NCBI GenBank assembly: GCA_010909165.1
Contig: VJWM01000203.1
Coordinates: 248,001 to 312,000, forward strand
Reading direction: 5' to 3'
DNA length: 64,000 nucleotides
From: Anthoceros angustus
Lineage: Eukaryota; Plantae; Anthocerotophyta
Below are positions 1 through 64,000 of the stretch, in pieces. How positions within the stretch are numbered: the first letter of the stretch is position 1; each line of letters begins with the position of its first letter. Position numbers and translations under genes: made by a program. Under the pieces are notes generated by a model, which was given only the letters and a program-made list of their open reading frames with translations, made no database searches and was not told the DNA's origin.

Positions 1-600
1 CAATTCGCATTCAAATATCCTGCAACATTGTAACACCGACAATGTTGCAGCAACGAGAATCCATTCATGAGAAAGAATGCAGTTATGCCCTTACCATGCA
101 ACCACCAGCATACGTGCAAGCCTGCTGTACTTCAGTCACGAATTCTTGCCAAACGTCTCATACCCAGGCAAAGATAGTCGCATGTGCTAGAAATCCTGAA
201 AAAGAACGGGTAGTAGAGTGTCGGTTGCTGGATCAGCAACGTCCCAATTTTGCTGGATTATGCAGCCCGTCGGAGAGATTGGCCATGGACATGGCTAGAG
301 TCATCCAGTCAAGTCTTCTACCGCTCAACTACAGTCTTCAACCTGGTTTCAGCTTCGAGCTTTGTAGGCTGCCGCACTTAGCACAATGGATGTAAAGCTT
401 CGAGAGTCTGAGTGAGGGACCCCAGCAGCAAGCAGCACTTTCGGATGTTGACTTGCCTGACCAGCAGAGTGGAGTTGGGTGTAAAGCGGCGGACTCAGAT
501 GACACCGAGCCTTCGTTGCACAAAAACTCTGCACCCGAAGGGCGTGTGAACTCCGAGACTCTGCACTCACAGCTCACAAGTCACTGAATGACGAAGAGGT
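1..600 (-). pseudogene. Degenerate COR-region fragment of a TORNADO1-like LRR-Roc-COR gene
   Basis: Bases 1-146 nearly match 63857-64000, which lies in the TORNADO1-like copy at the window end. The minus strand gives KLGRC..TLYYPFFFR, loosely resembling YLGRRLQC..TFLGPGFF at ~18170-18240. Many stops. Confidence 0.5.
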
Positions 601-1224
601 ATGATTCCCAGCTAGGGCAGAGCTGGGAGGGATCTTCCAGTCTCATCAGCATGCATGAATGGCCAGTAACGACATCGTGCCCTGCTCCCTGCATTGTGCC
701 TGCTTGCAAGCTGCAGGGAATGGTGGATTCTGCATGAGATGGTGAGGCATATGCCAGTGTGGATTAGGGTGTTGCAGGTGGTTGCAGCCAGGTTGTCAAG
801 GTTCCGATTCGGATTAGCATATGCTACCTTGGTGTGCACGTCTTGTGAGCAACTGCACCGCATCGGCTTGCTCCTCACCTGGCTGCAACAGGCGGGTGGG
901 GATGGTTGCGAAACGAAAGATGATCCTCGAGTCCCCAGCTTCTCCGAAGTGGAAACCAAGCTTCTTAGGGTAAAGTATGTACTTAAGTCATTAGGTTGCG
1001 GATACGGCATCACCTAGCACCTAATTTGCTGCCTTGAGTCGAGGAGATGACTCTCCTTTTCCTGACTTGGTCCATCCCTTTGCCTGCAGGGATTCCAGGA
1101 ACAGAACAGAGAATGGATGGAGGAAGTCCGGTGCGAAGCCAGTCTTATCCCGTTCGGGGCGTGGACGTTTCCCACGCGTTCGCCACAGAGACCACCTTTT
1201 ACATCGCTGAGAAGCACAGTGTAG

Positions 1225-1340
1225 CACGGCGGACGAGGCCAAGGACTGGCGCGCTCTGCCGGCTCGGCGGCGGCGGCTGCTGGACTGCCTGGCCCGGAAT
1301 GATTTGGGCCGTCTACCCCGTATTGAAGAGGATGAACGGT
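1225..1340 (+). pseudogene. Short 5' fragment of a TORNADO1-like gene
   Basis: A frame not in the ORF track reads DEAKDWRALPARRRRLLDCLARNDLGRLPRIEE, matching the N-terminus of 19382-20851 (EAEDWRALPVQLQQLLLDLGRNALPELPDLHIVEE). Confidence 0.65.
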
Positions 1341-1379
1341 TTTGTGCGTGTTGCTGTCTTCCTACACACAAGGCTGCCA

Positions 1380-1640
1380 CATTTTCACATGCATGCTAGA
1401 GCACACAAATGTCACGGAATTGGGTACAACCATGCCTTCCTGACATCCTTCTGTTCGAGAACCTCGAGACAAGAACCTCGAGACAATAGCTGATAGAATT
1501 GCAGGGGTCGAACCTCCCCAGCCCTCTTGCTGACGACTTGGCCTCCCTGAAACTGTCATCAATCCTGTGAAGTGCGCGGTTGGCCCCTGCTGCGGTTGCT
1601 CCTGATGCTTCTGTTGACGCTGTGGTGAACATGACAATTC
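1380..1640 (-). pseudogene. Degenerate PPR motif remnant
   Basis: The minus strand reads QEGMVVPNSVTFVC. About 150 bp are shared with 14310-14460. Confidence 0.55.
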
Positions 1641-2272
1641 GAGGATGATGTACTAGTTAAGCCTTAGAAAGAAGGAGAGAAGGAGAGAAAGCTGTGGGTT
1701 CCTTGGGTCTCGAGAGGAACGATGATAGATAGAGGCCTAGGACAATCCGCTGAAATTTGTATAGGGAGAAAAATTGTGGGTTCCTTAGGCCTCGTTCAGG
1801 GAGAAAAAGTTGTGGGTTCCTTGGACCTCGAGTGGGAATGATGTTAGACTGAGGAGAAAAGTCGTGGGCTTCTTGGGTCTCAATGGGAATGGGAATGGGA
1901 ATAGGAATGAGACGATCAGTAGGAATAGGAATTGGTAGATACCGATACACATATATAGGGAGAAAATAACCATGGCTTCCTTGGGCCTCGGCATTACGGC
2001 CATCCAGTATCGACCTTGGGCCTCAGGGTTGTGCCAGTGGTAGACAACCTCCCACATTCGAACGAACTTTGGTAGGAAGTGTTCTGCTGATCACTCCGGA
2101 TGGGGACCGGATCATAAACCCTCTATGTATGAGCTTCATGAACCAAAGTACATAAATTTGCAACTTCAAACAGAAAGAAAGGAAAGCGCAGTTTGGAGAA
2201 GCCGGAAGATGGAAGAATGTGATGTGAGACGAGGGAAAAGGGCTCAGAGCTTGAGATGGTGCAGGAGCTCCT

Positions 2273-5200
2273 GTGGAGATCGTTTTGAGGACTCGACAAG
2301 GACAATTTGGTGTGTTAATAGGCAGAAGAGATATCGTTCAACCGACATGGATTTTGTCGAGCAACGGGGCCGTCAGTAGCAGCAGTAGCAGGAGCAGCAG
2401 TAGCATTAGCAGGAGCAGCAATAGCAGGAGCAGGAGCAGGAGCAGGAGCAGCAGCAGCAGCAGCAGTAGCACTCTTGCAAGGAAGGTTAAAGCTCGTCCA
2501 GATCAATGTTTGGCTGGAAAAGCATCTGGTTTGCGACTAGAGGTTTTGATGGATCAGACACTTGGATGGAATACCGGGGCACATACTCATACTGGAAGCC
2601 TCCATGAAGTCCTCTGGCTAAACGATGGCCACTACCACAAGCCAGCCGGCGGAGATGAGAAGCTGGCTGGTTTGGATGTGCACATGGGCACTACATCCAG
2701 CTCCAGCTTGCCGGATGATCCTGCCCCTCACAGGCCTGCAGGATGCGGAAGGGGCGTTGCGGCGGAAACCGTGAGGAGACTATGTCATGATGGCCATCTC
2801 AGTCAGGCTGTTGAGGCTTTGGGTCTTCTGGTGCAGACGGATGGTTGCATTTCGAAACCTCTTTTCTATGCTGTTCTCAAGAATTGTGTGGACACAAAGG
2901 ACCTCGTTCTAGGTCGCCGTGTCCATGCGTTCACCGTGGAAGCGGGGTACGAGTCGGACACGTTCCTGTGCAACCACATCCTGCGCTTGTATGCTTCTCT
3001 TGGGAGGTTGCAAGATGCCATGGATGTGTTCGACTCTGTTGCCGAACCGGATGCATTCATGTGGTCATCCATAATCTCTGCCCATGTTCGACAAGGAGAA
3101 GCTGCAGAGGCCATACAACTCTATCAGCGCATGATGTGCACATCACTTGTGAAGCCAGACAGTCATGTCTTTGTAGCAGCTCTGCAGGCTTGTGCAAGGG
3201 AGCAGACTTGACAACGGGGAAGCAGGTGCATGCTCATGCGGTTGCCACTGGTGTTGGCTCTGATTTGTTTGTTTGTAATGGTTTGGTGGACATGTATGCA
3301 AAGTGTGGCAGCTTGGAAGATGCTTATAGAGTGTTTATCAGACTTGGTCGAAAAGATGTAGTAACGTGGAATGCCATGATAGCAGGATATTCTCAACAGG
3401 GCATGGGTCAAGAAGCCCTGCAGGTTTACTGTGCTATGCAAGACCAAAGCATCATTGCACCCAATTCCATGACATTTGCATGCCTCCTGCAGGCATGTGC
3501 AAGTTTAGGGCCCTGTCTTTGAAGAAGGGGATGCGGCTTCACGCAGAGATGGTGGAACGAAAAGTTCAAATGGATGTGGTTGTCGGCTGCAGTCTGGTAA
3601 ACATGTATGTAAAGTGTGGCACTCTTCAGGATGCTCAGTGTGTGTTTAATAGTCTTAATCAGAAAAATGTGGCCACTTGGAATGCCATGATAGCAGGATA
3701 TTCCCAGAAGGGAATGGGTCAAGAAGCGATTCGTGTTTACAGTGCTATGCAAGAAGAAGGAAAAGTTGCACCTGATACTGTGACGTTTGTGTGCCTGTTT
3801 CAGGCTTGTGCAAGCATGGGAACCCCAGCTTGGAAAGGGGTAAGCAGCTTCATGCAAAGATCGGCGACCAAAGGCTTCAGGTCAACATGTTACTGGTTAA
3901 CAGTTTGATAAACATGTATGCAAAGTGTGGCAGCTTGGAAGATGCTCAAAGAGTGTTTGACAGACTCCATCAGAAAAACGTGGCGACCTGGAATGCCATG
4001 ATAACAGGTTATTCCCACAAGGGCATGGGTCAGACAGCTCTTGACCTTCACAGTGCCATGCAACAAGAAGGCCTGGTTGTACCCGATTCTGTAACATTTG
4101 TGTGCCTCCTGCATGCATGTGCAAGTCTGGGCAGCCCAGCTTTGGACAAGGGAATGCAGCTCCATGCACAGATTGAAGAAGAAGGACTTCAACGGGACAT
4201 GGTTGTAGGCTGCAGCCTCGTCAACATGTATGTGAAGTGTGGCAGCCTACAGGATGCCCACATTGTCTTCGACAGACTTAGTCAAAAGATGTTGTGACAT
4301 GGAATGCCTTGATAGCAGGATATTCCCAGCAGGACATGGGTCAGGAAGCGCTTTGTCTTTACAGTGCCATGCTGGAAGAAGGAATCGTTTCACCTGATTC
4401 TGTGACATTTGTGTGCCTGCTGCAAGCCTGTGCAAGTGTGGGAACTCTGGCTTTGGAACAGGGAAGCAGCTTCATGCACAAATTGTAGAACAAGGACTGC
4501 TAGCTGACGCAGTTGTAGGTGGCAGCCTGGTAAATATGTATGCAAAGTGTGGCAGCCTCGAGAATGCTGAGACAGTATTCAACAGACTTCAGAAAAAGGA
4601 TGCGGTGACATGGACCTCTTTGATAGCAGGGTACTGCCAGCGGGGCTTGGGCCAGGAAGCCCTTTCCTGTACACTGCCATGCAACAAGAGGGTGTGGCTG
4701 CAGCAACTTCTGTGACATTCGTGTGCCTCCTTCAGGCATGTGCCATCCTGGGATTCTTGGCTCTGGACAAGGGAAGGAACTTCATGCTCAGATTAAGGAA
4801 CAAGGCCTTGAAGCTGATCTGACCGTAGGCAACAATTTGATAAACATGTACACAAAATGTGGAAGCCTGGGGATGCGCAGAGCGTGTTTGATAGACTTGG
4901 TCAGAAAGATGTGGTGACATGGAATGTAATGATTGCAGGATATTCCCATCTAGGCATGGTTGAGGAAGCCCTTTGTCTTTACAGTGCGATGCGAAACAAA
5001 GGCATTGGTCCACCTGATTCTGTGACATTTTCGTGTCTCCTGCAGGCCTGTGCAAGTGTAGGTACCACGGCCCTGGAGAAGGAAGCAGCTTCATTGGCAG
5101 ATTGAAGAACGAGAACTGGAAGCTGATGTGGTTGTAGGTTGCAGCCTAGTGAGCATGTATGCAAAGTGTGGCAGCCTAGAGGATGCTCAGAGCGTGTTGA

Positions 5201-6242
5201 CAGGCTTCCCGAAAGAACAGTGGTGACTTGGAATGCCATCATAGCAGGATACTCCCAGCAGGGCAAGTGTCAGGAAGCCCTTCGTCTGTACAGCCTTATG
5301 CAGCAAGAAAGCACCATTTCTCCTGATTGTGTCACATTGTCTGCATTCTGCAAGCCTGTGCAGGAGTGGCAGCGTTGCATGTGGGAAGGAAGCTGCATGC
5401 GGAGATAAAAGAACAAGGGCTTCAAGCTGATGCGTCTGTAGCCATCAGTTTGATAAACATGTATTCAAGTCCGGCAGCATGGGTGATGCACAACAGGTGT
5501 TTGATGCATTGCTGGAAAGAGACATTGTCGCCTGGAATGCACTGATTGCTGGATACACTCGTCTAGGAGACAGTGAACTGGTCATTGGGTTGATTCACAA
5601 AATGAGAGAGGATGGATTACAGCCAGATGGCATCACGTTTCTTAGTGTAATAGCAGTCTGCAGTCATGCGGGTCTAGTGGATAAGGGACAAGAATACTTT
5701 GAGACTATGATCAGGCAATATGGCATCACTCCCACCATGCAGCACTACTCATGCTTGGTTGATCTGCTAGGCCGGGCTGGCCAACTGAATGAGGCACTTG
5801 CGGTGGTTAGGACAATGCCAGTACAGCCTCAAGCTGCAGTTTGGCACACTCTGTTGGGTGCTTGTCGAAAGTGGAGCAATGTGGAGGTGGCATCCCATGC
5901 TTTCCACGAAGCAGTAAAGCTTGATGAAAAGATTCTGCAGCATATGTTCTGATGTCCAACATATATATTGGTGCCCAGTTGTGGGAGGAAGCGCAGGAGA
6001 TGCAGGTAAGAAGGAAAGGAGTCAGGGCATGGAAGCAGCCGGGCCACAGCTCGTGGACAGACGGAGATGGTCTGGTTCATAGTTTTCTGGTCGGGGATAA
6101 AAAGCATCCTGAGAGTGACGGCATATATGCAAGGTTGAAACAGCTTGTTCCCGAAACGAAAAAGCAAGGGTATGTGCCACATCTGGACTCATCATGGGAC
6201 ATATCTGATGACGAGGACGAAGCATTTCTGGTGGAGGGTTGA
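2273..6242 (+). pseudogene. PLS-class PPR RNA-editing-factor gene A (E1/E2, PG box, truncated DYW start), frameshifted
   Basis: Repeated motifs LVNMYAKCGSLEDA..VF / VVTWNAMIAGYSQQGMGQEAL / PDSVTFVCLLQACAS across the ORFs. Then PTMQHYSCLVDLLGRAGQLNEA, VWHTLLGACRKW, KQPGHSSWTD..VHSFLVGDKKHP and GYVPHLD. No HxE or CxxC seen afterwards. Confidence 0.9.
2372..2470. repeat. AGC-based microsatellite (AGCAGT/AGCAGG)
   Basis: Direct reading: agcagcagtagcaggagcagcagtagcattagcaggagcagc... Confidence 0.9.
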
Positions 6243-6807
6243 AAATTTTCAACAGAATCATTGATACCTCGGTTTCACATATCATCTGACAAGAGGTACG
6301 TCGCAGTCTGTACATTTTCACGGCTTGAAAAGTTCTGATATTGGAGTCTCGAAGTGGACACTGTATGCAACCCCGTCACTAAGATGGGGCTTGATCAGAA
6401 TTGAAGCTATCAATTGGATGTATACAATGGAAATAGTTGCAAAATCAATGTTTCGATTGTAAACACATTTCCAACAGATTCTGTGCACCTTGCATTCGGA
6501 TTGCCATTAAGCGGCATGCAAGGTCTCCATAGTTTCTGCAGCATCAAATACAGAAGGATCAGTTACGGTGGAGCATGACCCAAGTCTTGTCTGATCAAAG
6601 GTTGCAATTAGGCTGTAAAGGGGCTTACATCTTGGGTTCCTGTGATTCAATGTGTTGGTCCGGCCCTTCCTGCCACGGTGTTCGTTCCTCCACGTGTTCA
6701 GCATTCATACATGTGCTTGTCACGGAGCAGCTCGGGGGCTGGCAATGCTGTCAGCCTGCACCTGGGTATTCATTCACAGATCCCGGTCCCGTTTACGGCA
6801 ACCAGGT

Positions 6808-8186
6808 CCTGCAAGGCAGAAACGCTTCCTCTCCAACATCAGACATTTCCTCCAAAGACAAGTCCAGGTGTGGTACATAACCTTCTCTCTGCATTCTGGA
6901 GACCAGCTGTTCCAGGCTTGCATATATTACGTCACTCTCAGGATGCTCCTTATCCCCAACCATAAAAGTGTGCACCACCCTTCCATGTCTGTCCACCCGC
7001 TCTGGCCTGCCTGCTTCCATGCCCCGATTCCCGTCCTTCTTGCCTGCATCTCCAAAGCCTCTTCCCACATCTGAGCACCGGTGTATATGTTCGACATCAA
7101 CACATATGCTGCGGCATCTTTGTCGTCTAACTTCACTGCTTCATGGAAAGCATAGCGTCCCACCTCAACATTGCTCCACTTTTGACAAGCATTCAGTAAA
7201 GTGTGCCAAACTGCAGCGTCGGGGACTACGGGCATTGATCTTGCCCATGATAGTGCCTCGTCGAGTTGGCCTGCTCGACCCAGGAGATCCACCATGCAAG
7301 TGTAGTGCTCGGCTCTAGGAGGGATGCTGTACTGTCGCCTCATCACCTCGAAGTTCTCTCGCCCCTTGTGCACAAGACCCGCATGGCTGCATACTGTGAG
7401 CACACTGAGGAATGTGACCTCGTCTGGCTGTATGCCATCCTCTCTCATTCTGCGAACCAAGTCAAAGACCACTACACTGTCTCCATGCCGGGCATTCCTG
7501 CAAGGCAGAAACGCTTCCTCTCCAACATCAGACATTTCCTCCAAAGACAAGTCCAGGTGTGGTACATAACCTTCTCTCTGCATTCTGGAGACCAGCTGTT
7601 CCAGGCTTGCATATATTACGTCACTCTCAGGATGCTCCTTATCCCCAACCATAAAAGTGTGCACCACCCTTCCATGTCTGTCCACCCGCTCTGGCCTGCC
7701 TGCTTCCATGCCCCGATTCCCGTCCTTCTTGCCTGCATCTCCAAAGCCTCTTCCCACATCTGAGCACCGGTGTATATGTTCGACATCAACACATATGCTG
7801 CGGCATCTTTGTCGTCTAACTTCACTGCTTCATGGAAAGCATAGCGTCCCACCTCAACATTGCTCCACTTTTGACAAGCATTCAGTAAAGTGTGCCAAAC
7901 TGCAGCGTCGGGGACTACGGGCATTGATCTTGCCCATGATAGTGCCTCGTCGAGTTGGCCTGCTCGACCCAGGAGATCCACCATGCAAGTGTAGTGCTCG
8001 GCTCTAGGAGGGATGCTGTACTGTCGCCTCATCACCTCGAAGTTCTCTCGCCCCTTGTGCACAAGACCCGCATGGCTGCATACTGTGAGCACACTGAGGA
8101 ATGTGACCTCGTCTGGCTGTATGCCATCCTCTCTCATTCTGCGAACCAAGTCAAAGACCACTACACTGTCTCCATGCCGGGCATTC
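6808..8186. repeat. Tandem duplication, 689-bp unit
   Basis: cctgcaaggcagaaacgc occurs at ~6808 and ~7497, and ORF pairs are offset by 689 (6968/7657, 7266/7955). Junction microhomology CCTGCAA. Confidence 0.9.
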
Positions 8187-8560
8187 CCTGCAATCAGTGC
8201 GTTCCAGGCGACTACATCTCTTTGGGTAATGCATCAAACACCTGTTGTGCATCAACCATGCTCCCAGACTTTGCATACATGTTGATCAAACTGATCGCTA
8301 CAAACTCATCAGCTTGAAGCCCTTGTTCATCAATCTCAACATGAAGCTGCCTTCCCAGATGCAAAGCTGCCACATTCGAGCATGCCTGCAGGAGGCACAC
8401 AAATGTCACTGAATTGGGTGCAACGATGCCTTCTTCTTGCATAGCACTGTAAACACTAAGGGCCTTCTGACCCATGCCCTGCTGGGAATATCCTGCTATC
8501 ATGGCATTCCATGTCGCCACATTTTTTTGAGTGAGACAATCAAACACGCCCTGTGCATCA

Positions 8561-10072
8561 TGTAGGCTGCCACACTTTGCGTACATGTTGACCAGGCTGC
8601 AACCTACAACCACGTCAGTCTCAAGCCCTAGATCTCCGACCTGAGCATGAAGCTGCTTCCCCTTCTCTAAAGCTGGGGCGCCCACACTTGCACACGCGTG
8701 CAGGAGGCACACAAAGGTTACGGAGTTGGGTACAGTCATGCCTTCTTCTTGCATCGCATCGTATAGACAAAGAGCTTCCTGGCCCATGCCCTGCTGAGCA
8801 TAACCGGCTATCAGAGCCGTCCAAGTAACCACAGTCTTTTCACCAAGTCCATCAAACACGCCCTGAGCATCCCTTAGGCTGCCACACTTGGCATACATGT
8901 TCACCAAGCTGTTGCCTACCACTACATGATGGTGAAGCCCACGTTCTGAAATCTGCACATGAAGCTGCTTCCCTTCTCCAAAGCTGGAATCCCACACTTG
9001 AACATGCCTGCAAGAGGCACACAAAAGTCACAGAATCAGGCTCGCCCGTGCATTCTTGTTGCATAGCACTGTAAAGACGAAGAGCTTCCTGACCCTTGCC
9101 CTGCTGGGAATACCCTGATATCATGGCATTCCAAGTCACCACATCCTTTCGAGGAAGCCCGTCAAACACGTTCTGAGCGTCTTCCAAACTGCCACACTTC
9201 GCATACATGTCCAGCAGGGAGTTACCAACAAACATGTCACACTCAAGCCCAGTGGCCAACACATGAGCGTGCAGCTGCTGCCCAGTTTTCAAGTCTGCTG
9301 CCCTTGCAGAAGCCTGTAGGCTGCCACACTTTGCGTACATGTTGACCAGGCTGCAACCTACAACCACGTCAGTCTCAAGCCCTAGATCTCCGACCTGAGC
9401 ATGAAGCTGCTTCCCTTCTCTAAAGCTGGGGCGCCCACACTTGCACACGCGTGCAGGAGGCACACAAAGGTTACGGAGTTGGGTACAGTCATGCCTTCTT
9501 CTTGCATCGCATCGTATAGACAAAGAGCTTCCTGGCCCATGCCCTGCTGAGCATAACCGGCTATCAGAGCCGTCCAAGTAACCACAGTCTTTTCACCAAG
9601 TCCATCAAACACGCCCTGAGCATCCCTTAGGCTGCCACACTTGGCATACATGTTCACCAAGCTGTTGCCTACCACTACATGATGGTGAAGCCCACGTTCT
9701 GAAATCTGCACATGAAGCTGCTTCCCTTCTCCAAAGCTGGAATCCCACACTTGAACATGCCTGCAAGAGGCACACAAAAGTCACAGAATCAGGCTCGCCC
9801 GTGCATTCTTGTTGCATAGCACTGTAAAGACGAAGAGCTTCCTGACCCTTGCCCTGCTGGGAATACCCTGATATCATGGCATTCCAAGTCACCACATCCT
9901 TTCGAGGAAGCCCGTCAAACACGTTCTGAGCGTCTTCCAAACTGCCACACTTCGCATACATGTCCAGCAGGAGTTACCAACAAACATGTCACACTCAAGC
10001 CCAGTGGCCAACACATGAGCGTGCAGCTGCTGCCCAGTTTTCAAGTCTGCTGCCCTTGCAGAAGCCTGTAGG
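8561..10072. repeat. Tandem duplication, ~754-bp unit
   Basis: tgtaggctgccacactttgcgtacatg occurs at 8561 and 9315. Junction microhomology TGTAGG(G)CTGCCAC (compare 10068-10081). Confidence 0.9.
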
Positions 10073-11247
10073 GCTGCCACAAACAAATGGCCATCGGGAT
10101 TCACCCTGGACCTGCACATCTGATGATATAGTTGTATTGCCTGCTCGGGTTGCCCGTGTTTAACGTGCGCTGAGATGATAGAAGACCAGGTGAAGGCATC
10201 TGGTTCGGCAACCATGTCAAACACATCCATGGCCTCCTGCAACCTGGCATGAGAAGCATACATTCTCAGGATATGGTTGCACAGGAAGGTGTCCGACTCA
10301 TGCAGCTTTCTCACTGTAAGAGCATGGACACGCCGACCCAAAACCAGATCCTTCTTCACCACACATTTCTTGAGCACACGGTAAAAGAGAGATTGAGGAA
10401 CATGACAGTCTGTGTGCACCAGAAGTCCCAGAGCTTCCACAGCCTCCTTGAGATTGCCCTGCTCACATAGTTTGCTAACGCTCTCAGCTGTTGCTGAAAC
10501 ACCCACAGAAGTCAGCTGCTGTTCACATCTCTTCCCCCAATTTTCCTTTGTCGTTGACGGATCCAGAGGAGGCCCCGCCACCCTGGATGTGAGCGACATT
10601 CTGCGTCTTAGACGCCCATCGTGAGCCAGCTGGGTAAACTCGGAGATGGCCTTGGGCCAGCGGTGGGTGAACGAGCATTTGCTTTCCCGGAGCAGCCTAG
10701 CTCTCCGGCTGTCGCCAGGAAATCTTGAGGCAATGGACGCGAACACTGCACTTTCCGTATGGCCGTCTTGCTCATCTAGATATGGGTACGCATATGAACA
10801 TGAGATATGGAGATGGGTGGTTGTGCCTCCGGCTGGAGCTTGCTGGCTCATGGGATCCTGGGGAACCAACGGGCGTGGCAGTGACGGCACAAAAGAGGAG
10901 GGAGCTATGTCGTGGCGCCCATCTCAATCAGACTGTTGAGGCTTTGGAAGCTCTGCTGCAGGGAGACTGTTGTTTTCCTGTTGCAGACATTCAGACAGAC
11001 AGATTGCTCGGTAGAAGGAACAAACAGGTCGGACCACATGTTTGCTGGGCAAGCTTGGTACTGAAACGAAAGGATCATCACCTGGTGGTGACTGATGGAC
11101 ATCGCACAGGAATGATGTGCAGGAAGCTCGTATGCTCGCATCAAAGAAACGCATCGAATTCCACCTATTCTGCGCTCAGCCAGGCTCGGTGCCGATGGCT
11201 GTCTGGAGCCTTAGAGTTGAGTCAAGCCAAGCGCAACTGGATCGATT

Positions 11248-14200
11248 GTGCGGAAGATCCCCTGCTCCCCCGAGCTCAGGGAACCAACGTTTGGCAAACA
11301 ATTAAGTCGCCAGGTGCGGCACCTTTGTAACAAAGCGGCACCTTCGGCGTGGGAGGATGCGCAAACTGATGGTAGCTTCCCGAAACATCCTAAGCTTCGC
11401 AGATACGAAAGGGGCGTCACGGTAATGGCGGAAACCGTGAACAAGCTATGTCACGAAGGCCATCTCGCTCAGGCTGTTGAGGCTTTGGGAATGCTGGTGC
11501 AGACAGACGATTGCATTTCCAAAGCTCTCTTTTACACTGTTCTTAAAAATGCGTGGACAAGAAGGACCTTTTTCTGGTCGCCGTGTGCATGCTCTCACGG
11601 TGGAAATGGGGTATCAGTCGGACACGTTCCTGTGCAATCACATCCTGCGCATGTATGTTTCTCATGGCAGGTTGCAAGACGCGATGCATGTGTTTGCAGT
11701 GGTTGCCATGCCAGATGCCTTCATGTGGTCCTCCATCATTTCTGCTCATGTTAAACACGGACAAGACAAGCAGGCCATCCAGCTGTATCATCGGATGCGT
11801 AGGTCGAGTGTGAAGCCAGATGCCCATGTATTTGTAGCAGCACTCCAGGCTTGTGCAAGGGGAGCATATTTGACATCTGGGCAGGAGCTGCATTCTGATG
11901 TATTGGCTAGCGGCTTAGGCCATAACTTGTTTGTTTGCAATTCTTGATTAACATGTATGCAAGTGTGGCATCGGGCAGGAAGCCCTGCGTCTTTACAGTG
12001 CTATGCAACAAGAAGGCATCACGGCACCTGATTCTGTGACATTTGTGTGCCTCCTGCAGGCATGTGCAAACCTGGGGAACCCAGCTTAGAGAAGGGAGGC
12101 AGCTCCATGCACAACTGAGAGAAGGAGGACATGAAGCTCATGTGTGTGTGGCCAACAGTTTGGTGAGCATGTATGCAAAGTGTGGCAGCTTGGAAGATGC
12201 TCAAAGAGTGTTTCAAGGACTGCGTGAAAAGAATGTGGTGACATGGAATGCCATGATAGCAGGATATTCCCAACAGGGCATGGGCCAGGATGCACTTCGT
12301 CTTCACAGTGCTATGGAAGAGGAAGGCATCACTACACCTGATTCTGTGACGTTTGTGTGTGCCTTGCAGGCATGTGCAAGTGTCGGTGCCCTGGGTTTAG
12401 ACAAGGGAAGCAGCTTCATGCACAGATTCGAGAACAAGGGCTTCAGACTGACGTGGTTGTAGGTTGCAGCCTGGTTAACATGTATGCAAAGTGTGGCAGC
12501 TTGGAGGCTGCTCAGGTGGTGTTTGATGGGCTGCATCAGAAGAATGTGGTGACCTGGACTTCTCTAATAGGAGGATACTCCCAACACAACATGGGCCAGG
12601 AAGCTCTTGGACTTTACGCTTCTATGCGGCAAGAAGGCATGGCTGTACCAGATTCTGTGACATTTGTGTGCCTCCTCCTGGCATGTGCAAATGTGGGCAC
12701 CCTGGCATTGGACATGGGGAAACATCTGCATGCAGAAGTTCGAGATCAAGGGCTTCAGGGAGATGTGTCTGTAGCTAACAGTTTGGTAAATATGTATGCG
12801 AAGTGTGGAAGCTTGGAAGATGCTCAAAAAGTGTTTGACGAGCTTGGTCAGAAGGATGTAGTGACTTGGACTGCTCTAATTGCAGGGTATTCTCAACAAG
12901 GCATGGGCCAGGAAGGCCTTCTTCTTTACAGTGCTATGCAAGAAGAGGGTGTCGCTGTACCCAGTTCCGTGACATTTATGTACCTCCTGCAGGCATGTGC
13001 CAACGAGGGCACCCCGGCTTTGGAGAAGGGGAGGCAGCTTCATGCGCAAATTAAAGAGCAAGAATTCCACGCTGATGTGCTTGTAGCCAGCTGTTTGGTA
13101 AATATGTATGCAAAGTGTGGTAGCTTAGAGGATGCTCAGAGTGTGTTCGACGGACTGCAATTAAAAGACGTGGTGACATGGAATGCCATGATCGCAGGTT
13201 ATTCTCAGCAGGGCCTGGGTCAGGAAGCCCTCTATCTTTACGGCCGAATGCAAGAGGATGGCACGTCTGTTCCTAATTCCGTGACATTTGTGTGCCTCCT
13301 GCAAGCATGTGCAAATATAGCAGCCCTGCATTTGGGAAGGAATCTACATGCACAGCTTCAAGAACAAGAGCTGCAAGTTGATGTGTCTGTAGCTACCAGC
13401 TTGATAAACATGTATGGGAAGTGTGGGAGCATGGTTAATGCACAGCAAGTGTTTGATGCATTACCACCCGGGAGGGAAGCCGTCTCCTGGAATGCACTGA
13501 TTGCGGGATACACCCGCCAAGGAGACAGCGAAGTGGTCTTTGACTTGGTTCAGAAAATGAGAGAGGAAAGCATACAACCAGACAGCATCACATTCCTTAG
13601 TGTACTAACAGTATGCAGTCATGCGGGTCTAGTGAACAAGGGAAGAGAGTGCTTCGACTTCATGAGCAGTCAGTATGGCATCTGTCCCTCAGTGGAGCAC
13701 CACACATGCCTGGTGGATCTGCTTGGCCGTGCGGGCCGACTGTATGAGGCACTGGCGGTGGTAAGAACAATGCCTGTATTGCCTAATGCTGCAGTTTGGC
13801 ACACTCTGTTGGGTGCTTGTCAAAATGGGGCAACATCGATGTGGAAGCGATGCTTTCGATGAAGCAGTGAAGATAGACGATCAGGATGCCACAGCGTATC
13901 TGTTAATGTCTAATATATACAAGGGTGATCAGATGTGGGAGCAGGCACAGGCGATGCAGGCAAGGCGAATAAAAGTCAGGGCATGGAAGCAGCCTGGGCA
14001 GAGCTGGTGGACAGACATGGCCGGACTGGTGCACAGCTTTGTGGTTGGGGATAGGAAGCAACTCAAAAGAGAAGCGGAGGTGAAACAGCTGGTTCCCAAG
14101 GCAGAAAATGAAGGATATGTTCCGCTTCTGCTGACGGACATACGTGATGGTTGGAGGGGGAATCATTTCTGTGTGGGCACAGCCAGAAGCTGGCAATGAG

Positions 14201-14300
14201 CTAGGCACTTAAGCAACACACCCAAATGAAGTCCCAAACTCACTACGCAATGTCTGCCAGCTGTGCATGTAGCTTCCCAAATGCAGGGCCAGTGGACAGA
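11248..14300 (+). pseudogene. PLS-class PPR gene C, DYW:PG-WW type, degenerate DYW domain
   Basis: A 501-aa ORF (12357-13862) of PLS repeats, then KQPGQSWWTD..VHSFVVGDRK, GYVP and an out-of-frame LCGHSQKLAMS* at 14169-14204. Divergent from gene B. Confidence 0.9.
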
Positions 14301-14689
14301 CATGGCCACATGTCACGGAATTGGGTACAACCATGCCTTCCTGACATCCTTCCGTTCGAGAACCTGGAGACAATCGCTGATAGAATGCAGGGGTCGAACC
14401 TCCCCAGCCCTTTTGCTGACGCCTTTTGCTGACGACTTGGCCTCCCTCAACATTTGGGCCCTTGGCTTCCCCCGTGTGACAACGTCGTCGGCACCTCCAC
14501 AAGCCACGTCAGTTCTGGCAAACAGGCCAAAGATGTTTGTCGTGAATATTTTCGGGATCAGTTTCTTCATAATCTCGCTTTCATCATAATCAGGTTCTTC
14601 GTACAGTACCGTGCAGCAGCTCGAACCCTGCCATCTCATGACACGTACAGCTGCTGGTCCTAAGTCTGCAGTCAAGAGGAAGCTCACTA

Positions 14690-15230
14690 CAGTCGGCCCC
14701 CCCTAATTGGGAATTCTATAAATGGGATTCCTCTCTAAATAGGACCTCCCATCCTACTCCCTTTAGTTTATAATGTAACAAATGGGACTTTTCCCTAAAT
14801 GATAATTGGGACCTTTTGAAGCATACATTCATGTTAGTTTCACCTCCCTAAATGGGATTTCTCATTTTTTTTACTAAAAAAATCTAAAAAAAAGAAAAAA
14901 GAATTCATTATTTCAGAGCTTTATAGACTTTTAGGTGTGATTGAAGACTCTTAAGCTAAGCTTTTTCCTTTATGATAGGTAGAGGTTTTTTGATGCTGCT
15001 TAGAGAGAGTGCTAGCTTTCAAACAACTATATAAAGAACTGGTAAAAGTTATTTTTAGTGAAACCTATCAATCAAAATTTAAATTTTCTTTTTTTTGGAT
15101 ATTTTTTGATTTGTTTTAAAGTTTATAATATTTTTATTATTTTTAAATAGGGAAAATACAATCGGGACACCTCCCTTAATGGGACCTCTAAAGGCACTCC
15201 GAACCAGTCCCAATTAGGGGGGGTGGACTG
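14690..15230. mobile_element. Non-autonomous Tc1/mariner-type MITE (541 bp)
   Basis: 23-bp TIRs CAGTCGGCCCCCCCTAATTGGGA / TCCCAATTAGGGGGGGTGGACTG (2 mismatches). TA on both sides (14688-89, 15231-32). AT-rich non-coding interior. Confidence 0.85.
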
Positions 15231-16598
15231 TACATTGCTAGAACATTTACAAACCAAAAATCTATCCTACCCAGCCAGAAGAGGATCCATCAGGGATCAG
15301 TTTCAGGGGCTGAACCCTGTAAACTGGAGTAGACAGGGTCCCGCCAGGTCACGACTGTTTCCCTGGGGCCTCCGCAGGACTCCTGAAGGAAACAGAATTA
15401 GGCAGAGAAATCGTCCTTCCTTCAACACAAATCCGGGCGTGCACCTGCCGCCATCCTAGCTCCTGCTGCAGGGAAGGGCACAAGGCGAGACTGCCGAAAA
15501 TGACCGGACTTGGAAACCCACCACAGAGGAGCCCCTCATCTGGCACCTGCCTTTGGACGAGTAACAGGCACGTTATCAGTAGGAAAATGGTCACATCCAG
15601 GGACACAGTCCCGAGGCTAGCCAAAATCCAGGGCGCTTTGCCTACCATTTCATCCCTGCATTAGGACCAGGATGGCAACCAGGTGAATAAGATGTGAAGT
15701 GACGTCTTCTTGCAGTAATCGAATCCCCTTCAAGAGACGTAGGAATGACAATCCCGTTCGCATTAGTATATGAGTTGGGCGACCCAAAATCCCCAAAACA
15801 GAGCGCCCCCAGATGCCCATTTGGAAATACATGGGAAGGCTCGATACGAATGTGGTTCTGCTGTTTCCAAAATGCCGAACTTTGAGAAGAAGTCACCAAA
15901 CAACACACACATTCTATTGCACACACCAATCCATAGCAAGTCGATGCGTCTACAGTGCATTGGTGCTGTAGCCATAGATAACGGAGTTCCCACCACAGAA
16001 TACCCAGCTGAGATGCACCCAGCAGAAATTGGTAGGCAGCCTCTTCAGAAGAGTGATTCCCTCGGATGTAAAGAATATTCATGAAACGACAACAAATATG
16101 CAGCCCAGTGCCTTCACAACCCATGGTCTGGTGCCTACAGGTCCATTTCGTGGGGAACTGAGTGGGACTGCTCTGATCAGTCAAGCTCTTGCAGCCAGGC
16201 TTCTTGCTTGTCCCCGGCTCGCCAGTTGTTAGAAGATACTGAAGCACAGATGAAGTTTGAATTAGCCATTACTCATGGAGCAGGGCAGGATGTCATTCCT
16301 GGCCATTCATGCATGCTCAGACCGGAGCATCCCTCCTTCACCAACCAGGGGCCTGCTGTTGTTCATGAATTCTGGAACGTGTTCAAGAGTCACAATCTTG
16401 AACCACTCAAAAGATGAATTCAGAGGTGGCCATCAGCAAAGACTGACGTGAAACAAAGCAGGATTGGGCTACACATCCTTATACCACTACCCAATCACGT
16501 GGTGCAGATCGCTCCTCCAGTCATGTACCAAATCCGGGTGATGCTGCAACACACGTCGTTTGAGTAGCTCCCATCAGAGTTTCTCATAAACACGTCTG

Positions 16599-19500
16599 TC
16601 AATTCCCTCTGCATACACGTTGGGCACACCCATGCCACTCCTCGTCCTCCCTCAGGCCTTTTCCGAAATTGCACCTATGCAGTTGGAATATCTCGCCGAT
16701 GTGATCCTTTACCAACGGCTTGACCAGATCCCTCAGGGTAATCCATGCCTCCTTCACGGAAATGTCCTGGTCCGCCGATGGACCTGTCAGGTTGAGATCT
16801 ACCTTGGACAGGTCTGCGTCCAGAGAGGCCGCAGTGAGATACAGCGTTCCATCCAAGCTGGTGAAGGGTCGGGAACCGCATTCCCAATGCCGGCAGCCAC
16901 ATGTAGGCCAGCTTTCACTAGGAAAACCAAAACCTTGATACCTCTGATTGCTAGGGGCCTGATCCACTTCCACTTCGCATCCTCCAATGTCAAGTCGAAT
17001 CCAGTTTGGCCCTCCACGATGTGATTCCCAAAGATATTTTCGCACATGAAGTGCAGCTTAGCCGCTTTGCCCACACGCACCCCTGCAATCAACTCTGTAC
17101 TACACCCACGTCTGCAGTGGTGATGTAGGGACGTCTGGGTATCTGACTGCTTTCTAATTTTGCAGAGAAATTCATAATCTCATCCATCTTAGAAAGCAAA
17201 ATTGTTGAGTAGCTTCCTGCTCAGCCCTGATAGCGCTCATCTCATGTTGGATAAGTTGCAAAGTCTCGCCAATTCTATCCACTTTGACTCCCACTGCTTT
17301 CACCTCTGTCTCCACCATTTTCACGTTGTGCTCCAAAGCTCTTATCCCTTGAATGATGGTTTGCAGTTGCTCCCCATCTCCGAGTGAGTTGTTCCAGGGA
17401 GGGATATAGTACGTCGGACGCTGGCAGACCGAGACGTTTGAACTGGTGCGTCTTGTTGTGCGAGCACCCCTTTCTCTGTAGGCAGGACTTCCTCTACAGC
17501 TGCATCTATGTTGGATATGGTTTGAAGGAGACCTGTTCGTCGCCTTTGCAAGACATCCAAGAGTTCACCAGCACTTAAGAGCTCTTTAGCTCGCTCAAAG
17601 GCATTCTCAAAAGGCTTCAGGACATTCTGGCCACCACCATTTGAAGTCGGCCAGATCCCATGAGGAGAAAATCTCCCTGTACAGTCATGTTGGTCTGCAA
17701 AAACACGCTTCAGCAAATCCTGCGTTAGCACTGACTGATTATGCCGGTAGATACAGAGTGTGAGGTTTTCGACACACTCGGTCCTGATAATTCCTTCCAC
17801 AAGCTCGACTCCCGGACTGCCTTCAGGGAAGCACAAAAGATTTCAACTTTGCAATCACATGTTCCTTGAGAAACTCGATAGTTTCATCTTTGCTCTTGGA
17901 TGACCTCACCAGAATATCGATATGGTCACCGATGTCCCCGGTGTCCTCTCCGATATCCCCACTGCTTTCCAAAACACATCCATACCATCACACCAAAACT
18001 TGATGAGGTTGCGTTCAATACGATATTGATGAGGTTGCATGCCATGGAATCCGAACAAATCCTTTCGAAGGCAGACCTACAATACGCAAACCTCCACAAT
18101 GTCAGTAAACAGGTTGAAGACACACACCATCAAAACAAAGACATGTTGGTAGTTATCGTACTTGGAATCTAGGAAAAAGCCTGGACCAAGAAACGTCTTC
18201 GTCTTGTCAAGGCACTGTAACCTCCTTCCGAGGTAGATGTAATTGCTTGCTGTATCAGCAGTTTCCCAGTTCAACTGTCGTCTCCCAGGATCAGCGTCAC
18301 CATTACCGGCGGCCATGGTGAAGGGAACAAAGAATCCGACACGTCGAGTCCCATCCTCTTCATAGCATAAGTTGAGAGTGGTCATCAATGATACCAGATG
18401 TTGCCTTTCAATCCCCTCCGCTTGTGTGCCTCTGAGAATCTCATCCAAGGTGGAATGAAGCAGACTTTGAGCAACAAATCCATCTGAGGAATACGACAAA
18501 CCTCTAGTAGACGGAGACATGCTGTGGTTAGAAGGTGAATGAGTCGCCCTAAAAATTGTGACTCATCCAGTGTGGATTTATCACCACAACATCTGTATCT
18601 TGAAAACAGATGATACTACCCACATCATGCAAATAGGCAAGAATGGCTCCCAATCGTTCCCCTCATCTTGAACCCCACCTTCGTGGAGACTCTTCAGCTC
18701 GTTTTGGAACAAAGTTTGAAGTTGCTGTTTCCTCACCATTGGTTGAGCTGGATGTTGGGATACCCAGGCAGTCAAATCAGCACTCAATCGGTTGCATACC
18801 TCGGGTACCCAAAACAGTTTAGTTGCAAATAGAGCTCGAAACGATTCCATGAGTGCGTCCAGCAAGGGCTTCACACTCTTGGCAGATCGAGCGTCCATGG
18901 AGAAGAGTGTTTTGTTTCCACGTGAACAACCTGTTCAAACTCGGTGGCCAACTCTGTCAGAACGGGTTGAAGGAGATTGGGTAATGCTTCAGCATCAGAA
19001 CGCTTCATCTTATCCACATGAGTTGCCACCACAAATATTTGAGGCAAAGTAGAGCCCACGTTGCGACAATTGGAGTTGATGAACCTAAGCCAGTACGCCA
19101 AGCTCCTTCTGAACCTGTCCTGCAGGACATTAGACGGATGCACCTGGGGAGGTTTCCGATCATCAAATGGGCTGAACGCAAACAGGAAGATACATGCTTG
19201 GTTGAAGGTCGGAAAAGGTAGTCTTGCAGAGCTCGGTAGTGAGCTTGTCCAGCCAGATCCCACATGGTAACTTGCATATCATGGTCGTTGCGCAACACCT
19301 CGATTTCTATGCCTTCCGTTCTGGTACCGGTGACGGAAGCCATCCGTCGCCAAGCCCGAAATATTTTTCCCTTCAGTCGAGCTAGAACTTGGCTGAGCTG
19401 GAACTCGGGTGATGCGGCTGTGTCGTCTCCATGCGCGAATCATGGTGGTGCGGAGAGTGGTCTTCCTGCCAAAGGGCACCGCACAGGAAGAGGCGCCCAG

Positions 19501-20851
19501 CCTTGGGCCTCACAGGCCCTTGCCTGCCCACGAGCAAAGGCCAGTAAGCCTCTTGAGTGGCATTGCCTGCCAAGGCTGCATTGATGATTGCGTCCTTTCC
19601 TTCCGCTTCCCATGTTGTCCCCACGATGTTGATCTCCCGTAACGTCTTGTTGACTTGAATACAGTTCATCAAGTCTCTAAACATGTCATGATCCAGGGCG
19701 TCCCAGCCAGAAATGTCGAGCTTTTTCAGAGATGCGTTGCCCTCCAAGGATCTCAGCAACTCTTTCTTGAACGAGGCGTGGCCCTCGAGTCCCCTCAATT
19801 TCAGGACACGCAGTGCTTTGCAGTCCGGGAGCAACTGGACAAGGCGCATCCACTCATCCGTCGCAGCTGATGGCGTACTGGAGCCCCAGAGATTAAGTCT
19901 AGATATGGTGGAGTTGTGGCGTAACCCGTCCAGGCCGTGGATGAGAGCATATGGAGTGGTCTCCAGGATCTCGATACGATCGTTGGTGCGCAGCATTCCG
20001 GCCAGGGCGTCTGCCAGGCCTGCCTCCCCATCCTTCGAGATACCCAAATAAAGCATTGTGACGCCAGAGATGGAGGCATTCTCATCCTTATCCGCGCGGG
20101 TGAAAGCAAGTTTGAGCACAGTGGCCATGGGCCCGAGGCCGCCGGGAATGGGACCCCGCAATGCAACGCCATCATCCAACACCAGTGTCCGGAGCGTGGC
20201 ACAGAGCGGAAGAGCATTTGCGATACACTGGGCTCCCGCCACATCCATGCCGATGTTTTGCAGTGACAGACGCTTGAGACGGGGAGCCGTGGCCAGAATG
20301 CGGGCCAGGTGCTGTGCCCCTTTAGCACCTCCCACCTCGTTCCCTTCTAAGTCCAAGTTCTCCAGGACAGAATCCTTGTTGAAGCCTTTGGCCAGGGCAC
20401 CCAGTCCGGCGGCATCAAGCCCAACAAACGGTGCTGAAAGCCTTCGTAAGGTGCGACTGGATGCAACAAGCTGGCCCAGAGCCTCGCAAGCAGCCTGCCT
20501 TCCAAAACCTTTACAAGCACCCACATCCAGTACGTGCAGGTAAGGGTTGGACGCCAGGCCCCCCAACAGAACCGACACTTCATCCTCCCGATCCAAGCCG
20601 ATGGCCCACTCGGACTCAATGCGTATGAACCAGAATTGGCGGCAGTTGGCAATGGCTGTCAACACCCGCTTGCGCACTCGCCAGTGCCTTCCCTCATCAC
20701 CACGGATTCGATCAGTGAAGTAGCCGCCATACTCTTCAACAATATGCAGATCGGGTAGTTCGGGCAAGGCATTCCGGCCCAGATCTAGCAGCAGCTGCTG
20801 CAGCTGAACCGGCAGCGCGCGCCAATCCTCCGCCTCATGCTCTTCCGCCAT
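16599..20851 (-). pseudogene. TORNADO1-like LRR-Roc-COR (ROCO) protein, frameshifted
   Basis: A 489-aa ORF with RI-type LRRs (LENLDLEGNEVGGAKGAQHLARIL; LKRLSLQNIGMDVAGAQCIANAL). Roc motifs ..KTTL (P-loop, split by a frameshift), WDLAGQ and VATHVDK. COR segments follow. The C-terminal KLHFMCE..H.VEGQ..GLHVAAGIGNAVPD matches the TORNADO1 C-terminus. Confidence 0.85.
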
Positions 20852-21189
20852 GCTCTGCTCTGCTATGCTGTGCTATGCGAAGTGCCAGATCCCAGTGGCT
20901 AGAATGGAATGAGGGCCAGGCAGGTGCTGTGCTCCTCCACGCCACACCACATCCCCGCGGCCTTCAGCCCTGGCACAGGCTGGCAGCCAGGCCCCACGCA
21001 GCGAAACTTCCCACATGAACGGCGAAACAGGCCAAACTTAAACATGCTAAAATAAGTAAATGGGAATGGGAATTTGTCCGGGTCAGTCGAGATCGGGACA
21101 CCGGAACGGAACGGGAAACGGATCCCGTGCACGGTCCCTGTGATGAATGATGGGATGGGTTGGGTGCAATGATATGGGGAAGTGATGAT

Positions 21190-23428
21190 TTATTGAGGTG
21201 AAAGAACGATGGAAAGAGACCATCTAGGAAGGGACAACAAATGGGGACCCGGGGGTCGGAGTGAAGAGGAGCATGCCTTTGCTGGCTTCTTCACAGCACC
21301 TGCTGCCTTTCTCAAGCTTTCTATTGTATCAACAGCATCCCACCAGCCTGCTTTGGCATACATGTTACCCAACAACACATAGGCACTTGCATTTTCTGGT
21401 TCCAGCTCTACAAGATGGTCAAAGCATCGATGCCCACGCTTTACATCCCCGTGGCTTTTGCAAGCACTCAGCAAAGCCTTCCAGCCCACGGCCACATTCA
21501 TACATGAGAGAGTTTGCAGAATATTTTCAGCCTCATCCAGATAACCTGACCGACCAAGGAGACTGACCATGCAACTATAGTGATATTCAGTGGGAGTGAT
21601 TCCATGTTCCTCAACCATCATCCTAAAATATCGCAGGCCCTCATGTACCAGGCCTGCATGACTGCATGCCACGAAAAGACAAGTGAAACTTGTTTCATCT
21701 GGTTGGATTCCTTGCTGAAGCATCTCTTCAAAACACTGAATTGCCATGTGACCATCTCCGTGTTCAGCATACCCATTGATCATAGCTGTCCATGTCACCA
21801 GATTTTGAGTGGCCATCATGTCAAACACTTTTCGGGCTTCTTCTAAACTCCCGCATTTGGAGTACATATCCACCAAGCAGCTGCCGAGGAGCACATCATC
21901 TTCCAAACAAGCTTGCTGGATCTGCCTAGCAAGCTGCTTCCCCTGCTGAAGGGCACCCACATTGGTACATGCCCGAAGGAGGCACCCAAGGGTGAAGGAG
22001 TCCAGTGGGGAGATGCCCTCCTCTTGCATGCTTGCATACAGAGACAGAGCTTCTCGACTCAGCTCCTGCTGCGCATACAATGCAACCATGGTAGTCCACA
22101 TTTCCACATCCCTGTTGGGGAAAGTGTCAAACACTTTGCGAGCATCCTCCAAGCTCCCACATTTTGCGTACATACTCACCAGGCAGTTACCGATGACCAC
22201 ATCAGCTTCAAGGCCTCTTTGTCGAATCTGCGAGTGAAGCTGCTTCCCCTGCTGCAGTGCTCCGACAGCAGCACATGCCTGAAGAACGCAAACAAACGTC
22301 ACGCGATTGGCTAGACCGATGCCCTCTTGTTGCATACTTGCATATAGAGCTAGGGCTTCTGTCCCGAGCCCCTGCTGAGTATATCCATCAATCAGGGCAG
22401 TCCATGTCACCACATCTCTTGTGGGCATGCTTTCAAACACCTTGCGGGCCTCATTCAAGCCTCCACACTTGGCGTACATGTTCACCAGGCTGTTCATGAC
22501 AAAAGATCCGTCTTCTCCGCACTAGCCTGAATATGTACATGAACCTCCTTGCCCGATACCAGGTCCTGTGCTGAGGCACACGCCTTGAGGACTGCCACGA
22601 AGACATGGTTATTCGGCTTCGCACCGACTGCTCGCAATTGTAGATAGAGGTTGATAGCCTGCGCATGCTGCCCGTGCCGGACATGCGCCAGAATCATGGA
22701 CGCCCACATGTGAATGCTGGGAACAGGCACTCGGGCAAAGGCCTCAACTGCATCATCCAACCTGCCATGAGAGGAGTACATCCCAATGATGTGGTTGACC
22801 AAGAATGCGTTCGAGCCGTACCCACATCGGAGTGCCAGAGCATGCACGCGCTCACCACAGCCGAGATTCTTCTCTGCCATGCACCTCTTCAGGACGCGAT
22901 AAAAGAGCGTGTCGGAGACATGGCATCCTCGTTGCACCAGGGTGTCCAATGCCTCGACAGCAGCATTCAGCTCCGCCTCTTCGCAACATTTGCTCAGGCT
23001 GTGGAACATGGGATCAAGTGCAGGTGAGGCACGAGGCCCCTCATGAGGACATCTAACCTGGCCAGCTGCGCGTCCACCCAAGCCGGCTTACGAGCGCTGT
23101 TGAGCCACAGCGGCTCCCTGGAGGTCTTGTGCCTGAAGTCGGGATGCGTGGGACCCCTCTTGTCCGGTCTGTTATCCCACCAGTCTGAGGGATCCTGGAA
23201 GAATCGATGCCACAGCTGCTCCAGCCGCTGTTCTTCCTCTTCATTCCGCTGGGAGGCTTGGCCGCCTCCCACTTGGGCAAGTGCAGAAGCCAAGGGTCGG
23301 GATGCGGCTGGGTAGCAGCCGGATTTGCCAGCGGCGGCAGCACCACGCACAAGTCCGTCTGCATCATTGCCATGGGATCTCTGAACTGCTGGCCTCCCTG
23401 GACATGAAGGGAAGGGAAGCGCAGGCAT
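21190..23428 (-). pseudogene. PDF-motif + PLS-class PPR gene D, ending at a DYW:KP-type KP box (DYW domain lost)
   Basis: N-terminal WHRFFQDPSDWWDNRPDKRGPTHPDFRHKTSREPLWL. A 435-aa ORF of PLS/E motifs ends AGAVKKPAKAC (21271-21291) and then unrelated sequence. Confidence 0.88.
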
Positions 23429-24299
23429 CTGATTTCGTTAACAGTTCATAGCTCTGCGACACCTGCTGTTCATACCCTTCCCTACATGACCAAAAGCCTT
23501 CCCACTTGCACAGCATGCATTGAAAGAAGCCTCTTGAGAGCTGGATTGCGGTGGGGATGGATGAAGCGGAAGCAGAGAATCCCCGCAGATACGGCGGGAA
23601 GAACGCCCCGGACTAGGGTTTAAGGTCTAAAACGACGGTGCTTGCGTAAGCCTGCGGTCCGATTCGCTGAGATGTTTTTCGCCTCAAGCCATCGGCGGGC
23701 GTGTGTCGGTCCATGGAACTGTGGATGTCGAGTGACTGACTGTGTCTGCCTGAATCCAGACTGCTTCTTCTTCGAATGCTGTTGCCTTGACAGGGTAAGT
23801 GTTTCACTGTTTGTGCTCAACATACCTCCCACTTCGGCGCTTTTTTTTTTTTTTCCAGTGGATCCAATTCAGCTCTTTTGCTCAAGGCTCCAGATAGATT
23901 TTGGAAGGGGACACTGTCTTCACTAGTTCGGTAAGTGATATCAGGAGCCGGACGGGATGCAATAATTCTCCAAAGCTCCAATGCTCAAGGTTAGGAAATG
24001 TTGTCATGGAGCAGGAAGCAACAGTTACTCCACTCTCCGGCTAAGCAAATGGGCTTGCAAGCTAAATTGATTCATGTAGGAAGCTGCCTGGTGTGTTCGA
24101 CACATGCTGACATGGGATGTGGTTCGTTACAGGATATGTCTTGCAAGCGTGGGGGCAACGTGCCTTGCATCAGTGTGGAGCACAAAGCTAATCTTGAGAT
24201 TCTGCAGGAACACAAGAAGAATGGATGCTCTTTTCCAGCCGTTTATTCTGCCATGCATCAGCCGGCACGAACGGTAGCCATCCTCATGTTTCTTTCTCA

Positions 24300-24855
24300 A
24301 GACCTCTGATGCCTGCTTCTCTCAGGAGGGGGGAGCGCCCTTGAAACCATTCGTCCTGTGCCGAGGAAGGTTGCAAAACGGTGCGTCCACCATCCAGGAC
24401 AAGGTTTTGGCCGGTGATGTAGCCGCCTTCAGGGCTGGCAAGGAAGGCAACGGCAGCGGCCACCTGCTCCACCGTCAGCGCCTGACCCTTCACCAACGAC
24501 TGGCTCTTCACCATCTCCTTGGCGGCCTCTAGGGTTAGGTCGAAACCCTGCAGACGCTTGAGTGTCATGACTGAGTGCCGCATGAGTTGTGGCCACCGCG
24601 TCCGGGGACACCGCACTCACCCGGATCCCGTGGTCCTCAGCTCGAAGGCCGCGCTCCTCGCCAGGCCGACCACGGCGGACTTGGCGACGGTGTAGCTGTG
24701 CGGACCGAGGCCGGCTTGGAGAGACGCCGTGCTGGCGGTGATGATGACGGAGCCTCGCTGCGCCGGCTTCATCACCCTGGCCGCGTGCTTAGCCCGAGCA
24801 CGGGGCCCTTGAGCAGCACCGCCAAGGTGTAGTCGTACTCCTTCATGTCGAGCTC
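24300..24855 (-). pseudogene. Short-chain dehydrogenase/reductase C-terminal fragment (ABA2/secoisolariciresinol dehydrogenase-like), copy 1
   Basis: KHAARVMKPAQRGSVIITASTAS..GPHSYTVAKSAVVGL (YxxxK) and VAAAVAFLASPEGGYITGQNLVLDGG. No N-terminal Rossmann motif found. Confidence 0.85.
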
Positions 24856-24857
24856 GT

Positions 24858-24973
24858 ATTAGTATTAGTGTTAGTATTAGTATTAGTATTAGTATTAGTA
24901 TTATTAGTATTAGTATTATTAGTATTAGTATTAGTATTAGTATTAGTATTAGTATTAGTATTAGTATTAGTAT
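24858..24973. repeat. (AGTATT)n microsatellite
   Basis: Direct reading; repeated at ~26625-26740. Confidence 0.95.
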
Positions 24974-26064
24974 GGTCACCAAGTATTTGTAAATTACTCC
25001 TTCCTAGCTATTCCCATTGGTGACGTGAATTGCCCAAATATCCGGGTATGCAGAGTGAGGACTCGGCCCTTAAAGCGCTTGTTCTGCATGGACAAATGAA
25101 GGAAGAAGGCCTTATTTTGGCTGACCATGCTACTTTTGCTTGCCTTCCCAAGGCCTGTACAACCACGTGTGCCTTATGAAGGGAAGGGAAGCGCAGGCAT
25201 CTGATTTCGTTAACAGTTCATAGCTCTGCGACACCTGCTGTTCATACCCTTCCCTACATGACCAAAAGCCTTCCCACTTGCACAGCATGCATTGAAAGAA
25301 GCCTCTTGAGAGCTGGATTGCGGTGGGGATGGATGAAGCGGAAGCAGAGAATCCCCGCAGATACGGCGGGAAGAACGCCCCGGACTAGGGTTTAAGGTCT
25401 AAAACGACGGTGCTTGCGTAAGCCTGCGGTCCGATTCGCTGAGATGTTTTTCGCCTCAAGCCATCGGCGGGCGTGTGTGTCGGTCCATGGAACTGTGGAT
25501 GTCGAGTGACTGACTGTGTCTGCCTGAATCCAGACTGCTTCTTCTTCGAATGCTGTTGCCTTGACAGGGTAAGTGTTTCACTGTTTGTGCTCAACACCTC
25601 CCACTTCGGCGCTTTTTTTTTTCCAGTGGATCCAATTCAGCTCTTTTGCTCAAGGCTGCAGATAGATTTTGGAAGGGACACTGTCTTCACTAGTTCGGTA
25701 AGTGATATCAGGAGCCGGACGGGATGCAATAATCCTCCAAAGCTCCAATGCTCAAGGTTAGGAAATGTTGTCATGGAGCAGGAAGCAACAGTTACTCCAC
25801 TCTCCGGCTAAGCAAATGGGCTTGCAAGCTAAATTGATTCATGTAGGAAGCTGCCTGGTGTGTTCGACACATGCTGACATGGGATGTGGTTCGTTACAGG
25901 ATATGTCTTGCAAGCGTGGGGCAACATGCCTTGCATCAGTGTGGAGCACAAAGCTAATCTTGAGATTCTGCAGGAACACAAGAAGAATGGATGCTCTTTT
26001 CCAGCCGTTTATTCTGCCATGCATCAGCCGGCACGAACGGTAGCCATCCTCATGTTTCATTCTC

Positions 26065-26622
26065 AAGACCTCTGATGCCTGCTTCTCTCAGGAGGGGAGC
26101 GCCCTTGAAACCATTCGTCCTGTGCCGAGGAAGGTTGCAAAACGGTGCGTCCACCATCCAGGACAAGGTTTTGGCCGGTGATGTAGCCGCCTTCAGGGCT
26201 GGCAAGGAAGGCAACGGCAGCGGCCACCTGCTCCACCGTCAGCGCCTGACCCTTCACCAACGACTGGCTCTTCACCATCTCCTTGGCGGCCTCTAGGGTT
26301 AGGTCGAAACCCTGCAGACGCTTGAGTGTCATGACTGAGTGCCGCATGAGAGTTGTGGCCACCGCGTCCGGGGACACCGCACTCACCCGGATCCCGTGGT
26401 CCCTCAGCTCGAAGGCCGCGCTCCTCGCCAGGCCGACCACGGCGGACTTGGCGACGGTGTAGCTGTGCGGACCGAGGCCGGCTTGGAGAGACGCCGTGCT
26501 GGCGGTGATGATGACGGAGCCTCGCTGCGCCGGCTTCATCACCCTGGCCGCGTGCTTAGCCCGAGCACGGGGCCCTTGAGCAGCACCGCCAAGGTGTAGT
26601 CGTACTCCTTCATGTCGAGCTC
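26065..26622 (-). pseudogene. SDR C-terminal fragment, copy 2
   Basis: Same motifs as copy 1, including ELRDHGIRVSAVSPDAVAT. Confidence 0.85.
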
Positions 26623-26849
26623 GTATTAGTATTAGTGTTAGTATTAGTATTAGTATTAGTATTAGTATTATTAGTATTAGTATTATTAGTATTAGTATTA
26701 GTATTAGTATTAGTATTAGTATTAGTATTAGTATTAGTATGGTCACCAAGTATTTGTAAATTACTCCTTCCTAGCTATTCCCATTGGTGACGTGAATTGC
26801 CCAAATATCCGGGTATGCAGAGTGAGGACTCGGCCCTTAAAGCGCTTGT

Positions 26850-27230
26850 TCTGCATGGACAAATGAAGGAAGAAGGCCTTATTTTGGCTGACCATGCTAC
26901 TTTTGCTTGCCTTCCCAAGGCCTGTACAACCACGTGTGCCTTACAGAAGGGGAGACAGCTGCATTGACTGCTTGTTGAAAAAGGGGTGCTGGATGACGGA
27001 GGTGTGGGGACCTGCATGGTGGTCATGTGATGAAATGGGGGATGGACGCCAAGGTTTTCACAAGGTCGCCATCACTTCGGTTCCATGGCTAAACAGCATG
27101 ACACTCTTGTACTACCTACCCTTGAGCATTACAATTGCATGATTGATCTTCTTGGGCGTGAAGCCTATCTACATGGGGCAGAGAAGATGCTACTGTCATG
27201 GAAAGGGCTAAAGTAATGTTGTGGGCTTTG
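26850..27230 (+). pseudogene. Degenerate PPR fragment
   Basis: GQMKEEGLILADHATFACLPKAC..ALQKGRQLH* and PTLEHYNCMIDLLGRE..L.GAEKML. A partial copy lies at ~56495-56620. Confidence 0.65.
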
Positions 27231-27489
27231 TAATCTTTGTAACAATGCTTTCAAAACACCATATCGCCCCTCTCTGTATCCCCGTGACTTTTGCAGGCAA
27301 GGTTAGAGCCCCGTGAGGGTTATGTTGTGGTGGCAATTGCCTGGTGGGGATGACTGCAAAATTTGGTATACAGACCAAGATTTGTCCTCTTCCCGCCCCA
27401 CACACCGCTTATTAAGAAACGCGCCGCAGAGCACCCGATGTAGCAGACCAGATCGTGCCCTAATCTTCCTCAGCTTCCCGCAACAAAAT

Positions 27490-27860
27490 ATGGCGGGGCA
27501 AGTCAGATCGTGCGTTCTAGCAGCGGCGGGGGCTCTTCTCCTGGCCTCCCTCGCCTGCACCGTAGCCTACATGCCGGCGGACCAGGGGCTGGACCAATGG
27601 TACGCGCCCGCGGATTGGGAGGGGATGTGCATGGGCCAAACCATCCAAGCTGCTCCATGTGGATTTCCCGACGTCCCGAGGTACGCGGCATACTGGACGA
27701 ACGAAGGCAACCTGGTGCTGGCCAGAGGGAATGCATTGTACTAGTCCACGCGCACCGGCGATGGCGATCGAAGTAACAGGACGGATTGCTACCTGCTCAT
27801 GCCGCGAGATGGCAACCTGGTGAGTTACAACGATTGGGCCAACCCGATCTGGGCCGACCC
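27490..27860 (+). pseudogene. Secreted bulb-type (GNA/B-) lectin-like gene with a TGG>TAG nonsense change
   Basis: Signal-peptide-like MAGQVRSCVLAAAGALLLASLACTVA, then AYWTNEGNLVLARGNALY*STRT and CYLLMPRDGNLVSYNDWANPIWA (B-lectin-like DGNLV..Y...WA). Confidence 0.7.
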
Positions 27861-27932
27861 TATCCGATTCCGTGTAGTTGGAGATAGATTATTTGTACAC
27901 TTTATAAAACTTGTACATTCGAATGGCATCCA

Positions 27933-27956
27933 GTCAGGATGGCCGAGTGGTCTAAG
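27933..27956 (+). pseudogene. 5' fragment of tRNA-Leu (acceptor 5' strand + D arm)
   Basis: gtcaggatggccgagtggtctaag followed by unrelated sequence. Paralog of 57068-57150. Confidence 0.6.
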
Positions 27957-28054
27957 AGGAGCGGAGCGTGCGGTGCGGAGCGGTGCGTCCGCTACGCGGG
28001 AGCGGAGCGTGTGGAGGTTCGGTCGGGGCCTTCTGGTTTTCAGGCGGTTCCATG

Positions 28055-29200
28055 CACTACAAGGAGGGGCTACCTTTTACAAATGGGTCTAAGTTTAGTT
28101 AGAGGAAACTACAACACTCTTACTACAGCTCAAAGCCCTGTTGTAAGTTTTTGAACATTTACAACAAGGGTTCCTAACTAATATGATGTGGCATGGATTT
28201 TACAACGGGATTTGTTGACATGGCATGTTGACAAATTTTACAACGGGATTTGTTGACATGGCATGTTGACACAAATTTTACAACGGGGTTTGTTGACATG
28301 GCTTGCTCGTTGTACATGACGTTGTTAATTGTGCATAAACTCTTTTGATTTAGAAAACTATGGGGGTTATTTGTTAATAAAACTACATTTTGTTGAATTT
28401 ATAATGACGTGGCATAAAGGATGTTGTAAACGGTACTTGTAAAAGACGTTGTAAACCATGTTTGTTGTAGATGTGGTTGTAAATTGTGCAAGACTTGATT
28501 TTTGGAATAATACCATTTATTGGAATATCTATGAATAGATTTATTATTTGCTGATGTGGCAAGTTCGTTGCAAATGATGTTGTAAATATGTTTCTCTGGA
28601 TTTATGTTAGTTATGGGATTATCTTTTTTTTTGTATTTATCGACGTGTCACATGCATTGTAGCTATGGTTGTAAAATGCATGAAAACCATTTTATATAAA
28701 TATCTATAAATAAATTTATTATTTGCTGACATGGCAAGCTCATTGCAAATATCATTGTAAAATGGTTTCTCCAATTTATGTTATATTATTGGATTATTCA
28801 TTTATTGTATATTTACCGACGTGGCACATGCGTCGTAACTATGGTTGTAAAATGCACAAGCCAGCCAATATCCATGAATAAATATATTATTTGCTGATGT
28901 GGCATGTTTGTCAAATGCCGTTGTAAAATTTTGGAAGAGACCTTTTCCTTATTTATGTAATTTATGAGGTTATATATTAGTAAGATTGATGTGGCATGCC
29001 TTTTCCTTATTTATGTAATTTATGAGGTTATATATTAGTAAGATTGCGATGTGGCATGCTTGTCAAATGCCGTTGTAAATATGTGGAAGAGACCTTTTCT
29101 GATTTATGTCATTTATGAGGCTATATATTAGTGAAATTCGATGTGGCATGTTCATTGCAAATACATTGTAAAATGTTATACAAATTTATCGATTTATAAA
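28055..29200. repeat. Left subterminal repeat region of the CACTA element
   Basis: Recurrent ttttacaac/gttgtaaa and gatgtggcatg motifs; AT-rich. Confidence 0.8.
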
Positions 29201-31280
29201 TAGTGCCAGCATTGTAAAATGTCGGTGTAAGAATTTTCCTAGCCAAGTCAAAACGAGGCATGCATCTTGGCATACAGTCCACCGAAGCGCCCACAATCGT
29301 TATCCAAATGTCCTCTTTGCACAAGTGTGAGTGCCACCGCCTTCCAGAAGGCACCAATGCTTGCACATGCCTTCAAAAGGCAAGCAAAAGTAACCTCATC
29401 ACCACAAGCAGGCCCTCCTGCATTCGTCCATACAAAAATAGCGCCTCTTGACCAAGCCCTTTCATCCATACCCAAAGAATCGTGGCATTCCAAGTCACCA
29501 CATCCTTTGGGCTCAAGCATTCAAAAACTTGATGCGCATCTTCTACTTCGCCACACTTTGCCTACATGTCCACCGTGCAAGTGCCCACAAGTGTGTTATC
29601 TAGTCCTCTCTCCAACTGGTGGAGTGTACCGCCTTCCAGAAGGCACTTGCGTTTGCACAGCCTTGGAAGGCAAGCAAAGGTAACATGGTTGCCCACAATC
29701 GTGCCCTCCTTCTCCATTTGTCCATACAAAAATAGCGCCTCTTGGCCAAGCCCATGATTTGCATACCCAACTATCGTGGCCGTCCATGTCACGACATCCT
29801 TTCGCCTAACCTATCGAAAACCGTGTGTGTCTCTTCCGATTCACCACGGTTTGCGTACATGTCCACCGACAATAAACAAGTTCGGTGGAATGTCATGCAA
29901 CATATCATGCCGCACTTTTCTCGCTAGATTCCGTGTCCACAAATGCACAAGCTTGAAGGGCTGCTACAAAGATGTGGGCATCCGCCTTCACACCGAGCGA
30001 CACATCGCATAGTAAAGTTGTATCGCCTCATTAGGCTCCCCATGTGTAGCATGTGAGATTATATATTAGTAAGATTCGATGTGGCATGCTTGTCAAATGC
30101 CGTTGTAAATATGTGGAAGAGACCTTTTCTGATTTATGTCATTTATGAGGCTATATATTAGTGAAATTCGATGTGGCATGTTCATTGCAAATACATTGTA
30201 AAATGTTATACAAATTTATCGATTTATAAATAGTGCCAGCATTGTAAAATGTCGGTGTAAGAATTTTCCTAGCCAATGTCAAAACGAGGCATGCATCTTG
30301 GCATACAGTCCACCGAGCGCCCACAAGTCGTTATCCAAATGTCCTCTTTGCACAAGCTTGAAGGGCTGCTACAAAGATGTGGGCATCCGCCTTCAAGGCA
30401 CCAATGCTTGCACATGCCTTCAAAAGGCAAGCAAAAGTAACCTCATCGCCACAAGCAGGCCCTCCTGTTGCATTCGTCCATACAAAAATAGCCTCTTGAC
30501 CAAGCCCTTTCATCCATACCCAAAGAATCGTGGCATTCCAAGTCACCACATCCTTTGGGCTCAAGCATTCAAAAACTTGATGCGCATCTTCTACTTCGCC
30601 ACACTTTGCCTACATGTCCACCGGCAAGTGCCCACAAGTGTGTTATCTAGTCCTCTCTCCACAATGCAGTGCAGCCCTTAAGGCACTTGCGTTTGCACAG
30701 CCTTGGAAGGCAAGCAAAGGTAACATGGTTGCCCACAATCGTGCCCTCCTTCTCCATTTGTCCATACAAAAATAGCGCCTCTTGGCCAAGCCCATGATTT
30801 GCATACCCAACTATCAGGGCCGTCCATGTCACGACATCCTTTCTGCCTAACCTATCGAAAACCGTGTGTGCCTCTTCCAGTTCACCACAGTTTGCGTACA
30901 TGTCCACCAGACAGTTGGCAATAAACAAGTTCGGTGGAATGTCACTGTGCAACATATCATGCTGCACTTTTCTGCTAGATTCCAGGTCCACAGCAAATGC
31001 ACAAGCTTGAAGGGCTGCTACAAAGATGTGGGCATCCGCCTTCACACCAGAGCGACACATCGCATAGTAAAGTTGTATCGCCTCATTAGGCTCCCCATGT
31101 GTAGCATGTGCGGAGATTATTGAAAACCACATGAAGGGATTTGGTTTGCCCACCCTCCTGTAGCCTACCTCCAGATACATACATCTGCAAGATATGGTTC
31201 CCCAAGTATGTGATTGACTGCACCCAAGTTTGATGTGAGATCATGAACGCGTCATCCCACAACCATGTCCTTCTTATCTC
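29200..31280 (-). pseudogene. PPR gene fragments captured in the CACTA, partly tandem-duplicated
   Basis: YLGNHILQMYVSGGRLQE and KPNPFMWFSIISAHATHGEPNEAIQLY..GVKADAHIFVAALQAC..NLFIANCLVDMYANCGELEEA. Closely resembles gene E at 60266-60607. Confidence 0.85.
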
Positions 31281-31390
31281 GCACAAAGTTTTAGCACGAC
31301 ATATAAGATGGTGAGGAATAGAATAGTCTATCTACGCTAGATTTTCTGAGCTCCAACGGCCTCGAAGCTTTCCCTACTCACATAACGATG

Positions 31391-34300
31391 TGTCACGACT
31401 CCCATATCCAATCCGCACACCTCCTGTGCTCGCTTTGGGAGCTCGACTTGGAAGGAGAAGCACAATGACCCACTGCATATTCAAAGAAACAAGCTTCTCA
31501 TCCAACAAGTGGCTTGAACATGTTGTTTAACCCGAGGACCTCACCGGACTCCTTGCGAATGTTAGGCGAGCAAGAGCTCCTCTTACCTCGCCTAGTTTCC
31601 CACGCACAAGAGGGGAGTCCTAGGAAGTGGTGATGGGAGGACTGCTTGGTGTGGTCACACCGAGAAGCGGTGGCCGCTCAAGTCCGCTACGAGTCCGTAG
31701 TCCTATCTATTCAAATAGGTAGGACTCAAGTCCTTGGTCTTTGGGGTTTGGAAGAAGACTCAAGTCCTTGGTCTTGGGTTTCGGAAGGATGTTCCTTGGT
31801 CCTTGGGAAAAGTAGCAAGTAGATAGAAGCCTATTTCGAGTCCTTGGTCTTGGGTTTCGGAAGGATGTTCCTTGGTCCTTGGGAAAATGGTATGTAGATA
31901 GAAACCTAGTCCTTGGTCTTGGGTTTCGGAAGGATGTTCCTTGGTCCTTGGGAAAAGTAGCATGTAGATAGAAACCTATTTCGAGGGCCGAGGAAGGCAA
32001 CTTCCTTGAACCATGGGAATTCGTTTTCTAGATATTGCATGTAGGGCTATATATGCATGTTAGGTAGATGCAGGGGTAAAATTGGCCGACTCATCAAGGG
32101 CCTGGTCAGACATGTATAATCTCGCTACTCCATGGCCGGAGTAGTGAGTTCAACCTAGGCCGGGGTATACCGGTTGAAAATTTTATAGCAACTGCGAATC
32201 TAGGAATCCTAGTGTACTTCCTTTTGGATTGCACGCAATTCCAATGGAGATACACTAGGACAAGCTGATTGGTGCTACAAAGATGTGGGCATCCGCCTTC
32301 ACACCGAGCGACACATCGCATAGTAAAGTTGTATCGCCTCATTAGGCTCCCCATGTGTAGCATGTGCGGAGATTATTGAAAACCACATGAAGGGATTTGG
32401 TTTGCCCACCCTCCGTAGCCTACCTCCGGATACATACATCCGCAAGATATGGTTCCCCAAGTATGTGATTGACTCGTACCCAAGTTTGATGTGAGATCAT
32501 GAACGCGTCATCCCACAACCATGTCCTTCTTATCGCACAAAGTTTTAGCACGACATATAAGATGGTGAGGAATAGAATAGTCTATCTCGCTAGATTTTCT
32601 GAGCTCCAACGGCCTCGAAGCTTTCCCTACTCACATAACGTCGATGTCACGACTCCCATATCCAATCCGGCACACCTCCTGTGCTCGCTTTTCTTGGGAG
32701 CTCGACTTGGAAGGAGAAGCACAATGACCCACTGCATATTCAAAGAAACAAGCTTCTCATCCAACAAGTGGCTTGAACATGTTGTTTAACCCGAGGACCT
32801 CACCGGACTCCTTGCACGAATGTTAGGCGAGCAAGAGCTCCTCTTACCTCGCCTAGTTTCCCACGCACAAGAGGGGAGTCCTAGGAAGTGGTGATGGGAG
32901 GACGGTTACTTGGTGTGGTCACACCGAGAAGCGGTGGCCGCTCAAGTCCGCTACGAGTCCGTAGTCCTATCTATTCAAATAGGTAGGACTCAAGTCCTTG
33001 GTCTTTGGGGTTTGAAGAAAGCAGACTCAAGTCCTTGGTCTTGAGGTTTGAATGATGTTCCTTGGTCCTTGGGAAAGTAGCAAGTAGATAGAAGCCTATT
33101 TCGAGTCCTTGGTCTTGGGTTTCGGAAGGATGTTCCTTGGTCCTTGGGAAAATGGTATGTAGATAGAAACCTAGTCCTTGGTCTTGAGGTTTCGGAAGGA
33201 TGTTCCTTGGTCCTTGGGAAAAGTAGCATGTAGATAGAAACCTATTTCGAGGGCCGAGGAAGGCAACTTCCTTGAACCATGGGAATTCCGTTTTCTAGAT
33301 ATTGCATGTAGGGCTATATATGCATGTTAGGTAGAGGGGTAAAATTGGCCGACTCATCAAGGGCCTGGTCAGACATGTATACAATCTCGCTACTCCATGG
33401 AGTAGTGAGTTCAACCTAGGCCGGGGTATACCGGTTGAAAATTTTATAGCAACTGCGAATCTAGGAATCCTAGTGTACTTCCTTTTGGATTGCTTCAATT
33501 CCAATGGAGATACACTAGGACAAGCTGATTGGCGAGCTACATATAAAGATTTGTAATACAATGATATGCGAGTTCTTGCATATTAGCACAAAGTCGCCTA
33601 ATGAAATGGCCAATCCAGAGCGCCAGAAGGGCGCCTCGCCTAGTTTCCCACGCACAAGAGGGGAGTCCTAGGAAGTGGTGATGGGAGGACGGTTACTTGG
33701 TGTGGTCACACCGAGAAGCGGTGGCCAAGTCCGCTACGAGTCCGTAGTCCTATCTATTCAAATAGGTAGGACTCAAGTCCTTGGTCTTTGGGGTTTGGAA
33801 GAAGCAGACTCAAGTCCTTGGTCTTCGGAATGATGTTCCTTGGTCCTTGGGAAAGTAGCAAGTAGATAGAAGCCTATTTCGAGTCCTTGGTCTTGGGTTC
33901 GGAAGGATGTTCCTTGGTCCTTGGGAAAATGGTATGTAGATAGAAACCTAGTCCTTGGTCTTGGGGTTTCGGAAGGATGTTCCTTGGTCCTTGGGAAAAG
34001 TAGCATGTAGATAGAAACCTATTTCGAGGGCCGAGGAAGGCAACTTCCTTGAACCATGGGAATTCGTTTTCTAGATATTGCATGTAGGGCTATATATGCA
34101 TGTTAGGTAGATGCAGGGGTAAAATTGGCCGACTCATCAAGGGCGGCCAGACAATATAATCTCGCTACTCCATGGCCGGAGTAGTGAGTTCAACCTAGGC
34201 CGGGGTATACCGGTTGAAAATTTTATAGCAACTGCGAATCTAGGAATCCTAGTGTACTTCCTTTGGATTGCGCCTTCGCAATTCCAATGGAGATACACTA

Positions 34301-34548
34301 GGACAAGCTGATTGGTGCTACATATAAAGATTTGTAATACAATGATATGCGAGTTCTTGCATATTAGCACAAAGTCGCCTAATGAAATGGCCAATCCAGA
34401 GCGCCAGAAGGGCGCCTCGCCTACCGAGCTAATTTCTAATAGACGCAATAGGTATAGAGTTTCGATAGGCCTTCACTTGCGATAATCTACATAGTATGCC
34501 GAATTGAAAAACCCTGAGGGATTTCACGAAGCATGGTTAGTCGTAACA
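31391..34548. mobile_element. Solo-LTR-like segment (~1.1 kb de-duplicated) expanded by tandem duplications
   Basis: Starts TGTCACGAC (31391 and 32645) and ends GTCGTAACA (34548), an 8/9 inverted match. Internal gtccttggtcttggg..ggaaggatgttccttg repeats. TSD not exact; no PBS seen. Confidence 0.4.
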
Positions 34549-35499
34549 TCCGAAATGTAGAGGCATGTTGAAATGTTGAAATGTCAGATCCGGAAGAGGT
34601 TGAAGGACCAGATGTGACGAAATGTCATTAGTGTAATGGCGGCATTGAGGTGATTCCACCGAAAAACACATAGGAGTATTTAGATCCTTAGTCGCTAAGG
34701 TTGAAGGATCCTCCGGTGACCTTCGAGTGAAGAGGAGCTCACACTTTGACTCCTCATCTCACTTCAATCTTGATCTCACTTCCGAGCTCAAACAGATCCC
34801 AAACGAAGGTTGAAACAACCGGAGTATGTGCCTACACAAGAAAACCCTGCAGATATATTAACGAAAGCTCTTTCAAAAGAGCCGCACGAGAAGCATGTTC
34901 GAGGTCCGGGGTTAGGAGAGTCCGGAACTTTCCTATCTAACCCCAACTAGCCTACATGCCTGCTACCTAATCCCACTCATTCGGGTCTCCCTGAGGACTC
35001 TTCCTTTGGATTCTCCGAGTCGGAGGGAGCTGGAGGCCTCGTAGCATCGAGTCCTCACGCATGTAATCTTCGGAGGAACAAGATCCTCCTCAATCCTCAA
35101 GAGATCCTGCAGTCAAGACACAAAGCAATTAGATAGCTTTAGAGCGAGTGGGAGTAGGAGCAGATGAAGCAAAACCCAGTCACTTCATGGCGGCTTACAA
35201 CATGACCAGAGCAGTGTAACACGCACTCGATCCGCTTCATGACCGAGGGGAAGTGTAACTGCACTCGATCCGTTTCATGACCGACCGGTATGCTTGCATC
35301 GATACAGATAGGAGAGCGAGGCTGCATGCTGCCTAGGCTCACAATTTCACATCCTTATCGGGGTTACCTCGAGGGAAATTGAGGCCGTGAGGGCCTCACC
35401 TCCCTCCGTCAGACATAGCCCTGTGGTCAGGCCCCGAGCTCCCTCTTGCGCAGGGCGAGGGGCACGCGTGGGAGAAATTGTGGAAGCTAAGCGCAATGG

Positions 35500-38400
35500 A
35501 GGACCTCCCATGTCCTCCCGATTATGGCCTCGCGCCTAGTCCTCGACTGCCGCGTGCGAGGCGCTCCCGTTTCTTGGTCGGCTCGAGCTTCAGCAGCAGT
35601 GCCGGTGGTCCCTTGCAGCAGCAGAGGAGGTTGTCCTAGCCGCCTTGCTTGCCGCAGCGCCTAGGGAGTCTCTGGCCGGGCGGGGTTCGCATCCTTAGAG
35701 GAGGACGACATCTCGATCGTTACGCTCCACAACCCCTTCTCCAATTGCAGGCGTGAAGATGAAGAAGAGGAATATAACGCACTGGTGAGGACTGGTTTCT
35801 CACCGCACGCTCGAATATATACCGGAGGAGCGAAGCATTAACGCAATGCATCTGCAGCTTTCACCCGACTCCATCCTACAAGGACTGGAGATGATCCGGT
35901 TGTTGGAGCATCACTTTCCAAAATGATCAACAAGTGGGAGTGAAGAGTTATACCCAAACACACCTCCGTCCGATCACCTCCTCCCGCTTCTCTCCGACGG
36001 TCACCTCCTCCTCAAGACAAAGCATTCAATTGGGCTTTGCAATGGACCGTGTTTTACAACACGGTCCGCTGTAAAAGCCCAATTGTACGTTGTAAAATGT
36101 TTGAGACGGCCAGATCGCCTCTCATGTTTTACAACATACGCATAACCTAATCTAATTTACAACACGATCCATTGCAAACCCTTTACATTGTAAAGCGTTT
36201 AAGAGAGGCCAAGATAGGCCTCCCACAACTTTACAACATAGTCTAATTTACAACACGATCCATTGCAAAGCGCACTTGTATGTTGTAAAATGTATGACAA
36301 GGCCGAGAGGCCTCGCGCCTAGTCCTCGACCACAGCCGAGGGCGCTCCCGTTTCTTGGTCGGCTCAGCTTCCGCAGCGGTCGGTGGTCCCTTGCGGCAGA
36401 GGAGGTTGTCCTAGCCGCCTTGCTTGCCGCAGCGCCTAGGGAGTCTCTTGGTGGCGGGGTTCGCATCCTTAGAGGAGGACGACATCTCGATCGTTACGCT
36501 CCACAACCCCTTCTCCAATTGCAGGCGTGAAGATGAAGAAGAGGAATATAACGCACTGGTGAGGACTGGTTTCTCACCGCACGCTCGAATATATACCGGA
36601 GGAGCGAAGCATTAACGCAATGCATCTGCAGCTTTCACCCGACTCCATCCTACAAGGACTGGAGATGATCCGGTTGTTGGAGCATCACTTTCCAAAATGA
36701 TCAACAAGTGGGAGTGAAGAGTTATACCCAAACACACCTCCGTCCGATCACCTCCTCCCGCTTCTCTCCGACGGTCACCTCCTCCTCAAGACAAAGCATT
36801 CAATTGGGCTTTGCAATGGACCGTGTTTTACAACACGGTCCGCTGTAAAAGCCCAATTGTACGTTGTAAAATGTTTGAGACGGCCAGATCGCCTCTCATG
36901 TTTTACAACATACGCATAACCTAATCTAATTTACAACACGATCCATTGCAAACCCTTTACATTGTAAAGCGTTTAAGAGAGGCCAAGATAGGCCTCCCAC
37001 AACTTTACAACATAGTCTAATTTACAACACGATCCATTGCAAAGCGCACTTGTATGTTGTAAAATGTATGACAAGGCCGAGAGGCCTCGCGCCTAGTCCT
37101 CGACCACAGCCGAGGGCGCTCCGTTTCTTGGTCGGCTCAGCTTCCGCAGCGGTCGGTGGTCCCTTGCAGCAGAGGAGGTTGTCCTAGCCGCCTTGCTTGC
37201 CGCAGCGCCTAGGGAGTCTCTTGGTGGCGGGGTTCGCATCCTTAGAGGAGGACGACATCTCGATCGTTACGCTCCACAACCCCTTCTCCAATTGCAGGCG
37301 TGAAGATGAAGAAGAGGAATATAACGCACTGGTGAGGACTGGTTTCTCACCGCACGCTCGAATATATACCGGGCGAGGAGCTGGGGCGAACGCAACGCAA
37401 TGCATCTGCAGCTTTCACCCGACTCCATCCTACAAGGACTGGAGATGATCCGTTGTTGGAGCATCACTTTCCAAAATGATCAACAAGTGGGAGTGAAGAG
37501 TTATACCCAAACACACCTCCGTCCGATCATCACCTCCTCCCTCCGACGGTCACCTCCTCAAGACAAAGCATTCAATTGGGCTTTGCAATGGACCGTGTTT
37601 TACAACACGGTCCGCTGTAAAAGCCCAATTGTACGTTGTAAAATGTTTGAGACGGCCAGATCGTGCCTCTCTCATGTTTTACAACATACGCATAACCTAA
37701 TCTAATTTACAACACGATCCATTGCAAACCACGACATTGTAAAGCGTTTAAGAGAGGCCAAGATAGGCCTCCCACAACTTTACAACATAGTCTAATTTAC
37801 AACACGATCCATTGCAAAGCGCACTTGTATGTTGTAAAATGTATGACAAGGCCGAGATCGCCTCCGCACGCTTTACACCAAATTCACAACGTAGTCTCAT
37901 GTACAAAGTCCATTGCAAAGCGATCTTGCACGCTGTATACGCCTCGGGCTTCGGTGCCATTGCGGCTTGGGTATTCTACCGATCTCGCCCATCGCCAAGT
38001 CCACAAGGGGCTACCACATCGCTCACGTCCATCGAACATAGTCATGATCCATCAGGCTGTCGACTATGTTAGTTTTTGCTTTGAGGCAAAAGAGTAACAT
38101 GGTCGCCTTCATCACATATAGATTACATGTGCCCTGTGTCGCCACATGATGCATGCACTCGATCCGGTGATGCATCGAAAACATTTGGAAGCATATGTGC
38201 CGTAATGAAGCTCTCCTAAAAAACATAGCATGAGTGCAAGGAAACGGCAGAGGAAGTGGTGGCCACAAGACGACCTTGCTAATTGTCCATCCGAGTTGCG
38301 AACAAAGTGCTCACCTCATGTCTCCCATGTTTCAGCCTCTTGTCCAGGAGTTGAACTCGCTTGTTGTGAATGATGGGTCATGGTGGGTCATGGTGCCTCA

Positions 38401-41100
38401 CCTTCCAAGTGGAGCAAACCGAAAGCTCGAGGTGGCAGCATTTCATTGCCGTTCACGCAAATTGTACAATGTGTCGCCATTTCGACCGCATATGTATTTT
38501 GTTTTACATGGCGACCAATCAACCATACGTGCCCGCTCATCAACTGATCATGTCACTGCCACGTAGCATGGATGACTCACATCTTCTTGCGGGCATCACC
38601 ACCCCGCCAATGCGTCATCCATTATTCAAGACATTTGTACCATGTGATAAAGCAGTGATGGATATGGCATGGCCCATAATATATAACCAATTCGTGTGGG
38701 GTCACGTACATATTCCGAGGTATGCCGGGATGTGATCACCGCATAATGGGAGTTTGGGAGAGAACAACATCGATCATCACACCACCGGGCAAGCCAAGTC
38801 GGTGGTGCACCAAGGAGGGAGCATCTTCAGTACTGCGCTATAGCCTCCAAAATTATGCACGAGAAGGAAAGGATTCCAGGTATGGCAATGGCATTTTAGG
38901 TCTTTTAGTGCCACCATGGGCAAATTGCACGAGTGAGCATGCGTGTTTGGTGTATCAATTCCTTGCACGGCAACTTGCGGTGATTGGCAAGACATTGGAG
39001 TGGTGTTCCAAAGGCGGCAACCATGGATGCCTTGACTTGGATCCCCGCACGGTTGCCTTTGTACTCTATCTCGCTACGAGCTATGGGTTGTCGAGAAGGA
39101 TACACGGGTCCCAAGGCTGGTGGCAGCTTGACATATAATTCGTCACAAAGATACCTTGTTGGTGGCGGGGTTCGCATCCTTAGAGGAGGGCGACATCTCG
39201 ATCGTTACGCTCCACAACCCCTTCTCCAATTGCAGGCGTGAAGATGAAGAAGAGGAATATAACGCACTGGTGAGGACTGGTTTCTCACCGCACGCTCGAA
39301 TATATACCGGAGGCGTAGCGGTGAGCGCAATGCATCTGCAGCTTTCACCCGACTCCATCCTACAAGGACTGGAGATGATCCGGTTGTTGGAGCATCACTT
39401 TCCAAAATGATCAACAAGTGGGAGTGAAGAGTTATACCCAAACACACCTCCGTCCGATCACCTCCTCCCGCTTCTCCGACGGTCACCTCCTCCCGGCTTG
39501 AAGACAAAGCATTCAATTGGGCTTTGCAATGGACCGTGTTTTACAACACGGTCCGCTGTAAAAGCCCAATTGTACGTTGTAAAATGTTTGAGACGGCCAG
39601 ATCGCCTCTCTCATGTTTTACAACATACGCATAACCTAATCTAATTTACAACACGATCCATTGCAAACCACGACATTGTAAAACGTTTAAGAGAGGCCAA
39701 GATAGGCCTCCCACAACTTTACAACATAGTCTAATTTACAACACAGCCCGTTGCAAAGCGCACTTGTATGTTGTAAAATGTATGACAAGGCCGGGATCAG
39801 GCCTCTGCACGTTTTACACCAAATTCACAACGTAGTCTCATGTACAAAGTCCATTGCAAAGCGATCTTGCGTTATACGCCTCGATCGGGCTTCGGTGCCA
39901 TTGCGGTGCTTGGGTATTCTACCGATCTCGCTTCCATCGAGGCCAAGTCCACCACGAAGGGCTACCACATCACACGCATCGAACATAGTCATGATCCCAG
40001 CGGCTATATTAGTTTTTGCTTTGAGGCAAAAGAGTAACATGGTCGCTTCATCACATATAGATTACATGTGCGTCGCCACATGATGCATGCACTCGATCCG
40101 GTGATGATCGTGAAAACATTTGGAAGCATATGTGCCGGTAGAAGCTCTCCTAAAAAACATAGCATGAGTGCAAGGAAACGGCAGAGGAGAGGTGGCCACG
40201 ATCGGCTGACCTTGCTAATTGTCCATCCGAGTTGCGAACAAAGTGCTCACCTCATGTCTCCCATGTTTCAGCCTCTTGTCCGAGGAGTTGAACTCGCTTG
40301 TTGTGAATGATGGGTCATGGTGGGTCATGGTGCCTCACCTTCCAAGTGGAGCAAACCGAAAGCTCGAGGTGGCGTTCATAAATTGTACAATGTGTCGCCA
40401 TTTCGACCGCATATGTATTTTGTTTTACATGGCGACCAATCAACCATACGTGCCCGCTCATCAACTGATCATGTCACTCATGAGACCGGTCACGTAGCAT
40501 GGATGACTCGTTCTCTTCTTGCGGGCATCACCACCCCGTCAATCGTCATCCATTATTCAAGACATTTGTACATGACAGAGTGCAGGATATATCGCCCATA
40601 ATATATAACCAATTCGTGTGGGGTCACGTACATATTCCGAGGTATGCCGGGATGTGATCACCGCATAATGGGAGTTTGGGAGAGAACAACATCGATCATC
40701 ACACCACCGGGCAAGCCAAGTCGGTGGTGCACCAAGGAGGGAGCATCTTCAGTACTGCGCTATAGCCTCCAAAATTATGCACGAGAAGGAAAGGATTCCA
40801 GGTATGGCAATGGCATTTTAGGTCTTTTAGTGCCACCATGGGCAAATTGCACGAGTGAGCATGCGTGTTTGGTGTATCAATTCCTTGCACGGCAACTTGC
40901 GGTGATTGGCAAGACATTGGAGTGGTGTTCCAAAGGCGGCAACCATGGATGCCTTGACTTGGATCCCCGCACGGTTGCCTTTGTACTCTATCTCGCTACG
41001 AGCTATGGGTTGTCGAGAAGGATACACGGGTCCCAAGGCTGGTGGCTGCATTGACATAATTCGTCACAAAGATACCTTGTTGGTGGCGGTCGCATGGCGT
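35500..41100. repeat. Complex tandem array: ~0.78-kb unit x4 plus ~1.9-kb unit x2
   Basis: The SLEEDDISIVTLHNPF..-encoding block recurs at ~35690, 36470, 37250 and 39180. ORF 38722 recurs at 40644 (offset 1922). Confidence 0.85.
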
Positions 41101-41640
41101 ACCACGTTGAGTGCACTTCACCGCAGCTTCACCGCAGCTTCACCGTCACGACGCACCCACCCAACATTGAGCACATTCGAGAGGCAACCGAGAACTTCCC
41201 TAAGGTAATGGATCGTGAATCCTAACGGTGTACTACCGGAATGGGATGCTCCGAGCATCTTGGATGCTTGTGACACACATGTGTTTGTCTCGCTTCAAAA
41301 TGCGAACGCCACCCAAGTTCATGCGGGGCAAGGAATCCTTCCACATCGGAAGAGCTGTGGGGAATGGCATTTTCAACACCGATGGAGAGATGTGGAAGAC
41401 GCAAGCTTGAGTTCTCTTCCGAGTGCTTCGTGATTAAAGACCAACGCGGAGACGGTCTTTGTCGGCAAGATTATTGCCCAAGCTCGGAAAGGAGGAGGTT
41501 GTTGACATGCATGGTGAATGATGGTGTGTGGAGCATGTTGCACCGCCTTCTCAATGCTCGTGAATTTTGCTCGATGATTCGCAAGCCATTGCGGGATCTC
41601 TTTGTGCGCATGACATTCGATTCCATTTGCAAAATCGGGC
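40945..41640 (+). pseudogene. Captured cytochrome P450 (CYP86 clan, CYP86/94/704-like) 5' fragment
   Basis: ATG at 40945 with a hydrophobic anchor and GPKA. Then PNIEHI...ENFPK, GNGIFNTDGEMWKTQ and DLFVRMTFDSICKIG. The 5' end is duplicated at 39023-39160. Confidence 0.78.
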
Positions 41641-41644
41641 AACA

Positions 41645-41810
41645 CCCTTAGACCGCCCTCTTTCATGGGTCGTTCAACAAAAACTTGGCGGGCATTTTCC
41701 GATTCACCAAATTTTGCATACATGTCCACGTAGGTGCCCACCACTACATTCTCCAGCAGCCGATTGCACCCATAAGGGCATTCCATGTCACCATATCCCC
41801 GACAAAGCAA
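41645..41810 (-). pseudogene. Captured PPR fragment
   Basis: LLENVVVGTYVDMYAKFGESENARQVFVERPMK. Confidence 0.7.
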
Positions 41811-43599
41811 GCAAGACTACAAAAGGTTAGGAATCACCACTAGTTGTCCATCATAGTGAAGACTAAACCGAGGTTCTTTGAAATCAAGACAGTCATCCCC
41901 ACTTGCCAATTAAGACGATCCATGTAACGTAGGGGTCGTTGTTCAATATCATCCATCATAGCATATGATGGATGTAACCGAGAGAGAACTAGATTCTTGA
42001 ATCAAGAAAAGCTATCCCCACTCGCCAAGACCACATCCATGGTGCTCCCATTCCTCCTCCATAAGATGATCCAGCTGACGTAGGGCGCGTCGTTCTACAG
42101 CTCTCCAGGAGTGTCCAAAATTTGTCAGCTTATTCTCCAAAACCTGGAAGGAGGATTCGCACCGACTCCTCTCGAGGTACTTAGCTGCCAATTTGAGTAG
42201 GCGGGACAACTTCCCTACATCGGGCAGGGAACCCCAAGCCAGCAGATGGCGCCACTTGTTCGCATGGCGACGAAACGGGGAGACTTGTATCACAACCATC
42301 TTGTGAAGCAAGCAGACTGGGGCTATGTCCTCACCTTGTTGACTATGTGTCCTCAACAATGGTCCGAAGGCTCTGTAGGTTTTCCATGTGGACAAGCCAA
42401 AGGCGGCCCAGTACACCGCCCCGCTTGAGTGCGGCATCGCTTTTGAACAGGAGGTGTCCTGGAGAGAAATCATCAACGGTCTTCTTTACTCTTTCCAGAT
42501 CGCCGAGGCAACGCCAAGATCGATACCACACTCAAAGAAAAGAGATTGATTTGTGGCCCAATTCTAGTGCCGGTCATCACCGCTACCAAGAAGCCAAGAG
42601 GTCGATCATCGAAATTGGCAAGAACCACGTCATCGCAACAATCGGTCTTTTCCACCGTAAACCCTTAAACCGAACCGTCTTCCACGTCGTTTGTACTCAC
42701 CATAATTATAATTAAATAAGTGAAATATTTAAGACTTGGGATACTTTTTATACTTATAAGAAAAGCTTTAAAATATTTTTCAACCTATCAATTACCTATC
42801 TATCCTCCCACCTCCACTCCTTATCTATCCTCCCACCTCCACTCCTTATCCCTCTATCGCCTCCCACTCCTTATCCCTCTATCATCTCCCTTCCCCGCCT
42901 TCTCCTTTCCACATAACAAGTCTATTACTCCAACTCTACTATGTAACTCATTGGTCATTATCGCTCACGCTATCATTGTCTTCATCATCCTCACCTATGA
43001 TATCCGCATCCTCATCATCTTGACTCATGTTATCCTCGTCTTGAGCCTCACCTTGTACTATGCGTCTTCCACGCGCTTGTACCCACCACAATTTTCCATG
43101 CATTTTAGAATTCTCATACAAAAGACTTGCTCCACTTTCTCCGATACTAGTACAAATGGCTCATCCTCCAACTTATCATTGGATAACATGACATCGTTAA
43201 CCATGAACATACGAGATGTATCTGTTTTGATGGTCAGTGTGCTCTTTGTTCCATTGAGCCTTGAACCATCTCACCTTCAACACATTTACTTTTTAGACGG
43301 CCCTAAGTCCACCTCCAAAATCTTTTCCACCTTTCCAAAGATAGGGAAAATCTGCTATAATAGGTTCGTGTCCGATGTGAAACACATGCTTGGCTATATA
43401 GATGTTTTATAATGCTATCACATGTATTCTTTCCCTATCGCATCTATAGTCCTTATATGATTTCCATATGCCCACATCATTTTATATGATCGCATGAGGA
43501 GGTCCTCGACAATTGGCCACATCCAACCCATAGGTTTGTACCGCATTTCTTTCTCGCTACTATAACTTCATCTATCAACCATTACGCAAAGGACGTTGC

Positions 43600-46000
43600 T
43601 CGTCTATACCGTCATACACTTTTCGCCATTTTTGAGTACAGCTGAGTTTTCCACTAACACTTTCCTCATCTTGCATTTCCACATCATTCGGTCATAATTT
43701 TGCCATTCCTTGCAATAACACCCACATTGGGTGACATCATCTTGATTTCCACACTCTTGGTGCCTCTTCATGTGTATTTCCAAAGAACTCGAGCTATAAA
43801 ACATTATCTCTTGTGCTAAGTATCCTAAAGCCATGCTACCTTCCGGTCGGGCTTTCGAACAAGTCCCTTTAACACTTTCATGTGCCTTTCTAAGAAATAC
43901 ATCCATCGATATCGAGTTGGTCCACATAATTCAACCTCCGCACAAGATGAACAACAACATGTACTTGACTTGTCGGAAAAGTCGTTGGAAATTCCCTCTC
44001 CAACACACACATGATCTCCACACTTTTCACCTTCATAGCTGGAATTTCATCCTTCGCAATTTCTTTTGAACAAAGCCACGAATAGCTCGGCAAGATCACA
44101 TATAGCCTTGTGAACATCATGATGTATTAATCCTTTCAAGACAATTGGCCACAAATCCGTTAATGATGGTGATGATCATGAGACTTTAACCACGAAATTC
44201 CCTCTTCTCTCCTTTAGAAAACAACGCTTCAAATTTGACCCATACCAGGAGTACGATGCTGCAAATCCTTGTTCTCAATTTTTCCTCTGCATTAGCATAC
44301 ATTCGCCTCTTTTGCTGCCATGTCCAAGAACCTGTGGTGTCGTTATAAATGTCCGTCCCACAGGTTCGCTGTTTTTAGCTTTGCACCCCATTTACAATGT
44401 TTTGGCCTCTTTGTCTCCTTCCAGCGATGGCCTCGCATGGGGCCACCAATCTTGTTTGGTATTTGAATACTCAAGATCTCTCGACTACCAAGGGAATCTT
44501 GATTCCCACATATGTGTGCCAAAATCTGACTTACATTCTTTCCAATGTGCATGATATCAAATAAGTGTCGATCAACAATATCTCGCAACCACCAAATAGC
44601 ATGACTAAAAGTTAACCTTCATGAATAGCTATTAGTCTACCTACCGATGCTACCAATAATATAATTAAAATATTCTTGAAAAGGTAATACTTGCAAGACC
44701 CCATATGCATGCATACATACCTCCCGATGGAAGCTCCCAAAATTGAAGGCTCGCTAGTAACACCCTGACTGTCTTCACCATTGTCTTTTGCATATTTCCG
44801 GTTAAAGCTTTCGATCATAATATCCTCCGGAGTTGGTGCATAGTCCGGATGAATAATTTCCATCTCACCTTTCCATTGAATGAATCCCGCTCTTCCACTC
44901 TAAACTTGTGTTCCTCTGGTAAAATTTTCTAAAATTCTTATCATACGTCATTTTGTTTGTGAACATTGACTTTCTTGCTTCTAATTTGTCCCAACATATT
45001 GGACATGCCCGCTTCCCTTTTGTTTGCATTTTAGAAGTGAAAGAATATCCGGATAATCATGCATCGTCCACAACAATAAGGCCTTCAATTTAAATTGTCT
45101 TTGAGCATTTCCAATAGCCATAGAAGCATCTTGTACGACCACACCTTCCTCCCAAAGTACCTTCAACTCTTGATGAGTGGTTGAAAATATATATCTGCAT
45201 CTTTGACTTGCTTGGACCGTGAATAATCATTGACAACAATATATGCCCATTCTTGATAGATAACCAAGGAGGCGTTATAATTGATAAGAAGCACAGGCCA
45301 TATAGAATACCTAGAACTTTGGTGCCCAAAGGATTAATCCCATCCGTAGCAAGTCCTAATCGAATGTTGCGCCTCCTTAGCAAACTCGGATAAGTGTTGT
45401 CCACATGTTCCCATGCATAGCTATCCGATGGGACCCGCATAATCCCATCATTAGACTTATTTGTGGCGTGCCATGACATCATACTTGCTAGCTCGGACAT
45501 CTAAACATTTGTTTCAATCTAGGAATCAATGGAAAATATCAAGTAGCTTAACTGCACACTGCTCTTCGTGTCAATTCGATACCTATGTTCCCACACATCT
45601 TGCGAATAGCAATTGAAAACTTGTGAACAACATACAATCATCTTGACAAGCATGTATGGATGTATATGTTAGGCCAAACCCTTAAGCATCTTTTTAATTT
45701 CAGCCCTACTTTTGGCAACTTGTTGCCAAAATCGGGAGGCCTAATTTGCCTAGTAATGATAAAATTGAATTCAAAGATGCATCCGACCAGCCATGCCTCC
45801 TTTGGATGTTCAATAACAATAAAATGAATGCCAATAAACTTATCTCGGCTCCAACCCATAGAGGCGTAGTTGCGGTGTGCATCGCCTTTAATTCCTCGTG
45901 CAAGGAATCGACTGTTCTTTAGTCATTTCGCGATGCGAAACCCCACCAAGTGCCTCCACCAACTCTATGGTCACTTGTTCGTCGGGATGAATGTTGACAT
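43600..46000 (-). mobile_element. CACTA transposase (Transposase_21 / DUF4218 region), frameshifted
   Basis: TPLWVGAEISLLAFILLLLNIQRRHGWSDAS; MRVPSDSYAWEHVD..RNIRLGLATDGINP; LKALLLWTMHDYP; FDIMHIGKNV; VELCGPTRYRWMYFLERHMKVLKG; ARPEGSMALGY. Confidence 0.93.
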
Positions 46001-46316
46001 GTTCTTCATCAACCTCAAAATGATCATCAACCTCAATAAAATCTTGTTCCTCTTCAACTGATTATTCAATCACACGCACAAAATAAATATCAAATAAGTA
46101 TATAAAATATTGTAGTACTATATAGAAAAATTATATTATAATTTAATAACTTTAGTATAACCACTATTATTAAGGAAATATTGAACAACATGCAAAACTA
46201 AAAGGTTAAGAAGTCAAGTGAGGAGAGTATATACTAATTGTTTTGTTGCAGATATAGTCAATATACACAAGGTACAAGACCCTCAACATCAACTCTTCTA
46301 CATCCTACAACAAAAA

Positions 46317-47536
46317 CTATTCCACATCCTCGTGCATCAACTTTGCCTTCAATTTCTTCCACTCCATCTGTGCGTAATTTAATGTGTCTATGTACTCTTC
46401 CTGCACGGCCTTCCTTTTGGCCTCAAATGGTTCGGGGTTATACCAACTGTAATCAACAAACAACTCTTCCCCAGCATTAATGGTCCTCACTGCCCAAGTG
46501 CAAATCCAATCAAGATGGTCGTCACTTAGTAGCTCATGCCCATCCGACCTTTCTTCCCAAATGCAATTTTGCTTGATTGCGATATTTCCACTACTACTAT
46601 TCATATATCCTGCCACATTCCCATATGCAACATGCCCATCGAGGTACTCAATTGGGCCATCATTAACATCTTTACGCCGGAGTCTATTGAAAGTCAATGC
46701 ATACTTGAAATAACTTGTTGTAGTTCACTATCTTGTTATATTCTCCTGTATACTTTGGACCCCAAACACAAACAAAGGAACTCCATTCACATTATCTTTT
46801 CTCACTACGATTTTCTCCATGGAAAATAAACCCAACCCCATGGCTGGGTTTGTTGCCTCCTTCACTATCCACCTTCGCCCCAATATAGAAATGACTTGTT
46901 AATAGGAATAGGTCCCTTCTCCCACATTCCCCATTCTCTAGGGTACACGCCTTTCAAAAGATGCTTGTATAAAACAATAGCATCATGAGACTTTGGATCT
47001 TCCCCTCTTTTGGATGATAAGGAGGTGCAATAAAGGGTCCATGGTCCGCCTTTCCATCCAAAGGTTTTCCTACACCGCAAAGCCATGTGTCCACTCCTAC
47101 GCTCGTACTTGTTATAACATGCAAACAATAAACTCCTTCCAACTATAAAAAAACAACCATAATTACACATATGAATAATTAAACTACCTTTAATATAACA
47201 AGACAAACATACTTACCATAATTAGTATGCCACATCAGAATTATTCTATAGATAATATTATATAATTGCTTTATTATTGTATTTTCTAGCATAAAAGAAA
47301 AGGGCTCCATAATTACTTCATTAGTTTATTTCCTAGCATAGAAGAAAAGGATTGCAACTCACAGTTGTGGCTACGGGTGGTTCTCCTTGTTCTGCTATTT
47401 CTTCTCCTCCTCCTCCTTCTCCTCCTCCTCCTTCTCCTCCTCGTTGTTCTTCTCCTCCTCGTCCTCCTTCTCCTCCTCGTTCTTCATCTCCTTGCGGTTC
47501 TCCACCGGGGACTTCATTCTGGGAGGTAAGGTCCAT
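46317..47536 (-). CDS. SET-domain protein (putative lysine methyltransferase) in the CACTA element, with 1-bp indels
   Basis: WIVKEATNPAMGLGLFSMEKI (SET motif I, ~46810-46870). YLDGHVAYGNVAGYMNSS..NC..ICTWAVRTINAGEELFVDYSW (46317-46697). Putative Glu/Gly-rich first exon from ATG 47536, with GTGAGT (47362) and GTAAGT (47216) donor-like sites. Confidence 0.72.
47390..47500. repeat. (CCT/TCT)-rich low-complexity tract
   Basis: cttctcctcctcctccttctcct... It encodes GEGGGGE on the minus strand. Confidence 0.85.
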
Positions 47537-49954
47537 TCTTGCGCAAATGTTTACGTGATTTGGTTAGCTCACGAACTCGCCTTGCACTCTTTGCACCAAC
47601 ATTTTGGAAAATATATTGGATATTTGGGCGCTTAAATCTACGAGCGCGATCCATAAGGACCTACCCTCAACAATGATCGTGGGTTAGCTTAAGCTCGACA
47701 ACACTTGCCCTGCCTTCACCGAGCACGAAAGTGGAGGCTACCTTCGATGAAGTGCTCCGGCCCTCGCTCCAACCTCCGATCCGAAAGCGTAACCGCATAA
47801 ATCGAGCCAATTCTAATCTAGAGCAATTCCATGCAACCGATAACGCGATACTCAAAACGCTTTACAAAGAGCATAGACCTGCAGAACGGACTTGTAGCTA
47901 TCTAGCATCCGGATGGTCGATTTAGGTGTGCACCGTGCTTTTATTGACCCTTGCTACTAGAAGGCCCTCGCCACGCACGATGGAAGGCCCTTCTAGCTAT
48001 GTAGTGGATGGTTAGTAGCCGACAAGAGAAAGGCCTCTTACGGTGCTTATTAGGCGGTCAATCCAAAGCGCTTTACAACACGAGGCGTTGCAAATCGGTT
48101 TGCAACGCCTCTCTTATCAACGCACTCGCAGCAACATTTGCAACGCCAGCACCCAATTCTAATCATGAGCAATTGCATGCAACCGACAATACTCGAAAAC
48201 GCTTTGCAAAGAGCACCGAACGGACTTGTAGCTATCTAGCATCGCGGATGGTGCCGAGCTATGAGAAGGCCCTCGCCACGCACAATGGAAGGCGGCTTTA
48301 TAATCGATGCCGCGAAACCGCGAAGCTTGGCCTCTTACAAGTGCGTGCAATGGTCCAAAGCGCTAGCTAGCGCAGTTTGGGCAATTTGCAAAGCATTCGT
48401 AAAGCACCGTAGTGTGCTATTGATATAGCCTTAGCTTACTTAAGGCGCAAGCCTTTCCTTATTTGCGTGGGACTCAAGATTGTGAAATGTGTGAGCAACT
48501 TTATATCAAAGAAAACTTTACATCACCGATAGGCGATCGTCTTTGCCAACCTCATGTGACTTGGGTAGACTACGAAACCACATTTGTGATGAGTTCATTA
48601 TCACTCGATCCGGCTCGGGTCCGTATCGAGCATAGTCTTCAAAAGCGAAGGTGGCTGCTCGGCTCCATTCGTGATGCCGATTAAAACCTTGAGCCCCAAA
48701 CAAAAATCTACCTTATTAGCATTTATCATGCAAAGAAAGATCACTCAGACTTTTACACTTACGATAGAAGGAGATGATTAGGTTCGGGCACAAGATCTCA
48801 GATTTCTCCCAAAGTCGAGTCATCCGAGTTCCGCTTTCACAAAAGTAAGCCCTTGGAGACCCCGGATCGAGAGTAGTACCAAGCTGTGATGATAGCTGAC
48901 CAAGGCGCAGCGTGGAAGCATGTGACCAAAAACAAGGACGAGTTCCATCCGGAAGGGTGGGACCCTTCTCTTTCTCCGAGGAAGGCTAGGAAGGACGCAA
49001 TGTTACACAACCCTTGTCACAAGGGTCAAAGTTTGCACAATTCATGTGCATCACCTCCTCTTCATCACGCATCTCCTCGACTGGGATCCACCTCGGAAGG
49101 TCCTCGGCCGCCAGTTGTGCCATCACCTCCGGATGGTTCTCGGCCGCCAGTTGTCTACCGCCATCGCTACTCAAAACGCACTTGACGGCCGGGTCGCTTA
49201 ACACAATCGGAGTTCACAACCGAGTTCACAATCGGTCGGACAAACACAATCAGCTCAGTGTGTGACTCACTTTGAGCCGCATAACCGCCCGCACTTGGGA
49301 ACGGATCAGCTATAGAACTATAGTATGCACGAGTTCGCTACTGGGAAACAGGAACAAAGTGACAGCCCCAAGGAGCCCCTTACTCTCAAACTCCATGGCG
49401 TCAAAGAAACCATATGTGGGTCTTTCAACCGTCTCGGCGGTATGGGTGAGAGTGGGTGTGGGCGTTAACGCGGAACCTCGAAATGCGTCGGTGTGCGATC
49501 GAGGATTGAACTCTCATTAGGTACCGCCTAGCCGCTTGTCATCGGCAACATCAACAATCGGCATGATGATGAGTGCCAAGAAGACTTAAATTCTTTAAAG
49601 ACCTGGAGGAGGCGAATCGAGGTTTTAAGACTCGGGCTCAAGTGGATGGCCGAGGAAGCATTGCCCCTTAGCCCTTATTCTATTCATTCCCATGGATCTT
49701 TTACACATTAAAGGGGCACGAGTCCCAAGCAATAGCCTTGAAAGCACCTAAGGGACAACATAGCTACGCTCCATACAATCCCTCTATCCGCCATCAAAAT
49801 ATCTCCGAGGAGCACACTACGCTAAGCGTGCTCAAGCACTGCTTGTCATATCATGCCATTTTCATGCCAATGGTTTCCCTCAAAAGGAAAGAAGCATTAA
49901 AGCTTTATTTGTAGGCTTGCATGGGTCACCATCAAAACCTCATCACTCATATGC

Positions 49955-50270
49955 TTTCCATGACCGCCTTCGGGTAATTGCGAGTTGCGGCATGGGGACC
50001 TCTTCCACTCCTCCAATATTGTGTCCAGATTGAGTTTGATCGGGATGACGAGCTATTTGCCACCGCTGGAGTATCAAGGAGGATAAAAGTGTTTGAGTTT
50101 GCAACGGTGGTCAATGACATGGCGATGTGCATTGTCCCATGGTAGAAATGTCTACCCGCCCAAATTGAGTTGTCCGAGTTGGAACAAGTACATAAAGTCG
50201 CATTGTGCGGTGATTATGAAGGGATTGTTACGATGGGATGTGAATACGTGCGAGCATCACGGAGTATGTG
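49955..50270 (+). pseudogene. COP1: Captured COP1 WD40-region fragment
   Basis: Joining frames gives RLRVIA.LRHGDLFHSSNIVS.IEFDRDDELFATAGVSRRIKVFEF..VVND....CPMVEMSTR.KLSC.SWNKYIKSH....DYEGIVT.WDVNT...ITEY, matching COP1 WD40 repeats 1-2. Confidence 0.85.
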
Positions 50271-51119
50271 TACGACAGCCCAGCCTAAACCTCTCAAGTT
50301 TATTACTTGGTTCTCGAGGCGTGGATTCGTCGTTACCGCCATCGGCTCCACTCCACCGGCTAGTTTGCAATCTAGTTTTCTCAACTAAGCCTGAAGTGTT
50401 CGCCACTAAGAAGCCGAGAACTTTTGCAGTGCAGCGTGGAGCCGAGCATGCTTAACCCTGAAGGCCGCCTTTTGCCCCATTTTGGCGTTATTATGAATTT
50501 CTAATTACAAGAAAATCGATCGAATGTTCTCAACACCACAATTACCGTGATGACCTCCTCTTTCCAACCATATGTTAGAAAAGCACCACCCCTCGGAACA
50601 TGCACAAATTTCCATAGCCATTTCGATCCACCTTGGGCACCAGTGAGGTGAGCATCTTTCTTTGCCTACCATGAACTAAGGTGAATCAGATACGTATGTA
50701 CACAAGAATGTAGGGGATGGCCAGCGCATGACACCGGATCCTAAGCGCCCGTGGCCGACCTTTTACCTACTAGAGATTTTAGAACGTAAAAGTGAACCGA
50801 ACGTTGTAAATAGTAATAGTTTCTAATTTTACAACGGAGTGTGTTGTAAATGGTAATCGCTTCCGACTTAACAACGAGCGTTGCAAATAGTAGTTTCCAA
50901 AGTCGTTTCATACAAACTCACCAGCACCAGTGCACGAGGTAGGTGACGCAGTGCACAAGGCGTGAGGCGGTGCAATGCATGCAAGATCTTGTCCAAGGCG
51001 GAACATGCTTGCACACAAATCGATATAAAGGCGGGTTCATGTCAGACAAGTAGATGTTTACATACTGCGACGTATGTGTTGAGAGCTGTGTCGTCGATTG
51101 CCCTCGGGTGTGTGAGAAC

Positions 51120-51390
51120 CGGCTTGCCATCGGGTGTGTGTGACGAGTGGGAGCTTGTGTAGCTAGTGTACTTGAGGCCATGCGGCTTGCCATCGGGTAT
51201 GTGAGGTGGGGAGCTTGTGTAGCTAGTGTAATTGAGGCCATGCGGCCCGCCATCGGGTGTGTGAGGTGGGGAGCTTGTGTAGCTAGTGTAATTGAGGCCA
51301 TGGGGCCACATCGGGTGTGTGAGAGCCTTGCCATCGGGATGTGTGACGAGTGGGAGCTCAGATGTAGTGTAATTGAGGCCATGCACCGCC
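51120..51390. repeat. ~60-bp minisatellite (~4 copies)
   Basis: gccatcgggtgtgtgaggtggggagcttgtgtagctagtgtaattgaggccatgcggc recurs at 60-bp spacing. Confidence 0.9.
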
Positions 51391-53019
51391 ACCTGGGTGT
51401 GTGATGAGAGTCTATGTGTTTGAGAGAAGCGGAAGCCAACCATGCCTCGCACATTTTAGAAGCGGAAGGCCATGAGAAGTGCGGAAGGCTTTGTAAAGCA
51501 GGAAGAAGAAGCACGAGGAATTTGACGTCCATCCGTACAAGGCCCGCTGCACCTGTTTGCTTAAGATTGTCGACTTGGCTTTGGGGCAGCTTCCAAGGAT
51601 TGCTTGATCGAGAGAGATTGCTCGACTTTGCTTAGGTGGCAGCCACATGTTGAGTCGCCGCCTCCTCTTACGCGCCGAGATCTTGGTCATGCACACACGT
51701 GTATTGCCGCACACAAGCTCTAACAACGGCACATGGTGTTTAGTTAGTGACTACACACAAGCTCGTGTTTAGTTAGTGACCGCATCAATTCGACCTACAA
51801 CACAATTAGGGCTTACGAAATTGAATTCCTTGGATCAAGAAGGTTTGTGTGCATCCCCAATCTCTTATGCTTGGTGCTTTTTAGGGCACGCACTTTCATG
51901 GGCAAAGGTTGCTAAGCGCCTTTCTACTAACCCCAACCACCTTGCAATGTAGATGGTGCGCACTACACGTGCCGCGGTTGGGTTTGCATGTCATGCGTAA
52001 CGCGATAAGGAAACAAGACTTTGGCCACAAAGATTAGTGGTGGGGACGCAGTGGATGCCGTGGTGGAAGGATCCGCCTAACGGCTCGGTGGTTGGGTTTA
52101 GTAGACAGCGCAAGCCAAGGAGCCGCTGCTTGTCGGCTGGCCTAGCGAAAAATGGGCCACCGTGAAGGCAAAGAAGCGGGAGGGCGTCTCAAAGGGGCGA
52201 AGCGCATCGCCCTCGAAATGTGAGTTGTGCATCAACGGCTTTGTCCAAGCGCTGATCGCACCAGCTGTGTTTGAATCACCGCCTTCAACTAGTTAGCGAG
52301 CTCTAGGGTCGGTGATGATAATGAGCTCTAAACGATGGCTTTTCTTTTCTCACTTGTGTGTGGTAGGAAGGGCCACCGCCTGATGCGGTGGAGAACAAGC
52401 GCCTCCTCCCGATGCCGTGGAGGAGGAGCAGCCTCCCGATGCCGGAGGAGGAGCGCCTCCTCTAATGCCGTGGAGGAGGAGCAGCCTCCTCGATGCCGTG
52501 GAGGAGTACCGCGCGCTCCCCATGGCGCTACCGTGGAAGAGCTCGCTGTGTGGAGAAGCAACAACGACCCTCAAGTCACCACCACCTCCTCTTAGGTCTT
52601 CGGATGAGAGAACAAGGGCCACCAGTGGCTTATGTGCACACGCAGACCTTTTGAGAAAGATGATAGCAAGAAGGCAGCCAAGCTCGCTTCCTCCCTTGTC
52701 CGTGACACTGGCTCAAAACTTACCCGGACCTTCAATCCAGGTCCGTCTCCCATGCCACCTCCACCACTCCTACTCCTAACCCTTCCGTCAATGTTGGTTC
52801 TCGCTTTTGAAGAAGTGCACGTGATGGAGCAGCAAGAAGTGGAAAATCCATGTGGAGGAGGGGAGATGGCGTGACGAGATCCGCCGAATTGCCAAGGAGA
52901 AATCGAATTAAAGGGAGATCGCCCAAATGCACGACGTCATTCCACAATGGACATTCATCTAGAATCGTGTTTACGGTTTTAGTTGAAACCGACTCCTGCT
53001 TTTACTTTCATAAGCTTGT

Positions 53020-53400
53020 CCGTAGGTGTGTGGCCTTGACCGCCCAATGTTTCTCTTTGGTCTCTCAAGCTCGACAGCAAGTGTGTGGCCTTGTGATGTT
53101 TCTTTTGGTCTGCTGCCTAAAGCGCAAGTGTGTGGCCTTGATCGCCGATTTTTCTATTGGTCTGCTGCCTAAACATGTGTGTGTGGCCTTGACCGACGTG
53201 TTTTTTTTGGTCTCTCAAGCCTAAACAGTGTGTGTGTGGCCTTGATCGCCCATGTTTCTTTTGGTCTCTCAAGTCTAAAGCGGTGTGTGGCCTTGATCGC
53301 CCATGTTTCTCTTTGGTCTCGCAAGCCTAAATGGCGGTGTGTGGCCTTGATCGCCCATGTTTCTTTTGGTCTCTCAAGCCTAAACAGTGTGTGTTCGTTT
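53020..53400. repeat. ~50-bp minisatellite
   Basis: gtgtgtggccttgatcgcccatgtttctctttggtctctcaagcctaaa recurs ~6-7 times. Confidence 0.88.
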
Positions 53401-53599
53401 GCTTCCGAAGCTAAACATGTGTGTGTGGCTCGCTTGGCTAACTGTACAAGGATGTACATGCCACATGCCTGTGCATGTGCTCAGACAAGCATGTGGCCTA
53501 TACATGCCACTTACAGCCACATGCTCGCACGGCATGTACAAGCATATTCGATGTTTTCCTTCTCATGTGTCGTTGGATTAAAGAAGATTCATACATGAA

Positions 53600-54100
53600 G
53601 TGCTCCAATTTGCTTGAGGTGGGTAATGCGGCACTTCATGGATCCATTGATTGGCAACCGGGAGAGAAACTAGAGACACAAGCAATTGTGGAGGCCATTC
53701 AAGAGATGTTGGTGGGATTTGGAGCATGGCTCATGTGTGTGACCAAATGTTCAACACCATGTTGCGCAATTGGAAGAACAATCTTGCAAGATGCGCAAGA
53801 CAATTTCTTGAGGGTAATCATCCACCTAAGTATAAGCCTCGTGATATCTCGGTGACCGGATCGCATTGTGGAGAATGAAAAGCCAAGGCCGGATGGAGAT
53901 GTCGCACAAAACGCATAGCAATGTTGAGGAAGTTGAACTCGGATGCCCACGTATGCCACTTTGGTAATGGTGGGTTTGTGAAGTTTACAAATCGGTTTTA
54001 CCAACTCTTTGGTAGACGCCCCACGGAGCAAGAGACAGGTCAGAAGGCCGGAAATTGGATAATAAAACTTGAAACATATTGAGCCAATCTTCCTCATCCG
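53600..54100 (+). mobile_element. Possible CACTA ORF2/TnpA-like (Ptta/En/Spm-type) remnant
   Basis: FNTMLRNWKNNLAR..PPKYKPRDIS and HVCHFGNGGFVKF resemble the L..WK..L and H..G.gGy pattern of CACTA ORF2. Weak. Confidence 0.35.
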
Positions 54101-54859
54101 GAGCGTTTGGCTCCAACCCCCGGAATAGGTTTCAAACAATTGTGGCAGAACCTCAAGGATGCTGGTTATAAAGATGATGATTTGGATGGTATGATTTTGA
54201 TTTGATGTCTTTGCAAGTTAGGATTGTCCTCCCATTTTAACTCTGTTTTTTGGACTTGCCATAGGAGCTGTAATACTAGAGCGCAAGCAAATGGACGATG
54301 ACAGCTGGTTTTTGGACGATTTGGTGCCTAGATTGAAGCCCGGGTTAAGTGAGGATCTTTCTCCTCGTAGTTCTTATAGAAGATCTTTCAAGTCTGCTTT
54401 GTTGTAACACCGGCTTCTTGGTAACATATTCGATTCTTGCAGAATCGGGTGTGGCCTCCGCCTCGGGTGGGAAGCCTTAACCTCCCAAGTGTGGTCGACC
54501 GGTGGAACGAAGCCACGATGAAGTACTTGTTGAAGTTGAACCACTCCATCTCGTGGAAGAGGTGGAAGAATTTGAAGAGGTTGAGGTATCCCTCTCTAAA
54601 TGCAGGAAAAGTTTTTCAATCTCATGGCCTCTCATCGAACCGGACGACAGAACTTGAAGCTCAACGCCTTGTGAAGCTAGGTCCGGACTACGCCAAAGAG
54701 CTCAAGTCATCAAGGGTGAAGAGCATGAAGAGGAAGGAAATGAGGCTTCAACTCAAGTCCAATTTGAAGAGATCAAGGAGCGAGGAATTCTAGTTTGGTG
54801 CTTTCTTTTAGTTGCTCCTTAGAAACTCTTAGAAATTGAATCGACATCGGCTTTTTGTG

Positions 54860-55400
54860 GGAATGTCCCTTTGTGTGTGTCTGGGGAATGGCCCCAATGT
54901 TTGTGAGTGTGTGTGTCTGGGGAATGGCCCCATGTTTGTTTGTGGGAGTCTGTGTGTATGGGAATGGCTTCTATGTTTGTGTGTTTATTTGTGTGTGTGT
55001 GTGTGTGTGTGTGTGTGAGTTTCTATGCGAGCCTGCAAGAGTGTGTGCGAGCCTGCAAGAGTGTGTGCGAGCCTGTGAGCCTGTGAGCCTGAGCTTGTGA
55101 GAGGGCTGAGCCTTGAAAATTGAGCCTTGAGCTTGTGAGCGAGAGCTTGTGAGGCGAGAGCTTGTGAGGCGAGCCTATGAGCTTGTGAGGCGAGAGCGAT
55201 AGCTTGTGAGCTGTGAGAGCGAGCCTGTGAGCTGTGAGCGAGAGCTTGTGAGCTGTGAGAGCGAGAGCTTGTGAGCTTGTGAGCGAGCTTGTGAGCGTGA
55301 GAGCGAGCCTGTGAGCTGTGAGAGCCTGTGAGCGCTGATTATGTGAGAGCCCGTGTGGGTTTGTGCGAGTTTGTGTGGGCCGTTGTGAGTTTGTGTGAGT
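54860..55400. repeat. (TG)n microsatellite followed by a GTGAGC/GAGCTT minisatellite
   Basis: Direct reading. Confidence 0.9.
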
Positions 55401-55499
55401 TGAATGTGTGGATTTGTGTGAGGATCTGTGTTCATTTTGGGGTTTAGAATCGCTTGCATTTGGTAGTAGCATTCCATTTCTCGTGTCCCACTAATGCAC

Positions 55500-56490
55500 A
55501 ACAAGGTGCAAGATACAAAATTTACAACAAAGGGCGTTGTAAAACACTTGTTGTAAATATGCCCCATTTAAAGAAGCTGAAAATAGATATTTGTGTTATT
55601 AATAATATTTATTTTTGTTTAAAAGTCTTTATATATATATATATATATATATTACTTAAAAGGGCGTTGTAATTTAAATGATGTAATTGCTTTTGCAATT
55701 GGGATGTTGTAGATGGTTTTGTAAAGCAGTCGTTGTAAAGCGCGTTGTACCCACAGGGCGTCTCAAACTTAGATGTTGTAATTGCTTTTGCAATTGGGAT
55801 GTTGTAGATGGTTTTGTAAAGCAGTCGTTGTAAAGCGCGTTGTACCCACAAGACGTCTCAAACTTAGATGTTGTAATTGCTTTTGCAATTGGGATGTTGT
55901 AGATGGTTTTGTAAAGCAGTCGTTGTAAAGCGTTGTACCCACCGAGACGTCTCAAACTTAGATGTTGTAATTGCTTTTGCAATTGGGATGTTGTAGATGG
56001 TTTTGTAAAGCAGTCGTTGTAAAGCGTTGTACCCACAAGACGTCTCAAACTTAGATGTTGTAATTTTTTGCAATTGGGATGTTGTAGATGGTTTTGTAAA
56101 ACAGTCGTTGTAAAGCGCGTTGTACCCACAAGGCGTCTCAAACTTAGATGTTGTAATTCCAATTGGGATGTTGTAAATGGTTTTGTAAAATGGCACCACG
56201 TCATCACATGGTGATGTGGCAATGAGGGCCATGTCATCAAATTATGCCACGTCATCACCTGATGATGTGGCAATGAAGGGCCATGTGGCAACAACATGCC
56301 ATGTCATCACTTGGTGATGTGGCGGTGATGTGGCGCCACATCACCACTTTAATGACATGGCACTGGAACTGGCCATGTCAGCAATTTTACAACGTCATGA
56401 AGCTCTCGGTTTACAATGGCGTTGCTTACAACGTCGCGTTGTAACACCCGTTGTAAAAACCGTTGTAAAAACCCTCATTTTCTTGTAGTG
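55500..56490. repeat. Right subterminal region: ~95-bp tandem unit x5-6 and GATGTGGC repeats
   Basis: gttgtaattgcttttgcaattgggatgttgtagatggttttgtaaagcagtcgttgtaaagcg..cgtctcaaacttagat recurs; tctcaaac at 55761 and 55856. Confidence 0.9.
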
Positions 56491-57090
56491 ATGGTGAATG
56501 ACTGACACTCTTACTACCTACCCTTGAGCATTACAATTGCATGATTGATCTTCTTGGCGTCTGACCTATCTACATGGGGCAGAGAAGATGCTACTATCAT
56601 GGAAAGGGCTAAAGTAATGTTGTGGGCTTTGTAATCTTTGTAACAATGCTTTCAAAACACCATATCGCCCCTCTCTGTATCCCCATGACTTTTGCAGGCA
56701 AGGTTGGAGCCCCATGAGGGTTGTGTTGTGGTGGCAATTGCCTGGTGGGGATGACTGCAAAATGTGGTATACAGACCAAGATTTGTCCTCTTCCCGCCCC
56801 ACGCACTGCTTATTAAGAAACGCGCCGCAGAGCACGCGATGTAGCATACCAGATCGTGCCCTAATCTTCCTCAGCTTCCCGCAACAAAATATGGCGGAGC
56901 AAGTCAGATCCTGTTAGCGGCGGCTCTTCTCCTCCCTCCGCACCGTAGCCTACATGCAGCGGTAGCACGTGAGTTTTAGCGGGCCAACCCTATCCGATTC
57001 CGTATAGTTGGAGATAGAGATTATTTGTACAGTTTACATTATTGTAGATTCAATTTGTCACCATCCAGTCAGGATTGCCGAGTGGTCTAA
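56491..57090 (+). repeat. Direct paralog of ~27085-27956 (PPR remnant, lectin 5' region, tRNA) with internal deletions
   Basis: ctacctacccttgagcattacaattgcatg... through gtcaggat.gccgagtggtctaag is shared. Confidence 0.9.
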
Positions 57091-57150
57091 GGCGCCAGAC
57101 TCAAGTTCCCTCTTCGAGAGAGGGCGTAGGTTCAAATTCCACAGCTGACA
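57068..57150 (+). tRNA. trnL-CAA: tRNA-Leu(CAA)-derived, probably a pseudogene
   Basis: GTCAGGAT..GAGTGGTCTAAGGCGCCAGACTCAAGTTC...GGTTCAAAT..CTGACA, with A/B boxes and a T-run ~26 nt downstream. The 3' anticodon stem is disrupted and the acceptor and T stems have mismatches. Confidence 0.75.
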
Positions 57151-57269
57151 TTGTCAAACAATTATTGTGGGGTCACTTTTTCTCATTTCTCTTTAGAAGG
57201 CTTGTGGGCTCAGTTTGTTTCTACCTAATGTCACCCGTTCTAGGGGTGATGCTTTGTGGTCCCAATGAC

Positions 57270-57790
57270 TCGTAATGCCACCGGTACTAGGGGTGGTGCT
57301 TATTGGTCTAAATGGAACAGCCACTAAGGGGTGGTCCTCTGTGGTCAAAATCCCAATGACTCCTAATGCCACCGGTACTAGGGGTGGTGCTTTGTGGTCT
57401 AAATGGCTGTTAATTGCCGCTAAGGGGTGGTGCTTATTGGTCTAAATGGTGGCTGTTCATTGTCGCTAACTTGGGGTGGTCCTTTCTAGTCAAAATGGTT
57501 GTTAAATGGACTTACATTTATAAGAACACCACCAAGGGGTGGTCCCTTGTGGTCGAAATGGTTGTTAAATGAACTCACATTTATAAGAACACCACTGTCA
57601 AGCATCATGCGTTTAGATCAAGGGACACACATTTATATTTAGATCAATGGACACACATTTATAAGAACACCACTCTCAAGCATCATGCATTTAATTTAGG
57701 CATTCATAAAGAATACCGCTGTGAAGCATGCTGCATTTACTTTAGGCACTTACAAAGAACACCATTGTGAGGCATCCTGCATTTAAATCA
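57270..57790. repeat. Degenerate tandem repeats (ggggtggtgctt..tggtctaaatgg; acatttataagaacaccac)
   Basis: Direct reading. Confidence 0.75.
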
Positions 57791-58299
57791 ATACTTAGAT
57801 GGAGTGCCTAGAAGGAGTGGATGCCTTTGGTGCAAGTAGCTTAAAATTTCGTCTAAGTGAACTTTAATAGATTTCTTCTTCTTTTAGGGGTTTATACCAA
57901 GTACTTTTTGTGCCATTGGTATGCACTAGGTACTTTTTGTTAGGTGACTCAGTAGCAGAGCACGTTCAAGAGCACAATGGCGGAGCGCGATGGTGGAGCG
58001 CACGTGTGAAGGGGCAGAGGTGGCGGGGTGGTTGGTGAGGCTAACCGCGAGGTGTGCAGGAGCCTGTTTGAGCAGCCACAGCTGAGGAGCATGCGATGCT
58101 CACCCTCGGCGGCGTTTGGTGGAGCTGCCGCAGCCAGGCACTGCTGTAAGGGGCTGCCTTGCCTTGCCCTGCCCCGAAGGCCCTGTACTTGGTGGGGCAC
58201 ACGGCCCCTATGGCCTTGGCCCTAGGCGGGTGGGAAGCACAGGTCTGTCCCAAGCTCCGAGCTCATCGGGGCGCGAGAGTCTTGCCGAGTTCCGTGGGG

Positions 58300-58680
58300 C
58301 GCGGCTTCGGGGGTTGGCGAGCCTTCGACGTCCCGGAGACCATGGTGGGAAGCTCTCAAAGTTAAGAAATATAGCGAGATGCAAGCAAGCCACCACCCGG
58401 CAGCAGCTCTCAAAGTTAAGAAATATAGCGAGACGTAAGCAAGCCACCACCCGGCAGCACCTCTCAAAGTTAAGAATTATAGCGAGACGTAAGCAAGCCA
58501 CCAATTCATTCCGCTCGCCCTTGAAACGTATGGAGCATTCGCTAAGAACTTCGATACATTTCTCAAGTCTTGCGCTAAGGCTTATCATGCGCGCAAGCAT
58601 GGTGCGGAGCTGTCCCTTTCCTACTTCACGGCATTCTTCAGACAGCAGGTCTCAATTGTTCATACCAGATATTTTTTGCT
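58300..58680 (+). mobile_element. C-terminal remnant of an RLE-type (CRE-like) non-LTR retrotransposon
   Basis: Reads AAALKVKKY..HQFIPLALETYGAFAKNFDTFLKSCA..FRQQVSIV, matching the K..KY / F.PlavET.G / QR.SI RLE C-terminus. A 54-bp unit is triplicated at 58353, 58407 and 58461. Confidence 0.55.
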
Positions 58681-59287
58681 TCTTGTGCCACTCGTGTACA
58701 CACGTAGTTTATTTCTAGTATTACTTGTCTTTGACTTGGTTAGTGCTGCAATGTTGCGGCAGGTTCAAGTGCGTCACCTACGCCGAATCAAACCCCCTCT
58801 AATGCACACGCCACCGGAGTAACCAAGCCCTTCATGGAATCCACCTCCTCTACGCCCATGCTGCAAGACTTAGTATCCACTTGCCACCCTCGTGCGGTGG
58901 CACTCCTCGGCATCAACATTGGTAGTTCTATTTAACTTACTTACATTACATAGTATTTCTCATAACATTGCTCTTCTAAATATATACAAGCGTCACCCAG
59001 CTCTGTATCCTTACCTTCTTGAAAGCTAAAATATCAAGAAGTGAAGTTTTCAGTCGAATATTGAATATTTTATACTTGCTTATTTTAGAGAGCCTAAAGG
59101 GTGTGACAGCACCGGAGATATACAAGACCCCAAGAGGCCTTCACAACACGGCCCATTACGGGTCATACAACAAAGAATACAGTAGATCGCCAAGCACCTT
59201 TCGTGTAACATGGATTTTCACATTAGTAATATCCTGCCATCGATGATCCGTTGATAGACTCGTCTTTCCGACAGCGGTCCCTGAACG

Positions 59288-60673
59288 ATGGCCACAGTAT
59301 GGCAGCCGGACCCGCTGTCCAGCCAACAAATTGGTGTGTGTCCAGGGATTCTACTACGAGCTCCTGCTCATCTCAATTTGGGGACTGAACACCTGGCAAG
59401 CAAAGCCTGCAGGTGCAGCAATGTAAGTAGCCCAGTACTTCCACTTTCGAGGAATTGTGTGCGTGGGGACGGGTTTTCCAGCGATGGTCGTTGCCAGGAG
59501 CAGGAGGATTTGTGGCAACAATTTTTTCTGGATCCCACCATGTGGTGGGACAACAGACGAGATAAGAAGAGCTCCCGTTCGCCTGACTTCCGGCGGAAGG
59601 TGTCCCGTGAGGTCCTGTGGTTAAACAAGTTCAAGCCAGCTTGGGTTGACGAGCAGCTCGTTTCCTTGGATATGCAGATAGGTCACGATGCCTCTCCTTG
59701 CAATTCGAGCTCTGTGGATAATCCACATGACGGATGCATACTTGGGGAACCATATCTTGCGCATGTATGCAGGTGGAGGTAGTCTTCAGGAGGCCAGACG
59801 AGAGAAGAAGGGCTCCCGTTCGCCTGACTTCTGGCGGAAGGGGTCCGGCGAGGTCCTGTGGTTAAACGACATGTTTAAGCCAGCTTGGGTTGATGAGCAG
59901 CTGGTTTCCTTGGATATGCAGATGGGTCATGGTGCCTCGCCTTCCAAGTCGAGCTCTTGGGATAAGCCTGAACCTGGCAGGCGTGCAGGATCGGGGACGG
60001 CGTCATAACGGCTGGAACCGTGAGCATGTTATGTCAGCAGGGAAGCTTTCTGAGGCCGTTGGAGCTCTGGAGTCTCTGGTGCAGACAGACTCTGCCATTT
60101 CTCAGTCTCTGTTTTACACTGTGCTGAAACTGTGTACAGCTAAGAAGGATTTGGTTGTGGGCGACGAGTTCATGATCTCACTGTCAAACTTGGGTATAAT
60201 ACGAATGCATACTTGGGGAACCATATTTACGCCTGTATGCATGCGGAGGTAGGCTAGAGGAGGCGATGGATGTGTTCACCAGGGTGAGGAAACCAGATGT
60301 CTTCATGTGGTCTTCCATAATCTCCGCTTACGCTAAGCATGGGAAGCCTAATGAGGCCGTCCAGCTATACCATGAGATGCGTAGGTCAGGAGTGAAGGCG
60401 GATGCTCACGTCTTTGTAGCTGCCCTTCAGGCTTGTGCATTGGTCTCCGACTTGGAATCTGGCAGAAAAGTGCACTGTGATGTGGTGCAGAGTGGCATTC
60501 CTACTAACTTGTTTGTTGGCAACTGCCTGGTGGACATGTATGCAAAATGTGGCGAACTGAAACCCGCACGCCAGGTTTTGACACCATGGCCGAAAAGGAT
60601 GTGGTGACATGGAATGCCCTGTTAACTGGGTATGCAAAATGTGGTGAACTGAAACATGCACGTCAGGTTTTGA
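59288..60673 (+). pseudogene. Tandem PDF motifs + PPR gene E, 3'-truncated
   Basis: LWQQFFLDPTMWWDNRRDKKSSRSPDFRRKVSREVLWLN..PAWVDEQL. A second partial copy SRSPDFWRKGSGEVLWLND..PAWVDEQL follows, then PLS motifs to 60673. Confidence 0.85.
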
Positions 60674-61530
60674 CAGCATTCCGGCCAGGGCGTCTGCCAG
60701 GCCTGCCTCCCCATCCTTCGAGATAAGGAACGTAAGGTCTGTGACGCCAGAGATGGAGGCATTCTCATCCTCATCCGCGCGGGTGAAAGCAAGTTTGAGC
60801 ACAGTGCCCATGGGCCTGAGGCCGCCGGGAATGGGATCCTCTGTGCAACGCCATCATCCAACTCCAGTACCTGGAGCGTGGCACAGAGCGGAAGAGCATT
60901 TGCAATACACTGGGCTCCCGCCACATCCATGCCGATGTCTTTCAGTGACAGATCCTTGAGACGGGGAGCCGTGGCCAGAATGCGGGCCAGGTGTTGTGCC
61001 CTTCAGCACCTCCCACCTTGTTCCATCGTAAGTTCAACTTCTCCAGGACAGAATCCTTGTTGACGCCTTTGGCCAAGGCACCCAGTCCGGCGGCATCAAG
61101 CCCAACCGACAGTGCTGAAAGCACTTCTAGGCTGCGACTGGATGCAACAAGCTGGCCCAGAGCCTCGCAAGCCGCCTGCCTTTCAAAACATCGACAGGAA
61201 TCCACATCCAGATATTTCAGGGAAGGGTTGGACGCCAGGCCCCCAACAGAGCCGACACTTCATCCTCCTGATCCAAGCCGATTTGCCACTTTCCCAAAAT
61301 AGTTATGAAGGAGCCGAGACTGCGGCAGTTGGCAATGGCTGTCAACACCGCTTGCGCACTCGCCAGTGCCTTCCCTCATCACCACGGATTCGCCCACTGA
61401 AGTAGCCGCCATACTCTTCTTCAATATGCAGGCTGGGTATTTAGGACACGGCATTCCGGCCCAGATCTACCAGCAGCTGCTGCAGCTTAACCGGCAGCGC
61501 GCCAATCCTCCGCCTCCTGCTCTTCCGCCA
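60674..61530 (-). pseudogene. TORNADO1-like LRR N-terminal fragment, 3'-truncated
   Basis: Collinear paralog of ~19992-20850 (MDVAGAQCIANALPLCATL; ACEALGQLVASSR). Confidence 0.88.
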
Positions 61531-62467
61531 TGCTCTGCTCTGCTATGCGAAGTGCAGGACCGTGCGTTGTGCTCTGTTTCCGTCATGGGACTTGGTACTG
61601 AACAACTTGTACCATGGTAAAGTATGTACTTCATTAGGTTCAGGACACGGCATCACCTAGCACCTGATTTGCTGCCTTGAGTCGAGGTGACGACTGTCCT
61701 TTTCCTGACTTGGTCCATCCCTTTGCCTGCAGGGATTCCAGGAACTGAACAGAGACTGGATGGAGGAAGTCCGGTGCGAAGCCAGTCGAACCAGGCAACA
61801 AGAGATGCATGCATGGCCTTTTCATCCAGAAAGGGGTGTACAATGCGTCTACCTGGGCACCTCTTCAAACAGTAGGCAACTACACACACTGAGCATTTGC
61901 AATGAAGAAAACATCTGCAAGATGAGGCTTGGTTATACTATCTTGAGAAAGAAGGTGCAGAATCGAACCTGTTTCTCAACAACGTTCACAGCAGAAGTTT
62001 CTGTTGAAATGCCTCTTAGCAACCTCGATACACCAGCAGGCAATGACTCTACCACCCCAAAATTGAACCACTGTCACCTTGGTCAGCTGCAAGGCCCTCC
62101 ACCGCATCTCCTAATGGAGGACTTTGATCCTCCAAGTTCAGTAGCCCAGGCAGCAAATTCTTGGTACTTAAAGCACCTGTAGTTGCATGCCCTGCATTCC
62201 GTGTACTATGCTCCAGGCTCTCCACCTCTGGGCGGATTGACTCCCAGCCTGCCTCTCTGCGGCTTACCCCTTCATTGCAAGAGTCAGTTAAAATCGCCTG
62301 CTTTGGTTGCTGCCCCGGAGCTACAGCATCTCCTCTATTATCTTGAAGTGTCCCTTTGACTCCAGAATGATCACCAATACAGCGATCTTGGCAAGCTCCA
62401 CCGTCACCAGATAGCAAGGGCCATCGCGGACGAAGCAGTTCCCCGATTTCAACCGGCGATGGGACAT

Positions 62468-64000
62468 TCACAAGTCTTCACAATCCTCTAAGCTGGTGCA
62501 GTTTGGGTTCCCGGTTGGTCTGGGCCCTGTTGTTTCAGAGTCTGGTATTCCTACAGTCCCTTGAGTAAAAGAGGGACTGACATCACCCTCACCTGGAGTT
62601 GATTGGCACTGGCCCTCGCTACCTGTTTCAAAGCCTTTGGTCAGTGGTCGGGCATGATTCTTCTTGTATCGATGATGGAGCAAGAGATTTTGACTTAAAG
62701 CTCTGCTGACAAATTTCACATGCAAATGCCTGCATGTGATCAAACTCTATGATATGTAACCGCAGCTTCCGCTCAGTTAGACACTCAGCCCCACAGACGG
62801 GGCAGCTGCAACATATCTTTGTCACGTCAACATCTCTGCTAACACCAGCAGCATAATGCTCCTGGACAAGCAACTTGTCGCCCGTCACTTTCACCAGATC
62901 TATTTGAGGCAGCCTTACCAGCCAAAAATCCATGCTGTGATGCACATTCTGTGTGCACCGACCTCAGACCCAACACCAGACGCAGAAGAGACATGCTTAA
63001 GGCACCCATCAGTCTCAATGGAAGGGTCTTCTTTCACTTTCCCCAAAGTGTCACGCTCCTTCTGGATCGCCAGTAAGCGTGCTTCATCCAGGGTCGGGAA
63101 CCAAAACCCCAATGCCGGCAGTCGCATGTAGTCCAGCCTTGGCCAGGAAGAGCAATAGCTTTGCTCCATGGATTGCTAAGGGCCTGATCCACCTCCACTT
63201 CGCATCCTCCATTGATTTTTTTGTGGTGTGGAGTGAAGCCCAGCCTGTACATATATAGAGTTTGGACTTCTCATTCCAACTGTCTTTCTCCAGGCAGTTC
63301 ACCGATGCCTGCAGAATCGTGCATGGGTGAAGGAAGGGTTGAAGCAGTCTAATCGTATGGGTGCAGAAAGGGTAGAAGCAGTCTATTCGTGTGGGTGAAG
63401 CAAGTGAGCCTTCCAGGAAAGGACGAATTCGGGCTACATGTTGCCTGAATTCCGTACACATTTCCTCACCACCACGACTGATGTCCAGTTTAGATCCTAT
63501 GCCATGCGAAGACGAAGAGCATCCGTACAGAGAGCACAGTTCCTATTCGATCCCAGACACAGGCTGAAGCGTGCCAGTTCCCACTGCCTCCGGATCCAGG
63601 AAGCCCGACCCCTTGTCCACAAGCTCCCAAAGCTGATCCCCACATGGACAACTGCCATCAATTGTGTAGCCTAAATATTTCTTGTCGGTTCATGAATTTT
63701 CGTTACAGCCGAGGGGAGCGTTGAGCATCCACTCACTCTGAAGTGAGGTGGAGAACTTGTCAATGAAGGTAGTAAAGTGACAAACCTGCAAAACCTCGGA
63801 GTCCAATCAACCTTCCAGCGCTTGGCAGGAAGTACAGTGCAGTCCTTTGCAGTTATTCAATTCGCATTCAAACATCCTGCAACATTGCAACACCGACAAT
63901 GTTGCAGCAACGAAATCCATTCATGAGAAAGAATGCAGTTATGCCCTTACCATGCAACCACCAGCACGTGCAAGCCTGCTGTACTTCAGTCACGAATTCT
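62468..64000 (-). pseudogene. TORNADO1-like C-terminal region with two C2H2 zinc-finger-like motifs (gene continues beyond the window)
   Basis: GGCEVEVDQ and WIRPLAIHGAKLLLFLAKAGLHATAGIG match ~16900-17040. Then CPVCGAECLTERKLRLHIIEFDH and FACEICQQSFKS/..LLLHHRYKKNH (frameshift). Confidence 0.75.

Follow-up and report, generated by a model that had tools for sequence, protein, structure and literature searches.

The window, by which we mean the whole 64-kb stretch of Anthoceros angustus DNA that was analysed, contains a CACTA element bounded by the TIRs CACTACAAGG at position 28055 (plus strand) and CACTACAAGAAAA at position 56490 (minus strand). ATG 3-bp target-site duplications flank the element at 28052-28054 and 56491-56493, and subterminal TTACAACG-type repeats cluster at both of its ends, at 28 kb and at 55-56 kb. 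Inside the element, a CACTA-type transposase lies directly 3' of a SET-domain gene and on the same strand. The features are listed below by their positions in the window.

28055-56490, minus strand: whole CACTA element, TIR to TIR, 28,436 bp, with CACTACAAG termini
42951-46061, minus strand: decayed TnpD-type transposase (acidic N-terminal region, Transposase_21, DUF4218, DUF4216-like tail)
42951-43501, minus strand: DUF4216-like tail, part of the decayed TnpD
43607-44120, minus strand: DUF4218 (Pfam)
44868-45500, minus strand: Transposase_21 (Pfam)
46062-46316, minus strand: AT-rich spacer of about 255 nt, from the SET stop to the transposase body
46317-46724, minus strand: SET core, C-terminal part, with YALTF, LDG, GNVAGYMNSS, NCIWEE and AGEELFVDY (Pfam and family HMM)
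46725-46730, minus strand: two consecutive in-frame stops, TAG TGA, inside the conserved SET core (alignment to the relative P0008)
46731-46898, minus strand: SET core, N-terminal part, with a WGRRW-type motif and the GxGxF SAM-binding motif AMGLGLF (family HMM, E 1.6e-9)
about 46880-46885, minus strand: 1-nt frameshift at the junction of YWG and RRWIVKE, parting the pre-SET region from the SET core
46886-47142, minus strand: pre-SET region, SGHM...LYxxLLxG...EWGMW...IN..F.YWG, homologous to the loci L017 and L019
47143-47362, minus strand: AT-rich stretch of 220 nt, a candidate intron or an insertion, bearing a GTGAGT donor and an acceptor of the polypyrimidine-AG type
47395-47536, minus strand: low-complexity tract rich in purines and free of stops in each of the three frames, which read Gly/Glu-, Glu/Lys- and Arg-rich (the Gly/Glu-rich first exon of the sequence-only reading corresponds to 47333-47536)
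47581-47601, minus strand: decayed CxCxxC zinc-finger motif CWCKEC, with two in-frame stops after it

The SET gene of the window and its decay

The sequence-only reading had described a frame carrying SET motif I, the GNVAGYMNSS motif and AVRTINAGEELFVDY. All three were found on the minus strand, AMGLGLFS in the open reading frame 46728-46883 and GNVAGYMNSS together with AVRTINAGEELFVDY in the open reading frame 46317-46697, but two stops and a frameshift break the frame. The proposed check against PF00856 was positive for the C-terminal piece (46320-46697, minus strand), which scored 26.8 bits against a cut-off of 22.4 (E 7.4e-6). Submitted alone, the 51-aa AMGLGLFS piece gave nothing meaningful in Pfam, and it took a family HMM to detect the N-terminal piece. 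This HMM, built from database relatives alone, matched the minus strand of the window at 46320-46724 (E 3.6e-22) and at 46731-46898 (E 1.6e-9). The two matches are colinear (HMM positions 100-145, then 164-255), and no third match appeared when the whole 64-kb window was searched. Chance is far too small to account for these matches.

The N- and C-terminal pieces of the SET core share one frame and are parted by the TAG TGA at 46730-46725, while the pre-SET region lies in a frame different from that of the core. The copy keeps AMGLGLF and EELFVDY, the GxG and catalytic Tyr motifs, and its C-terminal part ends in a short tail and a native stop (46317-46319, minus strand). The transposase 3' of it has undergone at least six frame changes. 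The SET copy of the window is thus a pseudogene within a decayed element. With two stops and a frameshift in the SET gene, and the transposase shattered, the copy is inactive by itself and writes nothing. Our searches turned up no intact copy from the sub-lineage to which the window belongs, identity reaching 42% at best, and the sub-lineage may be extinct since its three members (the window, L017 and L019) are all broken. The stretch is multi-copy: in one DNA run, 254 contigs match it at 85% identity or above.

The core of the element is AT-richer than the rest of the window, as had been noted from the sequence (GC 0.37-0.44 versus about 0.45-0.55 elsewhere). The GC-rich genes taken to be flanking host genes, however, sit within the 28.4-kb TIR-bounded element, which holds about 20 kb of extra DNA beyond its core. 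Eight ORFs of the 28-kb element, interior or C-terminal, had no Pfam match at E<=0.01, and captured host genes (e.g. a candidate COP1-like fragment) are therefore not confirmed. ARAGORN found no tRNA. The window element is a dead, bloated (28.4 kb) CACTA/En-Spm copy, from a lineage of liverwort-type plants.

Upstream of the SET gene, an acidic Gly/Glu-rich first exon had been proposed to be spliced to the SET frame. In that form the proposal was not confirmed: no stop singles out one of the three frames of the tract, and the best canonical splice pair (GTGAGT at 47362, polypyrimidine-AG ending at 47143, minus strand) connects SET with the Arg-rich frame and not with the Gly/Glu frame. The Gly/Glu-rich ORF gave nothing meaningful in Pfam, and the 220-nt candidate intron or insertion is missing from L017, the closest relative. 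The purine-rich tract is probably the counterpart of the acidic linker by which, in the relatives, the zinc finger is set apart from SET. The CWCKEC motif is the remnant of the transposase-type (Transpos_assoc-like) first exon. The only candidate RNA run yielded neither RNA contigs nor splice joints on the window stretch.

Linkage, co-divergence and selection among the relatives

We examined the arrangement of SET and transposase in every relative contig long enough for both to be seen, two from Calypogeia fissa (L003, L004) and the others from six other assemblies (L005, L006, L007, L008, L009-L012). The order SET ORF, Transposase_21, DUF4218, DUF4216, all on one strand, was present in 8/8 of these independent loci, and the transposase ORFs were intact or nearly intact. 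The spacers between SET and transposase measured 127-420 nt. In L005, L006 and L008, CACTACAA termini enclose both genes; their target-site duplications do not match, which makes these ends less certain than those of the window element. The subterminal repeats of L005 and L006 are of the TAGCGACCC type, and in L006 and L008 the TIR comes no more than about 0.2-0.7 kb after TnpD ends. No TnpA-like gene (Pfam Transposase_24) was found among the called genes of L005-L009.

The two genes have diverged together. Pairwise identities of SET and TnpD were strongly correlated (Pearson r 0.95, 36 element pairs), the SET and TnpD trees were congruent at all supported nodes, and the order SET-then-TnpD was kept across lineages whose SETs are just 27-50% identical. 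The pairing of a P0041-type SET with an L007-type TnpD was seen twice, in L007 and in the outer of the nested elements of L004. The dN/dS ratio of the SET ORF, calculated on three independent pairs, was 0.34, 0.29 and 0.24, indicating purifying selection; that of TnpD ranged from 0.08 to 0.37. Together with the constant linkage and the lack of a close host clade, these values bear out the sequence-only reading in so far as it made SET a dedicated gene of the element: SET is a regular constituent of a CACTA lineage and no one-off capture.

A zinc-finger exon was found 5' of SET in nine relatives, and in decayed form in the window. Matches of these exons to Pfam Transpos_assoc were weak and sub-threshold but repeated (5/7); those of L005, L001, L006 and L007 had no Pfam match, and Transpos_assoc did not match the N-terminal ORFs of the TnpD body. 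Strong AG/GTA donors lie just after the zinc finger in the relatives. In an in-silico enumeration on L006-L009, phase-compatible acceptors preceded both the SET exon and the TnpD body, except that no compatible zinc finger-to-SET acceptor was found in L008. As compatible acceptors are expected by chance in roughly 1/3 of cases, this splice test is non-discriminating. In L006, the open frame of TnpD begins at an acceptor located 5' of its first ATG. The zinc finger was joined to SET in 0/83 retrieved database proteins, which is weak evidence because most of these are intron-blind ORF calls.

Fold and conserved residues of the SET protein

The structure was predicted on P0041, an intact relative, rather than on the window copy. 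The AF2 model reached a pLDDT of 83.7, exceeding 90 over most of the SET core, and a Foldseek search with it returned more than 300 matches at E<=1e-3, headed by LegAS4, SET8, MLL1/3, G9a and EZH2, all of them SET methyltransferases. According to this model, the family protein adopts the SET beta-fold. In an alignment of 42 sequences with a mean identity of 28%, Y169, G191, N204, N216, E252 and Y257 are invariant, with GxGxF close to it. The NSS noticed in the window in place of the canonical NHS proved to be a family trait: Ser replaces His in about 69/72 family sequences, and the Asn is invariant. The family SET also has no post-SET cysteine region or zinc cluster.

When the SET piece of the window was compared with 1.84 billion representative proteins, no canonical plant SET was found within E 1e-3. 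This exhaustive search gave ten matches, seven of them short SET-family proteins and three unrelated long proteins. The best solved match is LegAS4/RomA of Legionella (PDB 5czy, 8swi, 8sr6), with a profile E of 3e-4 over the whole SET domain, and LegAS4 also ranks top by fold (Foldseek E 7.5e-8). Its YINFS aligns with the YINSS of the family, both being without the His, and an N-A-E-(W/F)-V-E stretch downstream is common to the two. LegAS4 differs in being a bacterial effector with ankyrin repeats, about 24% identical and without any transposon context, and the likeness does not establish a common substrate specificity (H3K14).

A proposed role of the SET gene in the service of the element

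We favour, with some reserve, the reading in which the SET ORF belongs to the standing gene set of these CACTA elements, co-diverging with the transposase and maintained by selection, and would encode an active methyltransferase serving the element. The gene set would have three parts. The first exon would supply the start codon, a basic patch, an acidic stretch of low complexity and a CxCxxC...H zinc finger of the transposase type; next would come a SET-domain ORF, about 260-325 codons long and with its own stop; and last the TnpD transposase body (Transposase_21-DUF4218-DUF4216). The SET product may be an active protein-lysine methyltransferase working for the element. Such a putative writer would most likely mark chromatin at or near the element, either to counter silencing or to mark targets or ends.

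In maize En/Spm, alternative splicing of a single transcript yields TnpA and TnpD, the former of which counteracts the methylation-based silencing of the element. By analogy, the SET protein would probably be expressed from the promoter and first exon of the transposase through alternative splicing. The elements described here resemble En/Spm as two-protein CACTAs, and their layout, in which one first exon would be shared and continue into the SET exon or into the TnpD body, would function alike. They differ in that no Transposase_24/TnpA-like gene is seen, the second protein being a SET domain, and in that alternative splicing is here just phase-compatible in silico. We can tentatively imagine, and hold as possible though doubtful, that the shared promoter and zinc-finger exon are spliced alternatively to SET or to transposase, yielding a self-targeted writer that marks the element's own ends or target chromatin and so escapes silencing or steers integration. 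If this pairing of writer and transposase were true, it would represent a new solution to the task of TnpA in maize En/Spm.

Other explanations of the conserved SET module were considered. Replacement of the NHS His by Ser in most of the family could mean a loss of catalysis, and one may then think of a conserved yet catalytically inert module used for binding or as an adaptor, which might for instance dock to the tails of histones or to a methyltransferase complex of the host. The missing post-SET zinc cluster and the Pfam SET scores of the relatives, just marginally above the cut-off at 18-30 bits, point the same way. However, the catalytic and SAM-contacting residues (GxG, Asn, and the Glu...Tyr of ELxxxY) have stayed invariant despite the low mean identity, and LegAS4/RomA, the nearest solved relative, is an active H3K14 methyltransferase though it lacks the His (PMC10653858). 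We consider an inert SET unlikely. The SET could also be part of the transposase polypeptide, in a spliced zinc finger-SET-TnpD fusion that would be an element-borne counterpart of SETMAR. The sole Transpos_assoc-like zinc finger is indeed located 5' of SET, and the first TnpD ORF is in the frame of SET in 3/4 intact loci, but the latter would arise by chance with p about 0.11. Moreover, all intact SET ORFs stop a few codons past the terminal Tyr motif, no conserved splice donor occurs at or before this stop, and many further stops punctuate the AT-rich spacer behind it, which makes such a fusion quite improbable in our view.

Passive capture of a host gene fragment, in the style of Pack-CACTA elements, would give the SET no role in the element and attribute its conservation to recent copying. 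The window taken by itself might suggest it, with its extra DNA and its pseudogene. Recent copying does not fit a gene order kept between such divergent SETs, congruent trees and low dN/dS values, nor does a host origin fit the absence of canonical plant SETs among the matches of the window piece. At the family level, passive capture is largely refuted, and we give it hardly any credence.

SET accessory genes have been published for Helitrons. HarbingerS DNA transposons and Phytophthora MuDR families carry SET histone-methyltransferase genes (Kojima & Jurka 2014, Repbase Reports, as summarised in PMC12730594). As described in that summary, they are likewise cut-and-paste elements with a SET accessory ORF beside the transposase, but they belong to the PIF/Harbinger and Mutator superfamilies and to other hosts; compared by description alone, the acquisition of SET by the present family was likely independent of theirs. 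The features shared with such SET-bearing transposons, i.e. a SET ORF within TIRs, adjoining the transposase, in multiple members, were all found here. The sequence-only reading knew of no such gene in CACTAs. This is too broad, as the red-algal Plavaka elements, which belong to the EnSpm/CACTA superfamily, carry a SET: their PAG2 accessory gene combines a DNA-methylase (PF01555) with SET (PF00856), and sits among three accessory genes in elements of 17-19 kb (bioRxiv 10.1101/2025.02.11.637652). For land-plant CACTAs, our literature search found no report of a SET accessory gene. From its description, PAG2 resembles the present gene as a SET-containing accessory gene of an EnSpm/CACTA-superfamily element, whereas the ORF found here is small, holds SET alone, is preceded by a zinc-finger exon of the transposase type and belongs to a canonical CACTA of land plants. 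VANC of VANDAL (MULE) elements, a sequence-specific DNA-binding protein that induces hypomethylation (Hosaka et al. 2017, as summarised in PMC12730594), is likewise a transposon-encoded accessory protein proposed to alter the epigenetic state of its own element; as described there, it differs in being no SET enzyme. In primates, SET is fused to the Hsmar1 mariner transposase in SETMAR (PMC9062482), so that SET and DNA-transposase domains are again encoded side by side. SETMAR arose when a host gene captured a transposase, whereas the present SET lies inside a TIR-bounded mobile element and its intact ORFs stop before the transposase.

It is rare for transposons to carry modifiers of chromatin or DNA of their own, and those that do testify directly to an epigenetic arms race between element and host. 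The known carriers are VANDAL elements with VANC, fungal elements with TET/JBP, and HarbingerS and Plavaka with SET. For the window itself the result is a modest one, a dead copy. In the family, purifying selection on SET in step with the transposase, down to about 27% identity, argues that the gene is needed for the success of the element. If the SET protein were an active methyltransferase guided by the zinc finger of the transposase, it would constitute a compact, naturally targeted writer of histone or protein marks. Should this be true, the manipulation of plant chromatin by a DNA transposon would become directly testable in liverworts.

A decayed SET gene within a large CACTA element

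The SET motifs reported by the sequence-only reading are present on the minus strand of the window, next to the transposase that it had placed on the same strand.

Coding remnants in the window
47601-47581 (-): CWCKEC motif, then two stops; decayed counterpart of a zinc finger intact in relatives
46728-46883 (-): SET N-terminal ORF, containing AMGLGLFS
46317-46697 (-): SET C-terminal ORF, containing GNVAGYMNSS and AVRTINAGEELFVDY
44868-45500 (-): Transposase_21, three overlapping ORFs in different frames
43607-44120 (-): DUF4218, two ORFs
42951-43501 (-): DUF4216-like tail

The C-terminal piece exceeded the Pfam threshold for SET (PF00856; 26.8 bits, cut-off 22.4), the profile originally suggested for checking. 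A family profile (A2) built from 42 database relatives only, without the window sequence, gave two colinear matches, at 46320-46724(-) (E 3.6e-22, HMM positions 164-255) and at 46731-46898(-) (E 1.6e-9, HMM positions 100-145), and no other match in the 64 kb. The resemblance to SET is genuine and far above chance. The two pieces are in one frame, interrupted by the consecutive stops TAG TGA (46730-46725) in the conserved core, between FVFG and YALTF, where the relatives are open. The pre-SET region (SGHM...EWGMW...F.YWG) lies in a different frame; alignment with the two closest relatives, L017 and L019, shows that it once ran on into the SET core, and that the junction between YWG and RRWIVKE, at about 46885-46880, has lost a single nucleotide. 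The six family-invariant SET residues are all still legible in this broken copy. Directly 3' of SET, the transposase is broken up, with at least six frame changes in total. Since the SET frame is also broken twice, the two genes form a pseudogene pair, and the earlier observation is real yet incomplete. The closest relatives of the window SET, in L017 (1850-2490) and L019 (190-900), are about 40% identical and likewise pseudogenes. In the former, the Trp of the YWG motif has become a stop and a frameshift occurs late; the latter contains several stops. This sub-lineage (window, L017, L019) yielded no intact member.

The element ends with CACTACAAGG at 28055(+) and CACTACAAGAAAA at 56490(-), with an ATG beside each. 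CACTA elements typically produce a 3-bp target-site duplication, and the flanking ATG is that of this element; the two ends and the matching duplication give a length of 28,436 bp. Subterminal repeats of the TTACAACG type occur at both ends. The zinc-finger remnant, SET and the transposase body (Transposase_21-DUF4218-DUF4216, hereafter TnpD) occupy a core of ~5 kb (42.9-47.6 kb) that is richer in AT (GC 0.37-0.44 versus ~0.45-0.55). The AT-richness first noticed thus holds, but the GC-rich sequences taken for flanking host genes lie inside the same pair of terminal inverted repeats (TIRs). So does a COP1-like candidate fragment (49955-50270), whose ORF at 49978-50142 had no Pfam match at E<=0.01. 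About 20 kb of the 28.4-kb element (28055-56490) is GC-richer DNA beyond the recognisable core, where none of the eight ORFs tested matched Pfam; three intact relatives (L005, L006, L008) measure merely 6-10 kb, versus 28.4 kb here.

Internal direct repeats were observed at 35679-41100, including a 300-nt block repeated at 774-nt spacing, two copies of which are 100% identical, and another pair, also 100% identical, at 38669 and 40591 (1,922-nt spacing). TTACAAC subterminal-type motifs cluster at 36-39 kb. These features could reflect another element end lying internally, or a recent duplication within the region. The right subterminal region (55600-56200) is a tandem array of ~94-nt units, 90-92% alike, which carry a GTTGTAA/CGTTGTA motif and read on the minus strand as long artificial ORFs. 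Immediately outside the left TIR, at 27935-27960, lies a tRNA-like 5' half (GGATGGCCGAGTGGTCTAAG); because ARAGORN called no tRNA across the window, it is a truncated tRNA or a tRNA-derived repeat piece.

Linkage and co-inheritance of SET and TnpD

Searched exhaustively against 1.84 billion cluster representatives, the window SET piece matched only 10 proteins, none of them of a canonical plant SET class. Seven were short and had GN[IVL]AG[YFL]INS[SC] and E[LI]LV.Y.W in common; the other three were unrelated long proteins. Profile searching yielded 46 proteins, three of them belonging to Calypogeia fissa, a leafy liverwort. The ESM Atlas cluster is assigned to Streptophyta. When linkage was checked in the genomic context of relatives, all sufficiently long contigs showed the same order on one strand: the SET ORF, then 127-420 nt, then Transposase_21, DUF4218 and DUF4216.

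Contigs with SET-TnpD linkage
L003, L004: C. fissa (L004: CBCUJL010000017.1, nested pair of elements at 4436-20510)
L005, L006: ERZ25039513
L007: ERZ27311014
L008: ERZ12298656
L009-L012: a single contig, present in eight Logan runs

Both genes are enclosed by CACTACAA termini in L005, L006 and L008. In L004, the genes of an outer, P0041/L007-type element (L004out; SET 4436-5226, TnpD 16971-20510) are split apart by the insertion of an inner element of the type of database relative P0019 (L004in; SET 9629-10507, TnpD 11138-14850). The two lineages are only ~40% identical, so a single liverwort genome harbours two SET-CACTA lineages of deep divergence. In one public DNA run, 254 contigs matched 2.4 kb of the window at >=85% identity, with many single-base and indel variants and with coverage as heavy over the SET part as over the transposase part; this depth is consistent with a multi-copy repeat and is not convertible to copy number. 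In the one candidate RNA run no contig matched the stretch, a result that does not speak for silence.

Across nine elements, SET and TnpD pairwise identities were strongly correlated (Pearson r 0.95, Spearman 0.77; the 36 pairs are non-independent and no p-value is claimed), and between-lineage SET identity (27-50%) was roughly equal to that of the transposase. Maximum-likelihood trees of the two genes were congruent at all supported nodes: (L003, L004in), (L004out, L007), (L005, L006) and the clade of L003/L004in with L008 and L009. SET dN/dS (Nei-Gojobori) was 0.34 for L003 and L004in, 0.29 for L007 and L004out and 0.24 for L006 and L005, and TnpD segments of the same pairs gave 0.08-0.37. 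Co-divergence and selection thus refute a one-off or neutral capture at the family level, where SET is, as first suggested, a gene dedicated to the element: it is old, inherited together with TnpD and subject to selection. We hold the structural and evolutionary conclusions with high confidence.

The upstream exon and possible splicing

An acidic Gly/Glu-rich first exon spliced to SET, also proposed initially, was not confirmed. The ORF in question (47333-47536(-)) is a purine-rich low-complexity tract that stays open in all three frames, which give Gly/Glu, Glu/Lys and Arg readings. Of the canonical splice pairs here, the best, a GTGAGT donor at 47362 and a polypyrimidine-AG acceptor with first exon base 47142, links the SET frame to the Arg-rich frame, not the Gly/Glu frame, and the closest relative, L017, lacks an intron at the matching site.

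With the zinc-finger, SET and TnpD exons each analysed separately, an upstream ORF with a zinc finger was found 100-450 nt 5' of the SET ORF in L001, L002, L004in, L005-L009 and L017. It has a Met start, a basic patch and a Ser/Asp/Glu-rich stretch, and ends in C.C..C(13)H(4)G with invariant Cys, His and Gly. Five of seven such exons matched the same part of Transpos_assoc (PF13963), below threshold but consistently (E 3e-4 to 0.085). This domain normally stands at the head of CACTA transposases, and the TnpD bodies had no match to it in their N-terminal ORFs.

Strong AG/GTA donors lie 3' of the zinc finger in the relatives. The phase-0 donor of L006, at 9107, fits two acceptors equally: one 100 nt downstream in the SET exon, and a TAG/GT acceptor at 10381. 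Starting at the latter, the TnpD frame is already open before its first ATG. One zinc-finger first exon might then be alternatively spliced to SET or to TnpD, a layout that would fit the En/Spm scheme, in which TnpA and TnpD are made by alternative splicing. Chance alone would supply a compatible acceptor in about one third of cases, so this arrangement stays conjectural, and we regard it as rather improbable. Intact SET ORFs terminate in a stop and lack any conserved donor, and stops are packed into the spacer, which argues against a SET-TnpD fusion protein.

Fold, catalytic residues and related systems

The AlphaFold2 model of P0041, from the 42-sequence alignment, had a mean pLDDT of 83.7. 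Foldseek against the PDB gave more than 300 matches at E<=1e-3, the top ones exclusively SET methyltransferases (LegAS4, SET8, MLL1/3, G9a, EZH2, ATXR5); the best solved relative by sequence profile was also Legionella LegAS4/RomA (E 3e-4, whole domain). Y169, G191, N204, N216, E252 and Y257 (P0041 numbering) are invariant and GxGxF nearly so; as established for the fold, these are the positions with which SET enzymes bind SAM and carry out catalysis. At the NHS motif, ~69 of 72 family sequences have Ser in place of the canonical His. LegAS4 has YINFS at this position and is an active H3K14 methyltransferase (PMC10653858; bioRxiv 10.64898/2026.05.29.728679), so that loss of the His alone is no argument for a dead enzyme. 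The chances appear evenly balanced that SET is an active methyltransferase in the service of the element.

SET histone-methyltransferase genes have been reported for HarbingerS and Phytophthora MuDR families (Kojima & Jurka 2014, as cited in PMC12730594), SET domain capture has been reported for Helitrons, and red-algal Plavaka elements, of the EnSpm/CACTA superfamily, have an accessory gene that combines a DNA-methylase domain with a SET domain (bioRxiv 10.1101/2025.02.11.637652). The suggestion that such a gene was undescribed for CACTAs therefore fails for the superfamily but stands for land plants, for which we found no report in the openly searchable literature. DNA transposons that carry a SET accessory gene are a known kind of system. 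What is new is the land-plant CACTA version, which, unlike the DNA-methylase and SET gene of Plavaka, combines a small His-less SET with a transposase-type zinc-finger exon upstream.
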